Shown here in pieces: positions 1 through 64,000 of a DNA stretch of 64,000 nucleotides; the first letter of the stretch is position 1; every line of letters starts with the position of its first letter. The notes under the pieces were generated by a model. The model did no database searches. It had not been told where the DNA came from and saw nothing but the letters and a program-made list of their open reading frames with translations. The DNA comes from Basidiobolus meristosporus CBS 931.73 (Eukaryota; Fungi; Basidiobolomycota), in contig MCFE01000427.1 in the NCBI GenBank assembly GCA_002104905.1, positions 13,098 through 77,097 of the forward strand. The letters are read 5' to 3'. Position numbers and translations under genes: made by a program.

Positions 1-2181
1 ATCCAGCAGTAGTGATGAGATTGATGAGAAAAGAACATTCAGGTGAGTAAACAATATCAAAATTGGTACATGATTGAGTAGAGGTGATTTGAGTTGATTT
101 GGTGCAATCAGCTTAATTTATCTGATTTCCATGCATTATGATTAAACCTCCATCAGTTGCCATGTATTCCATCATTATGTTGCAAAAATCATCCTCAAAC
201 AAAGACTTGGTGGCTTTATTGATGCTTTACTCACCAGCTTATAACCAAATAGAAAATCTGCAACTGATGTAGTGTTATCTGTGTCAATGCAATCCAAGAT
301 GCATCATGCATAATCTTTGGAAAATCAAGAATCCCATTAGTTTTTATGCATACTTCATATAAGACTAGGTTGATGCCAATATACTACTGTACAAGCATCC
401 AAATCTGTCACTATGGTCCCTATATCAAATCTCAACTCTTCTTAGGTATAAACCAGAAAAAACCCATCTCTCAGCTCACAAGTGCAGTCTTCACCAAAAA
501 AGTCAATGTTGGATCTGCTTGAGTTCTTGCCAAATATTTTTAGTATGGTGCAAGTGTCTATGATATGCCTTCATACAGATATATGGGCACTACTCATTAA
601 TCTAGCAGAGCTGGATACCTCAGAGAGTCAACAAAGACGGATGAATCTGAGTAGTAAGCTGTGGCATGAGTTCTAAATCAAGATTCCAGTGCATGTATGT
701 AAGACAATATATAACAAGAGAAGTATTGGAGAAAAGAATGAGCTGAGAGTGAGGGGATTTGATGAGGAAGCCATGTGTGAACAATTTCACATGTAATTTG
801 CACAGTATGGGCTTGATGTGTCCATTTGTGACTCAACTTTGGGAACCAAAGAGATTCTGAATGAGTTTTTGCCTGAGATGACTAATATATTATAATATAT
901 ATTTGTAGAGCCAAGTGGTCTCCAAGAGTAATACACACAGGACTCATTAAGGCAACAGTTTTAATGCATCAGTCAGAGTGCAAGTGAGTACCTTGATGAA
1001 TAAGAAGGTCAGCTTCAAGAGGAAGAATTCAGGCTACAAGCAACTGCATCTAGAATGGGCCATCATGCCTTGCTGGATCTCCCACCATCCCCTGCAGTGT
1101 TGGTGCACCAGTGCATGCCAGTCCAATCTCAGCTAAAGCCCCTCACAGGAGTGTCCTGCATTGAGTCAACACTCATCATATCAATGTGCATGCTTTAGAA
1201 GATACCTACTAGAACTAACCAAACTGCTCACTTAGACATAGGTTCATTGGAGCAGGCTAAGTTGCATCAAGATGTAACATCACATCAAACTCAGCCAAGG
1301 GCTATGCTAATGCATCAAGCTATACCTGCACATGCCAGTACACCTGAGCATTGCAGGTTTTACCCTGATCGGTGGTTGGTACTCTTCCTGCATGGCATGT
1401 TGCCATATAATAGCATCTGGACTCTGAATACCATGTTCCAGATTCTTAGGTTTCACACATAAGGCAAGATAAGCATCCTCAAGGCCATGGGGTGCCTGCC
1501 AGCAAGATCCTGGGGCATTTTTTTTTGGTCAATCTCATGACTGGATAATCTGTTCTGATCTGGAACTTGTAGAATTCTCTTGCATATCAGTTGGAATTAG
1601 ATACATATTTTCTTTATTTGGAAGTATTAAAGTCTCCTGAGCTCTCAGAACATTGCCTAGCTTGTTTGACATGTGAATATTCCTCTCAGACACTCAATTT
1701 GATTGAAGTTGAGATATTTTGTGCCAAAACAGATTAATTTCTCACTAATAGGCACATTTCCTAATCCCTAATGTGTTCTAGCCCCCTGTGTCATATTTCC
1801 CAGTTGGTCTCATCAGTTTTGGCAGTGATAACATACCTGTTAGATATAAGGAACCTATCAAGAAATAGTGATAAAGATTGAGATGTTGTTTATCAATAAA
1901 GAAGCTCAGTATTTATACCTTTGTGGAAGTAATACAGTTGTAACACTAAGTAAGGAGGGTTTCTTGATATTCAGGAGCATTCGGTAACAATTTCAGGGCT
2001 AGTACATAGTTTCTACTAATAGTGCCCATTTGATCCTGACTATAGGGAAATAATAATAAGATCATAGATCTGAAGAAAGTGGCCAAGTTAGCGCTGTAAG
2101 TTAGTCCCACAGTGACCAAAACTAGTCCAAAATTGTTAAGTAGGTTTTTAGCTGCTGAATATTACCAAATTGTCCTATATT

Positions 2182-3121
2182 TCAACACTCCCCCTCAACT
2201 AAATAATTTCTTAATCGTAATTCCTCCCTGAGATTCACAAATTGTGGCCTAGCTAGTGGTTTTGTCAATATATCTGCCACCATTCTGTTAGTTGGGAAGT
2301 ACACTAACTCTACTAAGCTGTTTTTTGCAGCTTTCCTCTCTGAGTGATGCTGTATATCAATGTGCTTAGTTCTGGCATGATTAGTATGATTTCTAGCTAA
2401 TAAAATACAGCTTTGATCTTCTTTGTAAATACCTTTTGGCTCATCTGAATAAAAACCTAAGTCTTTGAATAGTTTTTGTTGCCATATAGCCTCCTTAGTT
2501 GCTTGACATGCAGCCATATATTCAGCTTCAGTTGTAGATAGGGCCACAGTTGGTTGTTTCTTGCAGTCTTAAGTAATAGCTGCACCAGCATAAAGAAAAA
2601 CATATCCTGTGGTAGAGTGTCTGTCAATCAGATCCCTACCCCAATCTTAATCACTATAACCATCAAATTCTTGCCTATTAGCTTCTCAGGAGTATTCCAG
2701 TACCATACTTATGGTACCTTGTAGATATCTGAAAATCTGCTTAACTGCTGCAATTTGATCTGGTCCATATTTCTGCATGAATTGACTGACTATTCCAACT
2801 GCCAATGCAGTATCTGGACAAGCAGACACCATCAGGTCCATTAGGTTGCCAACCATTGATTGATAGGGAAAGTTTAGGTCCATATTTGAGCTGTTCTCAT
2901 CCATAACTGGATGGGATTTGCCTGATTTCAGGTGATTGTCCTTAGTGATAGCTGCAGGCTTGCCATTTTCCATTTTGGAGAGTCTAAGAATGTCCCTCAT
3001 GTACTTGGACTGATTCAGCACAACTTTCTGCGTAGGTCTGTCAAATTTGACTTCAATTCCAAGAAAATAGCTCAATTTTCCAAGATCTTTGATGTCAAAC
3101 TTGCTGAAGAGATCTGGTTGT
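2182..3121 (-). mobile_element. Degenerate Ty1/copia pol remnant (RT C-terminus and RNase H), with polypurine tract and start of 3' LTR
   Basis: Broken ORFs carry copia motifs DLGKLSYFLGIE, PYQSMVGNL, KQPTVALSTTEAEY, RTKHIDI, MVADILTKPL. Minus-strand PPT GAGGGGGAG (2188-2196) is followed by TGTTG. Truncated where the 1.08-kb tandem array starts. Confidence 0.9.
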
Positions 3122-3523
3122 GGCAATTTATATTTGGTATCAGTGAGATAATTTAATCAGGTGTAGTGAATGGCTGAACAAAATCTGGCCAATATCAAAT
3201 TCATTGTAGTGATTGTCATAGCCTAGTGGCAACTACCAAGCAGGGTACATGTCAGGTGCAGGGATCAATTCCTACCTGATGGCAAATGTGGGAAACTCTA
3301 AGTAGGGAGATTTCTCTTTTGTGAAAAATAGAATCCAATATTTGGCTGCATACCCACCAGTGACCCTACTTTTTAGCTGACCCTAAGCAGGGACTCTGCC
3401 CAATATATTCTTTCCATGCAGCAAAATTGGGAGACTTACATTGTGTTTATTCAAAAGATTCTTAATAGGCCAAAACTCATGTACTGTTCAAAATGGAAGA
3501 ACTTCTGCTTTGAAGACCAGAAG

Positions 3524-3904
3524 CTAGCAATAGTCACTATAGCAGTCATCATAATAGTCATCATCATAGCAGTCATCATAACTGTCATCATAGCAGTCAT
3601 CATCATAGTTATCATCACAGCAGTCATCATAGCAGTCATCATCACAGCAGTCATCATAGCAGTCATCATCACAACAGTCATCATAGTCATCATCACAGCA
3701 GCAATCTTCATCATCCCAGTCATCATAGCAGTCATCATCACAATCATCACAGCAGTCATCATCATATCCATAAGAGTTGTACCACCTCTTCTGGAGAGCA
3801 CTCCCTGTGGCAGCTACCTCACCCTGAGGTAAAGCTGAGCCATTCTTCAGAAGAAGCACACTGAGTATGACCACAAGGGAAGCTCTGCTTAGAAGGGATC
3901 TCAT
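3524..3904 (-). CDS. Small secreted acidic repeat protein (signal peptide, LQKR site, D/C/Y repeats), copy 1; possibly a CpG-decayed D/R-rich pseudogene
   Basis: 126-aa ATG ORF: hydrophobic N-terminus, LQKR, then DDDCY/DDCC repeats. TATA-like ATTTAAATAG about 140 nt upstream. ORF essentially lacks CpG. Confidence 0.65.
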   Translation of the reverse strand: MRSLLSRASLVVILSVLLLKNGSALPQGEVAATGSALQKRWYNSYGYDDDCCDDCDDDCYDDWDDEDCCCDDDYDDCCDDDCYDDCCDDDCYDDCCDDNYDDDCYDDSYDDCYDDDYYDDCYSDYC

Positions 3905-4606
3905 AGTGATGGGAGGTGCTCAGCAAGTGGCAGGAGAGAAAGGGTTGTGTATCAGGAAGAGCAGAGAGCCTGGCAGCTGTTGCTATGAGAGGGAGAAGAG
4001 AAGCCTGGGAAGATAAGTGGGAGTAGCCTGTGCCAACTCTATTTAAATGCTCTCTTGATAAGGCCAAGGGAAGGTCAGTGAAACAAGGTCAGTGTGATCA
4101 GTGACTGCAATGCAACTGATGGATATAATCCAAGTGAGCATCTGCATTTAGCACACACCCTGCTGCCATCACTATTACCCAGACAGTGTAGGTCAAGGAT
4201 TAGGCAATTTATATTTGGTATCAGTGAGATAATTTAATCAGGTGTAGTGAATGGCTGAACAAAATCTGGCCAATATCAAATTCATTGTAGTGATTGTCAT
4301 AGCCTAGTGGCAACTACCAAGCAGGGTACATGTCAGGTGCAGGGATCAATTCCTACCTGATGGCAAATGTGGGAAACTCTAAGTAGGGAGATTTCTCTTT
4401 TGTGAAAAATAGAATCCAATATTTGGCTGCATACCCACCAGTGACCCTACTTTTTAGCTGACCCTAAGCAGGGACTCTGCCCAATATATATTCTTTCCAT
4501 GCAGCAAAATTGGGAGACTTACATTGTGTTTATTCAAAAGATTCTTAATAGGCCAAAACTCATGTACTGTTCAAAATGGAAGAACTTCTGCTTTGAAGAC
4601 CAGAAG

Positions 4607-4987
4607 CTAGCAATAGTCACTATAGCAGTCATCATAATAGTCATCATCATAGCAGTCATCATAACTGTCATCATAGCAGTCATCATCATAGTTATCATCA
4701 CAGCAGTCATCATAGCAGTCATCATCACAGCAGTCATCATAGCAGTCATCATCACAACAGTCATCATAGTCATCATCACAGCAGCAATCTTCATCATCCC
4801 AGTCATCATAGCAGTCATCATCACAATCATCACAGCAGTCATCATCATATCCATAAGAGTTGTACCACCTCTTCTGGAGAGCACTCCCTGTGGCAGCTAC
4901 CTCACCCTGAGGTAAAGCTGAGCCATTCTTCAGAAGAAGCACACTGAGTATGACCACAAGGGAAGCTCTGCTTAGAAGGGATCTCAT
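4607..4987 (-). CDS. Small secreted acidic repeat protein, copy 2
   Basis: Translation identical to copy 1. Confidence 0.65.
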   Translation of the reverse strand: MRSLLSRASLVVILSVLLLKNGSALPQGEVAATGSALQKRWYNSYGYDDDCCDDCDDDCYDDWDDEDCCCDDDYDDCCDDDCYDDCCDDDCYDDCCDDNYDDDCYDDSYDDCYDDDYYDDCYSDYC

Positions 4988-5718
4988 AGTGATGGGAGGT
5001 GCTCAGCAAGTGGCAGGAGAGAAAGGGTTGTGTATCAGGAAGAGCAGAGAGCCTGGCAGCTGTTGCTATGAGAGGGAGAAGAGAAGCCTGGGAAGATAAG
5101 TGGGAGTAGCCTGTGCCAACTCTATTTAAATGCTCTCTTGATAAGGCCAAGGGAAGGTCAGTGAAACAAGGTCAGTGTGATCAGTGACTGCAATGCAACT
5201 GATGGATATAATCCAAGTGAGCATCTGCATTTAGCACACACCCTGCTGCCATCACTATTACCCAGACAGTGTAGGTCAAGGATTAGGCAATTTATATTTG
5301 GTATCAGTGAGATAATTTAATCAGGTGTAGTGAATGGCTGAACAAAATCTGGCCAATATCAAATTCATTGTAGTGATTGTCATAGCCTAGTGGCAACTAC
5401 CAAGCAGGGTACATGTCAGGTGCAGGGATCAATTCCTACCTGATGGCAAATGTGGGAAACTCTAAGTAGGGAGATTTCTCTTTTGTGAAAAATAGAATCC
5501 AATATTTGGCTGCATACCCACCAGACCCTACTAGCTGACCCTAGACTAGACCCTACTTTTTAGCTGACCCTAAGCAGGGACTTACTGACCCTACACTATA
5601 TATTCTTTCCATGCAGCAAAATTGGGAGACTTACATTGTGTTTATTCAAAAGATTCTTAATAGGCCAAAACTCATGTACTGTTCAAAATGGAAGAACTTC
5701 TGCTTTGAAGACCAGAAG

Positions 5719-6099
5719 CTAGCAATAGTCACTATAGCAGTCATCATAATAGTCATCATCATAGCAGTCATCATAACTGTCATCATAGCAGTCATCATCA
5801 TAGTTATCATCACAGCAGTCATCATAGCAGTCATCATCACAGCAGTCATCATAGCAGTCATCATCACAACAGTCATCATAGTCATCATCACAGCAGCAAT
5901 CTTCATCATCCCAGTCATCATAGCAGTCATCATCACAATCATCACAGCAGTCATCATCATATCCATAAGAGTTGTACCACCTCTTCTGGAGAGCACTCCC
6001 TGTGGCAGCTACCTCACCCTGAGGTAAAGCTGAGCCATTCTTCAGAAGAAGCACACTGAGTATGACTACAAGAGAAGCTCTGCTTAGAAGGGATCTCAT
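5719..6099 (-). CDS. Small secreted acidic repeat protein, copy 3
   Basis: Same 126 aa from ATG at 6099; upstream region differs from copies 1 and 2. Confidence 0.6.
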   Translation of the reverse strand: MRSLLSRASLVVILSVLLLKNGSALPQGEVAATGSALQKRWYNSYGYDDDCCDDCDDDCYDDWDDEDCCCDDDYDDCCDDDCYDDCCDDDCYDDCCDDNYDDDCYDDSYDDCYDDDYYDDCYSDYC

Positions 6100-9000
6100 A
6101 GTGGGAGCAGCTTGTCTCACCTCCTCTTGAATGCTCTCTTGAGAGAGGTACAGTAGGTTTATCAGCATGAGAAGCAGGAACTTCAGCTGGTTGAATGTGT
6201 CTTTGATTTTCTTGTAATACTGCAGTATTGGTCTTTTTCATACTGATAAGTTTTTATAAGGCTTTGCTCTGCATGTCACAACTTTTGCATCCTCACATGC
6301 TCTGGCATTCTCTATCTCTGTTGTTGAATGAGATTCAAGTGGTAGCTTACACAATTTTATATCTCATTGCACAGTTAAAGTAAAGTGTGCTGTATGCTGT
6401 TGTCAACATTTGGTCTTCTGGATCTCATAAAAAATCATTGCTCATGTATCCTAAACCATCCAGCTTTAGAAACTTACTAGTGTACTTCAAGCAGACATCA
6501 GCAGTTTCTCTTAATTTACATCATATATTCCTAATTATTGCCCTACAATTAGATCCAATGGTCCAACTATGAATGCTGACCACTCTGAATAAATTAGAAA
6601 TATTTGCACATGCTTATTGCATGAATGCATCCAACTGCCAATCACAGATTGGTCAGGGGGGTATGGACATTCTGGTGGGCCAAACGTTTCTTGGCTTGGG
6701 TGATCTATGACCAATTTGAGGCTTGCCTCCATTGGTGTAGCTGCTGGCATTCTGCAGTTCATTTGGTGCTTCTTAGCTTTATATGCTGGATATCCCTAGC
6801 TTGACTTAGGGAGGTAGTCTGGGCGCTTCTGTCTCAGATGAGCTGCATCCCTAGCTAGTAACTGTGCACTCCTAAGTTGAACATTTAAAACTCCTGATGA
6901 AGGCTGGAACTATTCTCCTCCAATACCTCTTTGATATTGGTAGCTATAATAAGATTATCCATATATGAAGCTAATAGTGCTGGATGTGCTCCATCTGGCT
7001 TATATTAAGCACTATTGTTAGTGGTACTTCTTTGGAAACTCTCAGATTCCAATCAATATGGCAATTACAGGCTCTTGGTAATAGTTTCAGTCTGAATGGA
7101 GTTTTTTTAAGTGTTCAGACTAAATGGGGCTTATTTTGGGCAATAAACCAGTCAGGTAGGTCAATATACAAGTCCTCATAAAGGTTCCCACTTATTATGG
7201 TGCTTTTACATCCATTTGCAGAATAAGAAGCCTGTGCTTTGTTGCAATAGTTAATTTTGGTCTGATTAATTTAGCTTGGCTGTCAGTGCAAAGGTCTCAG
7301 TGCAGTCCAGTCCTGTTAGTTCAAAGTATATATTAGCCATGAATCCCACCTTGTATATATCAGCTGTATCACAGGCCTCATGTTTGTCTTGGAGACTCAC
7401 TTACATCCAATTGATTTTGGTTGATTGGAAACTTACCTAAGTTCCTAGTTGATTTTCCATTAGGGGCTGGTATTCTTGCTTGTTAGAGATCTCCAGAAGC
7501 TGGTCCACATGGTCATTAGGGGTCTCCTTCACAGTCTGGAGCATGTTAATATGGACAGACTAGGGATAGATTTAATTTAGACCCTCATTGATACATGGAA
7601 TGTGCTATTTCTAAGCCTGTTGGATCTCTGGCCTTGTGATACTGCATTTCTTACTTCTAGGACATTTGGGGCTCCAATTCAGGCAGAATTGTGATAGTAG
7701 ATTCATCTGAAGTGAAAAAGCTCTTCATTTTTTGCTCCAACTCACACCTATCAACTGTTGTACCAGAGATTGTATTATGGCCATTAACTGATCTTTTGTG
7801 TGAGAATCTTGAATATTCATAAGCCACACATCCATGTGTCTGATCAGCTTCCTTGCTTTGGTACTGTGGAGTCTGTAGGTGTTACTCTCATTGCAGTAAC
7901 CCCAAGATTGATAACTGACCACTTTTGGCTAGATCCTGACTGATTTTGGGAAAGTACTTGGCATATGCTGTGCAACCAAACATTTGTAGATGCTTCAACA
8001 CCTAATTTATATCCTATGCCACTCCTCAAATGGAGTAGAATCACCAACACCTCTTCAATAACTTCTATTTTTAAGATATATATCTGTAGCAAGTAAAGCC
8101 ACTCAATAGCAAAGGATAACTTTAATTCTTTTTCTTATTGAAGCCCAGCTCTGATTGGCATGCTTTCCAATTGCTAAAGCTACAAAAGAGGTTGTTGTTG
8201 CCTCTGAGGGACTTTGAGTACCTTTCTTGGTGCTCTCATGGCTTATTAAAGCTCCTGCTTTTGCCTTTTTATCAGCACTTGATTCTCTGAATTCCAAATC
8301 TTTAGTTACATTGCCTATGACATATACAAGGCCCTGATGTGTGTGTCAGGCTATTCAGGGGCTAATCATTGCATATCCCTCAGTAGCTTTCTATGCCCAC
8401 CAACTTAATCTCATCAACAAACGAGGAAGATTAATTAATTAGTATTTTCATTACTTCTTGTGGCAGCTGTAGTTCTGAAAAGGGAATTCTTGCCTAAGAA
8501 ACATGTCTCTTAGCAGCTAAACGTGATTGAGCAGTGTCTGTAAATGCCTTCTAGGCATTCCTTGCCACTTTTGCTCTTCAGTATTGAATTAGCAATCTGT
8601 CTTTGACACTGAAGCAAATGCTGGTAAAGGCAATTTGTTCTTTTGGCTGATAGTCTGAAGCTTCTTCTCCAACAACTTTAAGAGGGCATTTGCATTCTAT
8701 AATAATATCTCAAAAGCCATTTTCCTATTGCAGCATCTACTTCTTCAACATCTGTACTTTGTGGCTAGATCCATCCAACTTTTTGGCAGAGGGAGAAATC
8801 CCAGTATTAGCAGTATTGGACATTCCTTAGAGTATCAACTTGGGACTTGAAGCCTATTGTAATGGTTGTGGAGATATTGGAAGTGAATGGGAGAACATGT
8901 AGATTATATGATTATCACTCAGTGATTTATTGAATGTAAAGGTAGTATTTACACTTTAGTATGATATTGGCACCACAAGCAAGTATAATAGGCTTACAAA

Positions 9001-9576
9001 GGCCCTAAGAGCATGTGTGCAGGTCTTGGTACTTATTATACAACTCTGAGAAATATGATGTTTGCAGTACCCAATGTTTGGTGAAATATTCCAAGTGATC
9101 TCCACATGGAATTTAGTCAGAACTCTCTAATATTTGTAGATAAGAACCCAAGTGACAACACTAGGTGAATGTCCAGGTGTAACTACAATATTTACAACAA
9201 CACACCCAATACCATTTGCTGGAGACAAATTAGCTTATCTCAGATCACAATTATTACTTGTTTGTACAAGTATTAAATTGAGTGAGAGTGTGGTAAATTT
9301 TGCAATTACACCCCAGTACCCCTCCAGCAAAGTTGTTTATATCATGGTTACAAATTTTAGAGAACTCAGACCAAATTCCTTGTTAGAATCAACTTGGAGT
9401 ATTTACCAAACATCAGGTACCCCAAAAATGAAATTTTGCAAAGTTGTCCAATCTGCCCCAAACTTGACACACATGCTCTTTGGATCTTTCTGAGCTGATT
9501 GTGCATACTATATTTGCCAAGACTGTGTAGAGCTCTATATACCACTTTTACATTCAATATATCATCAAGTGAAAAC

Positions 9577-9908
9577 TGTTGTAAAAATTTGTATTTCCAC
9601 CTAAATATTCACCTAACTTAGTCACTTAGATCATCACCTTCAAATCCTAGAGAATACTGACCAAATTCCTTGTCGGGAATTACTTAGAATATTTGCCCAG
9701 AACATGAAAATTAGATAAGTTGTCCAAACAGCCCCAAACTTTGCACACATGTTCTTGGGACCTTCCTTAACCTATTCTACGTGTTTGTAATGCTAAGACC
9801 AGGTAAAAGTATAAATTCTACTTTTACATTCAATAAATCATTAAGTGAAAACCACATAATCTACTTGTTCTCCCAATCACTTCCAATATCTCCAAGACTC
9901 TTACAACA
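9577..9908 (+). mobile_element. Solo LTR (332 bp) of the copia family at 36.6-41.3 kb, nested in an older related LTR
   Basis: TGTTG...CAACA ends, 5-bp TSD AAAAC on both sides, near-identical to 36637-36968. Flanks are a diverged copy of the same LTR. Confidence 0.9.
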
Positions 9909-11867
9909 AAAACCACACAATCTACTTATTCTCCTAATCACTTCCAATATTTCCAAGACTCCTACAAAACATCATAGCCTAGTGACAATTACCAAACAGG
10001 GTATACCAGGCACAGAGACTGGCTCCTATCTGATTGCAAGAATAGGAAACTCCAAGCAGTGAGATGTTGTTTGTAGAAAAAAGTATCCTATATTTTGCTG
10101 CATATGCACCTATGTCCTGAGTCTTTGGCTGATCCTAGGCAGAGAATTTACACCCAACATCACTACTGTGGCTTACTTGGATAGCTTCTGTTAACTTGTG
10201 TTAAGTGCTCTGTTGTCTCCCATGCAAATCTTCATTTGTATCCTTAGATAATGGGTATAAAGTTCGTTTAAGTGTGGCAAATGTTGAGATGCTCCAGAAT
10301 CAATAAGCCACATCTGAAAATCTTTGTTTGCTGCTGCACTTATCACAGATATGAGTAGTTAGTACTCAGTGGCTGTGGTGTTTTCAAGTTTATATATTTT
10401 GGGTTCATATCTCTTGTTGAGGAGCACCAGTCCTATGAGTATCCTTTCCTTTTTCAGTATTTACAACATACAGTGTTTCTTTCTTTATAGGGTTGTGCAC
10501 ATGACTTTGGATGGCCAATATTGCTTAATAAAGCAACTTATACTTCCTTTAGATTGGGATTTGATTTGCTTAGTTTAGTGCACAAGTGTCTGTACACATA
10601 AATAATCCAAAGTCAAGTCCTCAGTTCTGGACTCTAGGGTGGACACAAGATCCTGAGATCAGTCTGTTAGGGTACTTAGGATGGTAACTATAACATGTTC
10701 ATCAGTGGTTAGCACTTCAATTGTTTATATCACATCTACTAACTGGACAATTCAGATAATTATGTTTTTCATCTCTTTTCCCAGAGTTTGCATATTTTTA
10801 TTGAGTCCCAAATGCTGATTGGATGTACTGGTAAATATTGTGAAAATGAGATGTCCGGTCTGCCAAACGATCATATAAAACATCATCAGATTTTTTGGTG
10901 GCCTATATTAATGAATATCAGAGGGCATTGAAAACGATTTGGAGACCTGGTACATATGCATGAAAATCTGTTGCTGCTCTACTGTGTCCCGACAGAGTAG
11001 ATGTACTTTCTGGATAGCCTCAGGGAACCGATCTCCATATTGTATTTAGAAAGGTTCCAGCAGATGACACACCGTTTTTGGGGCGACATGGGGGAAAATC
11101 TTGAAGTTTGGACAACTTCGAAGATATCATAAGTACAGTGAACTAGCTAGTATGTTACAAACCGGATCTCGAGGCAACCGATGATTTCGAGGCGTGAGGT
11201 GGTTGACACATTTGATGATCAACCTAAGTGATCTAGGCAACTTACTGATACTAGGCAGGCGGGTTTTTCTGGTGCCACTTCCTAGGTGGCAAAGCCGAAT
11301 CAACTCTGGGATGTCCATGGAAACATAGGCAGAGCACCTCATCCCAACAGAACACTTGATGCCATGGATCGTTTGATACAAGGGAACTGCCGCTATCGCG
11401 ACGCTCATCACCCAAATCAAGATAATGCATGCATGGTTTCATTCAAAGCAAGGCGGGAAGTTCAAGTGGCATGCAACGATTCCGGAATGCGCGGATTGGT
11501 CGGTCATGGCATGACTCATTTGGAGGGAAATCGCATCAGTGCCGTGGATGTTGATGGCTTACTTGAAGCAGGCACATGGGCGTTCCTAAGCCACCTGTGT
11601 TTCGTTGGGTCAGCGTGTTTCATCAGTACAAAGAATAGGAATGGGAATGGAATGGCAATGGAGAAGGAATCGGGACAATTAATCCATGGTAAAGTGCAGG
11701 ATGAGGGGTCACAAAAAAGGCTAGTTCTTGTTTGGGCCGCCATCTAAGACCAATGGTCCATGGTCATGGTAACCGCAACCACAGGCGGGTTATATAGGTG
11801 CTCACGGCGGACGGGATTGGTTGTACTGATATCTCGCTGGAGAGGACACTTCCCGCCGCCTTCTGCG

Positions 11868-12874
11868 ATGAACTTTGGTGAACACCCAGCGGAGTCCCTT
11901 GAGGGGGACCCTTCGTTGTCGACCAACCCCGGACATTTCTTTGACCTCCGCGCGGAGAGCCTGGTGGACATGCCGTTTCACTGGAAGCAGTACTTCGAGG
12001 AGCTACAGAATGCGATGCTGTCCCAGATAACGCTGAACTTTCGAAGCTTGCACGAACGTCTCGATGGAGTAGAGGAGAAGCTGGAGTACGTGCTGCGGAC
12101 GAGCGCCGGGAATTACTGGAACGCCAAGGTGTCCGGGATCGAGGCGACCCTGGACAGCCTGACCAACACCACTCCGAAGCCCCCTCACCTTTCACGAAAC
12201 GACCACTTACCGGTTGAGGGCACCCCGGGTAGGCAGCATATACCCGACAGCTCGACCACCCCTCGCCCCAACCCGAACAGTATAAGCAACGCACTTTCCC
12301 CAACCACCCCAGGTACCGAGAGGTTTCTGTTCCAGGTAAGAAGCCCGAGTGTTGGCCAGTACAACTAACTAGACCTTTGACGGCAGTGTCCCAGCTACCC
12401 TCGGAAGAAAGTGCCAAGGTGAAGGTGCTGCTGAGGCAGTTCGCAGCCGGTGCCATGAACTACATCGACAAGAACGCCACCACCTTTCTCAATGTGAACA
12501 ACCACGCGGGAGGTAAGGCTCTGTGCGCAGTGTAGCCCGTCAGCAGGTCGACGAGGTTCTAACCCCCCCCCCCCTTTGCGTTCTGCGACACGCCAGCCAT
12601 CTCCACGATGAAACGATTCGGGCTCTACGAGTCCCCGGCGTGGGACAATTTCACTCAGCTCCACTTCCCCCACGTGCTGAAACGGGACCTGACGGACGAA
12701 TTGGTGAAGATAATCACGGTCAAGGTGAAGAACACCAAGGCCAGATACAAAAAAGTAAGGGATCGCGGTTTGGTTTGTCTCGCCCACGGTCCCACTAACC
12801 CCCGACCTCCTCCTCGCATTTAGAAACACTCCACCTCGCAGTCGACCGAACCCAACTCTGGCCTCGATGGCTGA
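11868..12874 (+). CDS. Hypothetical 4-exon protein (putative coiled coil, low-complexity linker, helical C-terminal domain)
   Basis: TATA-like TTATATAG near 11790, CpG-rich coding-like sequence. Introns with CTAAC branch sites end at about 12372, 12598 and 12823; last exon KHSTSQSTEPNSGLDG-stop. First donor uncertain (GTTTCT near 12322 keeps the frame). Confidence 0.55.
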
Positions 12875-13244
12875 GCCTCCGCCTCGGGCAGGAGATCGAT
12901 TTTTGTCCAGGATTTTGATATATCTCATTCACCACTTGTATTTTCCCTCGGCCATCTTTGCAGTCAGGCCAAACATATGTAAATGTCCCCGAATGTTGAT
13001 GAGTTGCCACTACCACGGAAGGTACATACTGTAATCAATGTAAAGCTCGTCCACAACCCCTCCTCCCTCCTCCCTCCCTCCCCCCGACCACTTTTCCTTC
13101 ACCAACACCTTGCCCAGATAAATGTTCGCCGAACCGGAAATGCGAGGGAAGTGCACCTCGCTGACCCGAGAAAACCGATGACTGCTCTAAGGAGAAATGT
13201 TTATTTGCTGTTTGATGCCAGTTTGGTAAAGATGAGGGGTGAGT

Positions 13245-13659
13245 TTAGAGGGAGCCTTGCATGTTCTGGGACTCGCGTTGGACGCGAGTGATGTAGGCAC
13301 GGGAGACGGTGTTCCAGGCCTCCATGTAGCGGTCCATGCACTTGGAGATGCAACCTTGCTCACCGCTGTCGAGACGGGAGCCGGGCTTGGGCACGCACTT
13401 GGCGAAGCATTTGTCGTTCATTTTCTGAAGGGAGAGAGAGTGAAGTGAGTTTGGGGGTTCCGAAGGTAAGGGCTCAACAGCGGGGACCCGATGAACCGAG
13501 TCCCCACACTCTCCTCGGCCCATTTGAAGAAAGACCACTTACGTTGATGAGCTCCTGGGCGTTGGCAAGGGCCAACTCGCTTCTGACTTGGTCCATGACC
13601 TGTTGCTTCTTTCCAGCACCGCTGGAGGGGATGGAGAAATCACTGGCGTATTCACTCAT
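13245..13659 (-). CDS. TIM13: Mitochondrial small Tim chaperone Tim13 (2 exons: 13659-13543, 13424-13245; 98 aa)
   Basis: [26 protein letters not shown]...[20 protein letters not shown] with twin CX3C motif. GTAAGT...CAG intron. Confidence 0.93.
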
Positions 13660-14142
13660 GGTGTAGGTGTGGTGGTGGAGGTGGTGGTGGTAGTGGAAGT
13701 GGACACGGACGTCGACGAACTAGGTAAACTTGTAGGTGGTCAGTTTCCTCGAGCTTATTATTCAAAATTTCCTCGTCCCCCCCCCGTTTCCGCTCCCTCC
13801 GATCGTACCCTCTTTCCCATTTTTTCCAAAGCGAAAATTTTTCCTGCTCCGCCATCTCGCCGATTTCCTCCACTTACGGCGTTCGATTTCGTCCTCTCAC
13901 CCCCCCCCACTCCACCGGGGTGGGGGAATCGGAGGTGAGAGTTGGACCAGGGGTGAGAATGTGACAGGGGGAGGGGATGCTATGACGTCAATTCGGAGAG
14001 GGCGCTGACGATGAGGTATGGGCCGCCCGTTTCAGAATGGCCACCTATGATACCATGGCCTGGTGAGCCAAATAAATTCATCTCAGGTGGGATATCTCCA
14101 AGGCGATGTATAAAAGCCAAGGCGGACCTACGGATGCCACCA

Positions 14143-14701
14143 ATGAAGTGTGTAAACCTCTACAGAATCACCATCCTACTGTTCGCACTGTGCGCGGTCT
14201 CCTGCGTGGATCGGGAGGTATCATGGTCGGCCCCTTGCCTCACCCAGTCCCCTGCTAACCCATCTCGAATCACCCTCTAGATTGTCCGTATCACCAGTCC
14301 CAAAGCTGGGGCCACGCTGAAGTTCGGCCAACCGATCGATGTCACCTGGGAGTTGCCGCAGGACCTTGGTTTCATGAATTTCACCGCGGAGCTCTGGTCC
14401 CTGAACACCATCCAGGCTGGGAGCTCCAGGAAAATCGCCACCATCGGACACACAGACTCCTCCAAAGCCCAAAGACAACGGTTCAAGATCCGATGGAATG
14501 TCCCCACCTTCACCACCGAGATGAAGACGGGGTATTTCATCGCGGTGTACGGGAACGTGTTAAAGTAAGTCCCCCCTCCGGAACGAGCTATCCCTGATGA
14601 GAGACTAACGAACAAGTGGACATAGCAAAGGGCCGGTCTTCTCGTGGGTCTATCCCTGGGACAACGTCTACTACGGGTTGGTCAACGTTCGCTTCGCCTG
14701 A
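14143..14701 (+). CDS. Secreted protein with Kre9/Knh1-like N-terminal Ig-like domain (3 exons: 14143-14217, 14281-14564, 14617-14701; about 147 aa)
   Basis: TATAAAA at 14109, signal peptide, ITSPKAGATLKFGQPIDVTW motif typical of this fungal domain. Two introns with CTAAC branch points give a continuous frame. Confidence 0.7.
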
Positions 14702-15389
14702 GTGCTCGGATGAAAACCTCGTGTCACCAAGAATACCGCCAGAATAAACAAACCTTGCTTCGTTTGAAACAACCAGGGACTTAAGTGATTTATAGGAATA
14801 GCATGCAACTTGCCATGTTGTCACCATGGGCATGCGGGTGGCGAGGGGGGGGGGTATCCTAGCATTCTTCCAAGGCCCCCGTCCCTTGATGCGTATGATC
14901 TAACTTGGCTGTAAATGAATCCGATGAGGGTTAGAGTGAGTGATTTGTGCCCAACACCAAATTAATGAGCAACTGGAGTGGTACCTGATCCATCCAGATC
15001 GCGCTACATGGATACTGGTGCTGGATGATGTTGACCAGGATCCAGTCATTGCCTGGCAATTGTGGGTGGGATATATCCGCGATCCAAAGATGCAGTGCAC
15101 CCGAAGGTGCCATGCGTACATGTGTCTTCATGCAAGCAGCCATCAGGAGTTTCGGGTTTAGGAGATGCTGTTCTGCAGGTATTCCAATTGCCAGGGATAA
15201 CTTCCGTAAGGCGTATCCATGTAATGGAGGGCCAATAATCCGAGCTTCACGGTGAGCGGCTACAGCACTATTTAAGTGCACCAGAGGCCACACTGGATGT
15301 CCAAGCAAGTATCATCCTCATCTCTAGTAGCCAGCACCAAGCACCGCTTTCACCAAGCATATAGATCTTCTTTCCCTCCACCATCAATC

Positions 15390-15941
15390 ATGCGTTTCTT
15401 CTCAGTCAGCCTTGCCTTGGTCGCTTTGACCTCCCTCCTCCTGACCAGCGCCAATGCTGCGTCATTTGAGAAACGCCACGGAAACGAGAAACACGTGGCC
15501 TCTGCGCTTGAGAAACGTCACGGTAACGAGAAACATGTGGATGCTGTACTTGAGAAGCGTCATGGTAACGAGAAACACATCGCGGCGGTTCTTGAGAAAC
15601 GCCATGGCAACGAGAAACATGTGGATGCTGTACTTGAGAAGCGTCACGGCAACGAGAAACACATCGCCGAGCTTGAGAAGCGCCACGGAAATGAGAAACA
15701 CGTAGTAGAGCTCGAGAAGCGCCACGGCAACGAGAAGCATATCGCCGAGCTCGAGAAGCGTCATGGTAACGAGAAACACGTCGCGGCGGTCCTCGAGAAG
15801 CGTCATGGCAACGAGAAGCACGTGGTAGGCCTCGAGAAACGTCACGGTAACGAGAAGCACATTGCTGAACTCGAGAAACGCCATGGCAAGGAGAAGCACG
15901 TGGCCAGCGTGGAGAAGCGACACGGTAATGAGAAACATTAG
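15390..15941 (+). CDS. Kex2-processed repeat protein (KEP) / peptide precursor with 12 HG(N/K)EKH units
   Basis: 183 aa from ATG 15390: signal peptide, then 12 EKR-HGNEKH units (one HGKEKH) with short hydrophobic spacers. Synonymous codon variation between repeats; TATTTAA at 15269. Confidence 0.88.
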   Translation: MRFFSVSLALVALTSLLLTSANAASFEKRHGNEKHVASALEKRHGNEKHVDAVLEKRHGNEKHIAAVLEKRHGNEKHVDAVLEKRHGNEKHIAELEKRHGNEKHVVELEKRHGNEKHIAELEKRHGNEKHVAAVLEKRHGNEKHVVGLEKRHGNEKHIAELEKRHGKEKHVASVEKRHGNEKH

Positions 15942-16304
15942 AGGGCCGCAACCACTAGACCCACACCCAAAGAACCCTCATTTATCACCAGATCCCCCGT
16001 ATCTCACTGGCCTGTATACAGCCATACGGCGAAACCAATAATTATCAAGCAACACCCGAATTAACCCAGAATTCACTATTTGCCCAATAAATTACCCGCT
16101 GTTTATTTCGATCTTGGGTGTGTGCTCGAGTTGATCTGGAACGGTATTTCGGGCTCCAGTCCTTTCATCAACCGGAGCCACTAGTGAGTATCATGATAAG
16201 GGGTGGGGTGAGGTGAGGTGAGGTGGGATGGGTAAAGGAGTAGGAAACAATGTGGCAGGGACAGCAGACTACCTGCCCTGCCTGCGTTCCTCTTCTCTCC
16301 CCTC

Positions 16305-16703
16305 CTAGAGAACTTTTTTGCTCACGAATTGGCCACCGGTAGTCCCCTCACGCACGAAGGTGGGGTCGTTCTTGGCCAACCAATTCTCCAGCAGGGCCAG
16401 GTTGTAGATGTTGGCCTTGAACAGGACATCCAAGAAGTCCCCGACGAAAGGGACCAGTCCGATCACGGCGTCCACGACGACGTTCAACACCATCAGCCCG
16501 ATCAGGGTGACCGGGATGCCGAGCTGGGCGGACATGTAGATCTGGTACAGCGAGATGAGCAAACCGGCAATGTCACCTATCCCGGGGATCAGCCCAATCA
16601 GAGGGTCAAGGCCGATACCAAAGGGCACACCGGGGATCGCATCCATGTAGGAGGCGAAACGGCGGATGTTGTTGAGCAAACGCTGCTTTTCACTGGAGTT
16701 CAT
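16305..16703 (-). CDS. DUF4112 family membrane protein
   Basis: Family-typical motifs GIGLDPLIGLIPGIGD and DAVIGLVPFVGDFLDVLFKAN. Confidence 0.85.
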   Translation of the reverse strand: MNSSEKQRLLNNIRRFASYMDAIPGVPFGIGLDPLIGLIPGIGDIAGLLISLYQIYMSAQLGIPVTLIGLMVLNVVVDAVIGLVPFVGDFLDVLFKANIYNLALLENWLAKNDPTFVREGTTGGQFVSKKVL

Positions 16704-17323
16704 GGAGATGCACAGTGGTGAAGGTCAAGGTGAAGGCGAAGGCGAGGTGGATGGACTTGAACAAGAACCGTAATCCCCAGGATGAATTAGGTCACTACTA
16801 GCATGACTGTCTTCAGGGATGGATTGGTTCGGGTTCGCAGTTAAGCTTCATCCAATCGATGTGGAGAATACCTGACTGGTCTATGGATCAGGATTGGCTA
16901 CGGAAATATCCCATAGATCTCGCTTCGGGTTGCCACCTCTGAAAGACGTAACAAGATAACAGGATCCGCAGAGATAAATGTAGGTGGTGAGCATCTCACA
17001 TACTGATGCCAACTCACCTCGCAACGACAGGGCCAGCGAAACGGCTCTTATCTATCAAGCTGATTCGCCATAGAAAGGAAGGTGAGGCTCAAACGCACGT
17101 GCTACTCCAAATCAATGGCCACTATATTTGGCACAACCGATATGGGACCACAATACTGGCTGGCAGCATCTTTCCGAAACCGTCGATGCCTATTTTATCA
17201 GGCCACGGGTAAAATCTCATTCGAGTCATCCTTGCTCAGGAGGTCCGAGATCCTTTATAAGCGTAGATCAGGGCCTTGCCAACTACTTTTCCACTTCTCC
17301 ACCCCCACCCCCCCCCCGCAAAA

Positions 17324-18800
17324 ATGGTTCTTGAGAGCAATCCCGTCAAGTTAGAGAAGGTCCCTGACGCCAATGGGTTCTTCGGACCGTTCGGCGGCTC
17401 TTTCATTCCGCCGGAGCTCCAGAAACAAATGGACGACATTAATTTCGGGTATACTCGACTTAGCAAGTCCCACGATTTCATCCAAGGTGAGTGCTAGACG
17501 CAGCCCCGGTCGCATTTTCGGTCGGCTGACGTTGTTTCGGTTGATGTAGAACTACGCAGGATCCGCAAGCACTTCCAAGGTCGCCCGACCCCTGTCTATT
17601 ACTGCAAAAACCTCAGTGAGAAGATTGGCGGCGGCCGAATCTATCTGAAGCGAGAGGATCTGAATCACACCGGCGCCCACAAGTTGAACCATTGCATGGG
17701 AGAAGCCCTGGTGGCGAAATACCTGGGCAAGAAAAAGCTGATCGCCGAGACCGGAGCGGTGGGTAGATCCTCGTCACCTGCGCCACCCCTTTGTTCATCC
17801 CGCTAACCATCATCCTCTGCAGGGGCAGCATGGCGTCGCTTTAGCCACGGCAGCGGCCTACTTCGGCCTCGAGTGTGAGATCCACATGGGAGAGGTGGAT
17901 ATTGCCAAGGAGCATCCGAATGTCACCAGAATGAAGATCTTGGGCGCCAAGGTCGTCCCGGCCACCCACGGACTAAAAACGCTCAAGGAGGCGGTGGATT
18001 CCGCATTCGAGGCGTATCTCAAAGATCCAATCGACTCCATCTACTGCATCGGCAGTGTGGTAGGCCCACACCCATTCCCCAAAATGGTGCGCGAGTTTCA
18101 GCATGTGGTGGGCCTGGAGGCACGTGAGCAATATCTGGAGATGACTGGTGAGTGGCGGTTATGCACTGAGTCCAGGATGCAATCTTGACTGACTGTGGTG
18201 TTCAATTAGGGGATCTTCCTGACCATGTTGTCGCATGTGTGGGTGGTGGCTCAAATGCCATTGGAATGTTCACTGCTTTCCTTGAGGATAGCGAAGTTCA
18301 GCTGCACGGAGTGGAGCCAATGGGCAAAGGAACCAAACTTGGTGAACACGCAGCCTCGTTGAGCTATGGCGAGGAAGGAATCATGCACGGTTTCAACTCG
18401 ATCATGCTGAAGGATGAAGCCGGTGAGCCCGCCCCGGTCTACTCTATCGCTTCTGGCTTGGACTATCCCAGCGTAGGTCCAGAGCATGCTTACCTCAACT
18501 CCGTGGGCAGAACCCAAGTTGGTACGGCTAACGACGAGGAGACGCTGCATGCGTTTTTCCAGCTTTCACGACGGGAAGGTAAGGTGGTGGAGTAGCTGAG
18601 TTGCCGGTTGTATGCTAACCGATAGCGTTCTAGGAATCATCCCAGCTCTAGAGTCGGCTCATGCTGTGGCATATGCCATCAAGCTCGCCCGAGAAAACCC
18701 CAATGCCAGCATCTTGGTAAATCTCAGTGGACGTGGTGACAAAGATATAGATTTCGTCATGGAGAAATATGGGGAGTATGCTGACCGCGACGACTATTGA
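17324..18800 (+). CDS. trpB: Stand-alone tryptophan synthase beta chain (exons 17324-17486, 17550-17758, 17823-18147, 18210-18578, 18634-18800)
   Basis: [13 protein letters not shown] (PLP lysine), [50 protein letters not shown]. Four GT-AG introns restore one frame; no TrpA domain. Confidence 0.95.
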
Positions 18801-19844
18801 TGTACTGTATTCTTGACCTAAATAAATAATGTTCCCCGTAATTCCCCCGTAGCTCTATCATTCAGCCTTGGATTGTATCTTGTATGCTGGATAACCAAAG
18901 GATTAAGCTTTCCTGCACAATATTGGTCAGATGGGATATATCAAGCCACTGATTATTTTCCAAGAAAGCATTGCATTAAATTGCTCATCAACTGCTATCT
19001 TGAGTCCATTTCCTAATTGGTTTTCATAGCTTTTGTGGCTGACCAACTCATTTATTGGCCAGTACAATGATTGATGAATACTGGGCCTTTTAGTGTAGTG
19101 TGTTACATACCTATTTTCCAACTCTTAATGTTTTAAATGTTTCAGAATCACCTAAAGCTAACACTAGATTTAACATTCTAATCATGTTAAACTTTATCAT
19201 GTACCAGAATATTTTGCTGATCTTTGATATAACTCACATGCTATGTGCAACATTATCAGTATTCTATAGGATTATTCCCAGACCCAAAAACTTTGAAGCT
19301 AGCAGATTTGTTTGTAGATTCCATGGATTGCTCAGCATCTATGTATTTGCACCAAATGCAGAAATAAAAGTTCTAAATACTTATACAGTTTACAAGCTTT
19401 CCATACCAACTATATGCTGAGTAAAATGCAAGATTATAAAGCAGTTATCTGAAAACAAAAAATTTTCTGAATAACTTAATTCTTTGAAATGACATTCCAT
19501 AGGAACCAAGTATGGTTTTAGATTCCAAGCTCAAGTCAAATGAGTATTATTTTTAGAAGGTAAACCAAGATCAGTTTGTCATAGACCAATTGAATAAATT
19601 CTTGAGGAAATATCTTTTGGTTCAATCAGCTTTGTAAAGATCATACCAAGTATATATTTTAAAAGTCACATCAAGGAGTATTGTCCTAAACTTTGCTGAG
19701 CAAGCTATCTTAATCTACCTGTAGTGCTCTGCACTCAGCTGCTCTCTGACACAGTACATCTCAGCAAAAGAGTCATACATTCCTTCTTGGATGCAACAGA
19801 AGTAACAGTGCTCAAAAGCTGAAAATGGTCTAGAGAGAAATTGT

Positions 19845-20235
19845 TGATTTCTAAGTTGTGCTAAGACACAATCTTAATTTTGTCAAGACACACACTAAGC
19901 CAAAAGGTTCAGTAATCTTTATTTACACTTCTCTGGTGGGTATTTAGGTGCATAAGACAGATGAAAATTGCATCATCAATTAGCCAATGCCTTGGCAACT
20001 GCATAGTGGTTGGAACAATCTCAGATGGCTAATCACTTGGAAATGCTCAGCAGATCAGTTGAGGATGTAATGGCAACATGAAAACTGATCAGGTATGACA
20101 GCTAAATTAGATTCTGGGAGGTGATAAAATAAACTACAGCTGGGATTAGTTAAGTTTGGGTTAGGGAAAATCAGTTTGAGTACTAGATTTTCAAATGGAG
20201 TAAAATTGGCTAAGTTTAGGTGTTTATGCACAACA
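19845..20235 (-). mobile_element. Partial degenerate copy of the 697-bp LTR family
   Basis: Reverse-complement similarity to the 5' part of 47574-48270, ending in TGTTGTGCA at 20235. Left boundary approximate. Confidence 0.6.
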
Positions 20236-21509
20236 ATAAGTACCCCATAGTAAGTGCCACCTGAGCTTAGTGGAATATGTTGTAAGAGTCTTGAAAATGT
20301 TGGAAGTGATTGGTAAAAAAATAGAATATTGGGTCCCACTTGGTGATTTATTGAATGTAAAAGTAATATTTATACTTTCTCCTGGTCTTGGCCAACCCTA
20401 AACACAGAGTATTTTAAGGAAGCTCCTGAGAGCATGTGTGTAAAGATTGGGGCTGTTTGAACAACTTCAAAATTTCTGATGTTCTGAGCACCTGATATTC
20501 TGGGGAAAATATTCCAGATTTAGACAAGGGACTTAATTAGAATTCTCTGCACCATGTAGACAATGATCTCAGTGACTAATTCAGGTGTGTATTTAGGTGA
20601 AGCTGCAAAATTTGCAACCTATGATATGATTTGGATGCTAGAGGGATCTCCACTTACTAGGCTCATACCAGTAAAGCTGCAGTAAAGATTCTTGTTACAT
20701 CATCAGGGGGCTCAATTCCATGATTTATCTGCTGATCTAAGTGAAGGTAGAATAAATATTCATTTGAGCTATCTACAAAGCTTATATTGTATGTAGAGAA
20801 TAAAACTTTTGGCTGATTAGCTCTATTTGGTTTGCCTGTAGAGAACCTGCAGTTCATAATTCAGCACTTAAACAGGGACAATAAATTTACCCATAACATT
20901 TGTGGATTACTATGAAAGTATTCACCTGGGGTTTAAGTAATATACCTCAGAAGCAGGAACTCCAAGTACCACTGTTGCCAAAGTTGCATATGAGGCTTTG
21001 GATACATATGTTTTTGAGATCTTCTCAAGCATCCTGCTGATGCTTTCTTTGCAAGGACACAGTAAAGTAACAGCTTCTCTCAAGCTTGATGTGTCATCAA
21101 GCAGAAACTGTGCAACCTGCAGGTTCTTTCAGCTATCCTCAGTGTCCTGAAGGTGCCAGAAATAATGATGAGCCATCAAGGCAATAGTGTTTCAACAAGT
21201 TGCAGGCATTAATACCAGTATTATTTTAAAGGGAGCTAAGAGATGTGTCAGTTATAAAGGTACTCCTAACAGTAACACTACATAACACTTCTCCTTCAGC
21301 AAATGCCACAGTAATAGATTGTTGCCTGTGCCAGAGTATCAATGGGTGTATCTATTGAAAGATTTTGATCTTGGCAAACAATTACCAATGCTCAGGCTCA
21401 CTCTGCATGAATACCAGAAGCATTATGCAATTTCCTTTCAACTACAGCATAAAATCTGGTTGGTGCTGACTTGATATTTGGCATTGTAAGTCATCTGTAA
21501 CAGTAAGGG

Positions 21510-21815
21510 TTAGGCATCAGATTGATTAAGTGATTGCAGACAAACAGCACAGCAGTGAGTGTTTGATTGAGCTTGGCAAGTACTGCCAGATGCCATGAGC
21601 CCTGCCTTGTAAGTGGCCATCCTGACCCAACTGCCATATCCATTGGAGTTGGCAACACTTATAAAAATCCTATTTCCATTATAGGCTACAGCATATGCAC
21701 AACACCGCCTGGTCATGGCTCCTGAATTGTACCAACCAATGGTAGTGTTTTTGACAAGTGATAAAAGTCCCACCAAGGGCACTGGAGAGCAGAGGAGGCA
21801 AGTCAAGAAAAGCAC
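21510..21815 (-). pseudogene. Decayed copy of Cys-rich secreted protein family A
   Basis: Aligns to 23804-24085, but ATG is changed to GTG, several Cys are lost, the stop is read through, and the region is CpG-depleted. Confidence 0.8.
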
Positions 21816-22929
21816 AATAGTGAACCAAGTGCAAGGAAGGGCGATGGGATGGTGGATGAATATACTTTAGCACTCTGTTGTTGCTTTTGTCATGACTACA
21901 AGGGTGCTGATCCATGCTTCCACATTATTGATTGAGTGGATGATCCAGAGAAGTATAGGGTAATCACCAAGGTTTTAATAAATCCATGTCTGTTCTCTAG
22001 AACACTATTGAGGACAAGCAATCACAAGGGCATTAGTGAACACGGAGTCACAGTTTTGTTGATGCCCACGATGTCTACAGGTGAATGGAAGATGAGCGTG
22101 TGAGCATATATGGGAAAGATCTACGTTGCCAACATTGGTTCGGTGATACGATGCGCTTGAATTTGAGAATGGCAATTACGCCTGCTGATCTGCTTTTTTG
22201 GCAGTTACTTCCGTTGGCACCAGAGCCTATTGGTTCGCAGACAATAAGCGATTTAATGGAAGCAGTACAAATAGACTTCGTTGTGTTCTACACGTGTAGC
22301 GAATCCATCAATCTGTAGAATTCCAAGTAATTTCCTAATATACCGTTCATCAAAAGAACTGTGTATTTGATGTAACTATAGATAATACCGGCACTGATGA
22401 ACCCTCCTCACTTGTGACATAACTCGATTCTATTATCCAATTCATACTTGTAACAAATGAAGATATTATCGTGATTAGCTGAAGCACTTATTTTGTAGCG
22501 GGCTCCTATCATTTTTGCTCCAAAGTCAAGCCCACACACCTGCACACCCAATCTTGCTTACTCCGGCCCATATGTAGCTGTATAAACCATGATATCCATC
22601 CGTATCAGCTGTAAATGGGATCATGCCAGAGATTGGTAGGCGTATTGGTCCAACACATCTCCATCTGAGTCAATATTCCCAGAGCCTATAAATGAATCAT
22701 GTGCGCAGTAACAAGGTGTACGCCTTCGTATCAATATTCTAATGTGTGCAGTAATACTATCTAATCGTGCTACAAGTTAAGCCCGTACTACCGCTATCTA
22801 CGACATCACTTGAAGAAGTGCTACTCTGAAGGATGGGGAAAGAGCATTTCACTAGTCTGCAATGGGAAAATGCTTACTCCCGGCATTAGTATATATAGCA
22901 GCCATTGCATGCGCTGATAAGCCAAGAAA

Positions 22930-23421
22930 ATGCAATTTAGCAGCAAGGGTGAGAATCTACTGAAGTCCATCGAGGGCCTATCGTTGCAACCGTACGATGA
23001 TCAAAAGGGCCTGAGTTCGGCGCCAATCAAGAGCTGGGTTGCAGGAGCAACCATTGGGTACGGACACCTGATCCCCAGCGCTCAGTGGAGCAAGTACAAG
23101 AGCGGCATCACCAAGGCCGAGGCTGAAGCCCTTTTCCAAGCCGACCTCAAGCCATTCGTGCAGGCTGTCAACGATTCGGCCAAAGTGAAGCTCCAGCAGC
23201 AGTTTGATGCCTGCGTGCTTTTATGCTTCAACATTGGCGTTAGTGCATTCAAGACCTCCTCTGTAGTCAAGATCCTGAACGGGCAAACCACCAGCTACCC
23301 CTCCCTGGAAGCGGCCTGGAAAGCCTGGAACAAGAGCCAAGGACAGGTGAATGCTGGACTGGTCAACAGACGAAATGCCGAATGGAAAATCTATACACAA
23401 GGAATCTACGAGAAGTGGTAG
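22930..23421 (+). CDS. GH24 (phage-type) lysozyme/muramidase, intronless
   Basis: EGLSLQPYDD...ATIGYGHL, QQFDACVLLCFNIG, GLVNRRNAE motifs of phage lysozymes. TATATATAG about 40 nt upstream; no signal peptide. Confidence 0.9.
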   Translation: MQFSSKGENLLKSIEGLSLQPYDDQKGLSSAPIKSWVAGATIGYGHLIPSAQWSKYKSGITKAEAEALFQADLKPFVQAVNDSAKVKLQQQFDACVLLCFNIGVSAFKTSSVVKILNGQTTSYPSLEAAWKAWNKSQGQVNAGLVNRRNAEWKIYTQGIYEKW

Positions 23422-23803
23422 CAGATGATGTTAGTTGGAATCCTAAAATGAGCAAATAAACATCCATCTGATTTCTGTGTTCATTGCCCTCCAACGAAGT
23501 ACAATACATTTGCTGATATTATGATATAATCAGAAAGAATTGGAATAACTCCACATGGATAATGATATCATTTTCCCCCTAATTCTTATATAGTGTTGTC
23601 GGTAATCCCTACTCCAAATGCACTCGTTGACTCATCTCTATATAGGAAATCACGCATTGTGGAGAGGCTTGGATCTAAAATATAATTGGGCACACTATGC
23701 AATGTATGGACCCTTACTAGTACTCAACAAGCATCCACACGCTTTTCTAGATCCCTTAACCTACAATTCATTTATTACTTAGCACAACCGTAATATACGG
23801 TGA

Positions 23804-24085
23804 TTACAGACAAACAGCACAGCAGTGAGTGTTTGGTTGAGCTTGACATGTACCGCAAGATGCCGTGAGGCCAGCCTCGCAAGTGGCCATCCTGACCCAG
23901 CTGCCATTTCCGTTGGAGTCGGCAACACATCTGAAAATCCCATTTCCATTATAGCCCACAGCATATGTACAAGGCCGCCCGGCCATGGCTCCTGAATTGC
24001 ACCCACCAACGATAGCGCTTTCGACAAGTGATAAGAGCCCCACCGAGGGCATCAGAGAGCAGAGGAGGCAAATGAAGAAACGCAT
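23804..24085 (-). CDS. Small Cys-rich secreted protein, family A (93 aa)
   Basis: Signal peptide, 9 Cys in predicted mature part; identical protein at 25884. Confidence 0.8.
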   Translation of the reverse strand: MRFFICLLCSLMPSVGLLSLVESAIVGGCNSGAMAGRPCTYAVGYNGNGIFRCVADSNGNGSWVRMATCEAGLTASCGTCQAQPNTHCCAVCL

Positions 24086-25883
24086 GATAGTGAACCAAGT
24101 GTAAGGAAGAGTGATGGGATGATGGACGATTTATACTGTGGCACTCCTGTTGTCCCTTTTCGACCTTAGTCATGGATACAAGGATGCTAATCCATGCTTA
24201 GTGCTAATAACTAAGGTTTGAGAAAATCCATATCTGCTCCCTAGAATACTATTCAGGACAAGAGGGGAGCGCACAGAAGTTTAGTGCTGCAGTAAGCGGC
24301 ATTGTTCCTGCTTTTGATTTACTACCCCTCATGCCGATATTTGGTAATAGCTTAGCAACCAAAAACAGGCCATCATGCATACCATCCTGTAGTTGATTAG
24401 TAATAGCAATGCTGTAACAATACCGATGTACTGTTCAGCGTTGATTATGAGGATTTAGTAACAAGAGAGAAGGCACTAGTGGGTTTCTGTATAAAGAGAC
24501 AGTTAGCTGCAGATGAATGAAAAATGGGAGCGTATATTGAACAACGTATATGAAATAAACAAAAGTCAATATTTATTACGATTGGAAATATTCAGCCTGC
24601 AGTTTCGTTGGATTCAGTGGCTGTTGGTGCTTTTGCTCGCTACACAACCAAATCAAATCAATCAATCGGCATAATCATAAGTGGTTACCCGATGTTTCAT
24701 TTGTCAACAGCTTTCAATTGATCCTGGTTGTATGTGAATATAGGTAGATGTAGACACCAATGTACCCTCACTTTCTTGTTCATCCACAGCAATATTAATG
24801 CTGATGCTTCCAATTGAATTTAAACTTGCATTTTAGCGACTTACACCCACTTCTCAGCTCATGCACATACTAGAGAAGAATACGGCTAAACTAAGGGGTA
24901 TTAACCCTAACCCTAAGTCGACTTCAAGATATTTGTGCAGGCGGTCAACGACTAAGTTGGTATCCTAAAAGTTGCACGAACCAATAAAAATCATCGAACA
25001 AATACTTGCTGACAACTGGCACACGTTATCCAGATTGACCATCGAAAGTCACAACGATTTCAACCTGACTGTCGCAATATTGGTAGTGGGCTATTAGCAG
25101 CATAAGCAACGAGGAGAACTTTTGTTCCTGAATGGTGTGCTATTCGGCAGTACTCGTGGAAATAGACTCTTTGGAGTCAATGCTACAGCCAAATCGGAAG
25201 ATTCTGAGCTATTGTGACAACCAAGTGAAAGATATTGGGCATTAAAAATATTGCTTCACACATTCCAGCCAATTTCGAGGATTCCGGGCATTAAAAATAA
25301 ACATCCACCAACTAAAGCCATTGCAATATGGTTTTTTGCCTAAAAGTAAATATTGAAATCAAATCGTTTGATCACCCTACTGTTCCATAGGCCTCATTAG
25401 ATTTTCATTTGCTCAAACTATCGAACAAGTACTGTGCATCATCAACAATAAGTGAATATATATGGGAATACCAACGGTCGATTCAGGGACAGTTAGCATG
25501 ATCTTTTGCATATTATGGGAACAAGAATGTGTGATTTCTTCTAATTTTCTGGACAAAATACTAGGTTAGTGAAGCTGATTTCTGCGACATATTCTCCCCT
25601 TAACTTTTCGTAGCAGCAATAATACTCATGGTTGACCTCGTTGGCTTGATACCAAACATTGTAATTCTTGCTCTGAGCAGTCATGACCATACTGAGATGC
25701 ATGTCAAATCTGCAAATCAGGCAGCTTTCAAAGAGAACATCAGATATTTGAAGGGCCTCAAAATCTTGAGAATCGATTGATATGGAACTCACGCGCAATA
25801 ATAGACTAAGAGTTGCTAACACTAAACAGGCGTGGTAATTACCAGATCTATTTATTACTAAATACAACTGTGATATATGGTGA

Positions 25884-26165
25884 TTACAGACAAACAGCAC
25901 AGCAGTGAGTGTTTGGTTGAGCTTGACATGTACCGCAAGATGCCGTGAGGCCAGCCTCGCAAGTGGCCATCCTGACCCAGCTGCCATTTCCGTTGGAGTC
26001 GGCAACACATCTGAAAATCCCATTTCCATTATAGCCCACAGCATATGTACAAGGCCGCCCGGCCATGGCTCCTGAATTGCACCCACCAACGATAGCGCTT
26101 TCGACAAGTGATAAGAGCCCCACCGAGGGCATCAGAGAGCAGAGGAGGCAAATGAAGAAACGCAT
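25884..26165 (-). CDS. Small Cys-rich secreted protein, family A (identical copy)
   Basis: Translation identical to 23804-24085. Confidence 0.8.
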   Translation of the reverse strand: MRFFICLLCSLMPSVGLLSLVESAIVGGCNSGAMAGRPCTYAVGYNGNGIFRCVADSNGNGSWVRMATCEAGLTASCGTCQAQPNTHCCAVCL

Positions 26166-26729
26166 GATAGTGAACCAAGTGTAAGGAAGAGTGATGGGAT
26201 GGTGGATGATTTATACTGTGGCACTCCTGCTGCCCCTTTTCGGGCATTTTCATGGATGCAAGGGTACTAATCCATGCTTCCACATTACTGATAGAGTGGA
26301 TGATCCAGAGAAGCATGGGGTAATTACCAAGGCTTTAGTGAATCCATGTTTGTTCCCTGCAGAACTACTGAGGACGAGAGCGCAGCGCACAGAAGAAGTC
26401 AAGTGCAGCAGCAAGCGGGTTTATTCCAGCTCTGGATTTACCGACCATCCATGCGGATATTTGGTGATGGCTTAGCAGTCAAGAACAGGCCATCATGTAC
26501 ATTATACTCTAATTGCTTGGAATCAACAATGCTACTACAATAGCACTATTATAGTCACCAAAACTGATTCCTTCATTTCAATTCAATAATCATCTGACAA
26601 ATAGATTTTATTAATGATTCTTACTCAATGAAAGTACAAAAATACTACTGGTTGATTGCATGTTGGCCGGTGACTATTGACATGAATTCAGGATCTAGCT
26701 AATATCAATCAATCGCCTGTGAAAGTCAG

Positions 26730-26969
26730 CTAATCGCTGCATTGAATGAGGGAGCATGACTTGCAGTTGGTGTAGTTGGGCCAGCCTTGGGCTTGGCATT
26801 TCACATTCTGGTCAGTGCACTGCACGGTGGTTCCGGAGACATAGCAAGATCTGGTACCGAGGGAGAGGGCGCTGGCACACTTCTGGGCGGAGGAGCCGCA
26901 TTGAAGAGAGAACTGGGTGGCGCTGACGGCCAAGCCGAAGAAAGCGATGACAAGAGCAGCAGTACGCAT
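26730..26969 (-). CDS. Small 8-Cys secreted protein, family B copy 1 (79 aa, CASALS variant)
   Basis: Signal peptide MRTAALVIAFFGLAVSA, 8 Cys, TATAAAA upstream. Confidence 0.85.
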   Translation of the reverse strand: MRTAALVIAFFGLAVSATQFSLQCGSSAQKCASALSLGTRSCYVSGTTVQCTDQNVKCQAQGWPNYTNCKSCSLIQCSD

Positions 26970-27833
26970 TAGTGTAGATGGAGTTGGAGCGTTGTAGGTG
27001 TTTGTGATGTCCGTAGGTACTGCGTTGATCTTTTATAACAGACAGCTTTAGTTGAGATACCGTAAAAATGGAGTCGGACAGAGGATTCTGCACTTCTCCA
27101 GGTCACACTATCATGCGGACTATTTTTAGTGGCTGAGGAAAAGAGCCGGCTCGGCTTGATGAATTGATAGGCCTAGTCAAGCAAGGATTTTATGGACCAC
27201 TATCCGCATTCTTAGCCCCGGGTTACGAGACATTACTCCATAAAGAACCTCACATCAAAATTGGTGATTGATAATGAAATGCAACGGTGTAAAGCCCCTG
27301 GCTGGAATGGCTATATCCTAGCACCAGCCTTTGATAAGTCGACCCAATGGAAAGCAAAAGGAAAGTGGGATAAATCTCCGGTACAACTGAAAGGGCCAAT
27401 AAGATTGATTGATTCGCTGGCGAGAGGTTACGCCACGAGTAAGTTCAGTAAGACTGTTACATCAGTATAGCGCAACCCATGAGTGGAAAATTGAAACAAT
27501 CAATTCTCTGGTACAATGTCGATCTGACCCATATTAGTGAAATAGTACAAAATCATCAGAGATGTTTAACAAGGTTATTGGTCCATGCTTATTATGAATT
27601 CCTTGACACAATTCCGGTCCATTCCATGCTTGAAAATGAAGTTGCACAAAACCTTATTAAACAACTAACGAGATGCCTTCGTATTTTGTTTCATTTATTC
27701 ACAAAGGTTGCTAGCTGACACTTTAAATTTGATGAAAATGCTGAATGATAACCGGGTTCAATCAGAATGACCTGATGATGCTTGCCAGGTCAAGGTAGCC
27801 TCGGAATCGCATTCAGTCGCCAGTAAAAGCCAG

Positions 27834-28073
27834 CTAATCGCTGCATTGAATGAGGGAGCATGACTTGCAGTTGGTGTAGTTGGGCCAGCCTTGGGCTTGG
27901 CATTTCACATTCTGGTCGGTGCATTGCACGGTGGTTCCGGAGACATAGCAAGATCTGGTACCGAGGGAGAGGGAGCTGGCACACTTCTGGGCGGAGGAGC
28001 CGCATTGGAGAGAGAACTGGGTGGCGCTGACGGCCAAGCCGAAGAAAGCGATGACAAGAGCAGCAGTACGCAT
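27834..28073 (-). CDS. Family B copy 2 (CASSLS variant)
   Basis: One residue differs from copy 1. Confidence 0.85.
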   Translation of the reverse strand: MRTAALVIAFFGLAVSATQFSLQCGSSAQKCASSLSLGTRSCYVSGTTVQCTDQNVKCQAQGWPNYTNCKSCSLIQCSD

Positions 28074-29028
28074 TGGTATAGAAGAAGGTAGAACTTTGCA
28101 GATGTTCGTGATGACTAGAGGTGTCTTGTTGCCTTTTTATAGCAGATGGGCATATTCAAAAAACTGGAAAAACGAAGCGAATTGACCAGAGGATTCCCGC
28201 TCCGTAAGGTCGTACTAATGTCCACAATTAAGATACAGGAAAAATGGAGTAGGACAGAGTACTATACACTTCTCCAGGTTACATTATCTTGCGGAGTATC
28301 TTCAGTTGTGTGTCCAGAATGCCTAATTGCTGAAGAAAAGAGCCGACTCGGCTTGATGGGGTTTGATAGGCGCAATCAAGCAAGGATTTCCACGACCACT
28401 ATCCACAACCGATTTACGAGTTATTGCTTCATTACGATTCTCACTTCGGAGTTGGTAATTAATAGTGAGAAGTAACTATGCAAAGTCCCTGGCTGTAAAG
28501 GCTCAAGACTAGGCCTGGCCTACAGCACATCGACCCATTGAAGAACGTTGGGAAGGTAGGAGTAATATCCGGCACAACCGAAAGAGCAATAGCCGTCGAG
28601 AGTATAGAATGATTATCTGATGGGAAGTAGCGCCACTAGTAAGCTCAGTAGGATTTTTGTTTCGATTCAAATGCAATCCAGATGGAGCAGCCCATGAGTG
28701 GAAAATCGGAACAAATCAATTCTCAGGTACAACGTCGATCCATTCCATATCTGGAAGCGAAATAGTCCAAAACCATCTGCACTGTTCAAGTCATCCAGGT
28801 TAATAATTGATACTTACTACGGATTCTCAGGCACAATACCGATCTACTTCATATTGGCAAGTGAGGGTGCACAAAATCCAGAACTTGTTAAAACTAATGA
28901 AATATATTGAAATTTTATTTGATTTATTAAAAATGTTATAAGATAACCGCATTCTTTCAGATAGACCTGATGATGTTTGCCAGGTCAACGTAGCCTCGGA
29001 ACCGCATTCAGTCGCCAGTAAAAGCCAG

Positions 29029-29268
29029 CTAATCGCTGCATTGAATGAGGGAGCATGACTTGCAGTTGGTGTAGTTGGGCCAGCCTTGGGCTTGGCATTT
29101 CACATTCTGGTCAGTGCACTGCACGGTGGTTCCGGAGACATAGCAAGATCTGGTACCGAGGGAGAGGGCGCTGGCACACTTCTGGGCGGAGGAGCCGCAT
29201 TGGAGAGAGAACTGGGTGGCGCTGACGGCCAAGCCGAAGAAAGCGATGACAAGAGCAGCAGTACGCAT
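29029..29268 (-). CDS. Family B copy 3 (CASALS variant)
   Basis: Protein identical to copy 1. Confidence 0.85.
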   Translation of the reverse strand: MRTAALVIAFFGLAVSATQFSLQCGSSAQKCASALSLGTRSCYVSGTTVQCTDQNVKCQAQGWPNYTNCKSCSLIQCSD

Positions 29269-30214
29269 TGGTATAGAAGAAGGTAGAACTTTGCAGATGT
29301 TCGTGATGACTAGAGGTGTCTTGTTGCATTTTTATAGCAGATGGGCATATTCAAGAAACTGGAAAAACGAAGCGAATTGACCAGAGGATTCCGCGCTCCG
29401 TATGGTCGCACCAATATGCATGGTACCGTTGGCTGTGTCGGGTATGTCTAGAATATGTCTTTATGTTTGACGGAAATAGCTGATGCGGTTTGATTGGTAA
29501 AATCTCGCCAGCACAGCAAGAGATGTGACAATCGTTTACCACAAGTAATTACCACGGGCCATTGCTTCACAAAGATCCTCCCATCAGAATTTGTATTCAC
29601 GAGTGGAAATCTGACAGAAACGGCTGACGACTAGGCCGAATCTACGTTAGTGCAACCTATTAGAGAATACGAGAAATCGGATACAATATCCCGCAAAACT
29701 CGAAGTTCACTGGTCGTAAATAAAGCCGATTGGTTCACTGGCTTATATTAATATTGTCCACATAATCCAGATGGAGAAATACGTACACATAAACAGCAAT
29801 AACCAACCAATCAATGCCCGGTACGGTGTGTGCAATTGAAGGTAAAAAATAATCCGAACTTTCATTTTATCCAATTATTCGGCCAAATCGGCGCTGTAAA
29901 GGATTGATTTTATTTGTATGTAATAAATTTCAGTTTGGAAATAATTCACTTGCTGTTGTCCTGATCATGCCTGCATAATATATTCGGTTAGTGTCATCCT
30001 GTTATGTCTCACGAGAGTTAAGCCAACCGGGATAATGAGCAAAGGGTGAATCGTTTCTTTATTTATTAAGGTCACAGCTCCAATCCATGTGCAGTAATAC
30101 TTGAAACTGTTGAAAATGTTGTGTAATAAAGGCGGTTCTCAACGAAAAAGTTCTGATGATGCTTGCCAGGTCAAGGTAGCCTCGGAATCGCATTCAGTCG
30201 CCATTAAAAGCCAG

Positions 30215-30454
30215 CTAATCGCTGCATTGGATGAGGGAGCATGACTTGCAGTTGGTGTAGTTGGGCCAGCCTTGGGCTTGGCATTTCACATTCTGGTCGG
30301 TGCACTGCACGGTGGTTCCGGAGACATAGCAAGATCTGGTACCGAGGGAGAGGGAGCTGGCACACTTCTGGGCGGAGGAGCCGCATTGGAGAGAGAACTG
30401 GGTGGCGCTGACGGCCAAGCCGAAGAAAGCGATGACAAGAGCAGCAGTACGCAT
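30215..30454 (-). CDS. Family B copy 4 (CASSLS variant)
   Basis: Protein identical to copy 2 from ATG at 30454. Confidence 0.85.
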   Translation of the reverse strand: MRTAALVIAFFGLAVSATQFSLQCGSSAQKCASSLSLGTRSCYVSGTTVQCTDQNVKCQAQGWPNYTNCKSCSLIQCSD

Positions 30455-31773
30455 TGGTGTAGATGAAGTTAGAACTTTGCAAGTGTTTGCAAAATCTACA
30501 GGTACCATCCTCCACTTATATATCAGTTGACTACAATAGCGATCCAGGGAATATAAAGTGAGCATGACCGAGAGTATCTTCTTTCTCGACCATGTCATCT
30601 TTTAACTGACTTGGTGCAACGTGAAATGTAATTACGAGTCATGGCGTCAAGGAAATTCGCACTGCAGTTCGACACAGCACCATAATTTGTGGCCAATAGT
30701 GAAATGTTACTAAAAAGAATCTCAGTCATGAGACTAGGCCCTACTCGTGATACGGGCAAGGTGGCAAAAACATCGGGTGGCACTAAAGCCGACTGGTTCC
30801 TGGGCAAAACACATCTACTATCAGATTCAAGAATAATCTAGCAGGGGTTATACATGTTTAACGGTGGAGATTAATTGAAATTCAATGCCGATCTGCTCCA
30901 TATAAAGGCCTTACCTGTATCTATGTCTGGTGCTGAATAGAATATGCACGAAGTAACGAAGTTAAAAGCAAACAGGAGTGAACTAGGTAACTAATCAGCT
31001 ATTATTGTTACAGAAATAAATATAATACCTTGCGTAAAATGCGACATTTGTTGTTAGTTAATCCATGTCAAGTAAAATGTGTTAGGTAAACTAATCCAAC
31101 TCACTATGTTAAATGGTATCAAACTGTATGCCTGAGGGAATGATATGGAGAATCAAACAAGAGCACATCTTAACTTTACTTACGCATACAGACGGCCTAA
31201 GCATATGCACTACTTTTATTGTTATTGTCATTATATCACGGCAGTATGCTTTCCAGTAGAGGCCGTAATAAGATTGGGTAGAACGGTATACACATCTCCA
31301 ATGTAAATTATATTCAAATCACCGTCGTAAGTGGCAACTTTATAGCATCAATTCCCACAAGCTTACAGAGAATCATTGGTCTAAATGTTGTCCATCATAG
31401 AAAGGAAAGTTCCACACCCAGTACCACGCATACAACATTACCTTTGATTGTGCAACTCATTCAGCATAAATACTTAGACCTCGCTACCCAATGTATATCT
31501 TAGTGTTGTATGTTTTGATTAGGCTTTGAGCTTCCTGGGAAGAGTTGTTACGGAAATTGATAATGCATCCACAAATATAGGCCATGTAAGCCACGACTAG
31601 ACAATGGAATTCGATGAAACTCACCACTGTGAAAGAGCTACCGATTCCAAATATAAAACGCAAATTACAATCTTCTAACATGAAAAACAAAGGAACAACC
31701 AAACACTTCGCAAACTGTTTAATCACTCCTTAACCTCCATGGGATACAACATGAAACCCACAGAGTGGGAAGT

Positions 31774-31846
31774 GGCCTCGTAGCTCAGTGGATAGAGCGT
31801 CCGCCTCCTAAGCGGAAGGTCCCAGGTTCGACCCCTGGCTTGGTTA
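31774..31846 (+). tRNA. tRNA-Arg(CCT), with weak acceptor stem
   Basis: D arm GCTC/GAGC, anticodon stem TCCGC/GCGGA with loop CT-CCT-AA, T arm CCAGG-TTCGACC-CCTGG, T-run terminator. Acceptor GGCCTCG/CTTGGTT has 2 mismatches and 2 G-U pairs. Confidence 0.8.
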
Positions 31847-32553
31847 TTTTTGAAGTATAGTAGAAAGCTGTCTAGCTCAAGGTAGGATGAAATGTATATC
31901 ACCTGTTCCACCGGATTCAACATCTGGATCCTATCTTTCACTCTCCTTCCAATTTTACCACTCATTTTCGCTTGGTTTAATACGCATTCTCTGTCGATTA
32001 CTAAATCAATAAAGGCAAGGTATCCAAAGTTTCTTGTTAACGCGTGGTACAATGACCACAAATACCAGCCAATTGGGACGAAAGAGTTTGTGCCAATCAC
32101 AGAACTATCAGTAACGCTGATCGAAGCTTTGGTAAAGAGTGTGCTGCAGTAGGATATTTGCCAAAGTCTAGCAGCAAAGATTGTAGAAATCATATTTTCC
32201 TTTAAATTGGTGGTTTTGGTATTAGTAGCACTAGCCATGGAGAAGGCAGATTGTAATATCTTCAGTTAGAGCTTGAGCCAGAGAAACCTGCATTTCAAGT
32301 TTGGCATCAGTCAGCTCATCGATTCCAAAAACATATGTATCTAAAATGTTGAATGACAAGTGACGTTTTTGTTGCAGATTATATTAGGCTACCTTCGAGC
32401 ATCAGGCACTTCATGAAACCTTCTCAATGGAGAATTGTATTTGAAGATGCTATAGCAGCTTTCGTGGACTATTCTGACACATGACATTGATGCTGAATAT
32501 ACAAGAAACAACTAGATGAAGGTAAAAAGCATTGCCCAACAGTACCCACACGA

Positions 32554-33120
32554 TTGTTCGACACTGGCTTTGAGAAATTCGTTTCCTCCCAAGTGGCAGG
32601 CCCTACCAGATACGACGTCCTCATTGCTGGTCATTCTTTCTACTCTTTAAAGTCCCTGGCACCTGTGATGGACTCCATCTTCTACAAGCTTCTTGCACCT
32701 GGTGGCTGCCTCACCATTATTCACGCCACTCCGGCCGACTTTCAGTGCTCGCTAGCGATGACACTCTTCAATAAAGGCCAGCCTCGAACACACGTCCAAA
32801 TTCTCCGGGAGGTAATCAAGCAGCTGGACCCACTATCCTGCTCAGGTGACAGTTGAATACCCTCGCTAAGCTCCGAAGAATCACTAGTCCAGGTCCGGAT
32901 CAACGATCTCTATGTCAGTGTGAGATGTTGTCTTGCCGGATACAACAAGGGTGTATGCAACTCCAGGGCTCCGCTAAGCTTCTTCGTTGGAAAAGATCTC
33001 AGGCTGGCCAATTCAGAACATCCAAGTTCCATTTTGAGAGCGCAGTGGATCAACCTCGAGTCTGATCAGTGGGTTCTGTGGCAGCCAGAGGTTAATCTCC
33101 CGGGCAATGATTGCTTCTAA
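32554..33120 (+). pseudogene. Degenerate copy of HNMT-like SAM methyltransferase
   Basis: Aligns to the 3' half of 52264-53241. Trp TGG changed to TGA at about 32854, frameshift, 5' half largely lost. Confidence 0.85.
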
Positions 33121-33437
33121 TCGGCCAGACCGTCTCCTTACGGTATGTATGCGGCTGAACGGGTGCTCTAAAGGGCGCTATCACTTTGCAATTCCCTAGC
33201 CATGCACAGGCTGTGCCTGAATTTTATTACCTTGGCTTCTGCAGCTGATTCCTGACAATTGATCGAATGTATCATGAAACAGACTGCAGCTGATCGTCAT
33301 TGGGTCAGTATGTGTGCCTCTGATGGTGGCACAGTCCCGGATATTATTATCAGTAAAACGCTAGCTGGCGGAACATAAGAGTTTTCCTATAAAGGCCGAC
33401 CACCACAACCTTCGTTTACGTAGTAATAAATTCAACA

Positions 33438-34502
33438 ATGGCTTACTCAGATTTTGATCTAACTGTGATTCTGGTGACCATTTGCATTTTGATCGCCTCC
33501 TACCTGGCTGTAGTGAGATCTCATCGATTCAGGAGAAGGAGCTACATCCAGCAGCTGTATGGACGGATTCAAACAAAAGATGAACACTACAAAGCCGTTG
33601 CCTACCACAAAATCTTCCGGGAAACCACCGCAGACTTTCCACTAACCATGGACTTTGCACTTGGTTTAGCCAATGTCTATTTATGTGGCATTCCTAGTGT
33701 TAGCAAAAAACTTGCCGCCACTAAGCAGCTCACTGAAGCAACCGAGAAACGGTTCGAAGACACAGATATAATGTTGCGGGAGGTAATGGAGAACCCGCCT
33801 GGCAGTAGCCGCTCTGACATGGCACTTCGCCGGATCAATTATATGCATAGGCGTTACCAGATCAATTCGGAACATGCCTGGTATGTCTTTGGGCTCTATG
33901 TGTTCGTTACCATCGACATGATCTCCAAATACGAGTGGCGCTCGCTACTGGAGGCGGAGAAACAGGCCATCTACCAATACTGGATGGGCTATTTGGCCAA
34001 AAAGATGGGATTTTCTCCTAGCACAGTGATAGACAGCTATCAGAAGTTCGAGGGGTGGTTCCGTAAATACCATTCCAGGCACCAGGTTCACCATCCTCTG
34101 AATTCACGACTAGGTAACGTCACATTGGAGTATTTCCGGTCCATACTTCCGACATACCTTCAGTGGCTCTCTGACCCTGTGGTTTTGAGCCTATGCGGGC
34201 CCCTGGAGCTTCATGCTATCTTCCACTGCCCGGATATGCCCGACTGTGCAAACGAACGGCTAAAGCGTAGGGTTTGGCCTTCTCTGCTGATATCTGGTGG
34301 TTTTTTTTTGCGACGATGCATTGTCAGGTACCTCTGCTTCCCTAAGGAAATACCCCGGCGCACCCCTGAATCCAAGCGCCCAGATGGGAGTTACGTGCCC
34401 AACTGGGAAATCTCCCCGGGTTGTATCTATGCGAATGGGTACAAGATTGAATCAATTGGCCCTCCAAAGTTTGCTCACAGGTTTGGCGAGCTCTACCATT
34501 AA
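33438..34502 (+). CDS. MpaB/DUF2236 (ER-bound oxygenase / Lcp-like) family protein, 354 aa
   Basis: N-terminal TM helix, KRFEDT, RRINYMHRRY, KYEWRSL, YANGYKIESIGP motifs. TATAAA at 33388. Confidence 0.8.
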   Translation: MAYSDFDLTVILVTICILIASYLAVVRSHRFRRRSYIQQLYGRIQTKDEHYKAVAYHKIFRETTADFPLTMDFALGLANVYLCGIPSVSKKLAATKQLTEATEKRFEDTDIMLREVMENPPGSSRSDMALRRINYMHRRYQINSEHAWYVFGLYVFVTIDMISKYEWRSLLEAEKQAIYQYWMGYLAKKMGFSPSTVIDSYQKFEGWFRKYHSRHQVHHPLNSRLGNVTLEYFRSILPTYLQWLSDPVVLSLCGPLELHAIFHCPDMPDCANERLKRRVWPSLLISGGFFLRRCIVRYLCFPKEIPRRTPESKRPDGSYVPNWEISPGCIYANGYKIESIGPPKFAHRFGELYH

Positions 34503-35390
34503 GTTGTGCTTTTGTATAGCTGGCGTCACGCTATAAACACTTCAAAGTATGGGATTTACAGGCTCTGAGGCTTATCGCAGGCTGTGATATTGATACCTCA
34601 TTTTTACAAGCGATTTCCATATACATGATATTATGGCTATTTATTCAGTTTGCAATTGTCAGTCTTTAGCGGTTTATTTGTGTCGTTCACTTTTGAGATC
34701 TGTTAGTATGGAGGTGCACTATTCAGCTATATTAATGCGTATTTATGGATCCAATCATCAATAGGAATCGAATTCGCAGAACTAAACAGGCGAATCTCGC
34801 AAAAGTATCATTGTAGGGTAGAGACAAACCTTTTAGCGGTGGGCATATTCAAAGTACTCACAATGTATTGAGGACCGTTGAAGCTCAGCAAGCGTTTCGA
34901 GGGATTCTATCACTTTCTGGAGAAAGAAACCCCACTATACTGTGACCTGATACATCTAAGTGTATGATATATCGCGTGCTATTCAACCCTAGTTGGCATG
35001 AAGCATATGTCTTTTTTATCTGATACATACTCCTCCATTTTTAGAGAATTCAGTGTTAAGCTCAATAAACTCAGATCGGAGCGGTTAACATTGATTGGTG
35101 ATTCGATCAATTTTCGGACTGTGAAAATTGTCTATCTTTTATTTGAGTGCTGGGTTATAGTTATATACTTCTAAGAATTCGCGCAGAAATTTTCAAATGA
35201 TTTCAAGCACAATAGTCGGTCTATTTGGAACCGAGTCGCTATAAAATTAACTATCACATGGAATGTAAGTTATGATATAAACCATGCGAGGCACAGTTAA
35301 TAAAGCAGTTCTCTTTTGACAATTGAAGTGGTTACGTTTGATCTTTTTCCTTTTGTAGGATTGGATAATCCAAAAACGACAGGTATATGC

Positions 35391-35463
35391 GGGGCGTTGG
35401 CCTAATGGATAAGGCATCAGACTTCGGATCTGGGGATTGTGGGTTCGAGTCCCATGCGCCTCG
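35391..35463 (+). tRNA. tRNA-Arg(TCG)
   Basis: Complete 73-nt cloverleaf: GGGGCGT/GCGCCTC, GCCT/AGGC, loop CT-TCG-GA, GTGGG-TTCGAGT-CCCAT, downstream T6 terminator. Confidence 0.93.
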
Positions 35464-36636
35464 TAAATTTTTTGAATCAGGAAGTATTATCTGAATCCCA
35501 ACGTCTTGCACTATCAATCTTGGGTACCGAGGCTATTTATGTTGTACAAGTTACAATCACTGCGAGATTTTGTGGATGACATACATGTGATGGAAGTGGA
35601 ATCACCGGTTTGTTTGTAAAGAAATCAAGTATCTCTATTGGAGACCCTTATATTACTATCAAATCCACCATTGCTTACATGAATATAAAAATGGATTTAT
35701 AGGAAGGATGAAGGGAATGTACAGGAGCTCCACCTTAGCCCTTGCTTTAGTGAGTAAAATGAGCAAGATGAGCCTGGTTTTACATTGTAACATATCAATA
35801 ATGCTGCAAAAGCCAAGGCACTATCTTATCAATGTAGGGCATTTTTGCCATCAAGGTGCAACAAACCTGCTTCAGGGGGAATTGATAATGGCTCAGAGCT
35901 AATCATCATTTGTGTTACCAGACTTTCAAGGAGACTTGTATGAATATTTAATTAGTACTGGGTGTGGGGTTGAGAGTTATTTACAATATGGATGTGAGCA
36001 CTGTCTGCTGGGAAGATGTTGTATTTGAATCAAGTGTCATGTTGCCAAGAAGTCTCATATCATAAGAGTAATATATGACTCTTGATGGTGTACCAAGGCC
36101 TGTCTTTATCTTCTGTGTAGGATTCACATGATTTCATCCATACATCATTTACCTCATATTTGTCCTGCTTGCATAAATTTCTCTATATGTTGCAATCTGG
36201 TTAGGATTCACTTTGTTGTCACTGATATGCTATATTTAGATCCATCAAATATTCAAAAAGGGCCTGTTGATTGCAAGTTACTTTGTTAATTTATTCTTTG
36301 GCATGTTTGATGGGCATATTTTGTTATCCTGAACCAATGCAACTTGGGCTGTGATGGTGCTATATCTATGTGGTACTGATCCCTTATCTAGATGCTTATA
36401 AGGTATAGCCAGTTAGCTTTTCTTACAGGATTATTTATTTTATTCTCACTGCATTGAAGTAAACTTTATCTCACAATAATTCTGCGGAAACTTTGTAAAT
36501 GGCTGATGATTGAAGAACTGAAGGTAGGCTTATAACATCTCATTTGAGAAGTAAGTACATGCTGCTGGCATATAAGGCAAAGCTTGCACACTAATGTTAG
36601 TTGCCGCTGGTACCTACTATTGTACACCTCTATAAT

Positions 36637-39600
36637 TGTTGTAAAAATTCGTATTTCCACCTAAATATTCACCTAACTTAGTCACTTAGATCATCACCTT
36701 CAAATCCTAGAGAATACTGACCAAATTCCTTGTTGGGATTTACTTAGAATATTTACCCAGAACATGAAAATTTGATAAGTTGTCCAAACAGCCCCAAACT
36801 TTGCACACATGTTCTTGGGACCTTCCTTAACCTATTCTACGGGTTTGTAATGCCAAGACCATGTAAAAGTATAAATACTACTTTTACATTCAATAAATCA
36901 TTAAGTGAAAACCACATAATCTACTTGTTCTCCCAATCACTTCCAATATCTCCAAGACTCTTACAACAGGTTATGAGCCCCAAGCTGTCACTCTCTGCAA
37001 TGTCTACTACTGCTATTACTGGAATTTTTCCCTCTGCTGAAAAGTTGGATGGATCTAACTACCAAGTGTGGAAGGTGAAGATGAAGATGCTGCTACAAGA
37101 AAGAGGCCTTTGGGATATTGTCATGGGAGAAGAATGCCCTCCTAAAAACATGGGAGAGGAAGCCTTAAAGTACCAGAAGAAAGAACAAAGTGCCTTTAAC
37201 TGCATTTGCCTTAATGTCAAGGACAAATTGCTAATTCAATGCTCAAGAGCAAAAACGGCAAAGAATGCCTGGAAGGCATTAGAAGACACCTACCAGTCAT
37301 GTTCAGCTGCCAAGAAAATGTATCTGAGAAGAAAATTCTTTACTACAAAGATGCTGCCAGGAGAAGAAATGAAAAATCTAATTAACAGAATTACCCTGCT
37401 GGTAGATGAGATGGAATCTGTGGGCGTACCAACTACTGATGAGGATGTGATAGTTACCATCCTGAATAGCCTGACAGACGAGTTTCAGGGCCTTGTATCA
37501 GCCCTAGAGTCCAGAACTGAAGATTTGACCTTAAATTACGTATATGGAAGGCTCCTGGATGAAGAATTAAGAAAATCAAGCGCCAATAAGAAGGAAGAAG
37601 AAAATGCTTTAATAAGCAATGATAACCAACAAAGGAGGTACCCAAGACCCTACAAAGGCAACAACAACCTATTTTGCAACTACTGCAAAAGGAAAGGACA
37701 CACATCAGACCGGTGTTTCAAAAAGAGAGATTATCAGCAAAAGAAGCCTGAATATGGAAATGCTGCAACAACTGAAGATAGACTATTCATATCTGCACTA
37801 AATATGACCACAAACAAGGATTCTCAGACGTGGTATATTGACTCTGGAGCTTCCCAACACTTTACACACCAAAAAGAACTTTTTACCCAATATCAAGAAA
37901 TTCCAATTAAGAAGGTTTTCATGGGTGACAATAGAACACTTGATGCAGTGGGAGAAGGAACTATCCAAGTAAACCTTAGAAGCAGTGAAGGAAGCCATAC
38001 ACTGACCTTTAAAGAAGTACTCTATGTACCAGAAATAGCCAAGAACCTACTCTCTGTAAGCAAGGCCACAGCAGAAGGACTCAGTTTCAGTTTTAACAAT
38101 TCTGGATGCAGGATCACTGATCAAAATGGTGCCCATATTGCTTCGGGCATCAGAGATCAGAATCTATACAAGTTGACTTATATTCCATCATATCTGGAAG
38201 CCAATATAAGTAACTTAAATGAAGAAACACCAATGCTTTGGCACAGGAGATTTGGACACATCAATTTTGATTATTTGCGTAAAATGATCAAAGATCAGCT
38301 AATTTCTGGAGTGAAAATTGATCCCCCAGCTATTTTGGAGCACTGTGAAGCCTGCATATATGGGAAACAAGCCAGACAACCGTTCAAGAGCTCTGGGTTA
38401 ATCAAAACTAAGAAAAAATTAGATCTAATTCACTCAGATCTGTGTGGACCTATGCAAAATTTATCCTTAGGTGGGATGAAGTATTTAATCACTTTTATTG
38501 ATGATTATACAAGATACACATGGGTCTACTTCATGGAGAGAAAGGAAGAAGCTCTGTCTAAGCTCAGGGAGTTTAAAGCCATGGTGGAGAGAGAAACTGG
38601 TGAAAAAATCAAGAAAATACGCTCTGACAATGGTGGAGAATATACCTCAAAACTCTTCATCCACTTCTGCAAAATTCATGGGATAAAGCAAGAGACTACT
38701 GTACCATACTCCCCACAGCAAAATGGAGTAGCAGAACAAGCTAACAGATCAATAATTGATATGGCAAGATCTATGATCCATGATCAAAAATTATCCTATG
38801 ATATTTGGGCGGAATCAGTTGCCACTGCTGTATATCTTAAAAATAGGAGTTATAACAGAATACTTCGTGATTCTACTCCATTTGAAGCATGGTATGGATA
38901 CAGACCAAGTGCAGAACATCTAAGAATATTTGGGTGTACAGCATATGCCAAAAAACTGGCCGGAAATCAGTCAAAATTTGAGCCAAAAAGTGTAAAATGC
39001 ATATTTTTGGGCTACTGCAATGAGAGTAAGGCATACAGACTCTACAATACCAAAGCAAAGAAGCTGATCAAGTCCAGGGATGTGTTGTTTGATGAAAATT
39101 CAAAATTTTCACAAAAAATGACATCAGATGATGACGAAAATTTGATCTCAAGTCCACCAATTGTCAGGATTGAATCAGAGCAAAACAATGAAAATTTTTT
39201 CACTCCAGAGGACTCTACAACCATGGTTCAGCCAGAATCAGTGCCCAGGAATATCCCAGAAGTGATCATTCCAGTATCAAATGCCCGGAGATCCAATCGG
39301 ACAAGAAATAGCCCAAATTACTATATCAATGAGGGTACAAACTTAGCCTATGCCTATTCAGTCCATGTTGATGAACCCCAGACTGTAAAAGAGGCCCTAA
39401 ATAGCCCTCAGACGAAGTTTTGGAGATCTGCAATGACTGAGGAATATCAGGCACTGATGGAAAATCAAACTTGGGACTTAGTCAAATTACCAATCAACCG
39501 AAAATCAATTGGATGCAGATGGGTCTTCAAGACAAAATACAAGGCTGATGGTACAATTGAAAGATACAAAGCAAGACTTGTAGCCAAAGGATACTCTCAA

Positions 39601-41305
39601 ACAAAAGGACTTGACTATACTGAGACCTTTGCACCGGTAGCCAAGTTTAATTCCATCAGATTAATATTGGCTATTGCAGCCAAATATAAGTTTTTTATTC
39701 ATCAAATGGATGTAAAAACTGCATTTTTGAATGGAGAACTTGATGAGGACGTGTATATGGACCAGCCTGATGGGTTTGTTGACCAAGATAACCCCCATTT
39801 GGTCTGCAAGCTTAAAAAGTCACTATATGGTCTCAAACAATCACCGAGAGCCTGGAATTGCAAGATAGATTCTTATTTGGAATCTTTGAGTTTCAAAAGG
39901 AGTAATGCTGACTATAGTATATACTATAAGCCAGATAGAGCAAATCCAGTTCTATTAGCTCTATATGTGGATGATCTTATTATAGCCGCCAATAACCTAG
40001 AAACATTGGAAGAGACTAAATCCAGCCTATCTAAGGAGTTCAAGATGTCCGATCTAGGAGAACTTAGTTACTACTTAGGGATTAAGTTCTCCATAGACAG
40101 AAGTACCCAGACTAGTACCCTAAGTCAATCCAAGTATATTCAAGATATACTAAAGAAGTACAAAATGGAAGACTGTAAACCGGCAGCTACCCCAATGGAG
40201 ACAAACCTTAACTTGGTCAAAACTCAACCAAATCAAGAGAGCTTGGTGCCATCTGAAAGCCCTGACTTTCCTTATCAATCTATGGTCGGCAGTCTGATGT
40301 ATATCATGCTTGGAACATGTCCAGATATCTCATATTCAGTGGGAGTAGTCAGCCAACATAATCAGAATTATGGATCTGATCATATTGCAGCAGTTAAGCG
40401 GATTTTTAGATACCTAAAAGGAACTGCTGATATCTGCTTAAGATACACTTATAAGGATTCAGAACAGGATCTTGTGGGATACTCTGATGCTGATTGGGGA
40501 CGAAATTTGGAAGACAGAAGATCTACCACAGGATACACCTTTCTTTCACTGTAAAGGAGCCATTTCATGGAATTCAAGAAAGCAACCAACCGTAGCACTT
40601 TCCACCACAGAGGCAGAGTATATGGCAGCCTGTGAAGCTACAAAAGAAGCAATGTGGTTAAGAAAGCTCTTTACAGATTTAGGCCTATGTCAAAAAACGC
40701 CTATTACTTTATTTCAAGATAATCAAGGATGTATACAATTAGGTAGAAATCCAACTTTTCATGCTAGAACCAAGCACATAGATATTAGACATCATTTCAT
40801 ACGTGAAGCTATAGAGAATAACTTAGTTAGCTTAGTTTACTGTCCTACAGATGAAATGATTGCAGACATATTTACCAAACCATTAGCTAGAGACAAGTTT
40901 GAATATTTTAGGTCAAAATTAGGACTAGTCAGTATGAACATTTAGCTGAGTGGGAGTGTTGTAAAAATTTGTATTTCCACCTAAATATTCACCTAACTTA
41001 GTCACTTAGATCATCACCTTCAAATCCTAGAGAATACTGACCAAATTCCTTGTCGGGATTTACTTAGAATATTTTCACCAAAATACCAGGTACCCAGAAC
41101 ATGAAAATTCTCAAAGTTGTCCAAACAGCCCCAAACTTTGCACACATGTTCTTGGGACCTTCCTTAACCTATTCTACGTGTTTGTAATGCCAAGACCATG
41201 TAAAAGTATAAATACTACTTTTACATTCAATAAATCATTAAGTGAAAACCACATAATCTACTTGTTCTCCCAATCACTTCCAATATCTCCAAGACTCTTA
41301 CAACA
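36637..41305 (+). mobile_element. Near full-length Ty1/copia LTR retrotransposon (5' LTR 36637-36968, 3' LTR 40957-41305)
   Basis: TG..CA LTRs, TSD ATAAT both sides, PBS GGTTATGAGCCC like Drosophila copia, PPT GAGTGGGAG, gag-PR-IN-RT-RH order. Confidence 0.97.
36973..40945 (+). CDS. Copia gag-pol polyprotein with one frameshift near 40545 in RNase H
   Basis: CNYCKRKGHTSDRC knuckle, WYIDSGAS, WHRRFGH, HSDLCGP, RSDNGGE, QMDVKTAFLNG, YVDD, SDADWG. Frame changes at GYTFL/HCKGAISW. Confidence 0.92.
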
Positions 41306-41432
41306 ATAATTACACTTAGTTATTTCATTAGCTTGTTGCCTAGACTATTTGATATGAGTCTTAGAATACCCTATACAAATTATTTATCAATAATTACTTG
41401 CAATATTGCTCACGCAATAAGCAGATATTTAG

Positions 41433-42112
41433 TGTTGTAAGAGTTTTGGAGATATTGTAAGTGACTGGGAGATAAAGAAAACTATGTTGCCTTAACTTAA
41501 TGATTTATTGAAAGCAAAAGTAATATTTGTACTTCTACATGGTCTGGAAAAAACCATTCCAAATATGCTCAGGAAGGTTGCAAGGTCAGGTTGTTGTAAG
41601 AGTCTTGGAGATATTGGAAGTGATTTGGAGAGCAAGTAGATTAGGTGGTTTTCACTTAATGATTTATTGAATGTAAAAGTAGTATTTATACTTTTACCTG
41701 GTCTTGGCATTACAAACACGTAGAATAGGTTAAGGAAGGTCCCAAGAACATGTGTGCAAAGTTTGGGGCTGTTTGGACAACTTATCAAATTTTCATGTTC
41801 TGGGTAAATATTCTAAGTAAATCCCGACAAGGAATTTGGTCAGTATTCTCTAGGATTTGAAGGTGATGATCTAAGTGACTAAGTTAGGTGAATATTTAGG
41901 TGGAAATACAAATTTCTACAACACAGGTGTGCTAAGTTTGGGGCCGCTTGAGCAACTTTGAAACCTTCATGTTTTGGGTACTTGGTGTTTTGGTGAGAAT
42001 ATTCCAAGTAAATCCCAAAAGAAACTGGGGTAGAATTCTTTAAGGCTTGTAGAAGATGATTCAAGTGACTAAGTTAGGTACGTATTTAGGTGTAGCTATA
42101 AAATCCACAACA
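41433..42112 (-). mobile_element. Older diverged LTR of the copia-related family, interrupted by the solo LTR at 41592
   Basis: TGTTGTAAGAG at 41433 and CACAACA at 42112; both halves are similar to the 332-bp LTR. Confidence 0.65.
41592..41923 (-). mobile_element. Solo LTR (332 bp), copia family
   Basis: Reverse complement of 36637-36968; TSD CAGGT on both sides. Confidence 0.92.
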
Positions 42113-43291
42113 CAAAGGGTGAGGGATGATGGACAAGCTTTCAAATCATGATAGCATTAAGGCCTTTACTCATTTCAAGAATATGCTGAATATAGAGAAC
42201 ACAAAGCACTTGCTTTTAGCACTTGTATCTGTCAATATAGCAGTAGCACTTGCTCCATTCAGAAATGCAAAGTCTTTCCTTAACAATTCTGCTACTACAC
42301 TATTAATTTTTTAATCAGCACCACCTTGCTAAGAGCTTGGATTCAAGTATTGCTCCCATATTTAATAATGAAGGCATTAGGGAAGGGTATACTAATACAA
42401 GACACTGTTGCTAGATATCAGTAGATGCAACATTTTCACGCATATGTTGTATCCTAGACATTAAATGGACAAGCATAGATCAACACTCGGACTACCTTGA
42501 TACTCTGATCCTATACATTTCACAATTTCATTTATAAGTATGCAGCAATTTTGTAGATTGCAAATACACTACATGGGGCACTGGCATTTGATTTCATCTA
42601 ATAAAAAAGTGCTTTCTCGGTATATTCACCAGAGTGCTCTTAACTGAGCTTCAGCTAGAAACATAGTATCAGAATCACTTATTCCTCAGAGATGTGGAAA
42701 ACCTCAGTCTGTAATCTCAAATAATCGATAGTAGATTCCTAACAGCGAGTAAACAGGGTTAGGGTTAAATGCTCACTAAATCCCATGATATCGAGTATAA
42801 AGCTAGTTGCGTGCGCCAATACATTCTTCTTGAGATCATACAATCCAGCACCCGATATATTCAATCAGCAAACATTATTGCCAAAGACTCATTTAAATTG
42901 ATTTCAATAGGCGCAAAAGGTAGAGAAGAGCTAGGGAAAACAAGAGCCCGAATGACAATATCTTATTATACCATGGGAGTGGTGTTATCCACGCTATGCA
43001 AGTGAAAAGTGAACGCCGAAGAATAATGGCCAGCAATAATCGATTCCAATAGCACAGTTCAGAGGGATACAATATTTCGGGTCAAAAGCCTGATCCTTAC
43101 AAATGTTTGCCACCAAAGCTACATGAAGGTCAGTTAGCTAATGCTTTTATTGTGCCATTACATTAAAGAGTGTAAAACACTACACATACATACCAAGAAT
43201 TAGGCAGATAAACAGTGTGTTTCACAAGGTGTGTTTCACAAGGAATGCTTGTAGTATCCACTTGAAGGGTCCACTTGGCTCTGAAGAATAT

Positions 43292-44392
43292 CTACGCTTC
43301 AGGTTGATCACGAGTTGCGCAATGAATGCCTCCACCACCTGCTGCAATGTAGTCGATGTTCAAGGGAACAATTTGTCGACCAGGGAATACACCTCGAAGA
43401 ACATTCTGCGCCGCCCTATCCGCCTCTGCATCCCCAAACTCCGGCATGATAATGGCTCCATTAGCAATGTAGAAGTTAGCATAGGAGCCTAGGAACGAGT
43501 CCCCGAACACCTCCAGGGACACTTCATCTGTGGCTCCTTCGGCGGGCATCCCCCTGATTTTCTCGTAATCTGGCTCAGGCAGTTGTATGATCTTTAGTCG
43601 GTTCCCCTTTGCATCGGTAGCTTGAGTCAAGACTTGCATGGCTTGACGATATTGCTCGGCCCAGATGGCAGAGTCAGGGTCATTCTTTCTGGCTGGCCCT
43701 GGACGACTCACTACCACAACACCCGGTGCAACAAACCGAGCCAAGGTGTCCACATGCGAGTCGGTAATATCCTTCCCTTTGACTCCCTTGAGCCAGATGA
43801 CCTTCTGGATGCCAAGCTCAGACTTGAGCTCCGTTTCGATCTCCTTACGACCCATCCCAGGATTGCGGTTGCTGTTCACGATGCTGCTCTCTGTCACTAG
43901 TAGCGTCCCCTGGCCATCGGTCTCAATGGCCCCTCCTTCGGCAACAAGAATAGATCGGAGTCGAGGGATTTTGTAGTGAGCGAGATAGTTACGTGATGCA
44001 CTCCCATCATTCTTGCGGTACCTGGATGGGATTTTCATTCCCCAGCCATTGAAGTTGTAATCAACGCCAATCGTCTCCTTTCCCTTGGTAAGAAACAGAG
44101 GCGCAGTGTCCCGAGTCCAAAAATCATCCACAGCAATGGGGATCACCTCTACCTTGTCTCCCAAAGCCTTTTTAGCGTGGTGGATCTGATCAGGTGAGAC
44201 TAGAACTTGGACTGGCTCGAAACGGGAGATGGCTTGCGCTAGCTGAGCAATGTTTCTTTGAGCGCCAGTAAGTAGATTTCGCCAGATGTATGTCGACGCA
44301 GGCCAAGCCATGATGGTACGCTTGTGCGGCTCCCATTCGGGGGCAATGCGGTAGCCAGTAGGCGCTTTGGTTAGGGGCTTGTTCTTGCACAT
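43292..44392 (-). CDS. Agmatine deiminase / PAD_porph family amidinohydrolase (366 aa, intronless)
   Basis: EWEPH, DDFWTRDTAP, FNGWG, EGGAIETDGQGT, TDSHVD, SYANFY, GGGGIHCAT (catalytic Cys). ATG at 44392 with TATATATA about 40 nt upstream. Confidence 0.92.
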   Translation of the reverse strand: MCKNKPLTKAPTGYRIAPEWEPHKRTIMAWPASTYIWRNLLTGAQRNIAQLAQAISRFEPVQVLVSPDQIHHAKKALGDKVEVIPIAVDDFWTRDTAPLFLTKGKETIGVDYNFNGWGMKIPSRYRKNDGSASRNYLAHYKIPRLRSILVAEGGAIETDGQGTLLVTESSIVNSNRNPGMGRKEIETELKSELGIQKVIWLKGVKGKDITDSHVDTLARFVAPGVVVVSRPGPARKNDPDSAIWAEQYRQAMQVLTQATDAKGNRLKIIQLPEPDYEKIRGMPAEGATDEVSLEVFGDSFLGSYANFYIANGAIIMPEFGDAEADRAAQNVLRGVFPGRQIVPLNIDYIAAGGGGIHCATRDQPEA

Positions 44393-45874
44393 ACTTTTGG
44401 ATATGAGGAAGTGGGAGATGGAAAGTAGTATATATACATACCAGGATCGGAGGGATTTCCATATTTGGGGTTTATCCACCGCCAAGCCTCTAATAGATCA
44501 ACTGGTCAACAATTCGTACAAGAACCTTTACATGAATTTTACCCACTGTACACAAATGAAGTTCATTGGCTCACGTAATTGCTATATTTGGCTTATTTCC
44601 CAACGCTTATGACATGCAGCATTGGTGATCATAGAAGAGACTATGAGTGGGCCATAATTGGCTATCCACAAACTGGGCGGGTTTTCTTGAAGGCACTTCC
44701 AAATTTAGCTAGCAAATGATTATAGATGGAAGGTGTTGAGATGCTACCAGTTGTAGAGAGACCCTGCCAGGATCCAAGTTTCTTTTATTGGTGAAGAATG
44801 GCCAAAGTTCAATGGCAAGTTCAAGGACCCAATCAATACTAGCTTATATCGTGGAAGATTGCTCAGTAACCCTAACAAACCCTTCACGCATTCATCATCC
44901 CATGCTTACTTCAAGACTCCAAATTTAACAAAATCAATTGCTATCCACCTCTGCCAGAATATTTGAGGTGTTGTGATTTGTAATCCGAGCTTGGTGATAA
45001 TCAATGTTTTACTAATTTTTGTGAACGGAGATATGGCTGATCAAGCAGAGAAGTGATATCTAAATAAATGATCTAAAGGTTAGTTGACTTTTAGTTTCAT
45101 AGTCGGTCCAATGATTGAATGGTAGGCATATTTCATTAACTTAGTCACATGGATAATAGTCTACAAGTCTTGGAATATCTTACCCAAAATCTTTGTTAGT
45201 ACTGGCTTTGGAATATCAGGCACTCATAACATCAAAAATCTCAATGTTGTCTAAAAACCTCCAAACTTTGCACATATGCACTTAAGACAAAATAATAATT
45301 TTCACCACTTTACTATTTAATAAATCATCAAGTGTGGACCAGAAAATCTGCTTGTTCTCCCAATCCCTTTGAATATTCTAAGAACTCTTACAGTTGACCA
45401 ACAATCAGTTGCCTTAGCCTTTATGCTAAATGTTATCCTACCAATGCTGCAGGCATGATAGGTTTGATAAGCTTACAGCCAAGAATAGTCTGAGCTAAGT
45501 ATTACTATGCTTTAGTGGGAGATGATCTACTGGACTAATTGGTATATACAAGTGTCATTGGTGAGCCTTTGCACATCTGTATGATATATTGCAAGACTTG
45601 AGGGAGTATTGAAAGTGATTTAGAAAACTACAACTGCATGATATTCACCTGTTATTTTATTAGGCTCAAATAATATATTTATACTTCTAGAGGAACTTTG
45701 TAAAATGATAAGAGTATTTTGAGGAAGGTTCCAGGACACTATATGCAAAGTGCGGGGCTTCTGTACAGACTTAAAGATATAAATGACTCTCAGACCTTCA
45801 CTAACAATAAGAATTAGCAAAGTTCTTACAAACTAAATCCTAAGGGATTTGCAACTTAGCAATAAGCCAAGTGG

Positions 45875-46571
45875 TGTTGTGCATCAACATTTAAAACTTA
45901 GCCAATTTTACTCTGTTAGAAAATCTAGTACCCCAACTGATTTTCCCTAACCCAAACATAACTAATCCCAGTTATGGCTTGTTTTATCTCATCTTGGAAT
46001 ATATGTTAGCTGTCACACCTGATCAGTTCTCATGTGGCCATTACATTGACCACTTATTTGCCAAGCCTTCTGAGGTAATTAGTCATCTGAGATCTATCCA
46101 ACAACTTAGCAGTTGTCAAGAAATCAGCTGATTAATGATGGAACTTTCCTTTATCTTATACACCTATCAATATTCACACAGATTTCAATTAGTCCAGTCT
46201 ATTGACACTTACTAATTCAACTTGATCAAAAAAGTATAAATAAAGCTTACTGGACCTTTGGTTTAGTGTGAGTTTCATCAAAATTAAGATTGTGTCTTAG
46301 CAAAATTAGGAATTCAAAAACAGCATTCTAATTTCTACCCAAGTCTAGCATACCTAGCACACCCAAGAACACCAAGCCTAGCCTGCATAGAAAACCAACT
46401 CTATTGCCTTTATAGCCAAACCCAGCTCTATACAATACCAATATTAGACTAGTACCTCTCTGCTAATATTTCTGCCACTCTCTGACAATTCTAAGATTTT
46501 GCACTTTGTTGTCACTTAGGTTCAGTTAGACCATTCAAGAGTTTTATTACACTTTTCTCTTGGGTACAACA
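45875..46571 (+). mobile_element. Solo LTR, 697-bp family
   Basis: TGTTGTGCATC...TACAACA; near-TSD AGTGG/GGTGG; homologous to 47574-48270. Confidence 0.85.
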
Positions 46572-46927
46572 GGTGGAATCATATGCTATATGAGAGGTTT
46601 AGGTGTAAGCATTACAGCATGATTATTGTAGGCCTGTCTTGCAAATTTATGGACTTCAGAGCTACTTGTGATACAATACCCAATACATATAGCCAAATTA
46701 TGTTGGAGTTGGCATATTCAACATCACTCATAAAGTTATCTGAGCTGCAAACAGGGCAGTAGCTTGTATACAACCAATGATGCTATGGGATCAGTTTAGT
46801 GAGGCTCTGTAGTCAACTAGAGTCACTGAGTCATTATTGTTGTAAATCAGATTTTGCATCAGATTTTGCAGCATTTATACATGAGATACCACTTTGTTTC
46901 ATGTAAGTTACTAATGCCGGCTTAAAC

Positions 46928-47280
46928 TGTTGTAAACATCTGTAAATCCACATAAATAATCATCTAGCTTAGTTACTTACATCAATACTTGGAAATTTTA
47001 CAGAATACTAACCAAATTCCTTGTTGGAATTTACTTGGAATATTTACAACAAAAATATCAGGTACCCAAAACATGAAAATTCTCAAAGTTATCAAAGTAG
47101 CCCAAGGCTTTACACACATGTTCTTGGGATCTTCCTATATATACTCTGTAGGTTTGTTTTGCCAAGATTGTGTCATAGTACAAAACTATGCTTACATTGA
47201 ATATATCATGAAGTGAAAACCACATTATCTACTTGTTCTCCCAATCACTACCAATATCTCCACAAATGTTACCACATAAA
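46928..47280 (+). mobile_element. Diverged copy of copia-related LTR
   Basis: Similarity to the 332/349-bp LTRs (CCAAATTCCTTG, ACATGAAAATTCTCAAAG, TCTACTTGTTCTCCCAATCAC). Boundaries approximate. Confidence 0.6.
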
Positions 47281-47573
47281 CATCAATCACTATTGTGTCA
47301 AGAAGCTGCATTGAGATAATAATAGCAGTATTGCAAGCAGTAAGCAAATACTTAGATCTCTCTCTATTACTTCAATTTTCACTCCATCTTGATTTGTATG
47401 CATATGATGGCAGCTGTAATACCTTCATACAACAGTATGGTATCTACAACATCACCAGCTAAATGCCATCAAACTTTCACAATAAATGGGAGTATTATTG
47501 CATTCACCAGTACCATGACCTCATATGCCATTGTAATACTACTTGAGTCATAGTATATTTTGAATGAACCCCC

Positions 47574-48270
47574 TGTTGTGCATCAACATTTAAAACTTAG
47601 CCAATTTTACTCTGTTTGAAAATCTAGTACCCTAACTGATTTTCCCTAACCCAAACATAACAAATCCCAGTTACAGTTGATTTTATCCCACCTCAGAATC
47701 TATTTTTAGCTATCACACCTGATCTATTTTCAAATGGTCATTACGTTATCAACCTATCTGCCAAGCCTTCCCAGGTGATTAGTCATCTGAGATCTATCCA
47801 ACCACTGTGCAATTGCCAAGACATCAGTTGATTGATGATGTAATTTTCATTTATCTTATGCACCTATGAACACCCAAATTGATTTCAATCAATCCAGTCC
47901 CTTGGCGCTTACTAATTCAACATGATCAGAAAAGTATATATAAAGTTTACTGAACCTTTTGGTTTAGTGTGTGTCTCAACAAAATTAAGATTCTGTCTCA
48001 GCAAAAATAAGAATCCAACAATTCCGTTCTGGTTTCTACCCAAGCCTAGTATATCTAGCACTCCAAAGAACACCAAGCCTAGCCTGCCTAGCAAACAAAT
48101 ATCATTGACTTTATAGCCAACCCAGCTATATCCAAGACCAATATTAGATCAGAATCTTTCTGCTAATATTTCCACCACTCTCTGACAATTCTAAGATTCT
48201 GCACTTAATTGTCCCTTTGGTTCAGTTAAACCATTCAAGAGTTTTATTACACTTTCTCTTGGATACAACA
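47574..48270 (+). mobile_element. Solo LTR, 697-bp family
   Basis: TGTTG...CAACA ends, TSD CCCCC on both sides. Confidence 0.88.
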
Positions 48271-49687
48271 CCCCCTGAATGCAACATTGTAAATGTTCAT
48301 CATGAGATTCAGACAATATGATGCGGATCTGATCCACCTGTATGATCAAGTTTATCCTAATGGGTATGATGGCCTAGTTAGGGTGCATGGTGAAATATTT
48401 AAAGTTGCATTAGAAGCTATATAGTGAGCCTGCAGGTTAACATGAATGATTAAGTAAATCAAAAGCCATGAAAAGCATTGATGGTTTTGAATACGTTAGT
48501 AAGGTCAATTAGTTTGCTGTTGAAAGACAACATGAACATGAAGCATAGGCGGATAATCCCGTCTCAGCTATGAGTTCATGGTTGCAACTAATATATAACA
48601 ATCCAATGCCAAAAAGATGTGGATTTCTAGCATAAATGTGAAGACCCTGCTACACACCAATTCTCATAGTAATCTTCTCATCAATGACATTCATCTAATC
48701 GGCCCATATCTAAGCACCCGGATGTTATGCTATGTATAGGCAAATGAGTAGTTCAACTTGTCAACCATTTCCAGCAACGATTTGCATCCAGTCGCAAATT
48801 AGAATCCGGAAATTATGAAACGGACATTTGTGAATCTGGATTAGAGCCAGCTTCCAATCAACCGAAGGCTCACTACGAGAGTTGGTCACCCGCCACTTTT
48901 CTCATAGCCTCTGATCCATCGGTCATTATGCTTTCTTCGCTCATGCCTGGAAGTGGAGTGTCCGTCCTATTCCACCACGTCACCGTATTGATGTTTGATC
49001 TGCAGTCAATGCTGTTCACTGCATTGGAAATTCCGTAATCTCAATTGGTTGGTGCACGTCTAATCCGGATACCCACGGTCAAGCAATTGGATATCGGGGT
49101 TAGGATTGCCAATAGTGCGGCACCGATATTGAAAAGTCCATGGTACACTCGTGAACGAGCAACAACCTCCTTGGCCTGCACGGCTCGTATGAAAATATCT
49201 GTAGCCAATTGACTTGCACTTCAAATCACGGCCTAAAGCAAGGAAGTATTGCCAGCTAGCGACCACGAGGTCAGTAGATCTTGGTGGTCTGAATCACAAT
49301 CTGTGAATTTGCTCTCTGGTCTTCATTTGCCTCGTGGCCTTCTCGGTGAACAGGGTTTTTGGTAAAGCACATGATTTCTTGGGATAGTAGAATTACAGGC
49401 ATCGCTTATCTAGACCGTTCTTACCATTGGAAGGGGTGCATGAGAGGGTTATTCATCCCTCTAATGACCGCATTCAAGACAGATGCAACACATCGCATAC
49501 ACAAATGAGATTTAACTAACCAGCTACATACATATCTATCCAAGAAACCCCGACCGCACTAGGATGGGCACAGTCGCCATCCTGATTGTGCTTATGATGC
49601 CGGCCAGCAGACTTGCCCTTCTCGTACTCTAACAGCACCTGCTTATCAATAGATACATGGAACTTGGGCTATGCAATCCCCTATGAC

Positions 49688-50335
49688 ATGACTCTCTCTG
49701 ACCTGCCCAACCTCCACAGCTCAAGCGACTACTATGCTCAGGCATTCAGCCTTTTCCGCCACTATTCCGACCAGAAGCAGAACGCCAAGCGATGGTACCT
49801 GAACAACCTCACGCCGTTGGCTCAAAAGTACTCTAGGCTTTCTGTCCTCTCCATCGGCTGCGGGAATGGCGACGTGGATGGCTATCTGATTCGCGAGATA
49901 TTCTTGACCAACTGTGCCCACACTGTTTACCATGGGGTTGAGCCAAGTAGAGCCCACCGATACGAATTTCTCGACAAGATGCGCTCGGCTAGCAGCAGCG
50001 TGACCGTCGGTTATGGGGAGAACACACCCTGCGGTATCAAAGTCGACTCGTGCGTGTCCGAGAGCATTGATATGCTACTGTTTGACACCGACTTTGAGAC
50101 GTTCGTTTCCTCTCAAGTGGCAGGCCCCACCAGATACGACATTATCATTGCTGGTCATTCTTTGTACTACTTGAAGCTCCTGGCCCCGGCGCTGGACTCC
50201 ATTTTCTACCGGCTTCTTGCACCGCGCGGCTGTCTCACCATTGTTCACGCCACTTCGGCTGATTTAAAGTGCGAGAGGCCTGTTTGCGGTTTTCTTAGTA
50301 TTATTCAACCAAGATTATCGGTATCCTATGTTTAG
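49688..50335 (+). pseudogene. 3'-truncated duplicate of HNMT-like methyltransferase
   Basis: Near-identical to 52264 onward for about 190 codons, then diverges abruptly after HATSADL. Confidence 0.8.
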
Positions 50336-50759
50336 GTTCATGTGTGGATATTGGGCGCTTTATGCAATGCGTTGGCTGTTTGAGCGGACGCTCAGAGTCA
50401 AACAGAAATAACATGAGGTAGGCTGTAGCTGATCGCCGGTGCCTTGGGCCCTGAATCAGGTTCCAGACAAATGACCAAATTATTCAGAACCAGCTTGGAC
50501 TCCGGGCATCTCGTCATTGCTCACCTTCGTGAATCATTTGCTACGATAGGTCTTAAACGGAGGCCAGTATGTTTGTTGCTAATGGAGGCACAGTCACTGT
50601 GATGCAGAAATGCTAAAATCGGCAGAGCGCATGTTTTTTGCTTTTTACCCTTCAGTGGCTCTCTGGCCCTGTGATTTTGAGCGTGTGCGTACCCAGGTGT
50701 CCCGGACTGTGCGGGCGAGGGGTTAGAGCGTAGGGCTCAACCTATATTATCTGCTGATC

Positions 50760-50960
50760 TCTGGTGGGGTCTTTTTACGGCGATACAGCGTCAGGTACCT
50801 CTGCTTCTCAAAGTAAATTCCTCAATGCACATATGGGTTCGAAATTACAGACTTCGTACCTAACTGGAAAATCTCACTGGGTAGCATCTATGCCAACAGG
50901 TATACTAATGAACCAATTGGTCCTTCAAGATTTGCACACAAACACGCAAAGACTGACCCC
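50760..50960 (+). pseudogene. Remnant of MpaB/DUF2236 gene 3' end
   Basis: Nucleotide similarity to 34290-34480 and 54860-55050 (GTCAGGTACCTCTGCTTC, AACTGG.AAATCTC, ATCTATGCCAA) with frameshifts. Confidence 0.75.
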
Positions 50961-52263
50961 CCAAGCATGCTTCGATGTAACAGGTTCCGCATCAGCAGTT
51001 ATCTGAAAGTGTGACATTGAGGATCGCCATTGTTTCATTCCCGGCTTCCAGGCTGACCCCTTCGATTGTGTCATAAATAGTCTTTCAGGCTTCATGTATG
51101 TTATTGAACTTGTTTCACTTCCGTCCACACATAGCCAAGGCAGTGATTATATATGTTATGCAACCAAATCCTTTAATATTTCATACGTGCCCATTTGTGA
51201 AATACACTCAAATTACTCCTTCAGCCCCATTCTCTTGCTTGCGCCATTCACGAATCTAGAATACTAATCACCATTTGCAGATTAGGCTGTGGCATCCGTC
51301 CGCTCCGTTTTGACTGACACACTGCCCAGTGCCAAGCAGATCATGGTCGGGGCTTGGAATATTTCTAATCTATAACGATCAAAAAACCAGAGTTGCGGGC
51401 ATAAAGAAAATTTCGAATTCCATGAAATAATCAATACATCCGAGGAAAGTTGCTAATGTGGCCAAAAATATGGGAATCGTGAAATCTGTTAACACCATGC
51501 GTGTGCAAATTAAGACCAATCCAGCGATTCATATTTCCAACTTGATATCGACCTGGAATTAGCGTTTGAAGTAAATTTGGATTGATATCAATTTTGTATA
51601 CTCAACACACTGACCCCCCCCACTCATGGCTGGTAATGGAGTATTAGTCCTATTCCATCATGCTACCATATTGGTGTTTGATCTACAGTCAATGCCGTTC
51701 GATGCATTGGAAAATCAGTAATCTCGATTGGTTGGTGTCTGTGTGTTGCGGTGATCCAGGGTCAAACGATTGGATATTGGAGTTGCAAATGGTGGGCACT
51801 GACGCTGAAAAGAAATTAGCATGCCCGTAGCATACCGTAACCCCTTGCAATCGTATCCGAAAAGTGCCTGGTGAATGCAAGCCACAACAGGTAGTCAGGT
51901 GGTAGATGGCAGTCCTGGACAAAAGCCATCGGTAAAAGCGCTGATATAGCCAATAGAGTCGAGCATTACTGGGGATGGTGGATTCATAAGCATCGCTGAT
52001 CCAAACCATTCCTGCTATTGAGGGGAGTGCTAGGTTGAAGAGGCTGCATATAAGGGTTTACTTTCGCTCCCATCGTCGCATTCAGGACAGATACAACACA
52101 TTCAATTGACTAGCTGCAAGCATATTTATCCAAGAAATCCTGATCGCTTCAGGATACTTTCAGCATAATCAGTGTGATCTCAACACCGGCTAGTATATTG
52201 CACATACTCGCAACATACTTTCGTATATTTAAATGACGCTCGAGTTGTGAAATACTCTTGAAC

Positions 52264-53241
52264 ATGACTCTCTCTGACCTGCCTAACCTCCACAGCTCAA
52301 GCGACTACTATGCTCAGGCATTCAGCCTTTTCCGCCACTATTCCGACCAGAAGCAGAACGTCAAGCGATGGTACCTGAACAACCTCACGCCGTTGGCTCA
52401 AAAGTACTCTAGGCTTTCTGTCCTCTCCATCGGCTGCGGGAATGGCGACGTGGATGGCTATCTGATTCGCGAGATATTCTTGACCAACTGTGCCCACACT
52501 GTTTACCATGGGGTTGAGCCAAGTAGAGCCCACCGATACGAATTTCTCGACAAGATGCGCTCGGCTAGCAGCAGCGTGACCGTCGGTTATGGGGAGAACA
52601 CACCCTGCGGTATCAATGTCGACTCGTGCGTGTCCGAGAGCATTGATATGCTACTGTTTGACACCGACTTTGAGACGTTCGTTTCCTCTCAAGTGGCAGG
52701 CCCCACCAGATACGACATTATCATTGCTGGTCATTCTTTGTACTACTTGAAGCTCCTGGCCCCGGCGCTGGACTCCATTTTCTACCGGCTTCTTGCACCG
52801 CGCGGCTGTCTCACCATTATTCACACCACTCCGGCTGACTTTCAGTGCACGCCAGCTATGTCTATCTTCAATGAAGGTCAGCCTCGAACCCACGTCCAGA
52901 TTCTCCGGGAGGTGATCAAGCAGCTGGGCCCGCTATCCTGCTCAGGCGACAGTTGGATACCATCGTTAAGCTCTGAAGAATCGTTAGTCCAGGTCCAGAT
53001 CAACGATCTCTATGTCGATGTAAGCTGTTGTCTTGCCGGCTATAACAAGGATAGAGGCAATGCCAGGTCCCTGCTAAGCTTCTTCACTGGCAAAGATCTC
53101 AGGCTGGCCAATTCGGAGCAAATAGAGCGTCTAAGTTCCATCTTGAGAACACAGTGCATCAATCTGGAGCCAGATCGTTGGGTCCTGTGGCAGCCGGAGG
53201 CGATAATCTCGATTAATCTTCAGGGCAATAATTGCTTCTAA
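52264..53241 (+). CDS. Class I SAM-dependent methyltransferase, histamine N-methyltransferase-like (about 325 aa)
   Basis: LSIGCGNGDVD, GVEPS and YDIIIAGHSLYY match the HNMT-type pattern (LSIGGGAGEID, VVEPS, MLYY). True start uncertain. Confidence 0.78.
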   Translation: MTLSDLPNLHSSSDYYAQAFSLFRHYSDQKQNVKRWYLNNLTPLAQKYSRLSVLSIGCGNGDVDGYLIREIFLTNCAHTVYHGVEPSRAHRYEFLDKMRSASSSVTVGYGENTPCGINVDSCVSESIDMLLFDTDFETFVSSQVAGPTRYDIIIAGHSLYYLKLLAPALDSIFYRLLAPRGCLTIIHTTPADFQCTPAMSIFNEGQPRTHVQILREVIKQLGPLSCSGDSWIPSLSSEESLVQVQINDLYVDVSCCLAGYNKDRGNARSLLSFFTGKDLRLANSEQIERLSSILRTQCINLEPDRWVLWQPEAIISINLQGNNCF

Positions 53242-54004
53242 TCGGCCACAGACAGTCTCATTAGAGTATGTATGCGACCGAAGGGGGACTTTTCTAAGTG
53301 CAAAGAGAAAGAGCTCTATCGATTTCCAATCGCACAGCCTCCAACCATCCCTACCCCCGTAAACAAATACTTAGACAAAATAAAGCACACCATCAACATC
53401 CAGTCACCTACCTGTTTGCAATGCGAAGAAGTATTGTGGTATCTCGAATGGCATGTGCCACAGATACTACAGGGCTATGAATACTGTTGTATCCTGGAAG
53501 TCTATGCGATGAAGGCGTAGCATTGACACCGGACTGGTACACTGGACTGGTACACTGGACTGGTACGTAACCCACCTTAGGGGAGTGACCTATATGCGGT
53601 TTTCTTGGCATGAATTATATTATGATAATATCTTGCATTTAGGCTAATGAATGGATATCAGGCGCTGTATGCAGTGCATTGACTGTTTGAGCAGACGTGC
53701 AGAGCCATGCAGAAGTGAAATGAAGCATCTGATTGTCATTGCCTTAGCTTAATATTGATCTTATTTTACGAACTTACGCGGGCCCTGGACGTCTCATTTT
53801 GCTCATCCTCGTGAATCAAATGCTACAATGGGCCTTAATGGTAGGTCAGTATGCTTGTCTCTGATAGAGGCACAGTCACTGTGATGTAGAAACGCTAATA
53901 TCGGCAAAGCACATGTTTATTGTGGCATGGTTGGCGGAGCATACGAATGGTCATATAAAGGCTGATCACCACAACCTTCGGTTGCATAGTAGTAAAATTC
54001 AGCA

Positions 54005-55069
54005 ATGTCTTCCACAGTTTTTGCTCTAACCGCAATTCTGGTCACCATAGGCATTTCGTTCGCCTCCTACCTGGCTGCAGTGAGATCCAAACGATTCAGG
54101 AGAAGGAGCTACATCCAGCAGCTGTATGGGCAGATTCAAACCAAAGATGAGCCTAACAAAGCCGTCATTTACCATAAAATCTTCCGGGAAATCACCGCAG
54201 ACTTCCCGCTAACTATGGACTTTGCATTTGGCCTGGCCAATGTCTATCTATGTGGCATTCCGAATATCAGCAAAAAACTTGCCGCCACTAGGCAGTTCAC
54301 TGAAGCAACTGAGAAACGGTTCGAAGACACAGATATAATGATGCGGGAAGTAATGGAGAACCCGCCTGGCAGTAAGCGCTCTGACATGGCACTTCGCCGG
54401 ATCAATTACATGCATAGGCGTTACCAGATCAGTCTGGAATATGCCTGGTATCTCTTTGGGCTCTACGTGTTCGTTACCATCGACATGATCTCCAAATACG
54501 AGTGGCGCTCGCTATTAGAGGCGGAGAAAGAGGCTATCTACCAATACTGGATGAACTACTTGGCCAGGAAGATGGGCTTTCCTGCTAGCGCAGCGATCGA
54601 CAGCTATCAGAAGTTTGAGGGGTGGTTCCGTGAGTACCATTCCAAGCACCAAGTTTACCATCCTCTAAATACGCGACTGGGCAACGGCATACTGGACTAT
54701 ATTCGGTCCACACTTCCAACATACCTTCAGTGGCTCTCTGACCCTGTGATTTTAAGCCTATGCGAGCCCCTGGAGCTCCATGCTATCTTCCACTGCCCTG
54801 ATGTGCCCGACTGTAAAAACGAGCGGTTAAAGCGTAGGGTTTGGCCTTCTTTGCTGATATCGGGTGGATTTTTTGTGCGGCGATGCATTGTCAGGTACCT
54901 CTGCTTCCCAAAAGATATACCCCGGCGCACCCCCGAATCCAAGCGCCCAGATGGGAGTTACGTGCCCAACTGGGAAATCTCCCCCGGTTGTATCTATGCC
55001 AATGGATACACAATTGAATCGATTGGCCCTCCTAAGTTTGCACACAAGTTTGGAGAGCTCTACCACTAA
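54005..55069 (+). CDS. MpaB/DUF2236 family oxygenase-like protein, paralog of 33438 (354 aa)
   Basis: Same length and motifs as 33438-34502; conserved TATAAAGGC.GA.CACCACAACCTTCG promoter at 53954. Confidence 0.8.
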   Translation: MSSTVFALTAILVTIGISFASYLAAVRSKRFRRRSYIQQLYGQIQTKDEPNKAVIYHKIFREITADFPLTMDFAFGLANVYLCGIPNISKKLAATRQFTEATEKRFEDTDIMMREVMENPPGSKRSDMALRRINYMHRRYQISLEYAWYLFGLYVFVTIDMISKYEWRSLLEAEKEAIYQYWMNYLARKMGFPASAAIDSYQKFEGWFREYHSKHQVYHPLNTRLGNGILDYIRSTLPTYLQWLSDPVILSLCEPLELHAIFHCPDVPDCKNERLKRRVWPSLLISGGFFVRRCIVRYLCFPKDIPRRTPESKRPDGSYVPNWEISPGCIYANGYTIESIGPPKFAHKFGELYH

Positions 55070-55629
55070 AATGTGCTTCTATATTACTAGTTCTGCGATA
55101 GAGCAACTTTAAGGTATGGGGGACGCAAGCACCCAAAGTAATACAGACTGTGCTATTGATGCTTATAACGTAACTTACCTTGAGGACGAGCCTAGATGGT
55201 GTTGTCCAAAATAAATGTAACTTCAAATAGATATCATACCCCAATGTAGTTGTTGAGTTTAGCGGTATGCTATGGATGCTGGTATGATATGGGCTTGTGA
55301 ATGATAACCATCAAGTGTAAAGCCTCTTACTACTCAGAGCAAATATGCACAGAAGCCCAGTCAATGTAAGATTGCTCTAAGAAAACTAGGCCTAAAGGTC
55401 AGGTGGAGGCAGTCCATATAGGTGAAACTTACATATCAAGTGAAACAAAAAAGTTAGCATTACTTTTGTAGGGTTAACTGAGTGACATTTACTCACAGGT
55501 GAAAGTACTTATTTCATAGTGACCATGGCTATAAAATCAATGATGATTAGGGAACAAACAATTTGTGACTACCTGTTGTATCTAAGAATAAAGTGTAATA
55601 AACTCTTGAATAGCTCAACTGAACCAAAG

Positions 55630-55905
55630 GGATAATCAAGTGCAGAGTCTTAGAATTGTCAGAGAGTGACAGCAATGGTAGCAGGGAGATTCTGATCTAA
55701 TATTGGTATTGTATACAGCTGGGTTTGGCTATAAAGGCAACAGAGTTGGTTTGCTATACAGGCTAAGCTTGGTGTTCTTAGTAGTGATGAATATGCTAGG
55801 CTTGGGTGGAAACTAGAACAGAATTGCTGAATTCTTATTTTTGCTGAGACACAATCTAAATTTTGTTGAGACACACACTAAACCAAAAGGTTCAGTAAAC
55901 TTAGC
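55630..55905 (-). mobile_element. Truncated 697-bp-family LTR fragment
   Basis: Reverse-complement match to the 3' part of the 697-bp LTR; breaks off at about 55903, immediately before a telomeric-module 3' end. Confidence 0.7.
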
Positions 55906-56179
55906 TCACCCTAAGGAAACTCACCAAGTATTGGTGAAATCTTTATTTGCAGTCTGGATTAAAACAAACATAGAAGCCAGCAGGGATTAAAGTCCCTTAA
56001 ACAATAATTCTTAACTGAATTCAAAGCAGTATCCTAAAGAGTGAAATCCTTATTAAATATCCTGTATCAAGAAGCCAAGTTAGAATTTAGATAACTGGAA
56101 TGCAGAAAGCCTACAAGATAAACTTTGACTTTGTTGCTTCCCAAATATCCTTAATATCAAAGTCTAGTGGAAAATGCAT
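55906..56179 (-). mobile_element. 3' remnant of the telomeric coiled-coil ORF module
   Basis: TCACCAAGTATTGGTGAAATCTTTATTT signature at 55921; minus strand encodes PLDFDIKDIWEATKSKFIL-stop, matching the end of ORF 59598-60398. Confidence 0.75.
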
Positions 56180-57825
56180 TGTTGTGCATCAACATTTAAA
56201 GCTTGGCCAATTTCATTCCATTAGAAAATCTAGTACCCTAACTGATTTTCCCTAACCCAAACATAACTAATCCCTGTTATGGTTTATTTTATCACTTCTC
56301 AGAATCTATTTTTAGCTGTCACACCTGATCAATTTTCATGTGGTCATTACATCCTCAACAGATCTGCTAAGCCTTTCCAAGTGATTAGTCATCTGAGATT
56401 TATCCAACTACTTAGCAGTTGCCAAGACATCAGCTGATTAATGATGCAATTTTTCATTTATCTTATACACCTATCAACACCCCAACAGATTTCAATTAGT
56501 TCAGTCTCTTGGCACTTACTAATGCAACTCAATCAGAAGAGTATAAATAAAGTTTACTGAACCTTTTGGTTTAGTGTGTGTCTCAACAAAATTAAAATTG
56601 TGCCTTAGTAAAATTAAGAATTCCACAATTCCATTCTAGTTTCCACCCAAGCCTAGCACATCCAGTATTCCCAAGAACACCAAGCTAGCCTGTAAAGCAA
56701 ACCAACTCTGTTGCTTTTATAGCCCAACTCAACTATATACAAAACCAATATTAGACCAGAGCTTCTCTGCTAATATTTCTGTCACCCTTGACAAATCTAA
56801 GATTCTGCACTTAGTTATCACTTAGGTTCAGTTAACTCATTCAAGAGTTTTGTTAAACTTTTCTCTTGGATACAACATTTTTTTGTTGAATTCCATTACA
56901 TTCAACAGCATTACAATATGTCCTCAGCAGCAAGCAATCCAAATCTTTCCATGATGGAAGAAGCCCGCAGAAATCAGAAAGAACTAACTGAACAGCTTGA
57001 AAACATCATGCATGAAAGAAACACTTTGATGCTTGAGCACTCAAAGCTTGCCAAGACAAGATCTGACAATCATTGTAGAGATTAACTTCTTGAAGTTATT
57101 TCCAGTTACCAAGATGAAATTGGAATTATCAAAGAAGCCCTGGAGAATGTTGCCATTGTAATTGACAGCATTGAAAATCCACCAGGCCTTGCTCTGCATC
57201 AGCCACCAAGAAGTCATGCCTTTGGATCCTCCAGATCTACCTCTCCCTCTGGACCTACCCTGGTGGCTGTCCCAAGATCCTTGCCTCTTTATGCTGAAGG
57301 AGCCATTGCTATAAAGAATCCTACTGAGTTTCTTTACAAGCTTAGTTATGTCTTAGCTGCACACCAGCTAGACCCTGACACCAATTGGGCTAGACTTCTG
57401 CCTCTCTGTCTCACCATGCAAGATGCTGACTGGGTTGAGGAGAGCATTCCTTCCAATAGTACATGGAAAGTTGCACAGAACCTCTTTTGTGGCCTTTTTG
57501 TAGATCCCCTCAAGAAAGCACATTGAAACTGCAACTTGGGGAAAACTAAAATGCAAAAAGGTGAATCTGTGCAGCACTTCTGTGATAGATTCAAGAGACA
57601 AATGAGACTAGCTGGAGTTAGTGATGACAATCCATTGCTTACTTCTCATTTTCTTTCAAACTTTTCACACCAGCTACAGAGCAATGTTACTATTGTCAAA
57701 GCATGCAACCCTGAACATACCTATCACAAAATCTGAGAGATATGTACACTTACAATCACCATGACTGCAGCTGTTAGCCAGGCTTCAGGCAACTCCATTC
57801 AAGATGCAGCAACTACCAGAAAAGA
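56180..57825 (+). mobile_element. 5' part of a Ty3/gypsy-like element: 697-bp LTR (56180-56877) plus broken gag, truncated by the telomeric array
   Basis: LTR without matching TSD. Interrupted ORF from 56918 with retrotransposon gag-like segments (WARLLPLCL, TWKVAQNLF, MQKGESVQHFCDRFKRQMRLAG). No pol follows. Confidence 0.65.
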
Positions 57826-57891
57826 GGGTTAGTAGGGGGACAGTCACCAACAGGTGAAATCTTTATTTCAGTTGAAACAAAGAAGCCAGCT

Positions 57892-58811
57892 CTACTGTTG
57901 TAGCTTTGATACAACAGTGTGTAGCTGAGGGGAATTTATAGGTAAGTTAATAAGAAGTGATGATAGTTCTTCAGTGCTCAAGACCGTTTTCAGGGGGAAG
58001 GGGGGTAGCAAGAGGGGTAAGAATGATTTGTGAACAACATTAATGAGGGGAATATGATAAGGATTGATATTCATCATAAAGGGAGTGTGCTGCTGCAGAT
58101 ATTGCTGCCAAAGGTCTGTCAAGTACTTCAGGTAGGCCAGCTTGGGTTTTTCTGACTGCAGAATATAGTGAGCAAACTTCTTGACTTCAGGATCTCCAAG
58201 TATAGTTCTCCAGCAGGAGCCAGGTGTTCTGTGGTGTGTTCTCTTCCAGGCCTTAATCAGTGGGTTGTTGCAGTGGTGAAGTCTGAGATATAATCTGGTT
58301 CTAAGGTAGAGTAGTTTGATCTTGTAGGGCATAAACCCAAAAGCACCAAGAATAGCATGTCTGTAGGGGCATTCAGGCAGATGAGACACCAGGGATGTAA
58401 TGCACCATACTGCAAACTTGTCAAGCTTAGTGCAGTCTCTAGAAGTAAGAGAGAGAAGTGGTAAGCCAAATTCCAGGACAGGGAAGACAAACTGCTCAAG
58501 TAGAAGGAGGCAGCTGGGAGCTGAAGTTGTAGGAGGAGTAACAGCCAGTAGCTTGTGGAGTGCTTGTCTTGCCAGGATGATTCTTTTCTTCTGGTGTGCT
58601 CCAGAGTCTAGTCCAGTAGGAAGGAAAGGAAAGCCAAGATATGTAGCAGAAACTTGAGCAGGTAGAGTGCAGTTGTCTAAGCTGATAGTACAGCCCAAAG
58701 GTACTGTCTTTGCAATGGAAAGCTGGAGATTATTCTTCTGCAGATACTGGTGGATGGACTGGGAATCTTGTTGCACATTGGAGGAGGATATTCCAATGCC
58801 ATCAGCAAAGA
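57892..58811 (-). pseudogene. 5'-truncated non-LTR RT ORF, subfamily A (C-terminal part)
   Basis: Begins at PLTLFADG (RT YADD region), continues LSIAKT, ATYLGFPF, FVFPVLEFG; ends KLQQ-stop. Confidence 0.8.
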
Positions 58812-59597
58812 GGGTTAGGGGAGGGAAAGTCACCAAGGTAGATGAAATCTTTATTTGATTTCAGACAAGTCTGACTACAAATAAAGAAGCCTGCTGAGAA
58901 TAGAAGATTCCCAAAGTAAACACTTAGGGGAGGAACATCACCAAGTGGTGAAATCTTTATTTACTTATGACAAGTATCTAAAGAAGCCAAGTTAATCTGA
59001 AGTTATTCCTAGAAAGCTAGGTCTGAGAGATATCTTCCTGGTAAGCCAGGTCTGAGAGTTGGAAGCTGAGTGGTATTATATTTCCTAGTTAGCTAGGTCT
59101 GAGAGTGGTTTCCTGGATAGCCAGGCCTGAGAAGTGAGAATCTGAGTATATCTGAGTTGAGTTGTACTGATTTGCGGTAGCTAATTTGTGGCTGGAATGG
59201 CCAGTAGACTGGGGGAACTGAGAGGAATATCTGGGCAATCACTGGCCAAATTTACCAGGCAAATCTGACCAATTAGCATTTCAAGGATTTCAGCCAATCA
59301 GAGCCTTTACTTTGCCCGATGGTTGATCAAGCCATCTCCCAATGAGCTCACTTCAATTTTTTGATTAAATTTTGTTGGATCCAGGATTTGAACCCACAAC
59401 CATGGGTATGGAAGGGTTAGGGATGACCACAAGGCTAAGTGTTCTTGGTTAGGGTGTAGGTGTTATAGTAAGGGCTAAGAAAAGGTTAGAAGAGTAGGGG
59501 TCTTAGGGGGGATGATAATCACCACAGGGTGAAATCTTTATTTCAATTGTAAATAAAGAAGCCAAGTTTGAATATGAATATCTGAGATAAAGTAAGC

Positions 59598-60398
59598 CTA
59601 CAAGATAAACTTGGACTTTGCTGTATCCCAGATATCCTCAATATCAAAGTTTAGAGGAGAATGTAGCAAAACTGCTTGTTCACTGTAGTATTTCTTGAGG
59701 AAGTTTGTGACTTGAAGGGAAGGAGAGTTTTTCAACAAGCTGGTAAACCTTTTGAGGAGTTCTTTTTCCAGAGAGAATGGTACAAAGAGTGGAATGTCTA
59801 AATGATGTCTGAATATATGCTCTGAGAGCTCCCAATCCAGCATATTTTTGACTTCCTCTGTAAAATCTTCCACAATATCTTTGTCAAGAATGACTTCCAA
59901 GAGATCCCTGGCAATGTACTGAATGTTAATAATCTTGGGCATATGAATACCTAGGTCCTTGAGGTAGTTTCTTTGTTCTGAAATTGGAAGATAGCCAGCA
60001 TTTCTGAAATAGCAAACAGCCCAATTGGCAGTGGGAGGAGTATCAGGGCTGACAGGGAATCTTCTTCTGGCTTTAGGGTGCACTGGCTTAGGTGGCTGTC
60101 TTATTGGGAGAACAGTGGACTTTGGATGAGCTTGAAGTGCTTGGGAGTATGTCTGAGTATGAATGGCAGGAGTTGCTGGTTGCTGACAGTGTTCAGATTG
60201 ACTGGAAGAAGTGCTGGTTGAGGGGTTGCAAGGTAAGGAAGTAGCTGAAAGAGAAGTAGAGAGTGCTGGGTGAAGTTCAGAGAGAGTTTTGAAAAGAACC
60301 TGGATCTGAGATTTCAACATTGAGTTTTCAGCTTCAAGAAGAGAAACTCTTTGTTCAAGGTAAGAAGTCTGTAAAGAGTGAAAGTTGTGTAAAGACAT
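59598..60398 (-). CDS. RT-less ORF1/gag-like protein with N-terminal coiled coil (266 aa) in its own telomeric module
   Basis: LEQRVSLLEAENSMLKSQIQVL heptad pattern, disordered linker, globular C-terminus. TATAAA about 70 nt upstream; own 3' signature at 59503-59560. Confidence 0.65.
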   Translation of the reverse strand: MSLHNFHSLQTSYLEQRVSLLEAENSMLKSQIQVLFKTLSELHPALSTSLSATSLPCNPSTSTSSSQSEHCQQPATPAIHTQTYSQALQAHPKSTVLPIRQPPKPVHPKARRRFPVSPDTPPTANWAVCYFRNAGYLPISEQRNYLKDLGIHMPKIINIQYIARDLLEVILDKDIVEDFTEEVKNMLDWELSEHIFRHHLDIPLFVPFSLEKELLKRFTSLLKNSPSLQVTNFLKKYYSEQAVLLHSPLNFDIEDIWDTAKSKFIL

Positions 60399-60624
60399 GG
60401 AAGAAGTAGATAATAAGAAGAAAAGAGAGGAAAGATCAGAAATTGAAAATCTCAGAATTTATAGATGGATGGACAAGGGTGAAGGATAGATTAATCCAGG
60501 GTTAGGGAAAAATAGTTAAGAAGAAAAGAGAGGGGGTTAGGGGAGGGAAAGTCACCAAGTTGGTGAAATCTTTATTTGAGTTAAGAACTAATCTAAGTAC
60601 AAATAAAGAAGCCAATTAAGAGGT

Positions 60625-62498
60625 CTAGAACCTCTCTAATAAGTAATCTAATTTATGTTTTGTTTCATCTCTAATGTTTGTTTCAATAAAGTAAAGCTCA
60701 TCAGGGGTAAATATAAAATTCAGGGGTTTTGGGGGAAGTACAAATTGTAGATGTTTCTGATCAATATAATCCAAGACTGGAACCCAGCCTGGGATTAGGT
60801 GTAGTAGGAAAGGTGTGTGGACTTGTAAGTAGCTCTGCCACATAGATCTTAGATGGTCCTGAGCTAGTAGTCTTGGTTTCTCAGCTTTTTGAAGTTTTGA
60901 AGCAAGCTCTGTTACTACAGCAGAGCCAAGCAGGGTGTGCCAGCAAGAAGATTTCAGGGAGGAGTTAGATTGAAGCCATTGTTTGATGGAGGGGTGTTGT
61001 GATTTCTGAAGTTTGACTAGGAAGGAAGCCCGGAGATAGATCATTTGGATTTGGTATGGGTAGAGCCCAAAGGCTCCATTAGTTGCATGGATATAGGGAG
61101 ATACTGGAAGATAAGGTACCAAGGATCTGATACACTGATGGAGAAATTTATCCAGGCGGTGAAGTTCTCTGGAGGTTAGGGGTATAATGTGGAGACCAAA
61201 TTCAAGTACCGGCAGTACATACTGCTTCAGGAGTATAGGGATCTTTTGAATTGGAGTGTCTGGAGTGACTACTACCAGAAGCTTTTTGAGAGCCTGTTGG
61301 GCAAGACAGATCCTATTATTCAGGTGGAGCTTTGAGTCAATCCCATGTTGACAAAACGGCAGACCTAGATATATTGCAGTTTGTTGTGGCAGAATGCTAG
61401 TGTTCTGTATAGTTGTAGTGCATCCAATTGGGACTGTCTTGGAAATTGAGAGTGAGAGGTTGTTGGCAGCCAAGTACTTCTCAATGATGGCAGTGTCGCT
61501 ATGGGATTAGGAGTAGCAATCTTGGTATCATCTGCATAGAGAGTTAGTAGTGGATAGGGAGAGTCTGGTGAGGGGCCTTTTGGAAATAAAGGAAAGTCAT
61601 GTAGGAATATCACAAATAGTAAGGGACCTAGAACAGATCCTTGGACTACTCCATTTGGAACCTCATAAGTCTCTGATGTGCAACTTGGATGCAAAATTTT
61701 GGCTGAGTTCTCACAAAATAGAGAATGTACAAGAATGGTCATTGGTAGTGTGGTAACTGCTAATAGCTTTCTCCAAAGCAGAGCTCTGTCCACAGAGTCA
61801 AAGGCTTTAGTAATGTCAAACAGAATGGTTGGCAATGAGAATTGAAGTGAATGATCATGGCTTAGCACTACAGCCATATCCAAGGAGAGTTTGGGCAAGA
61901 AGCCAAACTGAGAAGGATGGAATGGATATAGTTGAGATTGCAAGGATCTTGCTATTATAAGCTCAAAGATTTTCCAGCAGGTTGGTAGGAGTGAAACTGG
62001 CCGGTAAGAACCTGGGAGTGAGTGTTTCCCCTTCCCTTTGTATAAGGGTAATACATTTGCCTGTGACCAGGCCTTTGGGGTAGTCAATTGTTGGGCACCA
62101 ATAGAGTAGAATGGGAGAAGTAAGTGACTCATTTTGGAGTAGCACACCCGGAGTAGATCGTAGGTAATCAAGTCATGTCCAGGTGCAGTATTTGCAGGAA
62201 GCTTCTTTAAAATTTTCTCCAGAAGCTTTGCTGAAACCACAATTGGAGATGTTGGACTGGTGGATATGTTACCAGTATGGTAGAAAGGAGGAGTGGGATG
62301 CATGGTTGAATCAAAGAATATAGGGGCCAGTTTGTCTGGTGATGGTATACTCCTTGCTTGGGGTCTCATGGCTTTGTATACTCTTGATATGGACCTTGTG
62401 GTGGCATTCATATTTACTAAGGGCAAGGTATCCATGATATGAGCCCATAATCTAGTATGCTCAGTGATCTGTAGTGACTTGGAGTAGGAGATTGCAAT
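60625..62498 (-). CDS. Non-LTR (LINE-type) reverse transcriptase, subfamily B; 5'-truncated, one frameshift near 61365-61473
   Basis: APGHD, WSQANVLPLYKGKG, YRPVSLL, QFGF, FDITKAFDSVD, GVVQGSVLGPLLF, YADD. The frame stays open upstream of the listed ATG until the CCCTAA junction. Confidence 0.9.
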
Positions 62499-62563
62499 TT
62501 AGGGGGGGGAGACAGTCACCAACAGGTGAAATCTTTATTTCAGTTGAAACAAAGAAGCCAGCG

Positions 62564-62871
62564 CTACTGTTGTAGCTTTGATACAAGAGTGTGTAGCTGA
62601 GGGGAATTTGTAGGTAAGTTAATAAGAAGTGATGATAGTTCTTCAGTGCTCAAGACACTGTTCAGTGGGAAGGGGGGTAGCAAGAGAGGTAAGAATGACT
62701 TGTGAATAACATTAAAGAGGGGAATGTGATAAGGATTGATATTCATCATAAAGGGAGTGTGCTGCTGCAGATATTGCTGCCAAAGGTCTGTCAAGTACTT
62801 CAGGTAGGCCAGCTTGGGTTTTTCTGACTGCAGAATAAATTCAGCAAACTTCTTGACTTCAGGATCTCCAA
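62564..62871 (-). pseudogene. Short 3' fragment of RT subfamily A
   Basis: Near-identical to the last about 100 codons of 62937-63743; joined through GGGTTAGGG. Confidence 0.85.
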
Positions 62872-62936
62872 GGGTTAGGGGGAGACAGTCACCAACAGGT
62901 GAAATCTTTATTTCAGTTGAAACAAAGAAGCCAGCG

Positions 62937-63800
62937 CTACTGTTGTAGCTTTGATACAAGAGTGTGTAGCTGAGGGGAATTTGTAGGTAAGTTAATAAGA
63001 AGTGATGATAGTTCTTCAGTGCTAAACACACTATTCAGTGGGAAGGGGGGTAGCAAGAGAGGTAAGAATGACTTGTGAACAACATTAATGAGGGGAATGT
63101 GATAAGGATTGATATTCATCATAAAGGGAGTGTGCTGCTGCAGATATTGCTGCCAAAGGTCTGTCAAGTACTTTAGGTAGGCCAGCTTGGGCTTTTCTGA
63201 CTGCAGAATAAATTCAGCAAACTTCTTGACTTCAGGATCTCCAAGTATAGTTCTCCAGCAGGAGTCAGGTGTAGTGTGGTGTGTTCTCTTCCAGGCCTTA
63301 ATCAGTGGGTTGTTGCAGTTGTGAAGTCTGAGGTATAATCTGGTTCTAAGGTAGAGAAGTCTGATCTTATAGGGCATAAACCCAAAAGCACCAAGAATAG
63401 CATGTCTGTAGGGGCATTCAGGCAAATGAGGCACCAAGGAGGTAATGCACCATACGGCAAACTTGTCAAGCTTAGTGCAGTCTCTAGAAGTAAGAGAGAG
63501 AAGCGGTAAGCCAAATTCCAGGACAGGGAAGACAAACTGCTTGAGTAGAAGGAGGCAGCTTGGAGCTGAAGTTGTAGGAGGAGTAACAGCCAGTAGCTTG
63601 TGGAGTGCCTGTCTTGCCAGGATAATTCTCTTCTTCAGGTGTGCTCCAGAGTCTAGTCCAGTAGGAAGGAAAGGAAAGCCAAGATATGTAGCAGAAACCT
63701 GAGCAGGTAGAGTGGAGTTCTCCAAGTTGATGGGAGAGCCCAAAGGTACTGTCTTTGCAATGGAAAGCTGGAGATTATTCTTCTGCAGATACTGGTGGAT
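62937..63800 (-). pseudogene. 5'-truncated RT subfamily A copy capped directly by telomere repeats
   Basis: Paralog of 57892-58811; homology stops at GGTGGAT(63800), then TTAGGG repeats start. Confidence 0.88.
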
Positions 63801-64000
63801 TTAGGGTTAGGGTTAGGGTTAGGGTTAGGGCTAGGGTTAGGGTTAGGGTTAGGGTTAGGGTTAGGGTTAGGGTTAGGGTTAGGGTTAGGTTAGGGTTAGG
63901 GTTAGGGTTAGGGTTAGGGTTAGGGTTAGGGTTAGGGTTAGGGTTAGGGTTAGGGTTAGGGTTAGGGTTAGGGTTAGGGTTAGGGTTAGGGTTAGGGTTA
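63801..64000 (+). repeat. Telomeric (TTAGGG)n tract
   Basis: About 33 TTAGGG units to the window end, with one CTAGGG and one TTAGG variant. Confidence 0.98.

What the first reader, a model, noticed from the sequence alone, without database searches (positions are those of the whole stretch)
57826..64000. Modular LINE-type retroelement system that appears to extend the chromosome end from the telomeric overhang
Seen: seven co-oriented modules, all with 5' ends toward the telomere. Coding RT modules are 5'-truncated at different points, joined through (GGG)TTAG(GG) remnants with no poly(A) and no TSD, and the last is capped by (TTAGGG)n. The RT has LINE/non-LTR motifs (YRPVSLL, D..KAFDSV, GVVQGS.LGP.LF, YADD). 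No RLE or zinc-knuckle motif is visible C-terminal to the RT, and the N-terminus is missing. Known: EN-deficient Penelope-like Athena/Coprina/Terminon elements attach to G-rich overhangs this way, and MoTeR, Cnl1 and HeT-A/TART are telomere-associated non-LTR elements. Inference: the RNA 3' end (...CCCCUAACCC) anneals to the TTAGGG overhang and is copied as new G-strand. A Terminon-like architecture built on a LINE-type RT is not a combination I recognise.
Basis: partly seen in the sequence, partly recalled or inferred. Interest (0 to 1): 0.92.

Follow-up and report, generated by a model that had tools for sequence, protein, structure and literature searches.

The report
Telomere-building LINE community in Basidiobolus
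This chromosome end of the fungus Basidiobolus meristosporus is built from a head-to-tail stack of specialised LINE-type jumping genes and their hitch-hikers, capped by ordinary TTAGGG repeats; it is a fruit-fly-style transposon telomere in an organism that still has telomerase, and I found no paper describing it.

Summary
Window 57826-63800 holds seven co-oriented, mostly 5'-truncated retroelement modules on the minus strand, with 3' ends toward the centromere, capped by 200 bp of TTAGGG. Decayed older remnants reach back to about 55914.

The modules belong to five families: two autonomous LINEs (A, B), two ORF1-only elements (C, D) and a SINE-like element. All share one 3' module of two hairpins plus a C-rich tail ending CCCCUAA(CCC). 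That module occurs 1,473 times in the genome and 0 times in the reversed control. Every sampled copy lies near a contig end in the expected orientation.

Full-length copies elsewhere encode a conserved APE-fold endonuclease (best PDB match TRAS1 EN), translated after ORF1 across an in-frame UGA-CUA.

Even so, 53 of 57 canonical junctions keep 7 or fewer telomeric letters. Arrays also sit directly on unique DNA. Both argue against SART/TRAS-like nicking inside the ~200-bp telomere tracts. They favour priming from short or uncapped G-strand ends, in competition with telomerase (TERT is present).

This is a new variant of a known kind. The scan has flagged the same system on many other pieces of this genome. 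I found no paper on it in the library searched.

The parts
55914..55989 (-).
   Evidence: Signature regex hit at 55921. BLASTN gives 76-91% identity to the D/B/S 3' modules. Sequence read.
56038..56176 (-). Decayed remnant of a family-C-like element (79% identity)
   Evidence: BLASTN.
57826..58811 (-). Module 1: family A LINE, 3' 981 bp (ORF2 residues 615-922), the oldest A copy in the array (95.1% to a terminal A copy). It is joined to a broken gag-like ORF through GGGTTAG.
58812..58923 (-). Module 2: family D (ORF1-only family), 3' 117 bp only
   Evidence: BLASTN 94.9% to L038 family D.
58924..59448 (-). Module 3: non-coding SINE-like element (~525 bp). It has the shared 3' module, internal 24-nt repeats and a head containing GGTTCAAATCC and CCCTAACCC.
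   Evidence: (family D5 repeats). The same 5' end recurs at junctions in L033, L037, L038 and L029. ARAGORN and Rfam do not call a tRNA.
59449..59502 (.). Degenerate telomere-like filler between modules 3 and 4
   Evidence: Read directly.
59503..60531 (-). Module 4: family C, an ORF1-only element (266-aa ORF at 59598-60398). The protein has a coiled coil, a disordered linker and a conserved C-terminal domain homologous to ORF1 of the autonomous LINEs.
   Evidence: (E 1e-11 to family B ORF1).
60532..62497 (-). Module 5: family B LINE, 3' 1960 bp (ORF2 residues 327-949, RT domain), 98.8% to a terminal B copy, with a frameshift near 61497-61500
62498..62871 (-). Module 6: family A, 3' 370 bp (99.2%)
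62872..63800 (-). Module 7: family A, 3' 923 bp (ORF2 residues 636-922, 99.1%), the terminal element
63801..64000 (+). Telomerase-type cap, (TTAGGG)n, 200 bp to the contig end
   Evidence: The window end is the contig end.
60537..60612 (-). Example of the shared 3' module. Hairpin 1 pairs CUUCUUUAUUU with AAAUAAAGA. Hairpin 2 pairs UCACC with GGUGA. A single-stranded C-rich tail ending CCCCUAACCC follows.
   Evidence: z -4.0; same two hairpins in 9 sequences.

Best explanation
This is a community of telomere-specialised non-LTR retrotransposons. Two autonomous LINE families (A and B) encode ORF1, an in-frame UGA-CUA, an APE-fold endonuclease and an RT. Two ORF1-only families (C and D) and a SINE-like element are non-autonomous.

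All five share a 3' RNA module of two hairpins followed by a single-stranded C-rich tail ending CCCCUAA(CCC). The A/B reverse transcriptase presumably recognises this module (inferred).

Most likely mechanism (inferred):
- The tail lies against, or next to, a G-strand 3' end that has lost most or all of its TTAGGG tract.
- Reverse transcription starts precisely at the UAA and runs outward. It often aborts, which gives the 5' truncations.
- The new 3' end is then either seeded by telomerase (GGG, then TTAGGG...) or taken by another element RNA. In the end it is stabilised by a ~200-bp TTAGGG cap.

Repetition builds co-oriented head-to-tail arrays with the oldest copies inside. The conserved endonuclease is not explained by this model. 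It may process ends or serve a minor internal-nicking pathway.
For: Shown:
- Every signature lies in the expected orientation: 75 of 75 at right ends on +, 2 of 2 at left ends on -.
- In contigs of known length, 14 of 14 signature sites lie within 18.3 kb of an end.
- All 8 contig ends that reach telomere carry arrays under a 190-214-bp cap.
- Of 57 canonical junctions, 53 keep 7 or fewer telomeric letters upstream (0 letters: 17; 1-2: 11; 3-4: 17; 6-7: 8). Under uniform nicking in a 200-nt tract the probability is 3e-69.
- Arrays join unique DNA with 0-7 telomeric letters, seen at C1336, C458, C1 and in the window.
- Caps and inter-element remnants begin in the same phases, (A)GGG or TTAGGG.
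- 25 family-B 3' ends on 25 contigs have 25 different flanks, so they are independent events.
- Terminal B copies are 99.9% identical with intact 949-aa frames, which indicates recent activity.
- The window shows an age gradient of 79%, then 95%, then 99% going outward.
- The 3' module is shared by all families and by 60-80%-identical relatives in other samples, which are also head-to-tail and end in CCCTAACCCTAA.
- The start is precise: TTA in 57 of 67 junctions, with no T-runs.
- TERT is present.
- The G-rich strand of the array matches the telomere G-strand, with GC skew +0.24 to +0.37.
Against: - The APE-fold endonuclease is complete and conserved across families at 40-62% identity (N, Y, D-N, D and S-D-H kept; the catalytic E is replaced by D in all five clade sequences that cover that position). 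A purely end-primed element should not need it.
- The junction TTAGGG could belong to the primer and not to the element. In that case every insertion used at least one telomeric repeat.
- No RNA data could be obtained, so the RNA 3' end and its poly(A) status are unknown.
- The whole-genome tabulation of distances to contig ends could not be finished because genome access ended.
- The age gradient is clear only in this window.
- One identical junction on two contigs shows that recombination also moves array segments.
Confidence: 0.6

Rival explanations
1. SART/TRAS-like mode. The APE endonuclease nicks the G-strand of duplex telomeric repeats at a defined site and the nick primes reverse transcription. 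The arrays would then be site-specific insertions into the telomere tract, not additions to the end.
For: - A conserved APE-fold endonuclease whose best PDB match is the TRAS1 telomere-specific endonuclease (1wdu, E 3.4e-11).
- Catalytic motifs are conserved.
- 29 of 57 canonical junctions have at least GGG upstream. If the junction TTAGGG is counted as target, all 57 have at least one repeat.
Against: - Upstream remnants are almost always 1.5 repeats or fewer although caps are ~200 bp (P 3e-69 for uniform nicking).
- SART1 needs at least 3 repeats and a poly(A) tail (PMC7265360). MoTeR-like FoTeRs keep 3-7 repeats at the 3' side (PMC12857005).
- Arrays abut unique DNA with 0-7 telomeric letters.
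- 10 of 67 junctions lack even a full TTA.
- The catalytic Glu is Asp in this clade.
Confidence: 0.22
2. The arrays spread mainly by recombination between chromosome ends (break-induced replication or gene conversion, ALT-like), and retrotransposition is only ancient.
For: An identical junction occurs on contigs C539 and C2 (L012 and L034). Tandem short A modules share the same truncation point in L034.
Against: - 25 of 25 family-B 3' ends have different flanks.
- Truncation points differ copy by copy.
- Many copies are 99.9% identical with intact frames on different contigs.
- Junctions have a precise TTA start.
Confidence: 0.1
3. One reading: an endonuclease-deficient, Terminon/Athena-like system built on a LINE RT.
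For: The 3' tail is complementary to the telomere, copies are 5'-truncated and capped by telomeric repeats, and inter-element telomeric stretches are short.
Against: - Full-length ORF2 has an APE-fold domain with pLDDT 85.7.
- No Penelope features or hammerhead ribozymes were found.
- The RT matches L1 ORF2p at E 9e-13 and R2 only at E 0.1.
Confidence: 0.05
4. Assembly artefact or a chance pattern.
For: Repeats at contig ends are a common place for misassembly. The signature is 10:1 biased to the + strand, which points to some assembly-orientation effect.
Against: - More than 100 contigs show the same structure with unique junctions.
- Independent assemblies from other samples show the same 3' module and head-to-tail joins.
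- The reversed control pattern gives 0 hits against 1,473.
Confidence: 0.01

Closest known systems
Drosophila HeT-A / TART / TAHRE (HTT) telomere arrays
   Same: Both form head-to-tail arrays with 3' ends toward the centromere. Both are a mixed community of autonomous elements (an endonuclease-bearing LINE) and gag/ORF1-only partners. In both, chromosome ends are extended from the terminal 3' OH, broken ends are healed, and the strands are strongly asymmetric in composition.
   Different: Basidiobolus keeps TERT and caps every array with ~200 bp of TTAGGG. Its elements end in a telomere-complementary CCCCUAA tail with a precise start, where the fly elements end in poly(A). It also has a SINE-like member. 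The lineage is fungal and unrelated by descent as far as tested.
Bombyx/Tribolium SART and TRAS (R1 clade)
   Same: Both are APE-type LINEs specialised for telomeres in a species that has telomeric repeats. The TRAS1 endonuclease is the best structural match. Both have a 3' UTR stem-loop that sets the start of reverse transcription.
   Different: SART1 needs at least 3 repeats and poly(A) and inserts inside repeat tracts (PMC7265360). Here remnants are at most about 1.5 repeats, there is no poly(A) and no zinc knuckles, and ORF1 and ORF2 are joined by an in-frame UGA.
Athena / Coprina / Terminons (endonuclease-deficient Penelope-like elements; Gladyshev and Arkhipova 2007, from my own knowledge since the paper is not held)
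   Same: Both have RNA 3' ends complementary to the telomeric repeat, short telomeric stretches between 5'-truncated copies, and caps of telomeric repeats.
   Different: Those elements have Penelope-type RTs and no endonuclease. These have a LINE RT plus a conserved APE-fold domain and ORF1.
MoTeR / FoTeR / Cnl1 (fungal telomeric non-LTR elements)
   Same: All are fungal non-LTR elements found at TTAGGG telomeres.
   Different: From my own knowledge those are CRE-like elements carrying a restriction-like endonuclease. They keep 3-7 telomeric repeats at the 3' side and are described as destabilising ends. The Basidiobolus elements are APE-type, form multi-family arrays at every sampled end, and share a dedicated 3' module.
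Endonuclease-independent L1 insertion at dysfunctional telomeres (Morrish et al. 2007, from my own knowledge)
   Same: In both, an APE-type LINE RT uses an uncapped chromosome end as primer.
   Different: That is an induced laboratory phenomenon in repair-deficient cells. Here it would be the elements' normal, specialised niche.

Membership tests
APE-type non-LTR (LINE) retrotransposon | LINE-type reverse transcriptase domain | tested here: met
   Pfam RVT_1 at E 1.9e-19 to 2.6e-25. L1 ORF2p matches at E 9e-13 in the PDB sequence search.
APE-type non-LTR (LINE) retrotransposon | N-terminal apurinic/apyrimidinic-like endonuclease | tested here: met
   Weak Pfam hits to Exo_endo_phos_2 and Exo_endo_phos (E 3e-4 and 7e-3). 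The motifs N, Y, GD.N, D and SDH align to canonical LINE endonucleases, but the catalytic E is D. The AF2 model has pLDDT 85.7. Foldseek's best hit is TRAS1 EN at 3.4e-11, with APE1 at 1e-10. The domain is absent from the window's own copies only because they are 5'-truncated.
APE-type non-LTR (LINE) retrotransposon | ORF1 upstream of ORF2; frequent 5' truncation | tested here: met
   ORF1 of 437-500 aa is present in relatives and the ORF1 C-terminus in this genome's copies. Truncation points are listed.
APE-type non-LTR (LINE) retrotransposon | poly(A) or simple-repeat tail and target-site duplications | tested here: not met
   The 3' end is CCCCTAA with a precise start, no A or T runs and no duplications. 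Some recognised LINE clades also lack poly(A), so this does not exclude membership.
Named LINE clade (Jockey, I, R1, Tad1, L1 and others) | placement in an RT phylogeny with curated reference elements | not testable with these tools
   No labelled reference sequences were available. The nearest non-Basidiobolus proteins are about 35% identical APE+RT proteins carrying PF14529, mostly from arthropods or unlabelled.
Endonuclease-deficient Penelope-like elements (Athena / Coprina / Terminon) | no endonuclease domain | tested here: not met
   An APE-fold domain is present and conserved.
Endonuclease-deficient Penelope-like elements (Athena / Coprina / Terminon) | Penelope-type RT and hammerhead-ribozyme-bearing terminal repeats | tested here: not met
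   The architecture is APE+RT with ORF1. An Rfam scan of 57800-63800 at E up to 0.1 found no hammerhead.
Endonuclease-deficient Penelope-like elements (Athena / Coprina / Terminon) | 3' end complementary to the telomere; 5'-truncated copies capped by telomeric repeats | tested here: met
SART/TRAS-type telomeric-repeat-specific LINEs | insertion inside repeat tracts, flanked by several repeats on the 3' side; poly(A) required | tested here: not met
   53 of 57 junctions have 7 or fewer telomeric letters and there is no poly(A). The SART1 requirements are taken from PMC7265360.
SART/TRAS-type telomeric-repeat-specific LINEs | R1-clade zinc knuckles in ORF1 and the ORF2 C-terminus | tested here: not met
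   There is no Pfam zinc-knuckle hit. Only two invariant Cys lie C-terminal to the RT.
Drosophila-type retrotransposon telomere (HTT) | terminal head-to-tail arrays, 3' ends proximal, gag-only plus autonomous partners | tested here: met
Drosophila-type retrotransposon telomere (HTT) | telomerase and short telomeric repeats absent | tested here: not met
   The TERT RBD scores above the Pfam cut-off and the T-motif is visible. All 8 ends that reach telomere carry 190-214-bp TTAGGG caps.
MoTeR / FoTeR / Cnl1 (CRE-like) | restriction-like endonuclease C-terminal to the RT | tested here: not met
   No domain is detected C-terminal to the RT, and an APE domain sits at the N-terminus instead. R2 matches only at E 0.1.

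The most novel reading that the evidence does not exclude
The elements are a working second telomere-maintenance system. Whenever a Basidiobolus chromosome end loses its short TTAGGG cap or breaks, element RNPs whose RNA tail mimics a telomerase template re-extend it and hand it back to telomerase. Full-length elements even carry CCCTAACCC motifs near their 5' ends that could act as built-in landing pads. This end-healing capacity could be what lets the fungus keep a karyotype of very many small chromosomes. The conserved Glu-to-Asp APE domain would then have been re-purposed for end processing instead of target nicking.
Probability: 0.25. Interest if true: 0.9.

Novelty: new variant of a known kind. 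Interest (0 to 1): 0.78.

Why it matters
Telomere-specialised retrotransposons are known from flies (without telomerase), silkworm, Giardia, Chlorella, rotifers and a few ascomycetes and basidiomycetes.

Here an early-diverging fungus shows a full fly-like community of autonomous LINEs, ORF1-only partners and a SINE-like element, on every sampled chromosome end. It coexists with telomerase. Its elements carry a telomerase-template-like RNA tail on an endonuclease-bearing LINE.

That state lies between 'telomerase only' and 'transposons only'. It makes testable the old idea that telomerase and retroelement reverse transcriptases can share or exchange the job of end maintenance.

It also poses a concrete puzzle: why does an end-adding element keep a conserved endonuclease? 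And it suggests a possible explanation for how a genome with very many small chromosomes stays stable.

The proteins are annotated only as 'hypothetical protein' in B. meristosporus CBS 931.73, and I found no paper on the system.

Tried and rejected
- RNA evidence for the transcript 3' end: no RNA run was listed.
The distance statistics therefore rest on 9 contigs of known length and 40 loci.
- tRNA origin of the SINE-like head (a lead from earlier notes): ARAGORN and Rfam find nothing. Only a B-box-like GGTTCAAATCC is visible.
- ORF1 fold: the AF2 model shows a coiled coil, a disordered linker, a beta-alpha-beta-beta-alpha-beta domain and helices. Foldseek gives no significant PDB match, so 'RRM-like' remains a resemblance only.
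- The metagenome scan found only distant generic LINEs.
- The age-order test across arrays was ambiguous outside this window, because family A copies all sit at 98-99%.
- Pfam on ATG-delimited ORFs of the TERT locus gave nothing because the exons are small. The RBD hits and the T-motif stand.
- An RT phylogeny against named LINE clades, CRE elements and Penelope-like elements was not possible without labelled references.
- The 'unique gene' I first saw next to an element in L003 turned out to be the zinc-ribbon N-terminus of a full-length ORF1.


Full report
**What is there.** The window is the right end of contig C732 of an 89.5-Mb, 1,366-contig assembly. Other agents of this scan name the organism as Basidiobolus meristosporus. 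I confirmed this independently: the closest named proteins are 'hypothetical protein K493DRAFT_...' of B. meristosporus CBS 931.73. The last 200 bases are (TTAGGG)n.

Inside the cap lie seven modules, all with the sense strand on the minus strand:
- family A, 57826-58811;
- family D, 58812-58923;
- a non-coding SINE-like element, 58924-59448;
- family C, 59503-60531;
- family B, 60532-62497;
- family A, 62498-62871;
- family A, 62872-63800.

The RT-coding modules are cut at ORF2 residues 615, 327, 816 and 636. Module B has a frameshift near 61497. Decayed remnants of the same kind lie further in, at 55914-55989 and at 56038-56176 (79% identity), separated from the array by other repeats and a broken gag-like ORF. 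Nothing element-like occurs in window 1-55900.

**Not chance, and genome-wide.** All families share one 3' signature. On the plus strand it reads TTAGGGG..TCACC-loop-GGTGAAATCTTTATTT. It occurs 1,340 times forward and 133 times reverse in the genome, against 0 for the reversed control.
- The RT ORF finds more than 115 copies. These fall into family B (97% identical, open frames up to 949 aa) and family A (56% identical, 922 aa).
- Six further contigs that I fetched all end in about 200 bp of TTAGGG with such arrays underneath.
- In contigs of known length, 14 of 14 signature sites lie within 18.3 kb of an end.
- Across 40 loci the orientation is always 3' end inward: 75 of 75 at right ends and 2 of 2 at left ends.

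I could not finish a whole-genome table because genome access ended.

**What the elements are.** Full-length or nearly full-length copies at other ends show ORF1 and ORF2 in one reading frame, separated by a single TGA followed by CTA. This holds in both families and in relatives from other samples (TGA-CTA or TGA-CTC). ORF2 has no start codon of its own in this genome's copies. Stop-codon readthrough is the likely way it is made (inferred).

ORF2 has a LINE RT and an N-terminal domain that the window's truncated copies lack:
- Family A gives weak Pfam hits to Exo_endo_phos_2 and Exo_endo_phos.
- Aligned with canonical LINE endonucleases it keeps the catalytic N, Y, GD.N, D and SDH motifs. The metal-binding Glu is Asp in all five clade sequences that cover that position.
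- AlphaFold models the domain at pLDDT 85.7.
- Foldseek's best PDB match is the endonuclease of TRAS1, the silkworm telomere-specific LINE (E 3.4e-11), followed by APE1.

No domain or zinc knuckle follows the RT. The family is a distinct lineage. In-clade proteins are at least about 49% identical in the RT, and the next relatives drop to about 35%.

ORF1 has a zinc-ribbon-like N-terminus, a coiled coil and a conserved ~165-residue C-terminal domain. Families C and D encode only a short ORF1 homologue (E 1e-11), in the manner of HeT-A. The fold search for ORF1 was inconclusive.

**The shared 3' module.** In every family, and in relatives, the last ~80 nt of the RNA fold into the same two hairpins, followed by a single-stranded C-rich tail ending CCCCUAA, often with CCC after it. 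Shuffle z-scores range from -1.3 to -4.1. RNAalifold recovers both stems in nine sequences, with compensatory changes at two pairs. The remaining pairs show no compensatory change: ten are invariant, one varies only A-U to G-U, and three are broken in one or two sequences. The evidence for structure is therefore conserved arms around variable loops, more than covariation. An AAUAAA lies in hairpin 1.

**Mechanism.** I collected 67 distinct junctions. The cDNA always starts at the same place: TTA in 57, TA in 8 and A in 2, and never with a T-run. Either the RNA has no poly(A) or the RT ignores it.

The telomeric letters in phase before that TTA number 0 in 17 junctions, 1-2 in 11, 3-4 in 17, 6-7 in 8, and 10 to 24 in 4. 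With caps of about 200 nt, uniform nicking inside the tract would give 7 or fewer letters about 4% of the time. Observing 53 of 57 has P about 3e-69.

Where arrays meet unique DNA there are only 0-7 telomeric letters, so no relic of an old telomere tract remains. This is seen at C1336, C458, C1 and in the window. Caps and inter-element remnants begin in the same phases, (A)GGG or TTAGGG.

For comparison, SART1 needs at least three repeats and a poly(A) tail, and FoTeRs keep 3-7 repeats.

The simplest reading is that elements are copied onto G-strand 3' ends carrying little or no telomeric DNA. These would be eroded, broken or freshly made ends, where element RNAs compete with telomerase. Telomerase finally installs the cap. 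TERT is present.

Other evidence fits this reading:
- 25 family-B 3' ends on 25 contigs have 25 different flanks.
- Terminal B copies are 99.9% identical with intact frames, so the process is retrotransposition and it is recent.
- The window shows the expected age order of 79%, 95% and 99% going outward. Other arrays are uninformative on this point.
- One junction shared by two contigs shows that recombination also shuffles arrays.

**What does not fit.** A conserved, apparently catalytic endonuclease is unexplained by pure end-priming. I therefore keep a SART/TRAS-like targeted-nick model at about 0.2. The junction TTAGGG could belong to the primer, in which case each event used one or two repeats. 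No RNA data were available.

**Comparison and novelty.**
- The system works most like the Drosophila HeT-A/TART/TAHRE arrays, but with telomerase present and a telomere-complementary tail in place of poly(A).
- It shares junction anatomy with Athena/Coprina Penelope-like elements, but it has an APE endonuclease and a LINE RT.
- It shares the APE domain with SART/TRAS, but not their insertion pattern.
- It differs from the fungal MoTeR, FoTeR and Cnl1 elements in endonuclease type and array organisation.

Searches of the paper library found nothing on Basidiobolus telomeric elements. A 2023 survey of telomeric retrotransposons names MoTeR1 as the only fungal example in the passages I read. I rate the system a new variant of a known kind.

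The same system has been flagged many times by this scan on other pieces of this genome. I re-tested the points I reuse.

Noticed in passing
L036:5576-5578 and L037:5307-5309 (minus strand); relatives L041, L042, L047: ORF1 and ORF2 are in the same frame, separated by one TGA followed by CTA (CTC in one relative). ORF2 lacks its own ATG before the endonuclease motifs in this genome's copies. Stop-codon readthrough is the likely route.
   Followed up: partly
L003:270-290; window 60497-60510; window 59413-59425: Each full-length family carries a CCCTAACCC-type telomeric motif near its 5' end: in the A/B-type 5' UTR, in the C/D 5' UTR and in the SINE-like head. In the cDNA this puts GGGTTAGGG close to the new chromosome end, a possible landing pad for telomerase or for the next element.
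   Followed up: no
genome-wide: The 3' signature is 10:1 biased to the + strand (1340 against 133). Most arrays therefore sit at the right ends of contigs. This looks like an assembly-orientation effect, or contigs with only one assembled telomere. It remains unexplained.
   Followed up: no
window 55866-55900 and 56552-56590; 56918-57736: There is an inverted repeat pair, and gag-like and coiled-coil ORFs lie on the + strand between the old remnants and the current array. This looks like another retroelement that landed in an older array and was later broken and healed at 57825.
   Followed up: no
window 8853-9967, 20278-20599, 36637-36974, 40720-42092, 46928-47276: A dispersed ~350-590-bp repeat is also present near the end of contig C1336 (L036:1-593, up to 98.8% identity).
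   Followed up: no
window 12001-18000: A GC-rich island (0.53-0.55, against about 0.40 elsewhere) was not examined.
   Followed up: no
L019:500-600: A family D module is truncated to only about 41 nt (hairpin 2 plus tail) and has a family B element attached to it. This shows how early reverse transcription can abort.
   Followed up: no
L012:1-280 and L034:715-994: An identical element junction and flank occur on two contigs (C539 and C2). They are either duplicated subtelomeres or haplotigs.
   Followed up: partly
L041-L047 (ENA ERZ27274739; Logan ERR14042375, ERR14042384, ERR14042393, ERR14127404, ERR14656578): Elements 48-80% identical in ORF2, carrying the same 3' module and head-to-tail joins, occur in assemblies of other samples. 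They are presumably related Basidiobolus species. L047 ends in an Illumina adapter.
   Followed up: partly
window 57826-64000: The array's + strand is strongly G-rich (GC skew +0.24 to +0.37; sense-strand G only 13-17%). It has the same polarity as the telomeric G-strand.
   Followed up: partly
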